Origin: Blasia pusilla
Taxonomy: Eukaryota
Assembly (NCBI GenBank): GCA_050084515.1
Contig: CM114271.1
Coordinates: 41,416,001 to 41,480,000, forward strand
Length of the DNA: 64,000 nucleotides
Reading direction: 5' to 3'
In this document: piece after piece, positions 1-64,000 of the stretch
Numbering within the stretch: the first letter of the stretch is position 1
Layout of the letters: the number at the start of each line of letters is the position of its first letter
Made by a program: the position numbers and the translations under genes
Notes under the pieces: model-generated
Databases searched by the model: none
Seen by the model: only the letters and a program-made list of their open reading frames with translations
What the model was told of the DNA's origin: nothing

Positions 1-1691
1 AACAAAACTTTCTTAACGACCAGGTCTGTGGTCCACAAGAAACATCCCAACTCCACCTGAATGTACCTCTACATACTCGCCACATATGTGGTAAGTCTCT
101 CCTCTCGAGAGATGTTCTCTTGCAATTTCCAGTGTACTATTGTCCTCTAAGTGCGCAAACAAGATAGGTGTACCACCTTCACCCAAGTTGGAGGGAATTG
201 ACGATTTGCTCCCCACGCCCGTGACCCTATGTAACATTGCCGAGTTGATGGGACCAAACTACACCCTTCCTAAACTGCTGCAGAAGAACACCAAGAACCC
301 AAAGGTCAAAATAGCCGCATGTGTAACCGTGGCCAAATGTTTTGGACAGATCAAAGCCTTAGATGTACTTCCCATCACTTTATCACCTGCCACCCATACG
401 CAACTATCCTCCCAACCTTGCTTGCCTTCACTACTCGTAATGTACCTGTGGAACCCTTCAAGGTAGTAAGACTTCTTACCGGTCCTCCAGATTTCGCCTA
501 CAATCCATTTCCTTTAACAGGCCTACAGGAGGTCGCTTATTCCCTAGAGGGCTGCCTATGCAATTATCTCTGTCCTAAGTGCACCCACTATTCTAAAGAT
601 ATGGAATGAGAACAAATTCGGTATGTGTTCTACACAGTACAACATCGCTCTAGAAGACCAACGACAGTCTAAGAAATGAAGTGAGTCCCACGATATTCAC
701 CATTCTCCTCCACAAACGCATGTGGAGGAGATTTGTGAATCAGCAATCAGTGAATACCGAGGGCAACTAAACAAAACAAGTGGCCCTTCGGTATACGCTT
801 TAAAACGTCATAGAATTTCTTCGTAAAATGGGAAAGTCAAGCGGTATCGTCCACTCAAATACCAATAAAATTGAGCATCCAGATACCCAGGAACATCAAA
901 CTACGGACCACAGAACTTTGCAAATTGTTTCATTTGCCAATCTTTATCCTACCACTAACGGTGCCATTGTCGACCTTAAGTTCTCTCTCCTAAGAATCTG
1001 TCGAAGTTCAAACATAACAGAAAGCCAAAACTGTTTGTACAGTTTGCTTTCTTAATTACGTGAAAAGCGGAATTTTGAATTCTTTCGGCATTTTTCTTGT
1101 TCATAATACTATTCCCATGAAATCAAACAGAAAGGGAGTCTTGAGACATTTTGGATGACCAGCCAAAATTTCACGATTACTTCATGAGCACATTTAGGAA
1201 ATAAGAGTTCGAACTGCCTACATCTCCGAATCAAGCGTGAAAACGCAGTCTGTACTGCACTCCCAAGATCCAAAAATGAAAATACAGACGATCCAACAAC
1301 TTCCACAATAGACAACCAGTCGAAAGTCAAATGCATGATCTTCCCAGTCTTTCCAAATGGCGACATAGATCACTGTAAAGGGCTACCCAGCTACCCATAA
1401 TTACATCAACCCACTAGAAAAAAAGAGCTCAAGCCTTGAAAAAATACTTCAACATCACCGGAACTTTCAGGTATAGAAACATGGAGTATAGAGACGGTCC
1501 AACCTATACCAGAAAGTGTAGTATCAATTTTGTAAACCTCATGACTAGCCCAATCACTGCGTGTCATGAACCAAAACAACCTACAACTTCTGTGGGAAGT
1601 GAACATAAAAAGAAAAGAAAGGATCTGTATAGAACTAGGGCCGACGTGGAACTACTCCTTTATTTGGTCCCACCCAACCGATGATACTCAT

Positions 1692-4650
1692 TCAATGGGT
1701 ATTTCTTTGAGATTGATACAATTGTTGTGGGGCATCATTGATATCTGAAAAGCCTCTCGTCAGGAAACTGTGACCACTTTGCCTCTCCGTCATCACATCT
1801 TTTATCGATTGAGCAGTCTTCAGAGCAAGCATGTCTGAATCAGATTCTACTGCCGCAGTGAGCAGCTTGATCCAATTGTCTGTCACACACATACAGAGAA
1901 ACACTTCTGAGGTGAGGCCAAATTCTAATCTCCGGCTCCTCCTTACCTCACAATGCAAGCCTTTTCCATCATGGGGAAGATTGATCTGACTACATAAGAC
2001 ACTTCCGATCATGAGTCTGTCGACATATATGACGCAGATCCTAATCAGTACACATTTCCGGTCGTAAGATCTGAGACGGATAGAGGGAAGAATTTACCTT
2101 GGTTCGGCACGATATGCGCTTCACAAAGATGTTTGAGTGAGTCCACGCCATACTGCAAGTATAGGTTAAGTCAGCACATGGAGAATCTTAGTGAAGCTGA
2201 AATCTATCAATTGGCTACCCTGACCAACCTGCCTCCCTGGAAGCAGGTGGCGTTATGATTTCAACCATATCTTCAATGGAAGTTACTGGGAATGCTACAA
2301 AGGAGAAACAACGTGACGGGAAGACAACAGTGAGGGGACAAAACCTTGTGTGCTGTAACAAATAGGTCTATTCCTCGCCTTTGCACAAACGCATCGTCCA
2401 CTTTGCCAACGTACAGATAATGCACCAACTCCTTGGCCACATTAAATGACGCATCTTTGATCTCCACTCTACTGGCGTTATCAAAGTTCAACTTGAAGAC
2501 CTGTGACAATAACACATTAGTTGTACGCAAGGCCTACTATCTTGGAGGATCAATGCATTGCGAAATCTGGGAAATCAGTGCGTGTTATCACTCAGAAAAT
2601 AAAGTCGTCTTTCGGTACTGTTGAACCGAGGCGAAGCACATAGAAATTCTTCTGCTGAACTTTTCAACCTGATCCACTCAAGTGGATTCAATGAAGAATT
2701 GTAGAAGCACCTTTGAGGACCCAGTCACTAGTAACTTCAAAGCAACAATATCCTTGCCCTCTGCAACCAGTTCAACTGTCTCATGCTTTCCACTTTTGTA
2801 CACTGCTTCCCAATTCCGTTGAACAACCTCAGAAACTGAATGTGGATGTATGGTAGGTACTTTGACGCCCTTCTCGACCAGCTGTTTGACTGTCGCTTCA
2901 CTCAAAACTTCCAGCATGGCATCCCAATGACGGTATTCCCATCCTACAGAACAAGACCCATAAAGCTTTAGCTGTGGTTGGACCAGAGTGAATGTGTCTC
3001 CATTAAACATGAAAGGATACGAAAAGGAGTACCAATGAGCATTGATTTACCTTTCAGATACAGGGCGGATTTCAGCTCCAGAGCAATTAATAAAGGAGTT
3101 TTATGGTCAAAAACTATTTTTTTTGTCTCTGGAAAGGTCCCATCAGCAGACTTGAGGTCATGACGTACAATTGACATCTTGTGAGCTAAAGGTGTTGGCG
3201 CGGCTTTGATGCTGATATTTGCACCATACTCCAACAGAGTGGTGACTACATCCACATGACGCCCAACCTCGTACTTGTACACAGCCAAAATCAATGCGGT
3301 GACTCCCTGCTTCAGCAAGACACATATAAGCACTTGCCCTCAAAAGTTTTACTCATTCGGCCGCGGAGATGACTTTTTCACTTCCAATAGAATTCAAGAT
3401 CGATCCGAGTCAAAATAAACAATCCCGCTAGAATGTCACTGACGCTAGCCCCGGATGACCCTGCTGAAGGACAAAGAATGGATGCATCAATCTCGGCTGC
3501 TGACAAGTCCAAACATCATTCTTTTGTACGATGCAGAGCGCAAACTGATAAAATGTCCACACGCAATGGAGTGTTTATTCCATCCTTTGCGACATTCAAG
3601 GTCCACGCACCATCAGCGTGCCCGAAATTACAACATCTCTATCCCTTAAACAGAAATAGTCACACCTGTTACAGAAGATACCAACCCCATTATCTCGCCC
3701 CCTTGCACAGCCTGTGATTCTACTCTGGCAGAGATAACCACTTAGATTCGCAACTTGCGACACTCTCTGAGTAGAGATCGCAGCTCAAAGGGAACGCCCT
3801 CGAGAGAAAACGACAAAAAGGAATTATGGACTTCTGCATAACCAGATTCCAAGCCTTTGCCACAGTGCCACACCGGCGTCCCCCACCCGGTGACTCTCCT
3901 GGCACCACAAAGACATCGCTTCCTAATTAAGAAACAACATCCAAACCATTCCCGATTCAGCCTCTGAAGCTGCTTTACCACCGATAAAGCTGAAATTACG
4001 ATCCTTAAAGCTGGAATGACTGAAACACTAAAAGGTTTTTTCAACCCGGGCAGTTGTGGCCTTGGATCTCGTTGCCTCTTGGAGACTCCTTTGTTTCTTC
4101 TTTGATGGATTCTCCATCTCCTTTTTATCCATGGTGCCTTTTCCGTGGAACACCCAATAAATCCAGCACTCCAAAGTACAAACGCCTCCTCACTTAAGCA
4201 CACAAACAAATTATAAGGAGCCGGAAGCCGAATCGGCTTCCGATTACGGTCCCTTGCAAGTTTACCCCAGCGGTGCCACCGAAGCCCACAAAGAAGCCCT
4301 CACTCCAATCGGCATCTTCGAAACCAAAAAAAAAGACTCAGTTCCCATCTCACCTCCTAGTCCGGATGGACATCCAGGATCCGATCCCGGATCCTGGATC
4401 CACATCGTAGTTCGGAATAGAGAAGGAAACGACTGAACCTCTCACTACCACATTTCTACTGCGAATTCCGTACCTCATCGTTGTAAGCATTGACGTCGAT
4501 ACTTTTCCGATTCTTGAGAAACGCGTTCAACAAACGTACATTCCCGTCCTGCACGGATCGGAAAAACGAGGCCTGATCCATATTCTCCGTCTGAACACCT
4601 GCATCCCTTCCCAATCCCACGCTCTCAACTCCTGCGTTAATCTGTTCCAT
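1692..4650 (-). CDS. Ankyrin-repeat + BTB/POZ domain protein, 6 exons: 4650-4474, 3306-3051, 2943-2711, 2500-2345, 2152-2098, 1879-1692
   Basis: All introns are GT-AG and phases join into one open frame. Ankyrin-like segments: FFRSVQDGNVRLLNAFL..DVNAYNDE/GVTALILAV..VVTTLLEYGANI..KTPLLIAL. BTB-like segment: VELVAEGKDIVALKLLV..SKVFK..VEIKDASFNVAKELVHYLYVGKV..LFVTAHKYGVDSLKHLCE, followed by a BACK-like helix DNWIKLL. Confidence 0.88.
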
Positions 4651-4944
4651 TGTATTCACAACTTTCTCCTCGTCGCATGCAATTTATCTCCCAGCCGCAC
4701 AACTTCCAGTGCCTCTTTCGTCACGTCTGTATTCACTTCCCACAACCGATTCGAACTCCTGAACTTAAATATCGCACTGGAAATTTGTTGTCTACGAAAT
4801 CGATTTTCAAAAACCGAGTCCTCGAATGTATGCGCTACCATGATCTTCGAGCCGAGTCCATTTTCCTTCCTCCCTGCTCTGCTGAGTCACTCGCCACTCG
4901 CCGGAGCCGGCGTGAGTCGATTCCAGACTGCATGGCATCTGGAG

Positions 4945-4960
4945 TCAGTGGGCCCATAAG
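4945..4960. promoter_or_regulatory. Site II-like (TGGGCC) promoter motif upstream of the ANK-BTB gene
   Basis: gtgggcccat at 4949-4958, in a GC-rich segment about 300 bp upstream of the ATG. Confidence 0.35.
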
Positions 4961-5699
4961 GGGGCTGGTGTGAGCGTATGGGGGGGCTGTAGATAACGCT
5001 CTTCGCCTCGCTTTTCCCGGCGATTCCCAGGTTCTGTTTGGTGCATTAACCGACCAAAACACGGATCGGAAACATCCACTCCGCCTTCTCCCCAATCTCA
5101 GGACGCTTGTACTCGACTCGAGCACCCACATGAATATGCTTTACTCCACCTGCGAGTCCAAGTCAATGATCGGGGAGATCCGGGGTTACCGGATCTGAGA
5201 ATTTCCGATTAATTTTAAAGCTGCCTACGAAAAACCGGTTGGATTTGAGGACACTCTTTGTATTTCGTATCTGAAAACCGATTCAAAAACCGGGATTTCC
5301 GTTTCCGATTTATCATTCCCGGTAATGTACCGGGTCCCACGAAAAATCTCCCCGAACCATGGTCCAAGTTTGGCGATGGGGACCATCTCGCAATGCCCGG
5401 TTGCCCCGGGGGCCCGTTCTAGCTGAACGGGACATGACAGCGTCCAGAAGTGAACGGTCAGCTCTGGGTTGGACGGCAGAGGAGAGCTACGGGAGTCCCG
5501 GGACGTCCAAAATGTCCCGCCCAAGGCTCTTCGGGCTCCGAACTCAATTCGCGAGGGAGTAGGTCCCACCCTGATTTCGGGACGGGAAATGTTGGAATGG
5601 CCGGTGCCGCTTCAGATGGGTTTCTCCTCTACCCCTTGTTGACACGGCCTGTTATTTTAATGGTTTGATTTCGAGAATATCTTCTATTTAAAAAGTAGT

Positions 5700-7870
5700 T
5701 TAAATCTTCAATACTAGTAATTATTTTTAATTTAGTAACTCGGGGTGAGGTGATGATGTGAAATTCGATCACCCACCATAAAGAAATTTTAATATTTTTT
5801 TAAAAAAATAAAAAAATCTTTTATATTACATCTAACTTGGTTCAAGAAAATTTCTCATAGATTTTCCATTATTAATTTTGAAAAACTAATTTTTCCTATT
5901 TCCAATCCTCATCTTTCAATAAATAAAATAAAATCACTTATTTTGATTTTTTCTCTCAAAAGAGGGATTAAATTTTTCCCCCAATCTAACTTGAAAGAAA
6001 AAATCAAATAGAAACCAATTTTATTCCTTTATTTTGAAGAGTAATTCTTGTCCCATTAGGGTCCTATTAACCTTTTCATTTTTTCCCAAAAGAAATTTTA
6101 ATTTCCCCTCAAAACTAAACTTTAAATTTTGTTTGCATGAACCTTGAAAAACTAATATGAAATTTTCAATTGAGGAAAGATTTTTTTTTAAATGAAAGAA
6201 ACTCTAGAAGATATCATCGGGAAGATATTTGAATTTGAGTTAATTAGAAATAATTAATTATCACGAAAACCTTGCCCATTCTTTTTTTCTGCCTAGTATA
6301 GGGTAAAATTTAAAAAGTTTATGAATTCATGGACAAGTTTGATAGGGGTCTTCAAAATTTCTCAATTAGTATAAAAATTCACTCATTTTAATCCAAACTT
6401 TGTCTCAAAATATTCTTAAGAAATCCCTCACAATTAAAGCTTGGAAAGGAGATTAAAGGACATCTGTCTGAAGTAATATGTAATTTCCCTTCCAAAATTA
6501 ACTTGAAATTGAAAGAGTTTTTATCCTAAATTTTGAAATAATATTTTGATTTATAAAATTTTAAAATAAACTAATGATGAAAAAGAGGTAAATTTGTTTC
6601 TGGGATTCTATTTTTTAATTTAAATTTACCTTAAAACCAAAAACATATGTAAAACCTCTTTTCTATCTTAGCCTAGTATATGGAAAATTATTGAGTATTT
6701 GAGCTCCCCGTATTGCCACGCTTCACACGTGGCGTTTTGGTTTTGGGGAGCTTCTTCGCACTATGATTTTGCAGAGAATAAATTTTTCATGAAAAATTTA
6801 GGACGAGGAAAAAACCTTTTTGATGTTCATTTAGCATTTTTAATTCAAATTATTACTAGAGGATTGATGTGTATACAAAATGGACACTTATTACATAATA
6901 AGGTAAAAATATCTTTGAATAAAATATATTAGTATGGTGTCCATATGATGCACATATGACAGATTTCCCCATAATTAAATTATTTTTAAATTACACCTGA
7001 TAATTATAGAAGGGTCTAGTGTAAAAATTGACGACCCTTAAAAGGACAGGTGTTCATAGGAGGATTTCCTCTAATCTCATCCTCTTTTAATTATACAAAT
7101 TAGTGGGACACATTCGGTGGGAATGAAAAAACCCAACATATGGAGAATATAATATGAAGACATTGAATTCACATTAAAATGAAATAAATTTCCAAAAAAG
7201 TAAAGAAAAAATAGTAGACATAAATTTGTACTTAAACATTTTTAAAAAATGATTAATAAAAAAATTTAATCCTATTTTTTCCTTATTTCTTTGGGACAAA
7301 TAAGCTATTGCTTCTATTCCAACCCACCTCTCAATTAAAAATTAAAATATAAAATAACTCATTTTTATCCAAATTATTTTCCAAAACATAGTTTAAATTT
7401 TCTTCCTAACCAAGCTTGAAAATTAAAAATAAATTTTTAAGAGGAAATTATCATCCTCTAGAAGAATAATTAATTTTCCACAATTATGTGATTATTGTGT
7501 CTATTTTTCCCAAAATAATTGGTAATTTCCCTTCCAAGCTATATTTGAAAATTTTAAAAAAATTTGCATAAATATTTTCAAAATGAAATAATCTTGTAGA
7601 ATGGAAAAATATTTCAAACATGAAGGAGACTTTAAAATTTTTCATGATGATTGAAATTTTTCTAAAATCTTAAGAAAATTTAAACTATATAATTACTAAA
7701 ACCTCTTTCCCATTCTATTTTCAACCTAGCATAGGGTAATTATTTTTTTTAATTCAAGAGAAATGAATGGCTTCATATATGACATTCATTCAAGTCTCTC
7801 AAACACAACTAATGCAAATAATAATATGACCAATTCACACTCCCTACATTTTGCAGGCGTCACACTAGTA
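5700..7870. repeat. AT-rich degenerate repeat tract ending in a Helitron-like 3' terminus
   Basis: Recurrent unit aaaacc(t)..cc/ta..gcctagtatagggtaa at ~6266-6306, ~6651-6687, ~7697-7739. Imperfect hairpin cctacattttgcagg (7843-7857) followed by CTAG|T at 7865-7869. Confidence 0.4.
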
Positions 7871-8699
7871 GTACATATTTATTAATATAGTAAGAATACA
7901 ACTTAATATTGTCAAGGCTACTCTATGCTTTTTTTCTAAAGACTCGATCATAATCAAACTCGTCGGATATACAAACTCCCATATTTGGTATTCACATGAA
8001 CTAAGAAAATTTAATCTAGTATAGTCAACTAAGCAAGCTTATCTTAACTAAGGCTAGTTAACCACATTTAGTATAGTTTTAGATTATGACTAGGATTAGG
8101 GTTGCTTGCAAATATCCTATATAATTGATAAGAGCATCATCGTCCAATTATTCTCTCAGTGCTAAAATTTATTGTCCGATATATGTATGTGTGAGAGTCG
8201 TATTCCATCAGTCATGTTTGTTTAACAATTTTCTACATGATATCCAAATTATAGGAGAACATCCATAGAAGTTCTTGGTGTATAAGGAGATAAGAGAGAT
8301 AAAAGATAACACAATTTAAGGTGGAGTTGTGATGGAGATGAAACTTGGAGGCATTTTTTAGGGATTTCCTAGTCAATTCAGCAATCTACATCGTCTTGTA
8401 GAGCTCATCAAGAACTTCCAATAGATCCAAAATCATTTGGTTCTGACATTCTAAGCTCCCGCCATAGCAATTTCATGGAAGGAAAATGCAATTATCGAAG
8501 GAAAGTTGTGCAATTTGCTAATTTTAACTAGTTCTTTCATAAAAATAGTCCATTTTGGAAATTTTCACATCCATGTTTGTATAGCAATGGTCAATGCCTC
8601 AATTGGACTAGCGTGTAGCTTGAAATTACGATTTGTAAGAAAAAAACGTTCTTGATGGACTATTCATCAAGAGCAATGACACGAAAGAAGATAGATAAG

Positions 8700-10450
8700 C
8701 ACAATTATAATGTCTAGAAGTTTCACATGAAACAATTTCTTATGGATAAAATAAATATGGAGGTTTATTGCAAATGATGACGCAAAGCTTGAAGATGACG
8801 AAAAACACTTCAATGTTTGCGTCTGGAACAAACGTGTTGATTTTCCGAAGGATGCATATGATGCATTGGAGAAGCTATTCCAAACATCTACAAATGCAAG
8901 AAAGTTTCAATAGAAACTACAATTGAATAAAGTGAGGAAGGATTATAAAACATCGATGATTATGTTTTGAGTGTAAGACATATTATTGATTAATTTAATA
9001 ATATTGGAATGATTGTAGAAGATGATGATCTGATTTTGTTCATTCTTGAAGGCCTTCCAAAAGATTATAAGTTTTTTTTACCTCTATATTTTTTAGAGAG
9101 AAATAGCCAACCTTTCAAGAGCTAGTCCCGCTATTTATTAGTGAGGATATGGGCCAAATCGGCAACAATAGCTCGCCTAGTGTGCAAGAAAGCTCTATTT
9201 GCAAATAACATAGTAAAAAGAGGCAAGCATCATGGTAGAAGCTTCGATCTCTCTGGTTGTAGTAAATATCAAACATATGGAGAAAGTGACACTCAACATT
9301 ACTTCATTCAATCAAGTATGAACTAATATTAAACACAATAATAAAGTAGTGAATATGGAAACCGTTGGAATCGAAGTCAATAACAAAAGATCCTTGGATC
9401 TTGCAATTACTATGAAATGAAAGATCATTATGCAATTTTTTACTTCAAAAAGAAGGTAGACATGGGAATGGGAATCTTACAAAAACAAAACTATGTGGAA
9501 TAATAATATCAAGTGTAGTATCAAGAGCAACAACATTCACAAATTGAGCATCTCTTGATCGTATCTTATTATATGGAAGCAGTGATCAAGAAAGACTTTA
9601 TAGGAGGTAAATATATTGACTTTAGTGTGTCAAATCATATGCCTTCATAAGCTAAATAGTTTAGTACAATAGAACATGTGAAAGATCTTACAATAGTGCT
9701 CTTAGGAGATTATACGTAACATCGTATCACGTATATCGATAAAATTCTAAAAGCATCAAATCATCTTTGTGCTATTGAAAATATTCTATATATTTGTATC
9801 CTTGCAAGAAATTTGATCTATATAGGACAGATAGTAGAATAGGATTATTATATAAAGTTCAACACATATGGTTGCTTCACTGAAATAATATATAACTAGA
9901 CTATTATAACCAAAGAAACAAGATTTGGAAGAAGGTTGAAATTAGTTGTTTTGTATCAAAGATTCAATCGTCAATGTAAAGTTAAACTAGCCAACGAGTC
10001 ATATATCTCAATGAGTGGCATCAGAGATAAGACGATAAAAGATTCAAAGATTATAGAATCTTTTATCATCTAGTCTAGTAATATGACTTCCTAAATTATC
10101 GAGTCCTAGTGTATTAGAGGTATGTCCTACTTGCGAGTTTGAAATATAAGTTAGATTTATATTTCCAAGATATTCACAATGATTGATGGACACCATCATA
10201 ACATAGCCTTAATGGTTGCTAGTACTTTCTTTCATTTATTTATGTCTGTATATATGAAAAAATATTACTTAAATATATTCTCAATGTTCCAAACATTCAA
10301 ATTATAGTAGAGATTATGCAACACATTCTTAGATTGCATTATGATAGAATATTTCTCAAGGAATTTGATGATTACTTACTGAAAATGGGATCCAATGACA
10401 AGTCACTTGCCATTATACTCCACAACAAAATGGAATGGCTAAGCAGAATA
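8700..10450 (+). mobile_element. Degenerate Ty1/Copia retrotransposon internal region (gag-PR-INT relic)
   Basis: Gag UBN2-like DDDLILFILEGLPKDY (9021-9068), protease-like YIDFSVSNHM (~9612-9641), LARNLIYIGQ (~9801-9830), integrase YTPQQNGMA (10414-10440). Many stops and frameshifts. Confidence 0.75.
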
Positions 10451-13400
10451 AAGGAGAGTCACCAATGTTTATCTTTTGGGTTATAAGAACATATATTTCC
10501 TTGTCAATTATACACATTTAGTTGGTGTACACATTATTATTTATAACATAATGATGGGTAGTATTTCGTAATTTTAATTTGATAAATACATAGTTGTGAG
10601 TATAATTAGTCATAATAAATTCAAAATTATTGTTCTCCAATTAGCTAGGATATTTACTTGGGATTCTAATAGAAATGGGGTTTTTCAACAGTTTGTAGAT
10701 TTACTTCACTACGGCAAAAAATGACTTCAAATCCATAAATTCATTGCTATAAAATTTCTATTCCTTGTCCATGTCCCCAACACATGATCGTTTATAGAAA
10801 TTTGGTTGTCATAATCCCGTGGAAACACATTTCGCAAACCAACAAAACTAAAAAAACCATTATGGTGGGATCAGATTGGATGGGAGCACAAGCATACCAA
10901 TGACATTGAGGGCAAATGCAAAATACAAACCAACAGATTGTAGGTTTAAGAATTACCCCCCTCCCTATTGTAGTGAAGGTTGAAGGTAAGTCATTTAATT
11001 CTCATATGATTTTTTTGTATATATAATTTAAGATATGGATAGGAATAGGGTTTAGAATTTGAGGGAAGCAAGGCCTATGGGTGGATCGAGAAATGGAAAC
11101 CACCTCCTCTTTTATGGAAAACATGTGTTTTTTGCCTCATGTCCATAATCCGGACTTTAGTTTGGTCTCATAACTCTCTTTTGATTGTCGCTTGCTCTCT
11201 CAACTTTCAAACCACCTTGTTATGTCACTTCGACGAACCAACAAAAACCTTGATAAGCCTCTCTATCACATTTTTGGCATGGTTGCTTTGAGGAAGTCAT
11301 CTTGGATAGGTTAAATCTTTGCTTTTTGATATGAATTTGGTTGTCGCTCTAGTTAGGCTTTGTTGTTTCCGCTCTTGTTGCTAATTCCTATTCATTGTTA
11401 TTGTCGCATAACATATTTGATTTGAATCTCCAACTCTGAGACTCTAAGTGCTGCTTACTCAAAATTTGTTGCCTACGAATTATCCCTATTACTCTTATCT
11501 TATCATTGCAACTCCGTCGTCTTTGTGCTTTGCATATTCAGACTTTTATTATTGTGTTCTTGTTTTGTTTTGTTTTTCTGGAGATTTCCCAGCTTTATGC
11601 CACATAGGTACTTGGTCATTCTTTTACCCTCTCTATCTTATTTTTCGTCTTTCTCCCAAGGGTTATTATTACAATTGGCCATGGTAGAGAAATAATTTAT
11701 CCCTATTATTTTCCCGATCTTCGTATTTTTCAAATATCTCCGATTTTAAGATCAATTTTATTTTCATACTTATCATATAGCTATTGATTATTATCCACAT
11801 TCAATGCATCCAAATTTTAGGAATGGCCAAGATATAGATAATGATCAATAAGTTATTAGATAAGGAGCTTAATAAGGAAAAATCATAGTTTACCACTTAG
11901 TCGAAATAATTTGTATTATTATTGGAGAATGCCTCTTTATTTGAAGATCACTTCTCTTTTTTATAATTGTCCCTTTTAGCCAATATAATTGCTCGTTGTC
12001 TAGTCCAATAGGATTGTTCGAATTCAATTGTACACTTATGATGGATAGTTCAAAATTATACATGCGTACATTGCAATCTTGTATTAGGAAGTAGTATTCC
12101 TATACTTAAGAAAAAATATGTAGAATGAAATGATACATGGTAACTAATTTATAAGTGGGTACACTTCAATTTTGTCATTGAGATTTTTTCGGATAATTTT
12201 ATAGAAAATAAAATTTAAGGGTGTTTTTGCCATAGATGGATCAATAGAATGAAATTTGTTGATCTTCACCAATCATGCCAAGTCTAACGAGCATATCAAG
12301 CTCGCTTGGACTACGAATGGAGGTACAGAATTCGTGACCAAGATCATTGCCACAACAATTTGTGCTTGTGAGGTAGATTTTTTTAACATTACTTAAGTGT
12401 GCATACTTCATTACAAAGGAGGCCATACTATTCTTGAACTTCCATAATCTTTCTAATTTTTTTCTTTTTACGAATGCACCTATCACTATGGATCAATATT
12501 AAGATATAAAGAATTGTAGTGAGACGTCTTCTAATTCTAGCCAAGTTTTTTCTCAAAATTAATTGTGGTATAGTTCAAACATCTCTATTGAAAGAAAATA
12601 AAATTCGAATAAATCATTGAAATACACATAGGCCTATTCTATCCGTACCCTCGTAGTAGAGCTTCGATGGAACTTGATCACGGAGAAAACTCGACACATG
12701 AGAATACTCTACTATTGTAGTTCCCATCTATTTTATTAGTTAAGAAACTAGAGTTTTTGACTTATTTTATTTTATTCTAGTAATAGAAAAAATGATTTGG
12801 TCATTATATTAATCTTATATTCCATAAACCATCTACGTCATATTATTATGACTCCTTTGATATCTAAGCTAGGACCATCAATCTAGGCTTCTCCTTCTAT
12901 AATAGACATATAGATTAATGATACACAATTAAAAGTGTATCTTGAATATCAAATATCCCCTCTTTAGAATTATGATTGACATTTCTCTTTATGTATTTGC
13001 AATAAGACATTTAGTTGAGTTCGTTAGCCTTATAAAATAAGTTCAAACAAAAAGTTTTTTATAGGATTTCTTCATTACGAATGTGCATTCTATATCGCCA
13101 TTTTTGAAGGATTTTCATAGTTTATTAAACATGGAGATGTTTTCTATGGTAATTAGCTTTGCAATAGAAGGTGTCTTTACAATAACATTACGTCATATTT
13201 CAAAACCTTCACACATAAAAAAACAGGGTGGAGTTGCTTATCCTTTCAATGCATTGTGTTGTGGAGAGAATGAATATGACCATTTTAACAATTGCCACAA
13301 CATTTTATTGTAAGAAAATTTGACTCTATCTGCAACATTGTAACATCAAATCAAAAAGTTATTCTAGCAACTTTGTGAGCAAAGTTGAATAACTCTCCAT

Positions 13401-16282
13401 GATTTCGGAAGAGATATTATAAGATATGGAAGTTATCACATTGGCAAGAAATGTACAATTTGTTTGATTTGCTTATATTTATCTCGAGGTACTTAAGGGA
13501 TAATATATACCCCTTCATAAGATGATGGGAATAATCAAATTTTAGTTAAATAGCTTATATATTTTGCAATAGTCTAGTTATGGATTGTACATTTTGGCTT
13601 ATATTATTTTGACATATGCTTTAAAAGTTATTTAAAATACTATAGAAGAAATGTGTTGACATTATCACTATTGGTAGTTTGATCAATTTGAAATTTCTTA
13701 TATTACCATAAATTTTGATCTGAAAACTCATGATTTGAATGCATAAAAATTCTCTATAGATACAAGTTATCATATTTTCTAGATTGTGTGGTAATTATCT
13801 TAATATTTACAATCTCACATAAGATTATACATCTACATTCTCAAATTAGGGGTAAGAAAGTTTATTGTATACATATGTTGATGGATTGCATAACAAGGGA
13901 TTGAATGCTCTTTATTATTTCAAAATATATTTTTAGAAAATATTTCCATAGCCTTACATGATCATTTTAGAGATAATAATATCATTTTTGCAATAATAAT
14001 GCTTAATCCCTTATAAATGTTTTATAATTCTCCTGCGAAATTCCAATGTTGCAAGAGTCCAATGTGTTAATATAGATGTATGTAAGAGAGTATTTTATGT
14101 TTAGAATATGATCAAGAGTAATTCTAGTACTAGGCTCGATACACAATACCTAAATATAGTCAATAGGATTAGTTTGGAGGGTTCTTCTACTACTTGTGGG
14201 AATATGCTGGATTAGTTTGTGATTTTGTGAAGAACATTTGCCAATATAAGATACTTGTTTTTCAATCTTGACATATACGTTTTTTCTCAGTATAGGCGAG
14301 AGACTTTGGACTTAAATGCTTAAAGCTCTGTTTGGTCTTTTTGGTCGTAGGAACTTTTTTGGAAAAAAGACCTCTCCCATGTAGATGTAGAATATCTTCA
14401 AACATATTAAGAGTTATTTTCATCTACTTTATAAATCGATCTTGTAGAGGTTGTAACCCTAATACTTTTGAACTTTGGAGCTCCAAGTATTCTCGAGGAG
14501 TTAGATCCTTGACTCCCAACTAGTGGGGAGGCTTGGCCACATTCGACTTATGCCAAGGATTGGATTGTTTAGACTAGGAAAATGTCAAGAGAATAGGAGA
14601 GGAAAGAGAAGGAAGAAAGATTGGAGTAAACAAAATGTAGAAATATATCTGAAAGTAAAATATGAAATAGAGGGACATGTGGAAGTTAATTTGCACATTA
14701 AAAAAATTACTGCAATTTTTTTTAATTCTTTAAAAAAAATCAACAAAGAGAGGACAAAAATCTCATATTCTTTAAACTCACTAATTAGGAAAGCCAACCC
14801 ATTAGAATGCAAGTTGCAATTTTAAAATTTTATGGTCACATCCGACCATACATCCTAAAGATCTGATGCAATATCCCAATCTTAAAAAACTATCCATTAG
14901 ATTTATGTTACAAGAGTACGATAACTTTTGATTTAAAAAAAGAATAAGTTAATTACACATGTAAGAAAATTTACGTTATTCTAAACAAATGATTCTGTGT
15001 TTAGGGATGTACATATCTTTATGATTGTTGCAAACCCCTCCCTCGAGTTTTGATAGTGCATTTCTCGGTGTGTCATTTTGAACCTATTTGATTTTCATAC
15101 ATATATGTAATTTCAACAAAATTTCAAACATTTTAAATTTATTTTTTTCAAATGTATCTCATTTCATATCGGTTATGTTAGTTTTCACATTTGTGAGTGT
15201 AAATTTTTTTGCATTATATTATATTATATGCAGCATTGATTATATATTAAACATGCAGTTTGTAACATTACTGGTAAAAAATAAAACCTCGCTTTCAAAA
15301 AATGCTTGTATATTTTAGTCGTCTTCACGCTATGTGCACGGGAGAGCATTCTAATAAGGATGGAATAAGAAACCATTCGTTTTACACGTAATTCAAACCC
15401 ATTTAAAGGGAAAAATAATTTGACATGTGGCTCAATTATTGTTACCCCATTATTTGCATTTAGTACATTTTATATATAGGATATAACAAAGAGAAATCAC
15501 GAATACCACCTTTGTGATGGTATTTGTCAACAGAAAGGACGAATGAAATCTTAAATGTAATGGCTCGTAATTGGACAAACTAAGGACTATTATACACTCA
15601 ACTCCCATGTGTTTGGATTAATGCAAGAACCTAGAACTCGTGATGTTTCCTATAATCCACATGTGAGGGTTAGACGGATCGTTTTTTGTCCTCAATTTGA
15701 ATAAACTTGGTTTCGTCCACCTAATGTTGACAATAATGAGTTCAACATAAATTAATTCTATAATGGATTCACCTTTGGAGACCGATAATAACGGATATTG
15801 GGACATTCCATGAGTGACAAAATTTTATAGCACCTCTAGGCATTTGGACAAATGACGATAATTTGGAGTAGCCCGCGAGCTCGACAAATATTTTTTGTGG
15901 TTTTTTCAAATATGATGAATATTTTGTAAGTTTTTTCTTCTAGAATTATGAATAAATATACCTTAGAATGCGTTCAACGAATAATTATATAAGGAATAAC
16001 TATATGATGCCCAAATTACAATAGAGTAGTCACAAATAAAAAATATCTCTTGGAAAATAACCAATCATAATGAGATAAATAAATATAAAATTTCCACCGA
16101 TGGTCTCGTATAACTATAGGAGCACAATAGGACATCCTAAATGAAGTCAGTACGAGACTTATATTTTATTTTGTAAAACTCATTTTCCTTGTAGGATTTG
16201 TCTTTGAACCACCATGTGGACCTTTACCATCTTGTGTTTGGCGTATATATTTACCATAAACCTTAGTCACAAACATCTAAGC

Positions 16283-16287
<5 letters not shown>

Positions 16288-16340
<53 letters not shown>
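16288..16340. repeat. (AT)n microsatellite
   Basis: Pure AT dinucleotide run. Confidence 0.98.
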
Positions 16341-16342
<2 letters not shown>

Positions 16343-16599
16343 TGCATCATTTATGTGTTTGATAGGGTCTATGGCTAGCTTTGCTCCTTAATAGGGTTTA
16401 GGGTAAAAAAAAAAATTTTGTTTTTAAGTGTTATTTGGTTGAGATTGCATAACACGCAACAAAATTTCTCGTTGCCATCCTCAAGAAAATACTTTAGAAA
16501 TGTATCATAATAAGTATATAAATTGACTTCTCTCTCTGTCTCTGTCTCTCTCTCTTCCAAAATTTGTTGATATGCATGGTCACAAAGCTATGATAAATT

Positions 16600-19500
16600 G
16601 GTTGTTACTAACCAAACTATATCCCCTCCAAAAAACTTTACATCTCAATGATGACATATTATTTTTGTCAATTTTGAGCAATAGTCGACTTCTTCTTAGC
16701 AAGTTAAACTCTCTTTTGAATATGATTCATAACTCCTTTACTATTGTTATCTTTGTAAACTTCATTAGAAGTTCCCCTATTCGGATAAGACTATAAGAGA
16801 TCAAATGATGCTTGCTATACATTAAACAGACGATGTTGTCTTAATGGAATTTTTTGGGGGTTTATTATGCAATAACTCCACAAATGATAACAATCAGTCT
16901 TATCCTTATCGATCCTCGAATGTTAAGGCACATAACATATCATGAATGATATGGATGGCTCTATTAATCTGCCTATTGGTTTGAGGGTGATAAGTACTAG
17001 ACACAACTAGTTTAGTTTAGAGCAATCCAAACAAGGCATTCTAAATAAAATTTTGAAGTGGATTCCTCTATCAATAATAAGTATTCTAGTAAGACCATGA
17101 TGAACCGGAATTATCTTGATAAAGATCCTAGCCAATTTAATATGTTCAACATTTTCTTGGTCATATGAAGGTATATCATCTTGCTTAGTCTATCCAAAAA
17201 GACCACAATAGAATTATATTTCATAATCGTATATAGTAGCTCACAAACAAGATCCATAATCAATTATTCCCAATATTAATGAGGTGATACGATGCATCCC
17301 ATTACCTCATTAAGTAACAATCATGCTAATTTTATATTATTTTCCACAACTCGTTGATAAATTAGATAACTCCTTATGTATGCGTTAGCATCTTCCCTTA
17401 TTTTGGGCCAATAGTATGCCCATTATAATCCCTCCAAGGTTTTTCCAACCTCCACATGACCTACAATAATTATGTCGTGAGCATCGAATAATACTTGAAT
17501 ATATAAGTATGGATCTTGTGGGATCCATACTTTATTATTGTGGAAAACCAATTATTTTTCCTTATGTGTTTTATTGGCCTAACTAATAACTTAAATTTCT
17601 TTATCTTCCTTTGTTGCTTTGGTCAACGTTTTTCGGTTTGTAGAGTGAATTTGCTTTTCAGACATGTTATTTATATGCAATCAATCAGTAAAGATACGTC
17701 CTTCAATTACTTTTTCCCTTTAACATAGATAATCTTTGAGATGAGATATTATCTCTATTCTGCGTATAAAATTTGGTATTTTGAGAGCTCTTGTTGGGGC
17801 TATAAGTAGACTAAGGGATTATGATTAATCTTAACTATCAAGTCTATTATCCAAAAAATATTTTGTATGTTTGGTTGTTAATACAATAAGAAACTCTTCT
17901 CTTATATTTGCGAGGTAGTTTTGTCCCGTCGGCAACAACTTGCAAGAAAAGAAGATAATCTAGTAGCATCCATCCTCTCATTTTTGTAGTAGTACACTTC
18001 CACTAGTAGTACTTGATGTGTCTGTGGCTAACTTAATAAGGTAATTGTGATCATACCACCTTAAAATAGGGATATTGATCAAGATATTCTTTATTGATTG
18101 GAAAGTAATCATTTGTGATGTATCCTAAATTCAATTTCTTTTCCCTAATACAGTTGTCAAGGATTGTGCAATGGGAGAATAACTTTTGATAAATCTTTGA
18201 AGGAATCCTACAAATCCTAAAAAAACTCCTCGATTGAGTGTGATCCATAGTTGTACTCTATTTTTTGATCATTTATGTCTTCTTAGTCGTTAATTAGATG
18301 TCTTCTAGGCTTACTCAAGGTCGTAAGTAATAAACTTATATATTATCCAACTCAAAATTTGAAGTTTTAGCATATAACTAAATTTTTCGTAGAATTTAAA
18401 GGGCTTCTAGTAGATGATTTTTATGTTTCTTTCTAGTTTTACTATAGACCAAAATATCATATAAGAATACAATGATAGTTCTAGATAAATATGGATAGAA
18501 GATATGATTCATTAGGCTCATTATTGATATAGGCTCATTAGTAAGACCAGATGATGCATATGACTAAGTATTCGAAGTATCCATATCTAATACGAAAAGT
18601 AATATTGGACACATATTTAACCACAATTTGAATTTGGTGGTAGCCATCCCTTAGATCAAGCTTGGTGAAATATTTTCTCTTTGTAGTTGAACAAAGAAGT
18701 AATCAATTTTTGGCAATTGATATTTATTCTTTATAATTTTCTTATATAATGTTGGGTAGTCAATATAGATTTTCATGCTTCCCATCCTTGTTTTTTTATG
18801 AAAATAATGATTGGATGAAAATTTTCCATAACATCTTGTCTAATTGGGCTTTACACTCTTAAAACTTCCTTTAAGCCAAATGATAAAGAACCTTACATGG
18901 TAGCATAGTTATTGGAAGGACATCAATCTTATGGTCTACCATCCGTTTGGGGATAACTTTAATGGTCACTCTACTAAGAACATATCCTGATACTCTTCCA
19001 ATACATGTCTCAATTTATTTGGTACTATTAATTTCAATTTGGTTTTGAACCGCCAACGTCTCTTATTAAATCAAGGAAACATACAACTTGATGTTTGATG
19101 AAAATTATAGTGGGGTTATAACACATGATCTAACTCTATATCCATAAAGCTTCCATCTTTGGGTCTTTAAAAAAATTGTTCTCTAATATAATTTTGGATT
19201 ATGCATGTACGATTATATCTAAGGCATCCCCAAGATAACATGCACATCGAATAACTTTTAACTCTAACTCTTCATGATACTTTCCTATCCTCAATTTTAT
19301 ACTTTGAGAAAACTTGTGAATTTCATGTTTGGAAATTCAACCTCTTTGTTTTGATCCCTATTTAAAACTTAGCCTAACTTCATGGTTATGGCTTGTGAAA
19401 AGAAGTTTTTGTTGCATTAAGATCAATCAACATTCTAACTTAAGATCCTTCTACTTTCCCATCTATGATAATAACACGAATTTCTTACCTCTTCAAAGCA
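16600..19500 (-). mobile_element. Highly degenerate Ty3/Gypsy pol relic
   Basis: Minus-strand motifs YQDMF..PKRMVDHKID (~18990-18920), RT LDLRDGYHQIQI (~18660-18625), GLTNEP (~18548-18531) and integrase Zn region GHVEVGKTL...YYWP (~17461-17405). Order is RT then INT. Confidence 0.75.
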
Positions 19501-19799
19501 TTAAACTCCATATGTTTGTGTTAATAAACCTTGATGAAATTGAAAGACTACATATGAAAAAAGAACATAAGCTTAATTGGGGAAATTTTTTGAATGGATT
19601 TAATCATGGATATAAAGTGAAAGAACCATGTTTAATATGCATATCGTACTCTATTAAAAGGGATCTATTTCCAATTTATAATCATAAGTAGATAGATAGA
19701 GTTATGGTAAATGATACATAAATCAAGTCCGTGGGATCCAAGGCAAAAAAATACATTATAAGTAACACACCAAATGAGGAGAATACCATAAAGGCCTCA

Positions 19800-20200
19800 T
19801 CCTAGCCTATGCGCAGAGCATTATTGCAATGAATAATGATGTCCCTAATATAACGACCTAAATCATAAGGCAGTAGTAAAGAATAAAAATTCCCCGCATC
19901 AATTTTCTGAGCTAGTCTAATTGTTTCATATATAGGACATATAAAAAACACGTGTTTGTCATCCTTAATACTTCTTACGTTACATAACCTACACAATCAT
20001 TTGCTTTTATCAATGTGCCATTGTCCTTCCTTGATGCTTAGTCTATGAGACCCACTGCGTTGTTGTGCAATAATATGATGTAAGAAAGTGAAGATTCCCT
20101 AAAGTATATATTCTTGTTCATAATATACAAGCATAGGATTAATATGAAATTTATAATAATCCATTTTCGTGTTCGGGATGCTCCAAAGAATGGTAAGGAA
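19800..20200 (-). mobile_element. 3' fragment of a non-LTR (LINE) retrotransposon
   Basis: QRSGSHRLSIKEGQW followed by CCHC knuckle CRLCNVRSIKDDKHVFFICPIY, typical of LINE ORF2 C-termini. Confidence 0.7.
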
Positions 20201-20863
20201 TCGCTTTTGTAGATGCTGATGGAGCGCCGCCGGTTTCAAGTCTCAATCTCGTTCAGTCACATCCCACTTTAAAGACTAGGTCACCATGCTTGTTAGATTC
20301 GAAAGCGCAACCCCTGATGTTGGGGAAGGTACGTGGCGTTTATATGATTGGGTCTAACGAGTTGGAGGAGCAATGTTGTACTTGATGGGGTTTGCCCTGG
20401 ATTCCCCGGAGGAGTCAACGTGTTACGGACCAAAATGGCAGTTAGGTGATGGGTGTCTTAGCTTGTTACCCATTCAATTAACAAATGGAGTGATCTAGTG
20501 ACGGCTAGGAGAGATGGCGATGCTAGCAACATTCAGTAGCACCATCACTTGGCATGATGATTTGATTGAGGGACATGTTAATGTAGAAGACACACCCATG
20601 ATTGACACCCCTGTGGAGAGGAGTATTATGATATATAGCAACATCATTCTAGAGGAGAGGTACTTTTGTAAGGCTCGAGTGAGGAGCTTGGACGCTTGGT
20701 TGATGGGCACATGTGGATGGCCTGGAATGAGGAATTGCACCATAGCGTGATGGGTGAGTGAAACTCGGAGTGCTACGATGTCGTAATTGGACACCAGAGC
20801 CATTGTGTGGTGCATCTTAGAGAAGGGTATTTGAGGGCATATGACTTAGATTGGGCAGGGAGC

Positions 20864-21528
20864 ATCAATTTAGTCATTTCAAGTTGGCCATGTTAAGGCC
20901 AATCGAGTGTTAGACGGGGTAGTGGGTTAGTTGCTACTCAATCTAGGCTATTTTGGGAGATTATGAGGATCTTGCGGGAACATGAGTCTCGTTCTCTAGC
21001 TTACATATTGGAGAATGTTCATATCTTGGGCGATTTTTGGTCACGACTGCACATCAGGTGCCTGCATGGATCAACCATGTAGTATTTTTGGATATGACGA
21101 ACGTAGGTTCACGAGCACATCGCCCACGTTTATGGTGGATCAACTTGGTGTCACACGAGGTGTTGAAGAGCGTATATGCGAGAGTGGAGTGTTCCTCCTA
21201 TTTGTAGGTGGACTATATTCTAGATCATGGTCATTGATCATAGGAAGTGAGGCACAATGATCAACCGCCATTGACTATGATGAACAAGATAGGCATTTCA
21301 GGGTTAGCCTTTCCCACTTGTGTGAGTTTCCTCACTTCCTATACATATAAGGAGGCTGATCTTGGCTTGGTTTGGGATGACCAGACACATCGGTTAGTGG
21401 AGCCGAATGCCAATGAGCAAAAGTGGGAGAGGAGATTTCCCATAGAGGAATCCCGATGCCATGTCGTGGGTCAAGCAATGGACCTAAACTATTTGACATG
21501 GATTATCAACTTAGGTGTATATGGGTAA
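20864..21528 (+). pseudogene. DNMT3-like cytosine-5 methyltransferase domain inside Gypsy pol (motifs IV, VI, VIII, IX/X)
   Basis: INLVISSWPC*GQS..G.GL...S.LFWE (motif IV; PC at 20888-20893, CAA>TAA), YILENV (21002-21019), VFLD..VGSRAHRPRLWWINL (21082-21147), EPNANE..R..VGQAMD (to 21483). Confidence 0.88.
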
Positions 21529-21802
21529 TGTCGGAAGAGGCTACGACATGCCACAGTTGTTGCATTGGTGAGCCCCATGGATACCGAGATGATATAGGAA
21601 ATGGTTGGGGGCGAGATATGGAGAGCTCAACATATTATGGGTGATAGGGAGAGAAATCTTTGGAATTCTCGCAATGTTTTGCAGGTACGCGGAGATGGCA
21701 ACAACAATATTGAGCGTGCTACAGGGTCCTACACACCGAGGAGATAAGAGTGTTGAGATGGCTGTAGGGGAGTAGTTGAGTTCTATTGTTGGAGATGGGA
21801 TT

Positions 21803-22450
21803 TGTCGTGCGCATACACATCGCTACACAACATACATCGCTGTCACCGGACACACACATAAACACGCACAATCCCATGCTAACTCATGGCATCCATACAC
21901 AAAGGTGAGAAGCGAGAATCTTACTTTAATCTCCAATTAAAGTAAGATCCAAACTCTCTCTACATCATCTCACACCATAGCTCTCAAAGGTGTGCACTCT
22001 CTCTCATGTCAAACCAAACCCACTCTCCTAATGAGAGGCTTGGATTACACTCACAAGGCAAGGGACCATAGCTCCGCCGCCTCATGCCAAGAGGTTCAAC
22101 AAAGAGAGAATGAACTCTCAAGCTCTCTCTCCTTGAGGTATACCCCTCCCCTCTCCCAAGCTCTCTCCATGGTAACCTATTCTCCCAAGTCATCTTCTTG
22201 GATCTTGACCTGCTATAGGAGGTCAAGGGCCACTTACAGAAATAGAAAGTTGATTGTATACTCAAAATGGTACTTGCCTAAAATAATAAGTTCTTCAATA
22301 TGGCTCCAAATGAGCCGAAACGAAGGGGAAACCTGCTCTCTCAAGTTTATCGGGACTTCAACATGTCATCCTTGACCTACTGAGCATGTCCTCCGCTACT
22401 AACAAAGGCGCTGTACTAGATCTCATCGATCTATCCTAAGAGACGTGACA
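21803..22450 (-). mobile_element. Solo LTR (TGT...ACA, 648 bp) inserted antisense into Gypsy copy 1
   Basis: Termini tgtcg.../...gtgaca. Flanks gatt|...|ggtt are a 4-bp TSD with one mismatch and restore the frame gat ggg gtt gca cca. Reverse complement closely matches 47355-47820 and more weakly 25813-26230. Confidence 0.85.
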
Positions 22451-25363
22451 GGTTGCACCATACATATACAATAGTCACGATGGAGTAGGAGCCAAGTATG
22501 GATCCTAAGTTGACATGAGGAGATCGATATTGGATATACCAATTCTGATCTTTAAGAGACATGTGAGTTGTTTTGTATTTAATATTCATGATTTGGATAT
22601 GTTGAAGGGTTTGACCGTGGATCCGTTATGAGTTATCTAGCGACACGCCGATCTTGAACGATTCTACATATTATTGATATGGAAAGGGCCCTGATTCAGA
22701 GCAAGAGCCAAAACTTGGCTGGAGCAGCTAAAACTAGTGGAGATGTTGCATGGAGAGTATGTTTGTGCCACTATTCTGCTTGCCAAGAAGGATGTGCTTG
22801 GCAATCAGAAAAATATTTCAATTGGATGTATGGGTCTACCGACCTATCAATTGGTAGACGAAGTTTGATAGGTATGCCATGCCCACTCTTGAGGAGATCT
22901 TTTATGCTATGCGACATGCAAAGATCTTCACTTCATTAGATCTTCGAGGTAGATACCATTAGTTGCCTATCAGATTGGAGGACAAACAAAAGACAATATT
23001 TTGGGGCATCGATCCAAATAAGAAGGATTTTTTGTACTAGTGGCGATTCTTAACATTTGGGTTAAAGAACATCACGACAGAGTTTCCGAGGGTTGTGGAT
23101 AGGATCTTGATAGGTCTGGATTTTGCTAGGAGTTATATTGATGACATCATAATCTTTAGCACCACAATTGAGGAACATCAACAACATTTGGAGAAGATAT
23201 TTCGACGATTGCAGTAACATGGGCTGAAGCTATATCCGCGCAAGTGCAAGTTCTTATATGACCTGATTGAGTACTTGGATCATATAGTATACCGATGTGC
23301 CATTGGGGTTTAATAGATGAAGGTAGAGGCTATCTCACACATTCCATGCCCTACAGATGTAAGTCGAGTTCATGCATTTATGGGTTTGGAAATAACTTAC
23401 AAATTGCACGTCAAGGTTTTTAATTTGATTGTGAAGCCACTAACCTTATTGATCGAGGTGGATCATGAGTGGCACGAGGGGGATGAGCAAGAGAGAGCAT
23501 TTCAATTGCTCAAGGACAGGTTGACGTCCGCACCCATACCGGGAGACCTAGCATTGTTAGAGGATGTCCTTTTTAGCTGCATCTAGATTGGAGTATGCTG
23601 AGGCTTGGAGAAGGCTACCATCCAACATGATGATGAGGGTAGAGAGTTTGTAGTGGCTTACGCTCCTCGCTCAAAAAATGGTGTAGAGGAAAAGTATAGG
23701 TGGTATGAGTGTGAGTGCTTGGTTGTAGTGTCGACTATCACATATTTCACATGTTACTTATTCGACAACCGCTTTAATATCATTATTGATCACCAATCAC
23801 TTAAGTGGTTGATGGAGTTTGAAAAACTTACGGGGAAGCTTGCGAGGTGGGCTCTCTTATTGCAAGAATATGACTTTCATATGGTACATCAACCTGGGAT
23901 GCTTAACCAGGATGGAGGTGATTTGACATGTAATCCATGCGTGAGTCAAGGAGATGCGATTGGAGATTTTAGGCATGGAGGGAGTAATGGGGAGGAAATG
24001 ATATCGGGATGACACGCGTGAACATATTTGGGCTTGTTGGCTATGGAGGGCAAAAGTGTTGAGATTTCAATGGTGAGGTTTGATGGAGAGCCATAAAATC
24101 CAAAGGACGATGAGGAGACGACAAATGCTCAAGATATTTACGAGGATGGACTAGTCTTGGAGTACATACGTACTAGCAGCGTTGCAAGCATCGTGGATGC
24201 TAGAGAGCGAGATTGGATTCTATAGGGAGCCAAATGGTTCCTGTGGGAGAGGACGTATGTGTTGCAAGTGCGGGAGGATGATAGAGTACATGTAGTGCCT
24301 CATGCTTTGTAAAGAGCACGTTTGGTGTAACATCCCTATGAGGAAATTTGGTCAATTTGGAATGAAGCGGACTTACAACTTGCTCCAAATATAATATTGG
24401 TGGCGAGGTATGCAGACTCATGCTAGATGCATGGTATGTGATCAAGTTCGGACATAATTCAATGCTCCGACTCCACACTTATATCCACTATTGATCATGG
24501 ATTTAAGTTATAGATGAATTTTGGATTTTGCATGACCTTAACGTTTGATGGAGTGCCATAGTCATTATGTGCTGGTGATGGTTAAGCACTTCTTGAAGTG
24601 CTTAGAGTTGGTTGTATTGTTTGATAAAGAAAGTGACGGGATAGTATATGCCTTCTTAGATGGAGTGTTGAGTCATTGTGGCGGATCAACTATGGTGTCG
24701 ACAAACCATAGTTTCGCAAGGAGTTTCAAGCCTTGTGTGATGAGGTGCTGATCAACCATCACACTACTTTACCAGATTATCTTGAGGCGGATGGACTAGG
24801 GAAGAGAGTTGTCCAGACAATGAAGAGAAGTTTACGCAAACATGGCTTGCATAAAGGTCACCTAGGAGATTGGGACCTACAATTTCCAGGTTGGAGATGG
24901 GATACAAATTCAGCAAGCAAACATCCTTAGTGTCTTTCTTGGTTTTGTTGCTTTATGGTCGAGAACCTGATTTACTTGCGGCCATTCATCGCCATGCGAG
25001 TGAGGTGTTTAACCTCGATGACCTCGATATATAGATGCGAGCATGTTCTCAAAGGGTTAATTGTTGTAGAGAGTTATACCCATGGCGTTTGAGAACTTTA
25101 TGATTGCGCATCATCGGGATACTTTGAGGGATGCGAATATTCGAGGAGGTGATTATCAACCGACAATATGGAGATTTCACCAAGGAGACTATGTTTACTT
25201 ACACCATACGGCATCTATGATGTTGGATGTGACCGCATGGTGCATCATCTAGAGAGCGCGAGATATCTTACCATCCGGTATTCTTTTAGGTGCGCCATAT
25301 TACCTTCCTAATATTGATGGTACAGTTGATCCGAGTTGAGCAATGGTTTCTATAGGCTTATGT

Positions 25364-25497
25364 TGCATGTTGTGTGGTTCCGCCCGTGGTGCAGCCAAAA
25401 TTTTAATCTGTGATGGGTGTTTGAGAGGGTGGCAATGGCATGTCTAACGCTACTTCTCACTAGGGTGTCTCGGGGATAATGGATGTGCCCCATATAC
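25364..25497 (+). pseudogene. PHD finger (C4HC3) at the C-terminus of the Gypsy integrase
   Basis: CMLCGSARGAAKILICDGCLRGW[fs]MACLTLLLTRVSRG*WMCP matches PHD spacing CxxC..L.CD.C...H..CL.P.L..VP.G.W.CP; the His codon is lost at the frameshift. Confidence 0.82.
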
Positions 25498-25812
25498 ACA
25501 TAGAGTGAATATTAGGTAGTCATAGATCCAAACTTGTGTCTATGACAAAAAAGAGACTAACGACAGGGCCTCATGAGCACCTGAACTTTTTGCTCTTAGT
25601 GTATTAGAGATGTGTGTCATGGTAGGTAGGGATAGATGGCTATCTGGAGTTAGAGGGACCTTACCACCAACTAGGGGGCGATTTGGAGATATTTTGGTAC
25701 TCGATCCTCTCAATATTTGGATGTTATGAGTTGGCATCGTATCTTTTGTGTTTGTGTATGTATTCAGTGATATCTATGTATGCTGTATAGCGTGTATATG
25801 CACACGATAACT

Positions 25813-26230
25813 ATCACGTCTTTTGGGATGGATGAATGAGTTCATAGTAGGACGCCTTCGAGGATATTGGAGAACATCCTCATGAGGTTAAGGATGACCC
25901 GCTACAGCTTCGCGTAACCTAAGAGAACATGTTTTTCCTTTGTTTTGGCTCATTTGGAGCTATATAGTGTAGCCTACTACTTTGGGTAAATTTTGGTTAA
26001 TAATCATAGTTAAATTTCCACTTTTGGAAGTGTAGATTGATCTCCTCAAGAGTCAAGGAGGTGACATGCAAACATAGGTTAATATGGAGAGAGTTCGGGA
26101 GAGGGAAGGGGTACACCCAAAGAGATAGAGCTTTGCAGCTCATTAACTCTTTGTTGAACCTCTTGGCATGAGGCGGCGAAGTTATGGTCCTCCTTGCCTT
26201 ATGAGTAACCCAAAAGGAGGACCATAGCTA
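25813..26230 (+). mobile_element. Diverged LTR of the same family, directly downstream of Gypsy copy 1
   Basis: Starts tatcacgtctttt (cf. tgtcacgtctttt at 47355) and shares ttggcatgaggcggcg..ttatggtcc and ggctcattt.gagc with the other LTR copies. Confidence 0.75.
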
Positions 26231-26249
26231 TAATTGTTGTTCTTCGTAA

Positions 26250-26620
26250 AAGAAAAAAAAACTTTTGATCAAGAAACCACTACAATGATTTTAGACTTCT
26301 CCATGCTAACATCTATCTCATTCTCCATACAAAACCTTTCTATGTTGTTATGGCATTTTTCGTGTGAAAGCATAATTCTCCAAAAGTCATGTTGATGCAA
26401 TCAAGTGCAGTAATGGTTAATCCACCCTACCAAAAGAAATTGGTAAAGACAAATATCAACATTGGATCTTGCCTTCGATGTACTTAACAATTTGTATTCA
26501 AGTAGATCTCCAAACATTCGTAGAATCCTCTTATGAACATATTGAACCATATTTAAACAAAAAACCATCTTATATCCAATTGATATACCATGATAGGTCA
26601 TCTATGGGATAGGTATCTTA
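26250..26620 (-). mobile_element. Possible Copia RT fragment
   Basis: Weak similarity of QYV..RILRMF and LYQ.LVG to the Copia RT C-terminal region; heavily decayed. Confidence 0.35.
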
Positions 26621-27353
26621 TGTTTAATTAAAGAATATATCTAGAGATATCAAAAGTTAACTATAAATGATTATGAATAAATAAATAAGAGTTAAGTAAT
26701 TATATATCATTGGTTTTGATATGCACACATCTCAAAATCATAATAAATATAATTTATTTACATATAAAGCCTTCTCTGGAATACTTAGTACAGGACAAAG
26801 TTATAATTGTTGGCACTAATAATTATAATGTTTGTTGGCTCCATGGAATCTTGAAGGTATCACGGGTCTCATTCTAATATTCTTTGCTTGGCAAAGAGTA
26901 TCCCATATTGAGTCTTTGTAAAGCAATAGACTTGACTTGGGTCTTTGAGATCAATTTTTGAGGTGCCTTATGAGATATTTATAGTTAGAATTGGTTTTGA
27001 AAAATTTCAATATTAAGCAATTTCCTCTAATTGCATAGAAAATCCCAATGTTAGCCATTCCACCAACCCTTGATTGATATTCCTCCTCCTACTTTTGAGC
27101 CATCTCTAGAGTGTGGTTGATAATCCCTTGAGGTGTATCTTCAACCACACCTTGTCTTGCAACTTAAAACATGCCCAAACATGAAACCATCGTTAACTTT
27201 TGATCATCTGTATTACTGTTGGAGAGTGTCTTCTTGATTTACAAACAATTGTATGCCTTACACGTGGAAATTGGGTGGCAGGATTTTTTTTTTTGCATAC
27301 TAGAGTAACCAAAAAAATTTAAATTTGTGTGCAACATCATTAGTCCCTTCACT

Positions 27354-27381
27354 CCCGTGCATCGTACACGATGTATACTAG
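27354..27381 (+). mobile_element. Helitron-like 3' terminus
   Basis: cccgtg-catcgt-ac-acgatg hairpin (27360-27373), then tata and CTAG (27378-27381) followed by T. Confidence 0.6.
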
Positions 27382-29026
27382 TAATTAATGAGTGTGCAAG
27401 GGAAGTCTACTCGTGACCCTTATGGTGAATTGTTGAATGATTTTCACACTCAATCCTAATTCATATTGACGTTATAATCTTATGATGAACCCTCGTTATC
27501 CATCTCATATGTCTCATGATTAATTACTTATTTTCTCTTGTAATTTTGGTGCCATTCAATAGGTCTTCCTATTATACATCAATTGTGGCTAGTCGAAATG
27601 GGAACTAATGCCTTAAGACTACCCCTAGCCTCAAACCCATATGACCATGCACTTTTGTCTCTTGTCTTGTTCTTTAATGTTCACAAGTGGTTCTCTCCCT
27701 TGTAACTAAAACAAATATTTTGAAAAGCATTGGTTGACAAATCTTAGCTCTAGGAGCTGGCATGGCATCCTTTAAATCTTGACGTTATCTCAATACTTCT
27801 TTCCCATGGTAACAAACCTCTGAATCCCTTTGGATTACTACGCCATACATAAATATTTATATTTGTCTTCTAATTCCCAATCTTATAGCCTAGACCCTCA
27901 CAATTGTACGTTCTTTCCCTACTATCACTCATAACTTAGTATATATTTAACCTTAGTGTTGACACTATGGCTTGTTCTCCTTTGACATGTGATCATAATT
28001 CATCTTTAGAGTACTTGATAGGGTATATTATTATTAATTATTCGCAAGGAAGGTCACTACACTCAAGCTCGGAGAAAGCCATGGAGCTTGTGTTGAAAAT
28101 TTGAAAAGAACCTCTATGATATTTGTTTGTCCATATACTTATTCATAAAAATGTATGTGTAAAACATTTGGAATATTGAAATATAAGGTGGTATGTTCTA
28201 TTAATTTGTTTTCAAAAAATAAAAAGATTAATCTATTCATCATATACAATTTGAAGCCATATGTAAATATAAAATTACTGAAATTTGAATCGAGACTAGT
28301 TTCGTATAGTGTAGCATGAATTTGACCTAAAGTTTATTCATTATTTATTTTATAATAAGGATTTTTCACATACTCAACCTAATTTTTTATGTGAGGAAAA
28401 AAAATCAAAACATGCACTAGAGGAAGTAGAATTCTGGGAAATAGACACTATCAATCTCAATCCTTTATTTAATTAAACATATCCCACTTGGCCTAAAAAA
28501 ATATTATTATTGGAGAGGGCCATTCGGTCTTCGAATTCCTCTACTATTGAATTTGACCCATTCAAGTAATAACATTGTTCTATTTCTTAGTAAATAGGAT
28601 AATTCCAAATTTATTGAAAAAATCTCTTAACAATTTAAGAATTAATGAAATCATAAATCATATTTTTACATTTAAGAATAATTTATACTACCCATTATGG
28701 CATTCAACTAGTTTAGAAAATAACTACTTAGTATAAATCTGTAGGATTATACCTACCCAACGTTAAAGTAATAAATAAAACTAAGGTCAACTTTTGAGCG
28801 TGAGGGATCGTGGCGAAACTCGTCGCCCAAAGGTAGACTTCATATAAAAAAATATAAAATATGCCTTTTGGTGTAGGAGCGAGGAAATAATCATTTCATA
28901 TATGGCCCACGAGACCATTTCATCTCGACCGAGACGTATCGAGACGGCGATATCACTACAGGCAACTATAGCGACGGCGCACCGTCGCCTTGTATCCCGC
29001 TGTTACGACGTGGGAAAGGGTAAAAC

Positions 29027-29560
29027 TGGGGTTAGGTTAGATTAGGTGAAGATTGGGGAACAGGGGAGAAGAGCGGGTGAAAGAGTAGCGGCTCAAATAG
29101 AGAGAGCTGTGATTTATCGACGGAAAAGCGAGGAGGTTGGATGGCAGGCCGGCGATGGCGGAGCAGAAGCAGCTCAGGAAAATAATCGAGGGAGAGCGAT
29201 AGATTTGACGACGGACAGAGGAAGCGGGACAGATGGACAGGAGGACAGCTAGCTAGTGCGAGGGAGCACAAAGAGACGCAGGGATTGGGCGAAGAGAGTG
29301 GGAGCGAGAGCGAGGAGGGGAGAGGAGTAATGACGGAGTGTGAGAAGGTCGGGTCCGGTGAGTTCGTCTGAAGGAGGTAGGGGCTAGGGGTGTGGGAGTT
29401 GATCGAGAGGTGGGCAGGGGAAGGTTTTGTGTTTGGTGAGGAGTAGCGAGGGAGGACGGGCGGGCGAGCGAGCGGGCGAGCGGTCGGTCGGGAGGCGAGG
29501 CGGAGCGAGGGTGACTGATGCGAGAGGTGGTGGTGGTAGAAGCAAGGTCGCAAAATGAGC
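29027..29560 (+). promoter_or_regulatory. Purine-rich proximal promoter / 5' leader of the kinase gene
   Basis: Abrupt AT-to-GC/GA-rich transition at ~28800-29030. TGGCCCA site II-like motif at ~28903. Long GA-rich tract with gcga repeats upstream of the ATG at 30036. Confidence 0.5.
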
Positions 29561-30035
29561 TGGGAATGTCGTGGAACATGATGTGCCTCGGGAGGTTTAA
29601 GAGGTAGTTTGTCGAAGGGCGGCACTTGCTGCTTCTGCTGCTGCTTGTGTTCTCAGGTTCTTCAGGTTCCTAATCGTTTTTGAGGTGTCTAGGTCAGTTT
29701 ATGGTTTTTTGGGAGTGAGTTTGAGAGTGAGGAGCTGATGCTTGTATTTCGTGTAGAGTAAAGCATGATAGGGGGAAGTGTCCCGCAATTGGCTGTAGAC
29801 TACGCTCGATTGTTGCGGTCAAGCTGTAATTGGAGATGCATGGGGCACGGAGGGTCTTGTAAGCACCGCACGTAAGAGGGAGAGGGATTGAGACGCTGCG
29901 CGTCAGCGGGAACTACTCCGTTTGCCATGGCATGAAGTAGCCTTTATGAATACTTGATTGGGAAAGTGAGAAAGCGTGATGATGTAAAGATACAATAGAG
30001 TAGACAGGAACTTGTAGCAAGGAAAGGAACAAGAC

Positions 30036-36815
<6,780 letters not shown>

Positions 36816-38619
36816 CCAACTTCGTTATCTGCGTGTAAACCACTTGACATCAGCTGTGGATCCTTGTCTCGTGGAAGATGCGGAGACAGGCTGCCCAGCT
36901 GAAATTTCGCATTGAGCTGGCAAGAGGGCTAGTCATTGGGGATGTGGATGCATTTCAAACTAAAGTGCTCCACTGGGTACCGAGCTTGGAAAGCAAGGCG
37001 CCCTCTTCTGCCCATTAAGTTGTGACATTGATGCTAGGACAGTAGTCTTGTTCAGATGATTGTTTGGGACGTAAAGCCACACACACACAGCACACACATA
37101 CACACATCCATATGCTTATTAACTCTTTCTTGGGTGTTAGAATAGTTCTGTATGGGGGTATATTATTGTGGGCTAGCAGCAATTGAATTCCTGTTGGGAC
37201 TCAATAAAGACGCATGTTGAAGTAACTGGGTGCTAGTTGGTTAGTTTTCCACCATTTCAGATCCCAGGAATAGGTTTAGATAATATCTTGGAGGTAGTTG
37301 TGCCCAGTGCGACATGCTTTATCATCACCATGAGTGAAGTCGTTTCAGCTTAGTAATTCCTTTCAATAGCTTTGTTGCACCTTATTTGAGCCTTCTCTAC
37401 TGCATCCCTTGGCCTCCTGAGTAGTGTGCGAGGTTAATTGTATAGAAGTTGAATAGCAATGCAGCCATTTTTAAAGACAGAAGTGCCGGGAGATCTGTTC
37501 CAGTGCCAGCAGCTAGATATGACGAACTAGCAAAGTCAGTTGGTTGTAAAGTTTACAGGTGAGCTCTCCTCACACCAGGAAAATAAAAATAGATCACTTG
37601 TTAGGAAAAAAATTGAAGTATCCTTTCGTAAGAGCTGTTATAATAGAATTCTTTTGAGACTTTTATTCTTCAGACTGTATCTGTTGTAGATGAGTCCAGT
37701 GATCTTTTCTGGGTTAGGTTGAGGGACAAGACTCTGAGTCACCTTGCCATGAGGTGAAGACCATTCAAAATGCAATGTAATGACAGGGAGGGTGACTGTC
37801 AGATGCCTTTTTCTTTTTGTCGTCTGGTAGACCTTATTGATGCTCTGCCAGGGTGTCAAATTTGCATGATAACAGTTTCATACTCTAATGTTACTAGGAA
37901 TTACCAAGATTTTGTATGTCTTCAATGTGCGAGATGGCCTGACACTGCTGCAATGAGAGCACAGTGTATAATCAGGTAAAATGAATTTAAAAGTAGAATT
38001 GCGCCAGCTTAATGCCAGATGTGGTTTACTTCGAATTGTGAGATCGATACTCAAATCAGAGTGGTTAAGAGGTTCTCTGTAAGTGTTGGATGTGTCCACA
38101 CGGACCACGTTATTAGTGCAAATGTGCTTGAGAATGGTGCTGGTGGATTTTCGGTTGTGCTGGTGTTTCCCCTTTCCCCTTTACCCTTAGCAGAATGATG
38201 CGGTGAACAAAGTAGCCGGTTCCATTTACGACTTTCCTCGCATGCAGCAAAGTGGAGAGTTGGTGAAAAGGTATAGTCCGGAGCTGAATAAGGTGAAACG
38301 ATTATGTGGGTGTTGGTCTATGAGTCCCAGTACCTCGGATGTATGGGGATGTAGATTGCAGTAATGGGCCTGGATCCAATCCCCGGCAGGAGGGTGTAGG
38401 ACTTTGTAGCTCTAATAGTTCTCAACTCCTATCCTCATTTATAAAAGAAAGTCGAATCATTTTGAAAATCAATTCTGGTTCCCAAAGCACTCTTATCTTA
38501 TTTGGTATGACGAATTGAACTTTCAAAAATTGGTAATTTCACATTTTCGCCCCCATCTTGACACGACACTCAAATCCTAACATTTAAGAAAGTACAAGGT
38601 TTTCTCCTAAACGAACCCT

Positions 38620-38850
38620 GACATCTTATGTGCTTCATACTAAGACCACATGAAGTACAAGAAGACTTACCTTTATGGGGTTTTGTCAGATGTTTCTCGT
38701 GGAATTTGTGAATCTTGGAGTGCAAGAAGACTCTTACCTCCATAAGATGTTTTAGGGTGATTCGTACTAAGATGACACGAGGTGCATGAAGACTCTCACC
38801 TCCATATGGGTTTTCTCTGATGTTTTTCGTGGATTTTGTGAATCTTGGAA
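38620..38850. repeat. Imperfect tandem duplication (~127-bp period)
   Basis: gaagact..acct..at.gggtttt...gatgttt.tcgtgga.tttgtgaatcttgga at ~38662-38719 and ~38788-38849. Confidence 0.75.
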
Positions 38851-39520
38851 ATCACTCAATCTCCTTCTTCAATTCTGACCACCAGTAGGTGGTCAGAATT
38901 CTCTCGATTTATCGCAGAACGACGTTTTGAAATTCGGACAGAGTCGGAAGCAGCGAGCCCGATAAATTTTCGCTCTTAACCGTAAACCCAGGTTGCATGG
39001 GGTATGTTTCATACCCAGCGAAAGAGCCTTGTGAAGAAGTGCGCATGTTTGTATTCCCGGTCATAAAGCTAGATTCACAGGTTTCCTCCGACAAGTTTCT
39101 CTAGTGTTCACCCTAAACCTCACTTCGCCTTCGTCTAATCTTTGTCCTTCCATTTTTCCTTGGTTTTCCCGTTCGGAAAAGACCAAATTTAATCCTGTCC
39201 CTTTCTCAAGCCTTATTTCATTTTCATTCCAGCCCTAGACATTTTGAGCTCAAGTTTAGTCATGATCAAGTTGAATTACAATCGAGTCATTTGAAATAGG
39301 CATAATCATAAGAATTTTACGTTTCTATCTAAGTCATGCCTTTATGATGCAACTGCTTGTAAGGGAATCGAATAGAATTAGAAGGTCTCCTTTCATAACT
39401 GATTGCCATAATTTTGGCAAGGATTTTTAATTGATAACTTGTTAATTATTGAATTTTTTAAAACTCTGCTTAATAATTTAAAAAAGTGTGGCCAAAGATG
39501 AGAGCACGAAATTGATCACA

Positions 39521-39544
39521 TCTCTCTCTCTCTCTCTCTCTCTC
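39521..39544. repeat. (TC)n microsatellite at the 5' flank of the LINE
   Basis: Direct read. Confidence 0.95.
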
Positions 39545-42500
39545 CTTCTTTTGAAGTTGGATTCACGGGCCCTCCTCTGCAGCTTAATGCCAGGGCTGTT
39601 CACCTTGGCAGGTAGTGATGATCTCTGGGGGTAACAAGCGGGCTCTCTTTGGGCACCCTGCCGCTTGGAGGCAGCCCCTCCGCACAAATAGGACAGCGAG
39701 TCCCTGTCTGGACTCTCGGGCTGGGAGCTACTCGGGCCCTTTGGTCGAGTGTATCGCCTTGGTCGACCCTCTCCCCTATCGCGCCTCCGGCCCTCAGTGA
39801 TGCTTTTATGGCATTAAACATTCTCCCCAGATCCTAAATCAATTGTCTGCCAAACCTCTACATATAATCAGCGGCCTTGAGCCCAATATATCTCAGTCCT
39901 CCCAAGCTTGTGAGGAGTATCAGTTCACCTATCAAAGGCGCATACCAAAGCCCACCATCCCCAAGCTGGGTGGGGAATACCGGCATGTTTATGTGAGACG
40001 CTCAAAGCCCCCCCGGAGTTCGGACCTGGGCAGCGAGTTCAATCTGGTCTACAGGAGGAGACCACGGTTCCACATGATCATTTTCGGTGTACGTCCCACA
40101 ATAGACTTTGTCTCATTTAAGATCATGTGCGGAGCTTTGGGCTTTGAATTCCTGGCTATTGTTGGGGTTACTCGGATGATGAACGGCAATCAATGTATCT
40201 TCAAGGCGTCTATCAAGGGCAGAGGAGGCCAATACTTGGCTTGCCACAAAAACCAGGTGTCTCAAGATCTGAGACGTGCCTACAAATTGAGGGCTATGGT
40301 AGTCGAGGGTGGTTCCAGCTTGAAGGAAAGGCCCATCTCCACAAAACCGCTGGTGATCTACACACCTATTATCTTTAGTGTTCTCCAAGGGACCAGCGAT
40401 GAAGAGCCTGCACATGAAGAGGTTCCATGTCGCAAGCAGCCACACCGACGCCAAAAGCGTGCCCGCCGATCCCCAACCCACTTAGTAACAGGTCTCCGTT
40501 TGGGTACCTGGAACTTCTGTGGACTGACCCATGCAATGAAGCATATGGAGGTTGCTGAAGTTTTGCTGAAAAATCAAATACATACATGTGGGGGTCAGGA
40601 AACTTGGGAAACCAAGTTAATGGAGATACCCCATGTACCACACTATGCATGGTTTGGAAAGATGTGCAGCACCCAGGCGGACAACAACAGAGGTATGAAG
40701 GGTTTCGGGTTCTTCATCAAAGACTTCATGGTGGACAAGTGTGAGATCATCAGCACAGGGCTCGAGAATGAACACAGCATATGGGTCAAAGTACAGTGAG
40801 TGCAACTCGCGGGATATGTATATAAGGTGTATTTACATGCCTACAAGCGGTGAATCTTTGTTGTAATAGAGGCGACATTTGATAGTGTGAAAACTGATTG
40901 CCTTGGGTTCCGGACAAAGGGGAACATAGTCTTCTTTGGGAGACTTCAGCAATTTGGGTGGGGCAAGGCACTCATCCCCTGATCTGATCTTCCAATGTAC
41001 ATCGCATCCATTGTGATCTTCCCCTTTGCGTGTGTAGAGTTCCTCATCCACAACTATGTAGTCCACAATGGAACTCTCATTCTCCTTGAAGTTGACCCTA
41101 TTCCAAGCCGGGGATCCCACCTTATGCCTATCATTAAGTGCCATCACTTGAAGTTCCCTCAACATCGTGATCAGCCGTGTGCCATTGCCATTCACTCTCA
41201 CATCTCCAAACATCCCGATCGGAGATCGGGATGTTTGGAGATGTGAGAGTGAATGGCAATGGCACATGATCACGATGTTGAGGGAACTTCAAGTGATGGC
41301 ACTAATGATAGGCATAAGGTGGGATCAACTTGACTAGGGTCAACTTCAAGGAGAATGAGAGTTCCATTGTGACTACATAGTTGTGGATGAGGAACTCTAC
41401 ACACGCAAAGGGGAAGATCACAAAGTGGATGCATGGACATTGAAGATCAGATCATTCATTGGTCCGACAGAGTTGCAAAGCAAAGGCTAAAATGCTCGAC
41501 CAAACCAAAGTGAAGAGGGTGATCAAGAAATGGAGGATAGAGGACTTCAAGATGAGGGCAACAAGAAGGTGTACATTGGCAAGTGGAAGAAAATCTCTGG
41601 GCATTTGACACTTTCATTGAATCTCTTGTCAAGACCTTTGGGTTCACAAGAACAACTGTGGGACATGGTCTTTGGCATGGTGGGAGCGTGGAGTGACAGA
41701 TGCCTCCGAGATTCTTTGTTAGGTGAAATTGATAATATGCGGCAGAGCTGTCAAATGATGGTCCTTGGAACTCAGGGAGCCATTGCCAAACGAAGGGAAG
41801 CGTATGTCACAAGTGCCAAAGCCAGGGACGATGCATCCTTGTGAGCAGAGTATGTGGCCCTACGCAGGAAACTCGTCTTCTCGTGCGCATGCACAAGAAG
41901 AAAATGAACAAGCCACATACTCATCCATCAATGAGAATTTCACTAAGAATCAGAAAAAGTTATGGATGGAAGTGCAGAAATTGAGCAAGGCCAGGGACAA
42001 AAACGAGCGTAAAGGCCTTGAAGAGAAAAGACGGTGGAATGGTGACCACGGCTAAACAGATCCGACATGTGTTGGAAGGCCATTACAAAGAGTTAGGCGG
42101 GAAGCCCGCTTTCGGACATCCCTTGAAGAGCAAAACTTCGAGAGAGGGTGGTGGAGGATTTTGTTAAGATACAACGGGAGAAGGCGGATGATGAGGTTGA
42201 GTGGGCAACCCATATAATGATTGGTTCTCCCATGTCTGAGGTGGGAGCAGCAATCAAAGAACTTGTGAACCACAAAGCGGCGGTGGTGATGAGCTTGTGA
42301 ATGAGCTGTTGAAGTATGGCGATCTTTGCTATGGCTCGTTCTCTAGTGAGTCTCTTCAACCTGGTCTGGCGGGCAGAAGTCATCCCACAAAGATGGCGGA
42401 TGGGAGTCATCGTGAACCTCTTCAAGAAGGGTGAGCAAGAAGACCCTGGAAACTACAGGGGTATTACATTGCTGAGTGTAGTCAGGAAGCTCCTCTGCCG

Positions 42501-44334
42501 TATACTTAACAATAGGATCTCTATGTACCTGGAGGAGAATTCTGTCATCAAGGAAGGCCAGGCTGGCTTCCGGCAAGGCCAAGGATGCATGGACCACATC
42601 TTCACCTTCAGTCAGATCATCTAGGGTAGGAAAAAAGAGGGGAAACCCACCTATTGCTTCTTCTTGGACCTCAAGAAGGCATACGACATTGTATGGTGTG
42701 ACGGGATTTCTTATAGCCTGTGGAAGGCGGGGTTGAGAGGGAAAATGTGGAGGGTGGTGGAGAAGATGTACCAGAACACAAGGAGTAGAGTTCTGGTGAA
42801 TGGCCAAAAGAGTGGGACATTCGACATCAAGCAAGGAGTGGCTCAAGGATGCCCGCTCTCCCCCACCCTCTTCAACATTTTCGTGAATTCCCTATTGGAA
42901 GAAATGGAGGATAGTGGACTAGGCATACGGGTGGGCAACACCTCTATTATTGCCCTCATGTTTGCTGATGACTTTGGTGGCCTCGAGGAAATAGGAGAGA
43001 AACTCCAAGAGATGATCTCCCTGACCAAAATCTGGTGTGACATGTGGGGCATGGAGGAAAATGTACTGAAGTGCGATGTGATGATTTTCAATGGCAAGGA
43101 GGAGGACCAAGACCAAAAGTGGTACTGGGGTGACCAAGAGATCCCACGTGTGGCTACCTACACCTATCTGGGCATAGAATTCTCGGAAGATTGCATGTGG
43201 GATGCACACATCAAGAAGACTCTTGAGAAAGGCCACAAGAAGATGAAGCAGTCTGTCGATTCCTCTGATCTTGGGGACATCACATCAGAAGTAAAGCTGT
43301 GTCATTTTGCATACCATTCATCCTCGCTGGAATACGGGCAGCAGTGTGGGATGCCAACACCAAACAAATGGATAGGCTTGAAGTCGTGCGGCGGTGAAAG
43401 GCGTTTCGGGTATGATGTCAACTTCATCACGAACAACCCGCGTTGGTGTGAGATCAGAACTAGGTGTGGAACCCTTGGAGGATAGACGTGACATCGCCAA
43501 GTTGAAATGGAGGAGGCAGCTGGAGACAATGGACTCCCATCGCTATCCTAAAGAGGTGATGGGGAAAACCTGGACCCAAAGAAGACCCGTAAAACATGCC
43601 AAATCTTGGACGAAAAAGGTTCAAGAGATTGTGCAAGCATCCAAGCTCCCAGCACAGCATTCGTGGGAGCAAGATGAGAAAGCATTCGTGGATACCATAA
43701 CTAAAGCAGTGGGCAAACGCTCACAGCAGAACAGCATGGAGGAAGCCATGAAAATGTCTGACCTCTCTCTTTTGACGGTATATCCCGAGAGGGCGAATCA
43801 AGAACTATTTATGGGAACCCCTTGCTTGGGAACGCGGCTCAAGTTCAAGTTCGGGGACGGGGCAATCCCCTTGCACCATAAGAAAAGCGAGGATGGGAAC
43901 AGAACTAAACTCTTGCGCCTTGTGTGACGATGGGGACGAAACCTCTAGTCATTACTTGGTCTCTGCGCCAAAATTCACAACACACAGAGCAAGAGCATAT
44001 CCGATATTGCTAAGTGGTAGCACCAGAATTGTTCAACACATTCAGTAGCCTTGATTCATTGCCCTAAGCTTTGACCTTTGGTAAGTAATGTCTATTGGGG
44101 ATCCCAATCAGGTAAAGTAGTTTGTGTGGTGAAGAGTTTCTTGGTTGACACTTGGAAGCTCCGCACAAACACGTTGTTTGGTCAGCACTCACACTATATG
44201 AGAGTGTCTCCCTCCTCTCATATGGTACCTTCTTCACTTGCTTCTCTCTCTACACCCATCCCACTCTCAAGCACCGTCCAACTAGGGCGCGGGGTCTATG
44301 GTCGCAAGGCTACAACAGGCACTACTTAATGAGT
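39545..44334 (+). mobile_element. Near full-length non-LTR retrotransposon (APE endonuclease + RT + CCHC), disrupted
   Basis: APE motifs LGTWN/QETW/GFGF/FFGDF/SIVDY. RT motifs NYRGITLLS, QAGFR, DLKKAYD, GVAQGCPLSPTLF, FADD, YTYLG. C-terminal CALC..E...H (~43914). Flanked on both sides by (CT)n. Confidence 0.92.
40980..41454. repeat. ~240-bp fold-back inverted duplication within the LINE endonuclease
   Basis: 40980-41220 is the reverse complement of 41224-41454, with a 3-nt loop (gga, 41221-41223). Confidence 0.95.
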
Positions 44335-44351
44335 ACACACACACACACACA

Positions 44352-44416
<65 letters not shown>
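44335..44416. repeat. (AC)n(TC)n compound microsatellite at the LINE 3' end
   Basis: Direct read. Confidence 0.97.
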
Positions 44417-44420
<4 letters not shown>

Positions 44421-47354
44421 CCTCATTACTCACTTGGAAGTCTTTGATTCTTCTTGGTGATGAAATCATAATACTTTTTCTCATCGATGATCAACAAAAC
44501 TACTTGTGCTTTAACAAGGAACAATTAAGTGAAGTGAATATAATCCCTACATGAGCATAAGCGTTTAGAGGGCTCCAGTCGAGGTGGAGTGCACTTATGC
44601 AAATCCGAGCATGTCGCTTTTCCAAAAGTAAGGGTTGTGTTCTTAAGTCAAGTAGAATGGTGAATGGTGGATCAATCAATAACTCTAGATGGAACAATTG
44701 ATTCGCACATAGGTTGGTTTTTCAGTATCAACATGTTTGATGCAACCATGACTTGCTGTATTCTTGGAATAATTTATCTATTCAAGATGTCATTGTATTT
44801 GAAGTAGAGCAAGAGTAGATATTAGCCTTTTGATGAGGAGGTTATGTGTGTAGTTAGGTGTGGATGAACCAAAAGTGATTTGTTGACCTTCCTTGGTGAC
44901 ATATGTGCACATGTCATCTTTTGGGAGGTTTCTTGGGACTTTCTTGGAAGTATTTTGAAAACTCTTGATTTTTTAAGAATCTATTGTTCAAGTTGAGATG
45001 ATATGTATGCCCAATCATCTTCTTGGACCCTTGGGATTTGGAGAGGGCTATAACCCAAGGGAAAGCTCATCTTTCCACAATTAAGCCTCCCAATCATAAG
45101 CTAGAGTAGGGTGCTTTTGACATACATTAGACCCAAATTCCCTCAATTTTAATGGTTCAATTTTTGTTCAATGTATTATGAGGGAGCGATGTGTTTCCCA
45201 TATGATTTCATTGCGGGAAAAAAAATGGATTTACCCTAGAGAGACTTACGATTGTCGCTCCTACAACTTAAGTGATGTAACTTGAGGAATGTGAATGTGG
45301 TTCGTGGAGCCACACAAAGAGGGTCAAGAAGATGCGGTTTTAGTTGAGGAGGTAAGTTGATAAGGTCGGCATCGCAATTCTTTGTGCGAGAGTCACAAAT
45401 TATGGTGTAGCCATTGGAGACCCAAATTTCAAGTGTGATACAAGTGAGTGAGAGATTACTACTACTTGGGTACACTAAAAAACTCAATATATAGGGCTTT
45501 AAGTTTGTGGGATGGGTTGTGCATGCATATTAAGCTTATCTGTGGGATTTTAACATACTTGTATCAATTGTGGAACAAAATATGTTGTAATGTGTTGCAC
45601 GACCCTAAGTTATTGAGACGTTATTGGCAAGAGATTTATATATACGTAGATGCAATGGTCAAATCAAAAGCATGGTGAATAAGAAATGAAGGGCCATATT
45701 TGGTTATTGGTTATGTGAAACCTAATTTTAAGATTATAGGTGTGAACTCGTTATGACATTGTGGAAACAACGAGTCATTTGGGCATTGAGGCGAGGATAA
45801 TTGTTACCACTATTTGTAGTATTGTCTTGAATGTACTTCCTTGAATGCCAATCTTATGTATCATGGATGCTTGCGCTCCACAAGTCACACTCTCATTACT
45901 GATATGCATATGAACATACTCTTACTAGCTATGATTTTAGGTTAACCAACTTTACGTCTCCCAAGTTTGGGTCTTAAGTCACCCCTCAATTCCAAAAAAT
46001 CTAAAAAAGGTTAGATATTGACCTAATTAATCACTTCCCAACACAAGCAAGTCACTCAAGACTTGGTATACACTTCCTTAATAATCTTGGGACTTGAAAT
46101 GAAGATAGTGTGCTTGGCCATCTCGATTTTTGAATGGGCCTCAAACGAGTATCTAATCGGAGCTCAATATTTGAGCCTCGGGTCAAGTTTCAAGGACAAG
46201 GCATAAAATATTGGAATGTATGGTCTTGGCTTGATGTCAAAACCCCAATGCCAATCTTTTAATATGTCTTTCCATGGTTCCCCAAGTGGAGTTTAGGTTC
46301 CAAACTGCCTTGGAAACACTCCCCCTTATATGTTTTACAAGAGAAATTTATCCACTTCTTCATCCACAAGAATTCTTCTTGGTCTGCTCCTTATGGCTCT
46401 TAACCCAAAATTCATTCCAATTGGGTTTGTTTTTGTCGCAATCCTCATAGCCAAAAAAGCGCCAAGCAGAACATCCGAACTCTAGCACGCTTACGCTAGG
46501 ATGGTTTGTGCGTTGGAGTGGTCTCTTGGAAGAGACTCAAAAGACACAAGAGATGAAACGCGCACAATGTTGAGCGTTTCATGTGTTTATGGTCTCGACT
46601 AGGAAACTTGGACCAAACGTGAACCAAGTTGGTTTCCAAAGAGGTGAGAAGCGGATTCGAAACGTGAATAGCGTTTGGGATTTTGACTATATTTTGGACC
46701 ATAAATTTTAGTTCTAGGATGCATTTGGGACAAATAAGGGGGAGTTGGAATGCTTATGCAAAGAAAGTTCCAATGCACCAAAGATCTCAGAAAACGCACA
46801 AGAAAAGGTTGCGATATTGGCTGAAAATAGCTATACGGGGAGTTGGGTTGGAGGCCAAAAATAGGGGCCCAAGTGTCTCTTCCCCAAAGGTAGGCAGGGA
46901 TCCCCAAAAGTACTAGTAACGGTGAAAGTATTCAAGAGTGCTTGGAACTCAAAACCCCACTTTGGGATGCCGTGGGGTGACCCAAGAGCACGGAATGGAT
47001 CGGGAGTTTTGGCGTTCGGATTCGAAACCCAAACCAAGTCCAATAAAGTGTATTTCGGAGATCCATATTGGATTCCAACCCGCTACTCATATTGTTGGGT
47101 TTTGGTTAGGGGGCTCATGCGAGGCCCATTGATTAGTTGGGACTGCTTGGCGCGCAAACGTTGTTTTAGGTGTCTAGACTAACCAGAAAGTTTGTCCCAC
47201 GTCTCGGAAGACTTCACCGTGTTGGGAAGCTAGAAACGAGGGAAGGTTGAGCTTGATGAGGTGCCAAGTTTAGAACTCGGTGGGTTGGAAGATCGATTGA
47301 TCCAGAACAAACTTACGTGAGTGTGTTTGGGTGTAGATCAGCGATGAAAGCGTA

Positions 47355-50300
47355 TGTCACGTCTTTTAGGATAGATCGGTGAGATCTAGTAGAGCGCCTT
47401 CGTGAGTAGTGGAATACAAGCTCAGTAGGTTGAGGATGACCTGCTGAGGCCCGAGAAACCTGAGATAGCAGGTTTCCCCTTCGTTTCGGCTCATTTAGAG
47501 CCATATTGAGGAATAGGTAAGTATCATTTTGAATAGATCATCGACTTTCTATTTTTGGTAAGTGGTCCTTGACCTCCTACATCATGTCAAGAGCCAAGGA
47601 GGTGACTTGGGAGAATAGGTTACCATGGAGAGAGCTTGGGAGAGGGAAGAGGTATACCTCATGGAGAGAGAGCTTGATAGCTCATTCTCAAGCTCTTGGC
47701 ATGAGGCGGCGGAGCTATGGTCCCTTGCCTTGTGAGTGTAACTCAAGCCTCTCATTAGGAGAGTGGGTTTGGTTTGACATGAGAGAGAGTGCACACCTTT
47801 GAGAGCTATGGTGTGAGATCTGAGGAGCACCATGTAGCTTGCTGATTTGTATTTTTATAGGTTTTTACATTTTTGTTGGGAGAAATCAGCGCGGAACCGC
47901 TGCCAAATTTTGTGTAGGAGAAAGAGACATTGGGCCTCAACAGAAATTTTACAACATTCCATGTCAGTTTTTACTCAAATCTCCAATTTTAAATATTTTT
48001 TCACGTCATTGTAGATCGTGAAGCTGTGCACGTTGTGCAACAAACGGTGCCAATTTAGAGTTGCGAGTAAAAAGTTATGGTTAATCTTGAAAAACTACCA
48101 TTGCTAGGCGATTTTTAGGCGCCCGAGTGAGAGTTTGCGTGAGGCTTACACTTGCTTGCGCCGGTTGATCAACGTCACTCAGGGGGTGAAAAAGGCTCAG
48201 GGTATCCAGTCATAGTACGCGATGTTGGACCGGACCCTGCAGACACAAGTCCGGGAGGGGGTGCTTCTTATGAACACCTCCCCTACATTGAGAGATGTTT
48301 TTAGGACCGCCGAGAACATTGAGCGCAACATGGTGGAGGAGAGCATAGCCACCATGGATTCTGGGCGAGAGCAATCACGATTGTCTGCACCACCTATGCA
48401 GCAATGTGGACTCCGAGATAGGTCGACTGTGGCACCACGAGCTCAGGGAGGATATTGGGGGGCCGTGCCACAGACACTTGCGCCTTCATATGCAGCTCAG
48501 CAACAGCCGCCTACTATTACTTGTTGGTCATGTGGTGGAGCCCATCATCAACGCGATTGCACTCGTCAAGGTCATGGACGTGTGCCTCAGCATGGAGGAG
48601 GAGATGGTGCTGCACCAGGAGGTTATCAATGTGACTATTGTCAATGGTATGGTCATACACGTGCCAAGTGTTTCATTTTACATCCTGAGTTACGTCCGGA
48701 CCGAGGGCCAGAGAGGGCACTAGAGCATGTAGCCGGTCCGGGTGGGCTCGAGATCATGCACAACCCGTGGTGCACGATCTCGAGCCCACCGGACCGGCTC
48801 CTTGTCCCCCAACAGGACCCACCCGGTGTCCTGTTGGGGGACAAGGAGCTGGAGTTGCCCGAGAGGGTGGTGGAGCTACCCATGGAGGAAGTAGAGTCCC
48901 ACCACCTAGACGCGTGGAGGGAGATGCCAGGCGTGAGGCTAGGATGGCTACTCAGATACATCAGTTACAGGAGCAGATTACCGCTATGCCGAATCCGTGG
49001 CATCCACATCATATGGAGCAGCCAGAGATATGGAGGATCTTGGTTGGATATGCGGGGTTGCCCAGATGGAGGCAGCCACAGTTGTGACGTGTGGAGCAGC
49101 CGTAGAGTTGGATCCACAGCGAGGGGAAGCTAGGGAACAGACTAGGCTTCCTCAATCTTTCACACTGTTCGAGGCGATGAGGACCCCATCGATGGGTCCT
49201 GATTAGAGTTCCTGGAGAGTTGGTGATGTTTTTGGTGTGCAGGCACGAAGGGCGATGGGAGAAGCGAGTGCGACGACTCCTATTGCTGATGCTCAGGACG
49301 AGCATGTGTCAAGCACGTTGTTGGGGGCGGCCACCGTTATGTAACGCGCTCCTTTATTTTTTGCTTCCGATGTTATGACGTTGGGAGGTACGCCCGCCGA
49401 GGCTTTTCGGCTGGCCGCTACGCTATGTGAGGGTGGAGTTGGAGTTCCTGCATCACGTTCAGAGGTGATTGCAGAGGAGGTGATGGACCTGCCCTTGGAG
49501 CGGATGCTCGGACAGTCCACGTCAGATTCATGGCAGGCTGCAGCTGCTAGGATGGCAAAGATGCCCGCTAGACCCGCGATAGAGCTGCAATGGCTTCTCC
49601 TGGTGTTGTGTTGCTAGATAACCAAGGAGAAGTCTTTTAGTTGGTGAGTCATCGAGGTAGACCTTTTAGTCCGCAACGCGTCTTGTTGGATTGAGGAGCG
49701 CAACCCGTGATGTTGGGGAAAGCGTAATTCAGAGGATTGGGCTTGACAAGAGCCGATATGGAGCGTTGTCCATTCCAGATACAGACATCCTTGGGTGGAG
49801 CGAGTACCATACAGTATATCACCCGATAGGAGGTCCTAGTGAGGATTTGTACGGGACATCCTACAGATGAGTCCGTGGTGCGAGCCAAGGCGATAGTGAT
49901 TGATGCAGAGTCCTATGACGTCTTGGTTGGTGGAGCAGTGTTATATCCGATGGGGTTTTCCCTGGATTATTGGGAGGAGTCAGCGTCCTATAGACCAGGA
50001 TGGCAGTAAGGTGATGGGCGTCTTAGCTCATTACCTGTTTGATTCACAGGTGCAGTGATCGAGCGACGGCCAAGAGAGGTGGTGACCTTAGCAGCATTTA
50101 GCAGTGCCATCACTTGGCCTAGTGATTTGATTGAGGGACATGTCCATGCAGAGGATACTCCCGTTCCTGAAATTTCTATGGAGAGGAGTGTTATGGTAAC
50201 CGCATCATTTTGTGGAGGAGAGGTGCCGATGTGGGGTTCGACGAAGGAGCTTCGACGATTGGCAGATGAGCACGTGCAGGCCACGTGGAGCAAGGCGTTT

Positions 50301-50460
50301 GTACCAAAGCATGATGGGTCTGAGGAACCCGAGGTAGCAGGGAGTGCTACGATGACACTCTTGGATACCACACCCATTGTGTGGTGTACCCCGGAGGAGG
50401 ATATTTGAGTGTTAGATCTCTTTGGAAGGATTAGCGTCGGGTTAGCTGCTGTTTTGCAGG
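47355..50460 (+). mobile_element. Ty3/Gypsy copy 2 (LTR, gag, protease, start of DNMT domain), truncated at 50460
   Basis: LTR starts TGTCACG at 47355. Gag Zn knuckles CWSCGGAHHQRDC and CDYCQWYGHTRAKC; PR VLLD*GAQPVMLG (~49680). 49.9-50.4 kb is homologous to 20.3-20.83 kb. MTase motif I VLDLFGRISVGLAAVLQ at 50409-50459. Confidence 0.88.
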
Positions 50461-50469
50461 GAGGAGGTT

Positions 50470-53351
50470 GCTGTAGATTTGTCCTTGGCGGTGATGACCT
50501 TGGACACCAACTCCGCTCTCTCGAGGGCTTGCTCCTCCGCATCTCCTTCAGAAAATTCTTCAGGCTGCATAAAATTCGGGATGTCGTCCCTACCTGCGGC
50601 CACTGCATCATACCTGTCAAAGATTATTATCGTTGATGTCCTCGAGGTAGGTGAAGTCCAGCGAGATGGGGCAATTCTCAACTTCCCAGTCAGACATGCT
50701 TTGAGCCATCTCCATGTCGTAGATGGAAAATGTCTCTCCATGAGGCGGAGAAGCCCACAATTTGTAGGTTGCCGGTATTTTTCGCCACGTACTTGCATTC
50801 TTATAATGGACGAGGTACCTGAACATCATGCGTTGGGCAGCTCTTTGTCGTGATGCATCGGCCTGAAGATCTTGCTTTTTCTTTGCGAAATCCCTTTTCT
50901 TCGCCTCTATTTCTTCATCAAGGTCTACTTGAGGGAGGATGTGATCCTCGAACATCATCATGAAGCCTGGGTTGTTTATGGGCTAGTCCCGGATGTCATC
51001 CAGCCAAAGTTCGAAATCTTCAGCACTCTCCAGGTTTGCTTCCTCCGGAAGTGGTTCTATTTTTTTCATCTCTGCTTGGAGACCCATGAGCATGGACTTC
51101 TCGAGAAGCCGCAACGCGTCCCCGAATGACCATTCATGGAGCCAATGGGAGATCACTCGATCAGAGACACCCGGAGGATGGTGTGCCACCCTCTTTTGGG
51201 CCTCTCTGCCCTCGAGACTGATTTTCATCATTCGGATTCTCCTAAATTCCGAAATTCCAGACAAGGCAAATCGATGGACGCGGTCGAGAGACACTTTCTC
51301 CCCAATCCGACCCTGCGGATCTTCATCCCTCTTCCGCTGGCGTTTGATTATCGCCTTCAGCTCCTTGTGGAAATCGGGGCCAAGTTCGGGGTTGATAATG
51401 GTGATGTAGCGGTGCATCTTGCTTGCAGTGCAGTTCGTAGCTGCACATACTGCAGCTTGGATGAACCTAGCACGCTAAGACGCAGACACGTTCTCCCTCC
51501 GCTCTAGCTCCCATGAAGCGCTCTTCTTGGCGGCCTGTATCTTCGACCAGCAAAGGATTTTCACGGCTACATCTTGGGAAATAAATGTATGTGCCCAAGT
51601 CTTTTTTTTATTTGAGCCTCCTTCGCCAGCTTCTCATTTACAAGGGCGTCCCCAAGAACCCCTTGTATTCTGCCGGGTGCATCGTTAGCACTTTCTTCAC
51701 CCGATCGCAATCCTCGATCCAGTGGTGGGTGACATTCCCCTCGGATACAATCTTGCACATCCAAACACAATATAAGAATTTTTGCAAGCTACATGGGTTC
51801 CTGCAACCCGTCGGACTCCAACAGGTTGTCAGATAATTTGTATTCAGAGAGTGGTCTCCGCGGAAAAAGTGAACATATCAACCTGTCGGAGTCCGACAGG
51901 TTGCGCAATTTCAAGCAAATCTGCAATTTGACACCAAAAATCAAGCTCCCCTACAGGGATCACCTACCCATGCCGGTGATTGCAACCCGTCGGAGTCCGA
52001 TGAGTTGCTTTCGGCCAAAAATATCCTTAAAAAAATAGCCAATCGAGCAACTCGTCGGACTCTGACGAGTTGCTTTCGGCCAAAAACATCCTAAAAAAAA
52101 TGGCCAGTCAAGCAACTCGTCAGACTTCGACGAGTTGCTTTCGGCTAAAAACATCCTAAAAACAGTGGCCAGTCAAGCAACTCGTCGCACTTTGACGAGT
52201 TGCTTTAATGCATCCGATGTTTTGTTAGCACTCCTTAAACAACTTGTCGGAGTTTGATGGTTTGCAGCAATCAAAATACAGGAAGAGGAAACTTACGTGT
52301 TCATGGCACGCATGGCCATTTCCACCGTCGCCATGTGATGAGGGTATGGGTGTAGCACGAGTGCCTCCAATGAGTTTTGGCGCTCCTCTACAAACTGGGT
52401 CCATGCCATGAACCTGTGGTTTCCATCCCAGATTAAGAAATACAGGTTCCGCATCCACCTGAATTTCGTCCCCTCAATCGCTCTTCTGAATTGGTGATCT
52501 CTCATCCTCCAGAATGTGTCGAGCGGTTCCAAGTCCTCCTCCATCACCAACGCTTGGGTTCCATGTTCATCATTAGGCTGAACATAGAACGGAGGGAAGT
52601 TGTCGACGTAGGATGTTGTCCCTGCCGATTGTTTCAGCTTCACAATATCCTCGTCAGACGGAATTTCACGGACGTACTCCATTGTCCGCAATCGGCAAAG
52701 TGGAATTCTTGGGGCATTCTGGCCCTCCATCAGTGCCATCTGCTTTACCACCTGTCACAACGAGGACAAGGTCAATAAACTACATTGAATTGCCAATGAA
52801 TTGAAACATGGGCCTTCACATAACTCAAAGAACAAAGATCGTATCTTACCCGCTCAAAGATTGGGTCGGTGTCTTGGCCCGCCAACTTCTCTAGGACACC
52901 AGCTGGCAAGTCCACTAGAAACTCATCGATCCGATAGAGGTCAATTTCTTCCGCCGAGCTAAGAGACGAGGAAGACTACTCTCCTGCTTCTTCAGAGATG
53001 TCCACCATCTCCATGCTGGCGGTCCTCATGAATTGATCTTCTGTCACTTGAACTTCGGCCGTTTCCTCAGCCAATTTTATATTGATTGTGTCCCCGGAAT
53101 TCATCGGGGACATTTCCTACATCTCAACACTTTCGGTTGGACGGGCCGAGCTTTCTTCAATAGCAATCGATTTTTCCCTTCGAGCTTTTTCCAATTTTGC
53201 TCTCCTCACCGACGTGTCCAGACGCTTCTTTTCATGCTTCTCCTCGGCGATCCTTTTCTTCAAGGCTTACGACGCCTCAGCCTTTGCGTGGAGTTCTGGA
53301 CTTGGGAGTGAAGCTCCCAGCCTTGCTTGCTTGAGATTTTTTCCTCGTCAT
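50470..53351 (-). pseudogene. Left, 3'-truncated copy of a spliced ParB/Srx-domain gene
   Basis: ATG at 53351 (MTRKKSQASK) with TATA at 53567-53573. Exon 52751-~52295 encodes PRIPLCRL..VR..D..KLK.S....Y..IWDGNHRFMAW (DGNHR at 52427-52413). Reverse complement of 57029-60149. Confidence 0.8.
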
Positions 53352-54215
53352 TGTTCCCGAAAATGCCTCGTCCTCGACAACGAAATTACTTTCTGTGCAC
53401 GATGAGTCGCTCAGATGAGTCGCCTTGATGAGGCGCTCGAATCGTCTCGCGATGAGTCTCGAGATGAGTCGTCGTGTAAAGCGCCTCTTGGTATCTGGTC
53501 CGCTGCTATGCTGAAGAGCAATCGAGATGCTGAAACGAAAAATCAGAAATGAGCGAACCATAGCCTATTTATAATTTTTGGGCCGTTGGGCTGATCGTTG
53601 GGTCGCATCGTCGTTCCGACAGCAACCTGTCGGCTGTTATGGAGGTCGGGACGTGAAAACCACCAACTTGATGGTCTCCGACGGGTTAGAGACATCCGTC
53701 CTAGTCAAGCTATCCTGGCAATCCGTCGAAGTCCGACAGGTTGCGCGTCTCCGCCATCTTGGGGCAAGAACCCGAGGTACCCACGCAACCCGTTGGAGAC
53801 CGGCGGGTTGCACCCTTCTCTTGTCTTGGGATAACAAGGCGGGGTACCCGCGCAACCTGTCGGAGGCCGATGTATTGCACGCTTCCTTCATGTAAGCGTT
53901 ACAAGGCGTGGCACTTGCGCAACCCGTGGTAGGGAGGTGCGGTAAGAGGAGAGGAAGAGAGGAAGAGAGGAGAGAGGAAGAGGAGAGAGAGGAGAGAGGA
54001 AACTACCTTCAATCGAAAGAGATATATTTTTTTAAGAGAGTTTCTTGCGATTTGAAGAGAGTTTCCGTTGGGTTGAACAGAGGAAAATTTCGGTGTGAAT
54101 TTTTTTGCACTTTTTTGCTCAGTTCTTAAGCACTCCCACATTTTGTTTTTCCTCTTCCACATTTTGGCAACTCCTCTGAGTCCGACGAGTTGCAAATTGC
54201 ACAAAATTAAGAAAA

Positions 54216-55303
54216 CTAAAAAATCAGTGGAATCATAAGTGTGGAATCAATCACTTTTGCAAAGGTATATGTAATGCGAGCATGCTCTGAACTTCCTCCG
54301 TCTACGAGTCTTGTAAGATTTTCCACTTCGTCTTGAGTGCAATTCGTACCTGCGGCGATGGGCAAAATCATGGGGGTATTCCCCAGAGCTCCAATGGCAG
54401 CCAGATAAGACTTACGGAAAGTGCAAGATTCATTTGGGCATAAGAAGTACTTCAATTGATCCCCGATCAAAGGTTTTGAGTCCCCAAAACCCAAGCAGTG
54501 GTTGTCCAGTCCTTGTACAGTTCTTATTTAGGAAAGTGCCGCATGCTCTCCTAATGCCATCTAATCTTGCCCTGCAAGTGGGTCCATGTCTAGGGTTGCT
54601 CCAAGATATATGCTACCATTTCATGTTGCAATCCACCTCCATGACCGGAATCCCATATTGTTGAACCACCCCAGTGACCGGATGTTGCGAACTTCCAGCA
54701 ACGGAAGGCTTTTGAAATAAAACATTCACTGATTTTGGAGAAGTTACTCCATCACGGATTTGGGAGCAATCCGGGGTCCCCGAATACCTCGGCGGCATAA
54801 TTTCCTCATCCAAATCAATCACCGGATTCGTTCCTCGATGCTGCCTCTTCACCTTCCTGAAGTCAAGATACTTATCTGGTCTCCACGAGTCTTGCTCGGA
54901 CTGCTCTACCACCATCTGTATGGGACGTCTTGAAACGTGCCCACAAATATCCCCACCAATGTGTATGTCTTGCTCAAGGGGAGTTCCTGCTACGCACCGG
55001 TTGAAGGCTTCCACATAGAGTTTCTCATCACCCGATCTCATAGACATAGAGCTCGTAGATCGAAGGCCCCCTTCCTTTTGTTATGCCTTTTGTGAGGAAG
55101 ATATGGGATGCTGCAAACTGAAGCATTGCTCTTGCTTGGTCTTGTTGGCATGCCTCCACAAGTGAAATTCTTTGGCATGCTTGTGACGACCTCCAAGAGG
55201 AATGAACACTTTCGGCTCGACTTGTGTTGGGGCAGAGGGCATTTTCATGAATGTTCAATCCTTGCAACGACCCCAATGTGAGAAGGGAACGAAAATAGCT
55301 CAA
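54216..55303 (-). pseudogene. Decayed Cys/His-rich ORF fragment, possibly the C-terminal part of a DNA-transposon protein
   Basis: Frameshifted ORF pieces DQARAMLQ..GRGPSIYEL, W*HI...C.A....C, FLCPNESC. The coding-like character is clear; the family assignment is tentative. Confidence 0.4.
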
Positions 55304-57028
55304 AAGTCAAAGAAATAAGCTACCTGTCAGAACCAGACAAGTTGCAAGGCCGAGGCATCTCATGAACGACCTTGCGACCTATCGGTTCTTGATGTGTTGC
55401 AACACCCAAGAACCACCTAGTGCAACCCGTCGGATTTTGACGAAATGTGAAGTTGGAGTCAATGCCAGATCTACTGACCTAGGAGTTGCAAAGGTAGAGC
55501 TCGGTGCACTAGGAAATTCTTGACCGTTATTTGGGAAACTGAGGAATTCAAAGGCAAGCCGTAAACTCTGTATTAACCATTTGCTAGAGGTAGGAGATTT
55601 AATACTTTACGGTTTACAATCACTGAATGGATTGTCTCACCTATTATGTCCTCCATACCGTCCACCCTAAAATCCTTGGACACAAAGATGGTTCCAATTT
55701 GGAGAAGAAATCGAACTCAGAGAAAATTTTCATCCACTGGTATGAAAGACTCACGAGCTTGCGGCCGAACGATTTCTGATTAAGGAAGGGCCGCTAGATG
55801 ACTGCCACAAGTAAGCTTCACATAATTATCCCTTCCCAGAAGATTCCATTGGGAGGAGACTGAGAATAAGAATGAAGATAAGAATGGGAATGGGTATGAG
55901 AATGAGAATGAGAATGTTCAATTTATAGTGAATAGGGACTCAGATTCTCCTGACAGAATTTGACTGATAAGATGAAGTTTGGTAGGTGAGATTTTCTGAC
56001 ATGATGGATTCAATTATGTTGCAACTAGTCGGAGTCCGATGGGTTGCAGAATTTGGGAATCAGAGACGTGGATTGCGAAGCACCCAGTTTCTTTTTTTTG
56101 TTTCCGTGTCCCAATGCAATTTGGAAGCCGTCGGAGTCCGTGGAGTTGGTACTTGCTTCATGCCGACCAATGGTCTTTTGAGACGATTTTGCTAGCATCA
56201 AACACGAGACATCGCTTGCATTTGCTAAGGTAACTAATCGCTCGGGACTGTTACGGGATTTTCCAACTCATGGTAAACCTTGTGACCCGTCGGATTGCAA
56301 GAGGTTGCCTCGGAACTATCCGTTGTCGCATTTTTACCCGAGGGATAGAAAATAGTGCAACATGTCTGTTATCGACAGGTTTCCTAGGAACCTCGCCTAT
56401 TACCCCAAGATGAGGGAACCGTGCAACCCGTTGGCCTCCGACGGGTTGCGCAAGTGCCTCCCCTTGTAACGCTTACATGAAGGAAGCGTGCAACCCGTCG
56501 GCCGCCGACGAGTTGCGCGGGTACCCCGCCTTGTTATCTCAAGACGAGGGAAGGGTGCAACCCCCCGATCTCGACGGATTGCGCGGATACCGCGTGTTCT
56601 TGCCCCAAGACGGCGGAGGCTCGCAACCTGTCGGACTCCGAGGGGTTGTCAGGATAGCTCGGCTAGGATGGATGCCTCCAACCCGTCGGAGACCGTCAGG
56701 TTGGTGGTTTTCACGTCCAGACCTCCATAACAGCCGACACGTCGCCATCGGAATGACGGTGCGATCTAACGGTCAGCCCAACGGCTGGAAAAGTATAAAT
56801 AGGCTAGGGTTCGCTCATTTTCGGTTTTTCGTTTCGCGATCTCGATTGCTCTTAAGCGCAGTAGCGGACCAGATACCAAGGGGCGCTTTACACGACGACT
56901 CATTGCGAGACTCATCGCGAGACGATTCGAGCGACTCATCAAGGCGACCCATCCGAGCGACTCATCAAGGCGACTCATCGTGCACAGAAAGTAATTTTGT
57001 TGTCAAGGAGGTGGCATTTTCCAGAACA

Positions 57029-60000
57029 ATGACGAGGAAACAAACTCAAGCAAGCAAGGCTGGGAGCTTCACTCCCAAGTCCAGGACTCCTGCGTCACCA
57101 TCTCTAGGGCCTCGTTCAGCCAATAAGATGAGTCAGCAAGAGATCAAGGAGCGCAAAAGGGAAGCAAAGATGCACAGGCAAGAGCTTCTTGCAAAATGTG
57201 TTAAGGAGGCGCTTGAAAAACACAACGCAGAGGTTGAGGCGTCGCAGGACTTGAAGAAAAGGATCGGTGAGGAGAGCAGAATTGGCAAAAGCTCGAAGGG
57301 AAAAAGCGAGTGCCATTGAAGAAAGCCCGGCCTGTCCAACCGAAAGTGTTGAGATGCAGAAAATGTCTCCGATGAAGTCTGGGGACACAATCAATATAAA
57401 ATCGATTGAGGAAACGGGCGAAGTTCAAGTGACAGACGATGAGGTCATGAGGACCGCCAGCGTGGAGATGGTGGACATCTCTGAAGAAGCATGAGAGTGG
57501 TCTTCCTCATCTCTTAGCCCGACCGAAGAAATCGACCTCTATCGGATCGACAAGTTTCCAGTGGACTTGCTAGCTACTGTCCTAGAGCAGTTGGCGGGCC
57601 AAGACACCGACCCAATCTTTGAGAGGGTAAGATACGATCTTTGTTCTTTGAGTTATGTGAAGGCCCATGTTGCGATTCATTGGCAATTGAGTTTTAGTTT
57701 ATTGACCTTGTCCCCGTTGTGACAGGTGGTAAAGCAAGTGGCACTAATGAAGGGCCAGAACGCCCCGAGAATTCCACTTTGCCGATTGCAGAAAATGGAG
57801 TACGTCCGCAAAATTCAGTCTGATGAGGATACTGCGAAGCTAAAACAATCGGCAACGACAGCATCCTACGTCGACAACTTCCCTCCGTTCTATGTTCAGC
57901 CTTACGATGAACATGGAACGCAAGCGCTGGTGACGGAGGAGGACTTGGAAGCGCTCGACATATTCTAGAGGAATTAAGAAGGGCGATTGAGGGGATGGAA
58001 TTCAGATGGATGCGGTTCCTGTATTTCTTCATCTGGGATGGAAACCAGAGGTTCATGGCGTGGACCCAATTTGTAGAGGAGCGCCAAAACTCATTGGAGG
58101 CGCATTTCTCCGTGAAGGCAGTCGTGCTACATCCATACCCTCATCACATGGCGATGGTGGAGATGGCATGCATGCCATAAACACGTAAGTTTCCTCTTCC
58201 TTTATTTTGATTGCTGCAAACCGTCGGACTGCGACGAGTTGTTTAACTAGTGGTTACAAAACATCGGATGCCTTAAAGCAACTCGTGGAAGTCCGACAAG
58301 TTGCTTGACTGGCCGCTGTTTTTAGGATGTTTTTGGCCGAAAGCAAATCGTCTGAGTCCGACGAGTTGCTTGACTGGCCACTATTTTTAGGATGTTTTTG
58401 GCCGAAAGCAACTCGTTGGAGTTCCACGAGTTGCTCGAATGGCTGTTGTTTTAGGATGTTTTTGGCCGAAAGCAACTTGTCGGACTCTGACGGGTGGCAT
58501 TCGCCGGCACGGGAAGGTGATCGGAGTAGGGGAGCTTGATTTTTGGCGTCAAATTGCAGCTTTACTTGAAATTGCACAACCTGTCAGACTCCAACGGGTT
58601 GATATGTTCACTTTTCCCGCGGAGACCACTCTCTGAATATAAATTATCTGACAACCCGTCGGAGTCTGACGGGTTGTAACTAGGCAATCACAAATCTGAA
58701 TGCAATCTGTCGGACTCCGATGGGTTGCAATATTTAGCTCGTAGCTACCATTCCGACCATTAGGTGTGGCGACCTGTCGGAGTCGGACGGGTTGCAGGAA
58801 CCCATGTAGCTTGCAAAAATTCTTATATTATGGTTGGATGTGCAGGATTGTATCCGAGGGGAATGTCACCCACCACTGGATCGAGGATTTCGATCGGGTG
58901 AAGAAAGTGCCGACGAGGCACCCGGCAGAGTACAAGGGGTTCTTGGGCGACGCCCTTGTAAATGAGATGCTGGCAAAGGGGGCTCAAATAAAAAAAAAAA
59001 AGACTTTTATTTTCCAAGCTGCAGCCGTGACAATCCTTTGCTGGTCGAAGATACATGCCGCCATGAAGAGCGCTTCATTGGAGCTAGAGGGGAGAGAGAA
59101 CGTGTCTGTGTCTGAGCGTGCTAAGTTCATCCAAGCTGCAGTATCTGCAGCTATGAAGTAGATTGCAAGCAAGATCCAGCGCTACATTGCCATTCTCAAC
59201 CCCGAACAAGGAGCTGAAGGCGATAATCAAGCGCTAGCGGAAGAGGAATGAAGATCCACAGGGTCGGATTGGGGAGAAAGTGTCTCTCGACTGCGTCCAT
59301 CGATTTTTCTTATCTAGAATTTCGGAATTTAGGAGATTATTGAGACTGATTTTCATCAGTCTCTATGCCCTCGAGACTGATGAAAATCAGTCTCGAGGGC
59401 AGAGAGGCCCAAAAGAGGGCGGAACACCATCCTCCGGGTGTCTCTGATCCAGTGATCTCCCACTGGCTCCGTGAATGGTCATTCTGGGACGCATTGCGGC
59501 TTCTCAGGAAGTCCATGCTCGTGGGTCTCCAAGCAGAGCTAAAAAAAATTGAGCCAATTCGAGAGGAAGAAAACCTTGACAGTAGTGAAGATTTCAAACT
59601 TTGGCTGGTTGACATCCGGGACAAGCCCATAAAACACCCAGGCTTCAGGATGATTTTCAAGGATCACATCCTCCCTTAGGTAGACCTTGATGGAGAAATA
59701 GAGGCGAAGAAAAGGGATTTCGCAAAGAAAAAATGAGATCTTCAAGAGCAGGCGGTCGATGCATCTCGAGTAAGAGCTTCCTAACGCATGGTGTTCAGGT
59801 ACCTCGTCCATTGTAAGAATGCAGGTACGTGGCGAAAAATACCGACAACTTCCAAATTGTGGGCTTGTCCGCCTGATGGAGAGACATTTTGCATGTACGA
59901 CATGGAGATGGCTCAAAGCATGTCCGACTGGGAGGTGGAGAATTGCCCCATCTGGCCGGACTTCAACGACCCTGAGGACACAACGGAGAAAAATCTACGC

Positions 60001-61915
60001 CTGGTCTATGATGCAATGGATGCAGGTAGGTACGACATCCCCAATTTTGTGCAACCTGAAGACTTTTTCGAAGGACATACAGAGGAGCAAGCCCTCAAGA
60101 CAACGGAGTTGGTGTCCAAGGTCGTCACCGCCAAGGACAAATCTACAGCGGGTCTCAAAGCTAAGGCGAGGGGATCGAAGAATTCTGAGGCCGAGTCTTC
60201 CCAAAAAGAGGCTGAGAATTCAAGGTGAGAGGTGGAATCGTCCGGGCGAGCGGGGAGAGAGGGTCGGACCAGGTTCTTCGCAAAAAAAACTCCACCAGAG
60301 TTTGAGGTAATAGAGACCCTAACAAGCCGACTGCAGACTCGGGAGAAGCGGAAGTGAGAGGCGACAGGTTTGTCCCGAGGAGTAGACCAGGATGTGGAAT
60401 ACACTCCATCATCCTTGGGAAGATATAGAGAAACAACAACCTGGACAAGCGTCATCATTCACTGCACGAATCATCTAGATGAGCTGCAAAGTTTTAGTTC
60501 CCAAGCGTCGACACCCGCCATCGACAAATTAACAACGCTGGGACGGGCATGCTCTGTGGACGGTCCATGGGGAGGTCGAGGAGGTGGCAATGGATCTCTT
60601 CGTCGCTGATTTTCCCTCGGGGTTGCGCTAATGAGACGAGAATCCGTCTGACGGTGTCCCAAATTGGAATGTCCCTCTTTCTTATGACCAGATCGCGCTC
60701 CTATTTTCCTTTGCAGACGCTTATCTCAGTGACAGGGGCTGTTTCTTGGTCTTGACTGGAGGGAGCGAGGATGAGCTCTTCAACCTGCAGTGCGTCAAGT
60801 GGTCGCTAAAGTGGAGGATGGCGCAATCGTGGGTCATCAAGAACGAGTACCCACTCCGATCGGCGACGAGTCAAATCCGGGTAAGGGCTCTTAATCCATC
60901 TCCAAATTGTCTTGCTCCGACGGGTTGCATGTCTCCATGCATGCAACCCGTCGGATTGTCTGAGCTGGAGACTTTGATGGTGCAATCTGTCTAAAAGCCA
61001 CGGGTTGCAAATTTACAGCAAGTCTCCATTGGATGAATGCAACCAGTTGGAACCTGACGGGTTGCAAGTGCTTATGCTTTTCCTTTTGTTTCTAGATGAT
61101 GCAACCCGTCTGAAAGCGACGGGTTGCTCTTAGCCAACCATGGGTTGCTCTAAGCCAGCAACTTGTTGCCTTCCGAGGGGTTGCTCATGGCAAAACAAAT
61201 CACTAACACTTGTAAAACAACCCGTCGGACTCCGACAAGTTGCTCCAATGTTAGGACTAAGTTCTCTGGGGTTTAGCAAAGTTCTTTGGGAATGAGTTGC
61301 ACATTGTGTCAACATTCTGATAGTATACCTTTCTTGTTGTTGCATACTGAAATTAGCTCTTTCTTGTTGCTGACATTTTTTCCAATCTGCTTCTTTACAG
61401 ATGGACCACTCCTTTGTCTATTGTTTTGTAAGGCCCGAGCACAACTTCCAAGTGTTTCAGATCCTCGATCCAGTGGATCCATGCTCCGATGGGTACAACT
61501 TAGATTGTTTATACAATTCCCCCCCTGGGGAATTTACATGCAAAATGGTACCCCCTTACTTGGAGGAAGGGAAAAGTCGCCAACGCTGATGCAAACACTC
61601 ATCGAGCTCTGCTCAAGGCCGGGTGACTTGGTGTTCAACTTAGTGGGCCTTTCAGGGGCGAGTATCAGAGGCGTCTGGCAGAGTGGCAGGAACACTATCT
61701 GCCTTGAGGGAAGGCAAGAACTATTTGACCTTTGCAAAGAGGCAAAGGTAGACTACGACAGGCTAGTTGGGGCGTACAACTCTCCTCCGAAGCCGAGAGC
61801 TCCGGTTCCACACCCACCATTGGTAGTGACACCATTGTCACTTCCTACGATTTCAAAAATTGGGAGGGCAAGGCTGACAATAATTCTGGTAGAGCTCTCG
61901 GACGATGACGAGTGA
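57029..61915 (+). pseudogene. Spliced ParB/Srx-like + beta-class N6A/N4C DNA methyltransferase-like gene (right copy, complete domain set, disrupted)
   Basis: TATAAAT at 56794 and ATG at 57029. Introns 57627-57725, from 58185, and 60881-61400. DGNQR at 58037-58051; motif IV-like DLFVADFPSG at 60593-60622; motif X/I/II region REKSPTLMQTLIELCSRPGDLVFNLVGLSGASIRGVWQSGRNTICLE at ~61568-61708. Confidence 0.8.
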
Positions 61916-61969
61916 GTTCAAAAAACTCAAGGACCCAACTTGACTGCAGCGTTTTGGAATAGGGATTTA

Positions 61970-63045
61970 TTTGATGACGAGGCAAAAGAATTCATAGAAT
62001 AGATTTTTTCGAACGATGATGGTGTTTGTAAAAGTTTTCTGAATATCTTTTTTTGTCTTGTCGATTATGATCGTCTATGTACTCCGACAGTTCAAATTGC
62101 AACCTGTCGGATTGCCACACGTTGCAACTTTTCACTTTTTGACCACTGCACCTTTTTAACCACTTCCAGGCAATCTGTTGGATTCCGACAAGTTGGTTGC
62201 GTGAGTGATCAGACTCTTTCTCTATTAGTCCAACTTTAGAGGCATTCTAGCGGGCTTCTTCACTTTGGCACCTTCCCCTAGTTTCGTCAAACAAGTCTTA
62301 GGCTTCCTCTTTTCTCTAAGACGTGTTGGATTCCTACTACCTATCGGATTGCCATGATTGTGTCTCCAAGGACAGAGCACATATTGATACTTGATGGGTG
62401 TCACCTTGTAGAGCGTACAAGATTTACTGCCAAGGAAGGCGGTGGGACTCAAATCAGGTTACATGGGACCGTTATGGTGTACCTAGGGGGGTGCCAAGGC
62501 TCTCGAATTCGCCAACATTTTCGATCCCCGTCTACAATCGGCCAAAGGAGCCACTTGTATCCCACGACATTCCTTTTGTACAGGAACCTATGAGAGTTAG
62601 GAGTAAAATTGTAGATGATGAGGCTAAAGAAATCATAGACTAGATCAAATGTACATTTCTGAGCAGCTTCGGATGTAATAAAGGACAAAATTTTTTCAAA
62701 CGATAATAGTGTTTGTAAAAGTTTGCTGAATATTTTTTTTTGGACTTGTCGATTTTGTTCGTCTAGCTACTCAGAATTTTTATTTTGCAACCCGTCGGAT
62801 TCTGACGGGTTGCAACTTTTCACTTTTTCACCACTACAACTTTTTACCCATTTCCAGGCAAGCTGTCAGATTCCGGCAGGTTGGCTGCTTGAGTGATTGG
62901 ACTCTTTCCCTATGAGACCAACTTCTGAGGCATTGTGGTGGGCTTCTTTACTTTTGGCTCGTTCCCCTTATATCGTCAAACCAGTCATAGGCTTCTTTTC
63001 TTCTCTAAGAGGTGCTGGATTCCTACTACCTGTCGGATTGCCGTT
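61970..63045. repeat. Direct duplication (~640-700-bp offset) downstream of the MTase gene
   Basis: gatgacgaggcaaaagaa..aacgatgatggtgtttgtaaaagttt..ggattcctactacct at 61973-62352 repeated at 62615-63042. Confidence 0.8.
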
Positions 63046-64000
63046 TCGGATTCCCAACCAGTTGGATTTTCGTGGGTGCAGGATGGAATGGAATCACTTC
63101 TCAAAATCTTTCCTTTGTTATGGTGAGTTTTCTTGCAAGGGGTGCAAGCCATCTGAATTCGACGGGTTGCAAGAGTTGCAACCTGTAAAATTCCGACGGA
63201 TTGGGAGGGGTGCAGCTTCTCAATTTCTCAGATTTAGGATCTGAATGAAGGGACATCAGTTCCTCTTTACTCCAAACAGCTAACAATCTTTTGGTTCAAT
63301 TATCGTCTCGTTTGTTCACATTTCACAAATTTGGTCTTGAGCAGACACCATTCATTATGGGGCAATTCAAGGGAGGCCATTATAGCAAGCAAAAAAGACG
63401 TACGCATCCGGGTGAGGTCTCATGACACATTAACACTTTAGAGACACTTGGGAATGGGGGAAGCTCAACAATTCTCATTCTGGTACTGTGTTGCCAATGG
63501 TTTTCCATAATGTATGATGAGTATTGATGCCTGGTCAAGAAGAGTCAACAATCATTTACAGGCATTTCCTTGTGCCTTTCTTTTGCAAGAAGAGATGTCA
63601 ATCCATAATGTCAACCAAATATTCCGAGAAGTTAAACCTTGAAAAGCACCGCAGTCTGTTGAGACCATCGTTAGAGTCTTTATTTGAATCTTTCATTGAG
63701 ATGAGATTGCTACTTTTGGTCAAATTATTTGCCAATGGTCCTCCAAAAAAAATACCCTTCGGCACAGCTTATTGTAGACTGAGACAAGCAATGTGAAGAA
63801 ACTTAGGCTCACATGGAGAGTGATGGAAAAATGTTTGTAGTGGTCTTATGATATCTACTTGTTTTTCGCCCCTTGGAAAAAGAGGTTTCTTTAGGCCCGA
63901 ATGTGGACTACTACATACTCTCTTCTTAAGATTTCATGAATTTGAAAGCAAACAAAAATTTCAAATATGTCAAAAAGTTTTGAAGAGAGAAGGCGGATTT

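Follow-up and report, generated by a model that had tools for sequence, protein, structure and literature searches.

Retrotransposons that carry a DNMT3-type DNA methyltransferase were described by de Mendoza et al. (2018; Nat Commun 9:1341, PMC5890265), and the statements on these elements given below refer to that paper. In SymbioDIRS-Dnmt3 from Symbiodinium, the DNMT3-type domain lies inside the retrotransposon Pol, as it does in the family presented here, but the element is a dinoflagellate DIRS with a tyrosine recombinase and was judged by the authors to be an independent acquisition. KnitGypsy-Dnmt3 from Klebsormidium nitens resembles our family in several respects: it is a streptophyte element of the LTR/Gypsy type and contains a non-rearranged DNMT3-type domain in its polyprotein. 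It is intronless, and its acquisition was ascribed to the K. nitens lineage; the likeness is drawn from the published description. In a yeast assay, the enzymes for which de novo CG methylation was reported were those of the dinoflagellate DIRS elements alone. With the KnitGypsy-Dnmt3 domain none was detected, a result which the authors call inconclusive, and human DNMT3B was likewise negative. The same authors proposed that DNMT-bearing elements methylate their own cDNA. Later papers use the expression 'streptophytes (Gypsy-DNMT3)' (preprint 10.64898/2026.05.21.726589; PMC12344493). It is a puzzle that retrotransposons bear the enzyme class which hosts use for silencing, and the only test of the streptophyte form is the inconclusive one in yeast (PMC5890265).

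Here, we analyzed a stretch of 64,000 nucleotides from Blasia pusilla (contig CM114271.1, positions 41,416,001 to 41,480,000 of the forward strand; called the window throughout, with position 1 as its first letter). Overall, the data are best explained, and very probably correctly so, by two old copies of a Ty3/Gypsy family in which a DNMT3-like methylase is a standing part of the polyprotein. The original prediction for this locus had proposed a Gypsy lineage whose pol encodes a DNMT3-like C5 methylase, placed after the protease and ahead of reverse transcriptase (RT), and had mentioned reports of DNMT-bearing retrotransposons from dinoflagellates and charophyte algae. The proposed placement is seen in the intact relatives, the two copies in the window share its protease-linker-methylase part, and the cited background agrees with SymbioDIRS-Dnmt3 and KnitGypsy-Dnmt3 (PMC5890265). 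This kind of element is already known from K. nitens, and the window copies are fossils whose value is that of a pointer to the family. The points to follow are its land-plant range, a conserved in-frame stop that follows the methylase and the PHD finger of the integrase.

Results and discussion

A decayed methylase domain between protease and reverse transcriptase

The methylase remnant of the first element (copy 1) occupies positions 20843-21549 of the plus strand and contains the C5 methyltransferase motifs IV, VI, VIII, IX and X in this order (Table 1). The motifs quoted in the original prediction were all found at their places, on the plus strand and in the correct order, and the domain lies downstream of the protease motif LLDSKAQ and upstream of the YIDD motif of RT, as had been claimed. 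The motifs are spread over two reading frames, with a frameshift between about 21034 and 21085. Directly behind LVISSWPC, a TAA stop (20894-20896) replaces the Q of the PCQ motif present in the relatives; this is a change of the CAA-to-TAA type. The Pfam comparison suggested with the prediction returned a marginal match of the DNA_methylase profile (PF00145) to the copy 1 frame read through its stops, which were set as X (E 7.2e-5, 22.8 bits at a cut-off of 22), while the relatives score 29-54 bits.

The single open 61-aa piece of copy 1 reaches only 18.5 bits with this profile, below the cut-off, as might be expected if short motifs in decayed sequence resembled a methylase by chance. The probability of such a chance likeness is negligible, and we reject it because homologous proteins match the window colinearly over about 280 aligned residues: tblastn with P0003, an intact 546-aa metagenome protein retrieved using the C-terminal half of the window methylase, gave a combined E of 1e-31, and the Marchantia protein P0052 matched the window with an E of 1.9e-55. 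Motifs I-III are deleted in copy 1, since the homology to copy 2 stops at 20835, where motif I is expected, and resumes at 20843 before motif IV, skipping 20836-20842. The C5 motif set is therefore distributed, with motifs IV-X in copy 1 and motif I in copy 2; only among the relatives are all of them found in one protein.

Table 1. Positions in the window of the features of the two copies and of the repeats that they share.
Feature	Positions	Strand	Evidence or remark
Copy 1 protease remnant, LLDSKAQ 20290-20310	20197-20327	+	Translation; blastn 20289-20327 vs copy 2 49682-49720, 84.6%
Copy 1 protease end and linker	20361-20835	+	72.8% nucleotide identity to 49926-50409; tblastn P0052 residues 718-801
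Copy 1 methylase, motifs IV-VI	20843-21049	+	PF00145; tblastn P0003 43%, P0052 51% identity
Motif IV, LVISSWPC	20870-20893	+	
Motif VI, YILENV	21002-21019	+	
Copy 1 methylase, motifs VIII, IX and X	21037-21549	+	Other frame, more stops; tblastn P0003 37% over 152 aa
Motif VIII, AHRPRLWWINL	21115-21147	+	
Motif IX, EPNANE	21400-21417	+	
Motif X, GQAMD	21469-21483	+	
Inverted repeat, about 0.5 kb; putative solo LTR from a younger subfamily	21967-22450	-	Between methylase and RT
Copy 1 RT (YIDD 23134-23154) and RNase H	22554-24348	+	PF00078 E 3.5e-17, PF17917 E 1e-19; tblastn L002 ORF2 45%
Copy 1 integrase, H2C2 zinc finger and core	24344-25100	+	PF17921 E 0.0047; tblastn L002 ORF2 residues 627-887
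Copy 1 C-terminal PHD finger remnant	25361-25490	+	tblastn L002 ORF2 residues 878-1012, 50% identity
Candidate 3' LTR of copy 1	25811-26206	+	Same repeat and orientation as 47355-47819, 71-72% identical
Candidate 5' LTR of copy 2	47355-47819	+	About 300 bp upstream of first gag homology
Copy 2 gag, two CCHC zinc knuckles (48522 onward, 48630 onward)	48117-48812	+	tblastn P0052 residues 165-354, 42%
Copy 2 protease and linker	49563-50369	+	tblastn P0052 residues 608-908, 49.7%, E 3.7e-92
Copy 2 methylase motif I, VLDLFGRIS 50409-50435	50370-50558	+	tblastn P0003 residues 103-133, 55%

Two old and independent copies of one family

In copy 1, matches to PF00145, RVT_1, RT_RNaseH and Integrase_H2C2 follow one another on one strand and are succeeded by the PHD remnant, the translation of which was compared alongside the PHD finger of the intact relative L002. 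The protease - RT - RNase H - integrase order of Ty3/Gypsy Pol is present both in copy 1 and in the intact relatives. No gag was detected near copy 1 by tblastn, which is explained by a truncation of its 5' end near 20.2 kb (at about 20190-20200); the GC content climbs from 0.30 to 0.45 at 20 kb. Copy 1 is a dead element. Its methylase contains five stops in addition to the frameshift, and the Pol segments aligned by tblastn with ORF2 of L002 contain 25 more, 17 of them in two HSPs covering RT and RNase H. When copy 1 was compared with contigs of the host's sequencing runs, it had A/T where the others have G/C at 332 places vs 165 places with the reverse (run X1), which is the pattern expected of methylated-cytosine deamination. 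Few contigs of X6, a putative RNA run, fall on this stretch, and they carry no information on expression.

Copy 2 is a truncated element (48117-50558) that retains gag, protease, linker and motif I of the methylase. An open frame of 305 aa (48216-49133) encloses its zinc knuckles. The protease shows a stop at the S/T of the active site, followed by GAQPVMLGK (49695-49721) and, at 49914, YDVLVGG. Homology ends between 50486 and 50558 against unrelated repeat DNA, and the matches of P0061 and P0062 reach 50558. At the nucleotide level, the two copies show 72.8% identity over 489 aligned bases, and they have the protease-linker-methylase junction in common. They are old, independent and inactive copies of one family, and the stops, the frameshift and the deletion of motifs I-III leave the window copies incapable of activity.

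Copy 1 is heavily rearranged, with its motif I-III deletion, an insert at 21967-22450 and the 5' truncation, and on its own it could be taken for a one-off event in which a host DNMT3 pseudogene or an unrelated fragment came to lie in one Gypsy copy by nested insertion or assembly chimera. This reading is highly improbable and is refuted in practice: the second, divergent copy has the same protease-linker-methylase junction, intact relatives hold the domain in frame, many copies are found in Marchantia, and contigs from the host's runs cover the methylase part. Together with the profile match of the reconstructed peptide, the in-frame relatives supply the two observations on which the original prediction had staked its reading. 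Contigs from three host DNA runs covered 30 of 30 bins of copy 1 at a likeness of at least 80%, including the methylase bins (e.g. a 322-base contig on 21103-21296), so the element family is repeated in the host.

Candidate terminal repeats

The candidate 3' LTR of copy 1 begins about 320 bp past the end of its PHD finger, and the 3' direct repeat of the relative L028 is spaced alike. In L028, direct repeats of 300 nt, 92% identical and 8674 nt apart, flank the coding region. The inverted repeat between methylase and RT of copy 1, which has very high depth in the host sequencing runs, shares 87% identity with the putative 5' LTR of copy 2 (47819-47355) and 72% with 25811-26206. With moderate confidence, we interpret the shared repeats as two putative LTRs and one putative nested solo LTR. 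For 21967-22450, a DIRS-like inverted-repeat structure was considered as well and is less favoured than a nested solo LTR, because the repeat is closer to the copy 2-side repeat than to copy 1's own and because the methylase-RT interval of copy 1 is about 515 bp longer than in intact L002, a surplus which the inserted repeat accounts for. The repeats of KnitGypsy were described as a DIRS-like arrangement (PMC5890265), in contrast to the plain direct repeats 8.7 kb apart in L028.

Direct repeats of at least 60 nt were absent from the 10-35 kb region of the window, and neither copy has a recognizable LTR pair; on the contigs of L001 and L002, no terminal repeats were found. Inspection of the aligned repeat flanks, by eye only, gave no clear signal of a primer-binding site, polypurine tract or target-site duplication.

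Domain order of the intact relatives and a stop after the methylase in most of them

A full HMMER scan with the N-terminal methylase piece yielded 26 matches at E ≤0.001, a profile search returned 56 proteins at E ≤1e-10 among 7999 candidates scored, and a metagenome scan detected 51 loci, 36 of which were strong (E 9e-31 or better). The same methylase is carried by these 36 metagenome loci and by at least 56 proteins and, wherever enough sequence was present, had the same position. A complete element runs from gag through protease, linker, methylase, RT, RNase H and integrase to a PHD finger. Gag with a CCHC knuckle lies upstream of the protease in copy 2, with its two knuckles, and in P0065 as zf-CCHC. 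In the intact relatives L001 and L002, ORF1 comprises Asp_protease and DNA_methylase (Pfam), and ORF2 (1047 aa) comprises RVT_1, RNase H, Integrase_H2C2, rve and PHD (PF00628). P0065 is a single ORF of 2352 aa with zf-CCHC, protease, methylase, RT, RNase H and integrase. P0076, P0083 and others form a separate clade with the order RT - RNase H - methylase - integrase - PHD.

Of the 36 strong loci, 24 include the ORF1/ORF2 junction with both its flanks, the other 12 being without the ORF2 side. ORF1 and ORF2 share one frame in 16 of these 24 loci, and in eight the frame is lost. Each of the 16 in-frame loci contains a stop codon, TAG or TAA, located 42-63 nt before the position that aligns with ORF2 residue 22, and 11 of them have no other stop in the gap. 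The junction stop is absent from P0065 and from the forms with the RT - RNase H - methylase - integrase order.

Gammaretroviruses express gag-pol by stop-codon read-through. The family resembles them in having a single in-frame stop between the upstream and downstream parts of the polyprotein; it differs in that protease and methylase are placed upstream of the stop, and read-through is a prediction. From this anatomy and from the conservation of the stop, gag-protease-methylase would be the abundant product, and Pol would arise only when ribosomes occasionally read through the stop, which is the gammaretroviral mode. The anatomy further suggests that the methylase would be released by the element's own protease.

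The PHD finger at the end of the integrase may read a histone tail and thereby influence the choice of the insertion site. Chromoviruses provide a parallel, as they too have a histone reader at the integrase C-terminus, presumed to guide integration (preprint 10.64898/2026.05.21.726589), but theirs is a chromodomain, whereas the family described here carries a PHD finger.

The methylase is of the DNMT3 type and constrained in the relatives

When the PDB was searched by sequence with P0003, DNMT3C, DNMT3B and DNMT3A ranked first (E 4.5e-10 to 1e-9), followed by DRM (2e-5) and M.HhaI (1e-3), and the same ranking (DNMT3, then DRM and M.HhaI) was obtained with L002. The window methylase piece gave a weak match to DNMT3A (E 0.17). 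When the natural domain of L002 was modelled by AlphaFold with 40 aligned relatives, the prediction reached a pLDDT of 91.9 and a pTM of 0.90. In a Foldseek search of the PDB with this model, all matches listed were DNMT3A, DNMT3B or DNMT3C, with E values from 1.5e-18, a target TM of 0.83 and 20-23% identity. In the alignments, motifs I-X of the family methylase follow the unpermuted order, unlike in DRM. By sequence and predicted fold, the family methylase thus appears to be of the DNMT3 type.

Host DNMT3 (of animals and non-flowering plants; DNMT3A/B/C structures) is accordingly the best sequence and fold match and has the same unpermuted motif order. Unlike host DNMT3, to which the identity in the listed Foldseek rows is low, the element methylase sits between a retroviral-type protease and RT, and Pfam detected none of the PWWP, ADD or plant DUF partner domains in the intact relatives. 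We are strongly confident in the identity of these elements as a Ty3/Gypsy family bearing a DNMT3-like methylase.

The nearest sequences and folds also bear on the substrate. The enzyme might act like DNMT2 and methylate RNA, either the genomic RNA of the element or its primer tRNA, instead of DNA. De Mendoza et al. (2018) raise RNA methylation as a possibility for a LINE-borne DNMT (PMC5890265). In the family described here, the methylase is encoded on the Gag side of the stop and would be abundant beside packaged RNA. The closest matches are nevertheless the DNA enzymes DNMT3A/B/C, with no DNMT2 among the matches listed, and we regard an RNA substrate as very unlikely.

Across the 40 aligned relatives, there is no variation at the C of PC, at the E and N of ENV or at the AH..R of motif VIII, and at least 90% retain the FGG..G of motif I. 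The full-length methylase domain is intact in five of the 36 strong loci. For the pair L002-L003, dN/dS was 0.13 at an unsaturated dS of 0.26. In the six pairs with computable dS, dN/dS ranged from 0.09 to 0.23, while dS was saturated in four of ten pairs. For comparison, Ka/Ks below 0.2 was reported for the DNMT domain of KnitGypsy (PMC5890265). These values indicate that the methylase domain of the relatives is under purifying selection, which does not extend to the dead window copies.

The constraint is also relevant to whether the domain is an enzyme at all. A methylase-like domain could serve as a non-catalytic module that binds DNA or chromatin or acts as a decoy for host silencing factors, a reading with which the negative yeast result for KnitGypsy-Dnmt3 would agree. 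Human DNMT3B, however, failed in the same test (both PMC5890265), the 40 aligned relatives keep the catalytic and SAM motifs, and the dN/dS range fits a constrained enzyme. We consider a non-catalytic role unlikely and favour an active DNMT3-type methylase in the intact relatives.

The family in land plants and in Mesostigma

The named relatives from the profile search are all Marchantia polymorpha proteins, among them Mp_4g09160, Mp_8g17980 and MARPO_0008s0049, which are multicopy and annotated as 'hypothetical proteins'. A cluster at 90% identity has 18 members; the 16 with names all come from Marchantia, where they map to chromosomes 1, 2, 4, 5 and V. A length of 1278-1281 aa, with long open gag-protease-methylase frames, is shared by several of them, which suggests a recent spread. 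Marchantia proteins are also the best tblastn matches to both window copies (41-51% identity), which lends indirect support to a land-plant host. A more distant relative, P0024 from Mesostigma viride, contains protease and methylase. No K. nitens sequence was among the named matches of the protein searches.

A quick IQ-TREE phylogeny was calculated from 60 rows comprising full-length element-borne domains, the C-terminal half of the window methylase and one outgroup; left out beforehand were 21 cluster members that are nearly identical, together with all other rows covering less than 280 profile positions. The window methylase falls into a clade with L006, L007 and six Marchantia proteins (SH-aLRT 100), within which its exact sister is unsure because the window branch is long.

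While KnitGypsy was described in K. nitens (PMC5890265), the family presented here occurs in Marchantia, Mesostigma and the window host. With these sequences, the distribution of this type of element, so far reported from one alga, extends to land plants and to a deep-branching streptophyte. Our literature search retrieved no paper that describes Gypsy elements with a DNMT from land plants or that names the Marchantia genes, although these may be listed in the supplementary DNMT tables of PMC5890265 and PMC12344493.

Tentatively, and with more doubt than conviction, we suggest a single ancient Ty3/Gypsy lineage that would extend across the streptophytes, from Mesostigma to the liverworts and the window host. 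It would combine a writer of the DNMT3 type, encoded ahead of a leaky stop and produced together with Gag, with a PHD reader on the integrase, and it would still be active in Marchantia polymorpha. Such a lineage would not have been acquired within the Klebsormidium lineage and may share its origin with the plant DNMT3 genes, and its sister group would have moved the methylase to a position between RNase H and integrase.

Possible role of the methylase and a route to its study

By analogy with the DNMT3 family and with the elements of de Mendoza et al. (2018), the methylase would use SAM for de novo cytosine methylation. Its likeliest substrate would be the element's own fresh cDNA or a new insertion, and the resulting 5mC mark could make the copy resemble resident, already marked DNA or could limit the element's own expression. 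That self-methylation of the cDNA is the purpose of the domain is conceivable, but we would sooner expect this specific proposal to fail than to hold. Marchantia polymorpha is a land plant well suited to genetic work, and its methylomes have been published. Since relatives with long ORFs and more than 90% identity reside there, the question of what the methylase does is directly testable in this species.

Other features of the window

A search of sequencing runs with the window returned five rows that share 7-11% of words, with no RNA run among those listed. Rfam at gathering thresholds gave 0 matches on the window, and Pfam detected only RVT_1 and a weak zinc finger in 10 other long ORFs of the window. 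The window also contains a LINE RT ORF (42625-43485), the best matches of which are 44-46% identical; the sole named one is from Ectocarpus.

Arrangement of the methylase in related elements

In the metagenome relatives L001-L028, the frame for gag-protease-methylase is separated from that for RT-RNase H-integrase-PHD by one conserved in-frame stop codon (TAG or TAA), which was found in all loci in which both sides are kept in one frame (16/16). This conserved stop suggests stop-codon read-through, the methylase lying on the same side as Gag. Elements of a sister clade (database proteins P0075-P0077, P0082-P0085 and P0114) carry the same methylase at a different place, in the order RT - RNase H - methylase - integrase - PHD. 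These elements are single ORFs of 1700-2900 aa, and P0076 also shows a weak G-patch match C-terminal to the methylase. Two related metagenome copies, L026 and L030, contain a 468-nt inverted repeat inside the element (92-93% complementary, arms 3597 nt apart), which recalls the inverted repeat pair of the decayed methylase-bearing Gypsy element in the window (copy 1), although the positions differ.

Repeats and neighboring elements in the window

The most abundant part of the window by far in the host's sequencing runs was a repeat of ~0.5-0.65 kb, with summed contig depths of up to 43,000 (X1) and 520,000 (X2) as compared to hundreds to thousands for coding bins. Several contigs joined 22448-22450 back to 21802-21805 and a 647-base unit therefore exists in head-to-tail copies. 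The repeat may be the LTR of the methylase-bearing Gypsy family or an independent high-copy repeat.

The second, truncated copy of the Gypsy element in the window (copy 2) breaks off where the first copy of a paired repeat starts. No Pfam family was detected in this first copy in scans of the plus frames of 46-56 kb and of the ORF 50983-51474. The LINE-type element has an open RT frame of 286 aa (42625-43485; RVT_1, E 8.2e-22), whose nearest database relatives are just 44-46% identical. The AT-rich stretch directly upstream of copy 1 contains both a decayed RNase H fragment and a Cys/His-rich ORF, the latter resembling the zinc finger at the C-terminal end in plant LINEs.

Features in the window and in metagenome relatives
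Feature	Position	Strand	Remark
Gypsy-type RNase H fragment, decayed	17852-18226	-	tblastn with ORF2 of intact relative L002, E 3e-4
Cys/His-rich ORF	19802-19996	-	near RNase H fragment
Repeat, ~0.5-0.65 kb	21803-22450, 25811-26206, 47355-47819		contig depth
LINE-type element	39801-43927	+	RT frame inside
Paired repeat	50446-53311 and 57694-60458	opposite	long similar ORFs in common
ORF pair common to both copies	50446-50853 / 59539-59994	+ / -	
ORF pair common to both copies	50983-51474 / 58745-59161	- / +	
Inverted repeat arms	L026: 9088-9555 / 13153-13620		
Inverted repeat arms	L030: 956-1423 / 5021-5488		
Conserved in-frame stop, example	L002: 5083-5085		junction of the two frames

Follow-up and report, generated by a model that had tools for sequence, protein, structure and literature searches.

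At one point in the genome of Blasia pusilla, within a stretch of 64,000 nucleotides that was analysed whole and is here called the window, a first-pass annotation had placed a PHD finger of the C4HC3 type at the end of the integrase of a Ty3/Gypsy element that also encodes a cytosine DNA methyltransferase (DNMT). Chromoviruses, for example MAGGY, carry a chromodomain at the C-terminus of their integrase, and animal DNMT3 is guided by an ADD domain; with these precedents in mind the annotation supposed that the element joins a reader of the histone H3 tail and a DNMT3-like writer in one polyprotein, and that target-site choice and methylation may be coupled. The locus raises the question of whether such a finger exists, what it might read, and whether it ever shares a chain with the methyltransferase. 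The role of methyltransferases borne by retrotransposons was left open in the paper that described them. We find that the PHD domain is real, that the window copy is dead, and that this kind of element is already known; no function is claimed for the window copy.

The coordinates first assigned to the finger are exact, running from the first Cys codon at 25364 to the end of the last ligand codon at 25497, and a TAG at 25501-25503 closes the frame. In translation the first four Cys ligands are legible (C-M-L-C...C-D-G-C) and in frame with the integrase tail, while the second half of the finger becomes readable one base over from the first. Pairwise comparison with one natural sibling identifies a 1-nt deletion at the His codon that shifts the frame, a stop codon immediately 5' of the conserved Trp codon, replacement of the last Cys by Tyr, an extra stop closely upstream of the finger, and a linker 5' of it that is short by ~45 nt. 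Pfam returns no match to the window PHD in any of the three frames, and with frameshift, stop and missing last Cys the window's own copy does not qualify as a PHD finger (PF00628). Around it Pfam recovers in succession DNA_methylase, RVT_1, RNase H and the integrase zinc domain (Table 1), and the integrase relic is riddled with stops and frameshifts. Neither gag nor the 5' repeat A1 of the element was found in the window, where the family match begins at 20361, and the element end (the remaining A2 and B2) has no match in the window either. The stretch is best read as what decay has left of the terminal domain in a Ty3/Gypsy family that is high in copy number and of the same kind as KnitGypsy-Dnmt3, a reading that belongs to the overall explanation set out below and shares its standing as reasonably probable.

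Table 1. Features of the decayed element in the window, with the basis of each assignment.
Feature	Coordinates	Strand	Basis
Aspartic protease remnant and linker	20290..20835	+	Family match from 20361; Asp_protease in homologues
DNMT3-like C5 cytosine methyltransferase relic	20843..21513	+	Pfam DNA_methylase E 4.3e-5 (over cut-off); tblastn; L080 homologue
Solo A+B repeat unit of the same family, reverse insertion	21803..22450	-	~10 nt upstream of stop site; target duplication 3/4 bases
Position of the family TAG-CAA-CCA in-frame site between DNMT and RT, decayed here	22455..22470	+	By eye, family alignment
Reverse transcriptase (RT) and RNase H (RH) relic	22554..23871	+	Pfam RVT_1 E 1.9e-17, RT_RNaseH E 6.9e-20; tblastn
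Integrase (INT) relic: HHCC zinc domain, DDE core, GPY/F-like stretch, beta-barrel C-terminal domain, linker	24344..25363	+	Pfam Integrase_H2C2 E 0.0024; tblastn with L080 ORF; structure model
PHD finger (C4HC3), broken	25364..25497	+	Last domain of RT-RH-INT-PHD frame; window versus siblings versus solved PHDs
G-tract (PPT-like) directly before B1	25673..25678	+	Same tract in siblings; G5 in L080
Internal repeat B1 (~128 nt)	25683..25809	+	Family comparison
Repeat A2 (part), starts 2 nt after B1	25812..26213	+	Family comparison

The case for the domain rests with the family. Searched at the DNA level, the own genome, 390 Mb in 26 contigs, gave 4,941 candidates, of which 40 were scored and all 40 matched, siblings lying at 73-81%. 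Nineteen siblings were picked by likeness to window positions 24900-25700, which biases the sample towards PHD-bearing copies, and the counts are not a family-wide frequency: 18 of the 19 retain all eight C4HC3 ligands, and 14 combine the finger ligands with open reading through the finger. All five sibling ORFs that contain the finger pass the Pfam PHD cut-off (24), with 42.9-45.9 bits and E ~1e-11. By both ligands and Pfam score the sibling family is thus a PHD finger (PF00628) family; the C4HC3 assignment and the Pfam check proposed for it hold for the siblings and fail for the window copy. Copy L006 has one open frame that takes in the PHD and part of the integrase core. Across 48 loci (20 from one set and 28 of 30 from another, the query copy and one duplicate place having been dropped) the stretches that link the integrase core to the PHD are in frame at the modal spacing, which is found in 12 of 18, 13 of 17 and 20 of 21 copies, and share no common stop; the finger is therefore present and in frame with integrase, the two points on which the annotation had been prepared to give up its reading. 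Between L006 and L080 (an intact element from a metagenome) pN is 0.29 and pS 0.76 over the 45 codons of the PHD, indicating that the finger had been under purifying selection; the corresponding values for the integrase part are 0.22 and 0.79. An artefact or chance cysteine pattern was ruled out by this family conservation, and capture of a host PHD gene at the window locus by the identical position of the finger in copies spread over many contigs. The longest open frame in 20 ten-kb stretches is 496 aa, none of those own-genome copies being intact; intact relatives of the PHD-integrase elements are present in public assemblies.

The finger occupies the C-terminus of the integrase, the place of the chromodomain in chromoviruses, as had been claimed, but it does not follow integrase directly: some 180 residues, comprising a GPY/F-like stretch and a beta-barrel, separate the catalytic Glu from the PHD. 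More consequential is the fate of the single polyprotein, since a conserved stop codon separates DNMT from RT-RH-INT-PHD. The family shares the order Gag-PR-DNMT / TAG-CAR-YYA / RT-RH-INT-PHD, PR being the protease. The modal distance from DNMT to RT is 813 nt, a multiple of three, and none of 38 copies is open across it. A stop stands at the flank-anchored site in 37 of the 38, as TAG CAA CCA in 33, and all 25 copies with modal DNMT-RT spacing have the same stop codon. These sites were located by two anchors, which replaced a loose DNA pattern of whose 47 matches only seven were genuine. Upstream, L030 and L038 read openly from Gag into the protease, and the protease-DNMT interval is in frame at the modal spacing, each in few copies.

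The intact L080 has the same arrangement, with a PR-DNMT frame of 728 aa and an RT-RH-INT-PHD frame of 1047 aa, in one reading frame and parted solely by TAG CAA TCA. Eighty metagenome loci yielded 25 with DNMT before RT and, after near-duplicates were dropped, 14 distinct linkers. In ten of these an in-frame TAR-CAR-YYA precedes a conserved Trp by 23-27 codons, where shuffling leads one to expect 0.5 in any frame; of the other four, one has the motif elsewhere and three are without it. The stop is TAA rather than TAG in seven of the ten, all decayed copies, and nine of the ten linkers look related, leaving approximately three independent lineages at the DNA level. Separately, gag and PR-DNMT lie in different frames at 2477-2606 of L080, the close homologues P0121/P0122 being continuous there; this is either a single indel or a second recoding site.

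Among 31 DNMT homologues in which motif X could be located, 24 end 75-170 residues later without RT (one of them a gene model running into integrase), and six run into RT, including three Marchantia gene models that are missing part of the linker. P0234, from a sister branch, is a single frame of 2811 aa with PR, DNMT, RT, RH, INT and PHD and no stop; hence a DNMT-RT-INT-PHD fusion is itself viable. In tobamoviruses UAG-CARYYA serves as the type I read-through signal (PMC5382211, accessible text), and it gives ~6-10% read-through in stably transformed plants according to the text available from PMC2754532. The family site has precisely this form, an in-frame UAG followed by CARYYA, and it is conserved.

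Transcription across the site is visible in three public RNA runs, in which 2,317-2,694 reads fall on a 3.2-kb stretch of copy L043 at an identity of at least 85%. Nearly all lie in one direction, which is sense in the usual stranded libraries, and depth across the stop is 60-74. None of the 13 joints listed on this stretch spans the stop, and no cluster of starts past the stop appears among the listed RNA results for it; one replaced junction of two reads, in one run, does span the stop and was set aside. Because the reads derive from other copies or a related organism (only 1-3 reads per run match at 99% identity or above), they are evidence only for unspliced transcription of the family across the site. 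An in-frame RNA joint of 1071 nt at L043 1000-2072, seen with 9-23 reads in each of the three runs, skips most of RT and RNase H; it is without clean GT-AG ends and perhaps represents an expressed deleted copy.

Were the stop a true end of the ORF, RT-RH-INT-PHD would arise by re-initiation, from a separate transcript or by splicing, and DNMT and PHD would never stand in one chain. The second-frame database ORFs P0003, P0005 and P0006 do start at a Met soon past the stop, and in the own family a Met lies 15 codons beyond it and before RT, which re-initiation could use. Yet the frame continues past the stop without a spacer, the next six bases fit CARYYA in lineages with differing flanks, the Met before the conserved Trp is missing in six of the ten metagenome linkers and stands at three different places in the other four, and among the listed RNA results no joint removes the stop and no start cluster follows it. 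We regard a true ORF end as rather improbable. Read-through is preferred: the methyltransferase would probably be made at the level of Gag, and integrase-PHD by read-through only. Given the stop and an aspartic protease encoded upstream, DNMT and PHD share a chain only in the read-through product, and probably not after processing.

The best solved matches of the family PHD are CHD4, PHF12, Lid, PHD1 of KDM5B and KDM5A, KAT6A, DPF3, PHF21A, ATXR5, BAZ2/BAZ2B, AIRE and UHRF1, with no finger of the ING, BPTF or TAF3 type among the best 60 of 87 solved matches. In a model of the integrase-PHD (mean pLDDT 64, but ~80-89 in barrel and PHD) the finger superposes on the PHDs of DPF2, DPF3 and ATXR5 at 0.6-1.3 Å over 45-49 residues, and the region before it weakly matches foamy-virus and Ty3 integrases. 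According to the available text of a review (PMC3241642), PHDs that read K4me3 have an invariant cage Trp and readers of unmodified K4 an acidic cluster before Cys1; an acidic patch likewise matters for binding (PMC5415848, accessible text). Among 117 homologues the residue two before the His ligand is Gly in 110, Ala in five and Pro in two, and Trp in none. This position we take to be that of the cage Trp, and it is well supported that the family PHD would not be a reader of H3K4me3. A hydrophobic residue precedes Cys3 in all 117, Asp follows it in 108, and a PxGxW pocket is present in 95. The Met-Leu-x-Cys-Asp strand and Pro-x-Gly-x-Trp pocket presumably hold H3 Ala1-Arg2 in the solved relatives, and by its matches and residues the PHD is nearest to readers of unmethylated H3.

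The proposal of an H3-tail reader thus keeps its strand and pocket, which resemble those of readers of unmethylated K4, and loses its acidic residues in the own clade, where one precedes Cys1 in only two of 14 members and the patch in the Cys2-Cys3 loop occurs in none of 14; the other, mostly algal relatives have them in 65 of 87 and 82 of 87 respectively. With that loss histone reading becomes no better than probable, and binding of the H3 tail by the family PHD is predicted with only moderate confidence. The finger may instead be kept for a non-histone task, such as binding DNA or RNA, contacting a host factor or stabilising the integrase multimer. The missing acidic residues and basic surface of the own-clade finger would suit such a role, and non-histone partners are reported for some PHDs in the accessible part of PMC3241642, whereas the retained strand and pocket and the close superposition on the DPF2, DPF3 and ATXR5 fingers speak against it; on balance this alternative is possible but unlikely.

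A search with the integrase-PHD fragment matched 251 longer proteins, and 117 of the 120 homologues listed contain the full C4HC3 motif, in a range from liverworts to green algae that includes Marchantia (79% identity), Klebsormidium, Pleodorina, Tetrabaena, Volvox and Chromochloris. DNMT shares the ORF in 50 of the 120 listed, lying before RT in three, between RNase H and integrase in 23, and in an ORF without RT in 24; a further 29 encode RT without DNMT. A quick integrase tree of 86 rows (midpoint root, no bootstrap, no outgroup), from which 34 of the 120 were left out as fragments without RT or DNMT or as short matches, divides into two groups, each with SH-aLRT 99. The first, of 33 rows, holds the own family, Marchantia, Klebsormidium and all rows with DNMT before RT; the second, of 53 rows, holds the named chlorophytes and all rows with DNMT between RNase H and integrase. 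In this quick tree the own family groups with P0008, a partial INT-PHD protein of K. nitens (SH-aLRT 99). DNMT lies in the ORF of RT in the relatives P0014/P0234, P0017 and P0118, but not in the own family. The PHD is there in ORFs with DNMT ahead of RT, in those with DNMT between RNase H and integrase and in those that lack DNMT; therefore it travels with integrase and not with DNMT. The PHD would accordingly be a fixed partner of integrase, while DNMT appears to have moved or been captured twice.

The methyltransferase itself answers to its description as a DNMT3-like writer: the best solved matches of the L080 homologue are DNMT3A/3C/3B, and the motifs DLFGG, PCQ, ENV and RxRxxW are found in most copies of a non-rearranged domain. 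Reader and writer do occur in the same element family, but on opposite sides of the stop and ~1,000 residues apart. A single reader-writer unit, in which the PHD guides or activates the methyltransferase as ADD does in animal DNMT3 and so couples target choice to methylation, could draw on the DNMT3-like enzyme, on the kinship of the PHD with the unmethylated-H3 class, on the 50 listed homologues with DNMT and integrase-PHD in one ORF (above all the 23 with DNMT between RNase H and integrase, an algal group in which an uncut DNMT-INT-PHD is possible) and on the single open frame of P0234. In the own family, however, it must contend with a conserved stop and the whole of RT-RH-INT between the two domains and with a protease encoded upstream, and throughout the lineage with a PHD that stays beside integrase at every DNMT position. 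Nothing in these data points to ADD-like guidance of DNMT by the PHD, and we judge such a unit quite improbable.

Some members of this lineage have features of their own. Past the PHD, residues 1675-1991 of P0058 and the corresponding region of ~80 algal-group homologues form a long tail; an atlas search with the tail of one algal relative gave weak leads (0.86, all scores being <0.9) to adenine methyltransferase-like clusters, and algal relatives with the tail may carry a second methyltransferase. P0163 (cluster of P0005), a plant-type element labelled uncultured cyanobacterium, is probably bin contamination. The genes annotated as 'hypothetical' or methyltransferase in P0140, P0142, P0148 and P0149 (Marchantia), P0141 (Calypogeia) and P0158 (Sphagnum) are pieces of this Gypsy-DNMT element, and counts of host DNMT genes in bryophytes may be inflated by such pieces.

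The termini of the element are split repeats, laid out as A (~515)...internal...B (~128)-NN-A-B, beginning TGTCACG and finishing CGACA. B and A are separated by exactly two bases in the 17 junctions found. An exact 4-nt target duplication flanks all three of the elements whose two ends were tested, and four of six units classed as solo have one that matches at 3-4 of four bases. The order PR-RT-RH-INT, the DDE integrase, the TG..CA ends and the 4-nt duplication identify a Ty3/Gypsy element; the A1-B1-A2-B2 arrangement defines DIRS-type split direct repeats (PMC4157794), and these are present in the family. The finger had been placed before a PPT, but what is found is a G5-6 tract ahead of the internal repeat B1, seen in all ten siblings printed, with a G5 tract at a like place in L080; a classical pair of complete LTRs with the PPT abutting the 3' LTR is absent, the tract preceding B1 and not A2. 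No target-site preference was seen, the first four flank bases being all different but for one pair, and the three exact duplications do not fit the NCGN preference of Phygy in the accessible text of the REXdb paper (PMC6317226), where neither a PHD nor a methyltransferase is named.

The B-NN-A junction, for example at L035 8941-9713 (oriented) and likewise in L080, reads CA-NN-TG and resembles the circle junction of two retroviral LTRs, in an element with a DDE integrase. The family is often nested in itself (L024, L031, L032, L044, L070, L059 and window 21803-22450) and occurs in nine of 29 examined 3' flanks, a hint of clustering in a sample without a genome-wide control. Elsewhere in the window, 47355-47819 is a second copy of the A repeat, beginning TGTCACGTC and 85-98% complementary to parts of 21967-22450, and 49926-50409 matches the protease-DNMT linker at 20361-20835 at 77-78%, being a fragment of another copy or of a related element. 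Positions 50470-53933 and 56435-60149 form a large inverted repeat with arms of ~3.5 kb, 85-93% complementary and densely filled by tandem units of 65 and 67 nt whose core is the palindromic GCAAC..GTTGC.

The explanation that we prefer, and that taken whole we consider reasonably probable, is a KnitGypsy-Dnmt3-like element with a leaky stop, which makes DNMT in bulk and PHD-integrase rarely. Full-length RNA would give mostly Gag-PR-DNMT and, through read-through, a minority of Gag-PR-DNMT-RT-RH-INT-PHD; it is very likely, judging from the conserved signal, that ribosomes would pass the stop a few percent of the time, the bulk product being Gag-PR-DNMT and the minority bearing RT-RH-INT-PHD. 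The protease would then, as seems likely, cut the chain to leave many DNMT molecules per particle, methylating the cDNA or the new insertion, and few of integrase-PHD. The Discussion of PMC5890265 suggests methylation of cDNA as the task of such enzymes, and synthesis of DNMT at the Gag level would imply that many enzyme copies per particle are wanted, which favours this role over a one-to-one partnership with integrase. With the odds slightly in favour, the PHD may tether the integration complex to nucleosomes through a free H3 N-terminus whose K4 lacks trimethylation, and so keep insertions off active promoters in a manner comparable to the action of the chromodomain in chromoviruses. Reader and writer would then be linked through packaging and timing in the particle and not by an ADD-like intramolecular switch.

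More tentatively, and with somewhat less than even confidence, an old Gypsy lineage of green plants, from chlorophytes to bryophytes, may be envisaged in which a PHD replaces the chromodomain, a DNMT3-like enzyme sits at either of two places, and in land plants a leaky UAG of tobamovirus type follows DNMT, giving Gag-level DNMT, pre-methylated cDNA, rare RT and PHD-tipped integrase, and DIRS-like ends with a CA-NN-TG junction. A PHD-tipped integrase across hundreds of green-lineage elements would represent a second solution to the choice of landing site, beside chromodomains. What is new appears to be the conserved leaky stop and the breadth of the PHD-integrase lineage, and the stop suggests that the supposed single polyprotein is instead a switch of stoichiometry.

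PHD-bearing and DNMT-bearing Gypsy elements have each been published already. Literature searches, in which subscription papers, Repbase entries and theses were thinly covered, found neither a read-through site in DNMT Gypsy elements nor the pairing of PHD and DNMT across the lineage. The text available from PMC12344493 mentions retrotransposon DNMT3s by citation alone. PHDs are common accessory domains of Chlamydomonas transposons (PMC8557442, accessible text), and PHD-transposon fusions are surveyed in 10.1101/2021.11.30.470311 (in part available). One published example is Gypsy-7a_cRei of Chlamydomonas reinhardtii, whose Gypsy polyprotein includes a PHD finger that its authors suggest makes harmful insertions fewer, and whose insertions are 2.6-fold enriched between genes (10.1101/2022.06.16.496473); as described in the accessible text, that element has ordinary LTRs and no DNMT is named, in contrast to the split repeats and DNMT of the Blasia family.

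As in chromoviruses, a domain of chromatin-reader type closes the integrase, in the Blasia family a PHD; Pfam finds no chromodomain in the sibling ORFs, L080 or P0234. EpiLTRs join a chromodomain reader to DNMT and DAM in one element, and their DNMT, a sister of DNMT4, is described there as separate from streptophyte Gypsy-DNMT3 (10.64898/2026.05.21.726589, accessible text). The finger resembles KDM5 PHD1, CHD4 PHD2 and the BAZ2 and UHRF1 PHDs in C4HC3 spacing, MLxCD strand, PxGxW pocket and want of a cage Trp, and differs from this class, as far as it is described in the available parts of PMC3241642 and PMC5415848, in that the own clade has lost both the acidic residues at the N-terminus and the acidic patch of the wall. 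The candidate read-through stop resembles those of the tobamovirus replicase, SIRE1 pol-env and the rice RIRE2 candidate, each with one in-frame UAG and CARYYA between coding blocks (PMC5382211, PMC2754532, PMC2829016 and PMC3441728, in their accessible text); unlike these type I cases it lies inside the usual pol, after the protease and a captured methyltransferase and before RT.

The closest system overall is KnitGypsy-Dnmt3, the DNMT3-bearing Gypsy with DIRS-like repeats published for Klebsormidium nitens (de Mendoza et al. 2018; PMC5890265). Of PMC5890265, the text and three supplement files, which do not extend to Fig. 4c, contain no occurrence of 'PHD', and in the accessible description DNMT shares the Pol ORF with RT and RNase H, whereas in the Blasia family it is on the Gag side of the stop. 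The Blasia family is also high-copy and has liverwort elements as its nearest named relatives. The two share the Ty3/Gypsy pol domains, a non-rearranged DNMT3-like domain and DIRS-type repeats, and the Klebsormidium protein P0008 falls in the same tree group as the Blasia family.

What the first reader, a model, noticed from the sequence alone, without database searches (positions are those of the whole stretch)
57029..61915. Intron-containing ParB/Srx + N6A/N4C-type amino-methyltransferase gene in a plant repeat element
Seen: a TATA-preceded spliced gene (GT-AG introns). It encodes a charged N-terminus, a ParB/Srx-like segment (IPLCRL..VR..D..KLK.S...Y..IWDGN[H/Q]R) and a long linker. These are followed by DLFVADFPSG (DPPY-like motif IV), L...G.F, and EK.P.L+..LI..CSRPGDLV..G.SG..GR..I.LE. 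Established: motif IV before motif I is the beta-class order of prokaryotic N6-adenine/N4-cytosine MTases, ParB-MTase fusions are typical of phages and plasmids, and bacteria-derived N4C MTases are known in Marchantia and bdelloid rotifers. Inference: a multicopy mobile family carries a prokaryote-derived amino-MTase that has acquired introns and could, in intact copies, write non-5mC marks. Caveat: this copy has stops (e.g. 60629-60634) and a frameshift (~61520), and motifs IV and I deviate from consensus.
Basis: partly seen in the sequence, partly recalled or inferred. Interest (0 to 1): 0.9.

Follow-up and report, generated by a model that had tools for sequence, protein, structure and literature searches.

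The report
Dead transposon-type methyltransferase-like gene copy
This is a broken copy of a very abundant plant repeat gene whose tail end descends from bacterial DNA adenine/cytosine-N methyltransferases but has lost the usual catalytic signature, a land-plant-side relative of accessory genes already described in algal transposons.

Summary
Window 57029-61915 (+) is a four-exon gene with three GT-AG introns and a TATA box upstream, and every quoted motif is at its place. It carries at least a dozen stops or frameshifts. A second, truncated, inverted copy lies at 50470-53933.

The C-terminal ~230 residues are a real, collinear homologue of beta-class N6A/N4C DNA methyltransferases. The family profile against 10 canonical enzymes gave hhalign probability 98.3%, E 1.2e-14; controls gave at most 0.8%. 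The catalytic DPPY is DFPS here and DAPE in four intact moss (Ceratodon) relatives. The deviation is therefore family-wide, and canonical amino-methylation is doubtful.

The ParB/Srx reading rests on a motif pattern and a language-model lead only. Pfam, PHROGs, NCBIfam, PDB sequences, hhalign and AlphaFold2 gave no support.

Whole-genome reads pile up 200-1240 deep, so the family is highly multicopy. RNA reads come only from diverged paralogues, mainly over the last exon.

Twenty-nine 27-bp palindromes sit only in and around the two copies; they are candidate docking sites.

ParB-like plus methyltransferase accessory proteins are already published for brown, green and red algal transposons. 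I rate this a new variant of a known kind. No transposase or element ends were found.

The parts
56406..56649 (+). 5' flank: tandem ~67-bp units, each carrying a 27-bp palindrome (sites at 56423, 56490, 56623)
   Evidence: TRF found period 67 x 2.4 at 56406-56563. Palindrome scans. The array is conserved in copy B at 53711-53891.
56794..56801 (+). TATAAATA box, 228 nt upstream of the ATG
   Evidence: Sequence. Identical in copy B in the A/B alignment.
57029..57626 (+). Exon 1: charged Lys/Glu/Arg-rich N-terminus. Broken by a ~35-38-nt deletion near 57264 and by TGA at 57492-57494.
   Evidence: ORF list. A/B alignment. 138 whole-genome reads carry extra letters at the 57264-57266 joint.
57627..57725 (+). 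Intron 1 (GT..AG, phase 0)
   Evidence: Sequence and frames. Conserved in copy B.
57726..58184 (+). Exon 2: ParB/Srx-like candidate domain (IPLCRL 57771-57788, IWDGNQR 58031-58051). Broken by TAG at 57966, a 13-nt deletion at 57972 and a 1-nt deletion near 58167.
   Evidence: The same exon in copy B is an intact 153-aa ORF at 52293-52754(-). Language-model neighbours carry ParB_N. No profile support. dN/dS between A and B is 0.35 over 146 codons.
58185..58845 (+). Intron 2 (GT..AG, phase 2), filled with nine 27-bp palindromes, including a 65-bp x 3.4 tandem array at 58275-58492
   Evidence: The same array is in copy B at 51982-52206.
58846..60880 (+). Exon 3: long linker of unknown fold, then the N-terminal half of the methyltransferase-like domain from about 60440. 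Motif IV equivalent DLFVADFPSG is at 60593-60622 and TAA TGA at 60629-60634. Many stops and frameshifts.
   Evidence: ORFs. tblastn of the Ceratodon proteins to 60587-60865 gave E 4.5e-5. hhalign places ADFPS on ADPPY of canonical enzymes.
60881..61400 (+). Intron 3 (GT..AG, phase 0) with further palindromes (61039, 61101, 61217)
   Evidence: Collinearity with intron-free moss proteins. RNA reads of paralogues break exactly at the acceptor: loose ends before 61399 in 14 reads (X14) and 21 reads (X16). Palindromes.
61401..61915 (+). Exon 4: C-terminal half of the methyltransferase-like domain (REKSP 61568-61582; motif I equivalent 61634-61663; GRN..CLE) and an acidic tail. Two extra bases at 61526 shift the frame.
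   Evidence: PF01555 E 0.09. PHROG DNA methyltransferase families E 2.7e-4 and 8e-4. hhalign C-half 97.5%, E 6.7e-12. Reads: 428 of 757 lack the two bases.
62003..63170 (+). 3' flank: ~690-bp tandem duplication (62003-62353 and 62690-63042, 82.7% identical) with palindromes at 62170, 62787, 62858 and 63144
50470..53933 (-). Copy B: second, head-to-head copy, 85-88% identical to 56435-60149. It is cut off at 50470 by an unrelated repeat, so its methyltransferase part is missing.
   Evidence: blastn and alignment.

Best explanation
Shown: window 57029-61915 is a dead, methylation-decayed copy of a high-copy repeat gene of about 1,200 codons (four exons, three spliceosomal introns). Its C-terminal ~230 residues are a diverged beta-class N6A/N4C DNA methyltransferase domain (Pfam N6_N4_Mtase lineage). 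In that domain the catalytic (D/S/N)PP(Y/F/W) loop has become A-D-x-P-x-G, while motif X, the motif I aspartate and one glycine, and the ribose-binding glutamate region are kept.

Inferred: the N-terminal exon-2 domain is probably a ParB/Srx-like module. If so, the protein belongs with the ParB-like plus methyltransferase accessory proteins described in algal DNA transposons.

The likeliest mechanism (inferred): the protein recognises its own element through the 27-bp palindromes that are arrayed in its 5' flank, introns and 3' flank. It then acts locally on element DNA or chromatin. The rewired methyltransferase domain would serve as a SAM-binding or DNA-binding module (pseudoenzyme or non-canonical enzyme) rather than as a standard 6mA/4mC writer. 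This particular copy makes no protein.
For: Methyltransferase homology
- hhalign of the family (window read-through with X at breaks, three Ceratodon domains, two ENA fragments) against 10 canonical PF01555 enzymes gave probability 98.3%, E 1.2e-14 over 209 collinear columns.
- The window alone gave 94.4%, E 8.7e-8.
- The motif IV half alone gave 60.6%, E 8.3e-5. The motif X-I half alone gave 97.5%, E 6.7e-12.
- Controls gave at most 0.8%: the reversed family and five column shuffles, and reversed versions of both halves and of the window alone.
- Independent hits: a PHROG DNA methyltransferase family in 7 of 8 members, best E 1.8e-7. PF01555 in relatives at E 7.6e-6, 1.8e-4 and 0.015. A family profile hit PDB 5hek/5hfj (depositors' name: adenine-specific DNA methyltransferase DpnA) at E about 0.003. 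20 of 30 language-model neighbours carry PF01555.

Family-wide motif change
- This copy has DFPS. All four intact Ceratodon paralogues have DAPE. VP[SN]WNV and D-x-S-A-x-T-G-A-S are shared.
- At 61637 the family majority reads G (1098 of 1162 reads). That turns this copy's Asn into the canonical motif I Asp.

Multicopy and decay
- Whole-genome depth is about 200-1240 with about 1 in 100 of the run read. Of 34,759 laid reads, 33,547 are under 95% alike.
- 304 of 810 variant places are A>G or T>C. This copy therefore has A or T where the family has G or C.

Past selection
- dN/dS is 0.35 between copies A and B on exon 2.
- There is 30-42% protein identity to moss relatives.

Palindromes
- All 29 sites lie within 51.8-63.2 kb. 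16 matched at 3 or fewer mismatches against 0 expected.
- They form arrays of 65-67-bp period.

Precedent
- Ectocarpus Sola1 carries a 1104-aa ParB-like plus N4C/N6A methyltransferase accessory gene (PMC12477816).
- Red-algal PAG3 is ParB-like and has adjacent tandem inverted repeats (10.1101/2025.02.11.637652).
Against: - ParB has no statistical support. Pfam gave no ParB hit at E <= 1. PHROGs and NCBIfam gave none. PDB phmmer gave noise only. hhalign against four ParB sequences gave 0.4%. The AlphaFold2 model is unusable at pLDDT 36.7.
- The Ceratodon gene models start downstream of where a ParB exon would lie. The fusion is therefore seen only in this window's two copies, and copy B lacks the methyltransferase part.
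- No transposase, terminal repeat or other Pfam domain was found in 53900-56500 (three + frames only; its minus strand was not scanned) or 61900-64000 (six frames).
- Palindrome covariation is no better than shared descent explains: 12 double-change cells against 8.1, and 32 of 500 shuffles reach that value.
- Binding of the palindromes is pure inference.
- The expressed paralogues join exon 4 to an upstream sequence that is not in this window.
- Loss of activity is inferred from motifs only. Kept motif X, the motif I Asp and the Glu could still allow an unusual enzyme.
Confidence: 0.55

Rival explanations
1. One reading: intact family members are active N6-adenine or N4-cytosine DNA methyltransferases that mark the element with a non-5mC modification.
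For: - Full-domain homology to active beta-class enzymes.
- Motif X (REK.P), the motif I Asp (restored in the family majority at 61637), one motif I Gly and the downstream L/I-E are conserved from this family to Ceratodon. This argues for a retained SAM pocket and long-term selection.
- Published authors suggest such activity for the algal accessory proteins (PMC12477816).
Against: - The catalytic tetrapeptide lacks the second Pro and the aromatic residue in every family member seen: DFPS here and DAPE in 4 of 4 Ceratodon proteins.
- To my knowledge (recalled) the aromatic residue is needed to hold the flipped base.
- No intact copy, no modification data and no enzyme assay are available here.
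Confidence: 0.15
2. The exon-2 domain is not ParB-like. The gene is a methyltransferase-derived pseudoenzyme with an unrelated N-terminal region. The palindromes are ordinary subterminal or MITE-like repeats of the host element, perhaps transposase sites, with no link to the protein.
For: - Every formal test for ParB failed.
- Palindromes show no clear compensatory change.
- Many DNA transposons carry subterminal repeat arrays (recalled).
Against: - The first-ranked of the 30 language-model neighbour clusters of the intact exon from copy B carries ParB_N. It scored 0.95, and shuffled proteins reach that score about once in 100. 5 of the 30 hits share that family set and 3 more carry DUF6551.
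- Three core ParB/Srx-type motifs occur in the right order, ending in W-D-G-N-H-R-F-x-A.
- The palindromes lie inside introns of the gene as well as in its flanks.
Confidence: 0.2
3. The functional gene is a single-copy or low-copy host gene (a domesticated methyltransferase-like protein). The hundreds of copies, including this one, are dead fragments amplified passively after capture by some other repeat.
For: - RNA reads are concentrated on the last exon only: depth 12-35 against 0-5 elsewhere.
- None is 99% or more like this copy.
- They are spliced to an upstream sequence absent from the window.
- The Ceratodon relatives are annotated as ordinary chromosomal genes on four chromosomes.
Against: - Read depth is high and fairly even over promoter, all exons, introns and flanks.
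- Both window copies keep the promoter, introns and palindrome arrays.
- dN/dS of 0.35 between two dead copies suggests that the diverging source copies were under selection.
Confidence: 0.1

Closest known systems
ParB-like + N4C/N6A DNA methyltransferase accessory protein of the Ectocarpus Sola1-1_Ec32 transposon. [quoted passage not shown]
   Same: - A long protein (1104 aa there, about 1,200 codons here).
- An N-terminal ParB-like candidate domain and a C-terminal prokaryote-type amino-methyltransferase domain.
- Carried by a repeated element.
- Proposed there to bind and modify its own element.
   Different: - The host here is on the land-plant side; the nearest relatives found are moss proteins.
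- The catalytic motif is non-canonical.
- ParB is not demonstrated here.
- No transposase or Sola-type ends were seen.
Plavaka accessory genes PAG2 (PF01555 methylase + SET) and PAG3 (ParB-like + 2OG oxygenase) of red algae (10.1101/2025.02.11.637652, passages read).
   Same: - PF01555-type domain and ParB-like domain as transposon cargo.
- Tandem arrays of inverted repeats next to the ParB-like gene, proposed as its binding sites.
   Different: - There the two domains sit in two separate proteins with other partners (SET, 2OG oxygenase).
- Here both appear in one gene, and the palindromes also fill its introns.
Bacterial and phage beta-class N6A/N4C methyltransferases (Pfam PF01555), such as E. 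coli YhdJ and the chain of PDB 5hek.
   Same: - Collinear homology over the whole catalytic domain with the same motif order.
   Different: - DPPY is replaced by DFPS or DAPE, and motif I is altered.
- The gene has spliceosomal introns.
- The window's own fragment scores far below Pfam's gathering threshold (13.1 bits against 26.7).
Eukaryotic host N4C methyltransferases of bacterial origin: Marchantia DN4MT1 (10.1101/2021.02.12.428880, passages read) and the bdelloid rotifer N4CMT (PMC8885841, search listing only).
   Same: - A beta-class amino-methyltransferase lineage present in a eukaryote.
   Different: - Those are low-copy host genes with demonstrated 4mC activity.
- This is a high-copy repeat gene with a degenerate catalytic loop.
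- No direct comparison was run.
DAM domains of DIRS and LTR retrotransposons (10.64898/2026.05.21.726589; abstract, section 5 and a term search read).
   Same: - A prokaryote-derived adenine-methyltransferase-like domain carried by eukaryotic mobile elements.
   Different: - That appears to be a different methyltransferase family (a Dam-type domain; the family assignment is recalled, not tested), embedded in retrotransposon polyproteins.
- No reverse transcriptase or recombinase is linked here.
- That paper does not contain the term ParB (0 occurrences).

Membership tests
Beta-class N6A/N4C DNA methyltransferases (Pfam PF01555 N6_N4_Mtase) | Match to the family profile at or above Pfam's gathering score (26.7 bits) | tested here: not met
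   The window exon 4 scores 13.1 bits, E 0.09. The best relative, P0004, scores 26.5 bits, E 7.6e-6. All matches cover only the motif X-I end of the model.
Beta-class N6A/N4C DNA methyltransferases (Pfam PF01555 N6_N4_Mtase) | Homology over the whole catalytic domain, with motif IV N-terminal to motifs X and I (beta permutation) | tested here: met
   hhalign of the family against 10 canonical enzymes gave 98.3%, E 1.2e-14, with 209 columns collinear with YhdJ residues 26-254. The window alone gave 94.4%. Each half aligns at its proper place. Reversed or shuffled controls gave at most 0.8%.
Beta-class N6A/N4C DNA methyltransferases (Pfam PF01555 N6_N4_Mtase) | Catalytic motif IV (D/S/N)-P-P-(Y/F/W) | tested here: not met
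   DFPS in the window at 60608-60619. DAPE in 4 of 4 Ceratodon paralogues. These are aligned to DPPY by hhalign.
Beta-class N6A/N4C DNA methyltransferases (Pfam PF01555 N6_N4_Mtase) | SAM-binding motif I (D-P-F-x-G-S-G-T-T) and motif X | tested here: inconclusive
   Motif X (REK.P) is kept. Motif I is D-[LW]-S-A-[SN]-T-G-A-S in relatives. The window has N-L-V-G-L-S-G-A-S, with the family majority restoring the Asp. One of the two glycines is kept. SAM binding was not tested.
Beta-class N6A/N4C DNA methyltransferases (Pfam PF01555 N6_N4_Mtase) | Methyl transfer to adenine N6 or cytosine N4 in DNA | not testable with these tools
   This needs an enzyme assay or modification-aware sequencing.
ParB/Srx N-terminal domain (Pfam PF02195 ParB_N) | Match to a family profile | tested here: not met
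   Pfam gave no ParB hit at E <= 1. PHROGs and NCBIfam gave none. hhalign against four ParB sequences gave 0.4%; that template alignment was small and came from a narrow set of ParB proteins.
ParB/Srx N-terminal domain (Pfam PF02195 ParB_N) | ParB/Srx fold | tested here: inconclusive
   The AlphaFold2 single-sequence model has pLDDT 36.7 and is unusable. Language-model neighbours: 5 of 30 hits carry ParB_N, at scores up to 0.95 but with only 151-158 shared features.
ParB/Srx N-terminal domain (Pfam PF02195 ParB_N) | Core motifs in order, ending in the x-D-G-x-H-R-x-x-A box | tested here: met
   IPLCRL .. VR .. KLKQS .. PPFYVQP .. LIWDGNHRFMAW in the intact exon of copy B. The consensus it is compared with is recalled, and the pattern was chosen after the fact.
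Transposon accessory ParB-like/methyltransferase proteins of algae | Both domains in one transcript or protein | tested here: inconclusive
   Both lie in one spliced gene model in copy A. Copy B is truncated before the methyltransferase part. The moss gene models lack the exon-2 region. RNA reads do not bridge the two parts.
Transposon accessory ParB-like/methyltransferase proteins of algae | Residence inside a recognisable transposon (transposase, terminal repeats) | tested here: inconclusive
   High copy number is shown. No transposase domain was found in the flanks scanned and no terminal repeats in the window. The window ends 2 kb after the gene.
Transposon accessory ParB-like/methyltransferase proteins of algae | Tandem arrays of inverted repeats beside the gene | tested here: met
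   29 palindromes, found only at 51.8-63.2 kb, in arrays of 65-67-bp period.
Transposon accessory ParB-like/methyltransferase proteins of algae | Sequence relatedness to the published algal proteins | not tested
A search of 1.84 billion representatives found only moss and two unnamed relatives.

The most novel reading that the evidence does not exclude
A high-copy land-plant element carries its own ParB/parS-like self-recognition system. A ParB-type module docks on the 27-bp palindrome arrays spread through the element's flanks and introns. It brings a rewired amino-methyltransferase domain (A-D-x-P-x-G loop) that writes an unusual DNA mark, or reads or blocks one, to escape host 5mC silencing. 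That would make it a plant counterpart of phage ParB-methyltransferases.
Probability: 0.12. Interest if true: 0.85.

Novelty: new variant of a known kind. Interest (0 to 1): 0.48.

Why it matters
It would extend the recently recognised class of epigenetic accessory genes of algal transposons (ParB-like plus prokaryote-type DNA methyltransferase) to the land-plant side, in a family with hundreds or more copies.

The conserved replacement of the catalytic DPPY loop, with much of the SAM-pocket signature kept, points to a repurposed domain. Testing it could show how transposons bind and shield, or mark, their own DNA.

The palindrome arrays give a concrete, testable candidate binding site.

This particular copy is dead, so the value lies in the family and not in the locus.

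Tried and rejected
- **Whole genome.** None is held. Copies outside the window could not be collected and no family consensus could be built.
- **Homologue searches with the intact exon-2 ORF of copy B.** 'Longer' and 'near' lengths both gave nothing.
- **Two metagenome scans** (P0004; the exon-2 ORF). No relatives. An alignment query was not accepted because it has no conserved 7-10-column stretch.
- **tblastn against plasmids** with the exon-2 ORF and P0004. No match.
- **AlphaFold2.** P0003 with an 8-row alignment gave pLDDT 29.7. The exon-2 ORF alone gave 36.7. Both are unusable, so no fold search was run.
- **hhalign of exon 2 against four ParB sequences.** 0.4%. Attempts to collect a diverse ParB set failed: one phage hit, and plasmid hits saturated by close relatives.
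- **Representative-search hit P0001** (E 5.2e-10). It is a low-complexity repeat protein with 21 matched stretches and was dropped as spurious.
- **RNA holders.** No RNA holder was listed by the index. The three RNA runs laid were additions by species label.
- **Loose-end 20-mer** of the expressed paralogue. Not present in the window.
- **Rfam on 50-64 kb.** No family.
- **Palindrome covariation.** Not above what shared descent gives.
- **A small intron at 59770-59825.** Considered and rejected. The frame is continuous, and the three stops there sit where copy B has Gln codons.
- **DIRS-type DAM domain, giant-virus insert.** Considered and rejected. There is no reverse transcriptase, recombinase or viral gene beside the gene. 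Only PF01555 is hit, and the gene has spliceosomal introns.
- **Earlier-findings look-ups** by place, sequence and a six-word query. Empty.
- **Supplementary files** of the cited papers were not seen. They may hold the algal protein sequences and element maps needed for a direct comparison.

Full report
**What is there**

TATAAATA lies at 56794-56801 and an ATG at 57029. The gene has four exons: 57029-57626, 57726-58184, 58846-60880 and 61401-61915. They are joined by three GT-AG introns whose phases keep the frames together. The coding length is about 3.6 kb.

All quoted peptide motifs are at the stated places. So are the TAA TGA pair at 60629-60634 and the frameshift near 61520.

I count at least a dozen disabling changes. 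Three stops in exon 3 (59677, 59733, 59786) sit where the second copy has Gln codons. That fits C-to-T decay.

**A second copy**

blastn of the region against the window found a head-to-head copy at 50470-53933 on the minus strand. It is 85-88% identical to 56435-60149. It is cut off at 50470, where an unrelated repeat begins.

It shares the TATA box, both first introns and the repeat arrays. Its exon 2 is an intact 153-aa ORF at 52293-52754(-), and I used that ORF as the best reading of the ParB-like segment.

Between the two copies, exon 2 shows dS 0.216, dN 0.076 and dN/dS 0.35 over 146 of 154 codons. This suggests, but does not prove, that the source lineages were under selection while they diverged.

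**The methyltransferase-like domain is real**

Single-sequence tests on the window are weak:
- PF01555 at E 0.09, 13.1 bits against a 26.7-bit cut-off.
- Two PHROG DNA methyltransferase families at E 2.7e-4 and 8e-4.
- One NCBIfam methyltransferase at E 0.2.

A full HMMER pass of the exon-4 peptide over 1.84 billion representatives gave only 4 hits at E <= 0.001.
- One, P0001, is a low-complexity artefact.
- The other three are a 758-aa hypothetical protein of the moss Ceratodon purpureus (KAG0605740.1) and two unnamed ENA fragments.
- Three further Ceratodon paralogues were recovered: P0005 as a member of P0003's cluster, and P0006 and P0007 by homologue search.

tblastn of these proteins back on the window hits both halves of the domain. 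The motif X-I half gave E 4.5e-11 and the motif IV half gave E 4.5e-5. The two hits lie on either side of intron 3.

I then fetched 10 canonical PF01555 enzymes: E. coli YhdJ, eight phage enzymes and one plasmid enzyme. Two were checked by Pfam. I ran hhalign in the script box, with these results:

| Query against the 10 canonical enzymes | Probability | E-value |
|---|---|---|
| Family alignment, 209 columns collinear with YhdJ 26-254 | 98.3% | 1.2e-14 |
| Window read-through alone | 94.4% | 8.7e-8 |
| Motif IV half, family | 60.6% | 8.3e-5 |
| Motif X-I half, family | 97.5% | 6.7e-12 |
| Reversed family, five column shuffles, three further reversed sets | at most 0.8% | 0.066 or more |

Three other results point the same way:
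- 7 of 8 family members hit one PHROG methyltransferase family.
- A family profile finds only beta-class methyltransferases among PDB sequences: two sequences (PDB 5hek and 5hfj) at E about 0.003 and 2zie at E 2.4.
- 20 of 30 language-model neighbours of the moss domain carry PF01555.

**But it is not a standard enzyme**

hhalign lays the window's A-D-F-P-S on A-D-P-P-Y of the canonical enzymes. All four intact Ceratodon proteins have A-D-A-P-E at that place. Loss of the second proline and of the aromatic residue is therefore a property of the family and not decay of this copy.

Motif I is D-[LW]-S-A-[SN]-T-G-A-S in the relatives. The window has Asn for the Asp, but 1098 of 1162 whole-genome reads over 61637 carry the letter that gives Asp.

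Motif X (REK.P) and the later L/I-E are kept. My reading is that a SAM-pocket-like surface is retained while the base-flipping catalytic loop is rewired. Hence I expect a pseudoenzyme or a non-canonical enzyme. This step is inference from motifs. The role of the aromatic residue is recalled knowledge.

**The ParB/Srx part is not settled**

The intact exon of copy B shows the motifs IPLCRL, VR, KLKQS, PPFYVQP and LIWDGNHRFMAW in the order of the ParB/Srx core. The consensus I compare with is recalled.

Its first-ranked language-model neighbour cluster carries ParB_N. The score is 0.95 and 5 of 30 hits have that family set. However, ParB_N is on only 11% and 32% of the members of the two clusters shown, and only 151-158 features are shared.

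Every formal test failed:
- no Pfam, PHROG or NCBIfam hit;
- PDB phmmer noise only;
- hhalign at 0.4% against a small ParB set;
- an unusable AlphaFold2 model;
- no homologues in two protein searches and one metagenome scan.

I put ParB-likeness at roughly 60%.

**Multicopy, old, weakly expressed**

Raw reads of one whole-genome run and three RNA runs of the same species label were laid at 85% or more likeness.

- *Depth.* With about 1 in 100 of the DNA run read, depth summed over both orientations is about 200-1240 in every one of the 30 bins from 56400 to 62400. Promoter, introns and flanks are included.
- *Age.* Only 54 of 34,759 laid reads are 99% or more alike, and 33,547 are under 95%. 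The family is large and old. If the 54 near-identical reads come from this locus alone, the copy number is of the order of several hundred. That figure is my estimate, not a tool result.
- *Decay.* 304 of 810 variant places are A>G or T>C. This copy has A or T where the family has G or C, which is the pattern expected from deamination of methylated cytosines.
- *Private lesions.* The two extra bases at 61526 are missing in 428 of 757 reads. At this copy's 13-nt deletion at 57972, 471 reads run on with other letters. Several lesions are therefore private or minority states.
- *RNA.* None of 808 laid RNA reads is 99% or more alike. Depth is 12-35 over the last exon, with first mates on the minus strand. 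That orientation means sense in most stranded libraries. Depth is mostly 0-5 elsewhere.
- *Splicing.* 14 reads (X14) and 21 reads (X16) break at the exon-4 acceptor and continue into a sequence that is not in the window.

So paralogues are transcribed and use this acceptor. This copy is silent in these samples. One transcript spanning ParB and methyltransferase exons is not shown.

**Palindromes**

A 27-bp dyad (13 + 1 + 13) occurs 16 times at 3 or fewer mismatches, against 0 expected. A half-site scan finds 29 paired sites. All 29 lie between 51.8 and 63.2 kb, that is, in and around the two copies.

They sit in:
- the 5' flank (67-bp period);
- intron 2 of both copies (65-bp period x 3.4-3.5);
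- intron 3;
- the duplicated 3' flank.

Compensatory change is not above what shared descent gives. No Rfam family matches.

Red-algal ParB-like accessory genes are reported to have tandem arrays of inverted repeats beside them. Three earlier unchecked notes of this scan also propose dispersed quasi-palindromes as docking sites of phage ParB-methyltransferases. On that basis I propose these dyads as the protein's docking sites. This is inference only.

**What it is not shown to be**

No transposase or other Pfam domain was found in 53900-56500 (three + frames; its minus strand was not scanned) or 61900-64000 (six frames). No terminal repeats were found in the window. The window ends 2 kb after the gene. 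'Mobile' is therefore inferred from copy number alone.

**Comparison with what is known**

- The architecture is not new for eukaryotic mobile elements. The Ectocarpus Sola1-1_Ec32 transposon carries a 1104-aa ParB-like plus N4C/N6A methyltransferase gene. [quoted passage not shown]
- Red algae carry PF01555 + SET and ParB-like + 2OG oxygenase accessory genes.
- Iyer et al. 2016 (PMC4738411; passages and section 8) list ParB-HTH fused to Dam-type enzymes in chlorophytes and chytrids. They also list clades derived from phage ParB-terminase loci.
- The DAM domains of retrotransposons appear to be a different family, and that paper does not mention ParB.
- My searches for ParB with methyltransferase, transposon and land plants found no land-plant report. 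This covers only the open-access library searched.

**Verdict**

This is a new variant of a known kind. It is interesting to transposon and epigenetics specialists mainly for three things: the family-wide rewired catalytic loop, the land-plant-side occurrence, and the candidate binding sites. The locus itself is a dead copy.

Noticed in passing
window 50470-53933 (-): A second, inverted copy of the same gene lies head-to-head with the finding, 2.5 kb away. Its exon 2 is an intact ORF. It is truncated at 50470, where a different repeat begins (similar to 20361-20835).
   Followed up: yes
window 51803-63170: Twenty-nine 27-bp palindromes (13+1+13) are confined to the two copies and their flanks. 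They partly form 65-67-bp tandem arrays inside introns. None lies in the other 50 kb of the window.
   Followed up: yes
window 57783-57819: In all three RNA runs, 30-48 reads match only this 37-nt island inside exon 2. They have loose ends on both sides and the opposite mate orientation to the exon-4 reads. Some other abundant transcript shares this short stretch.
   Followed up: no
window 61399-61401 and 61922: Expressed paralogues join exon 4 to an upstream exon whose sequence is absent from the window, and they diverge from this copy right after the stop codon. An expressed, possibly domesticated, relative may exist elsewhere in the genome.
   Followed up: partly
window 42625-43485 (+), with ORFs 39801-40799 and 43382-43927: LINE-like reverse transcriptase ORF (PF00078, E 8e-22), with neighbouring long ORFs of no assigned family.
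   Followed up: partly
window 48216-49133 (+): A 305-aa ORF with only a weak zinc-finger hit (PF16588 zf-C2H2_10, E 2.5e-4, below its cut-off). It looks like a retroelement Gag-type zinc knuckle by eye, and it is next to the truncation point of copy B.
   Followed up: no
window 40980-41454: A 475-bp stretch that is 91.6% identical to its own reverse complement (a long perfect-type palindrome).
   Followed up: no
window 6001-20000: A 14-kb AT-rich block (GC 0.26-0.32), in contrast to 0.41-0.54 in the repeat-rich right half of the window.
   Followed up: no
window 62001-62004: 571 and 428 whole-genome reads have loose ends on either side of this point, and 161 reads show a joint. Most family copies carry extra sequence here that this copy has lost.
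   Followed up: partly
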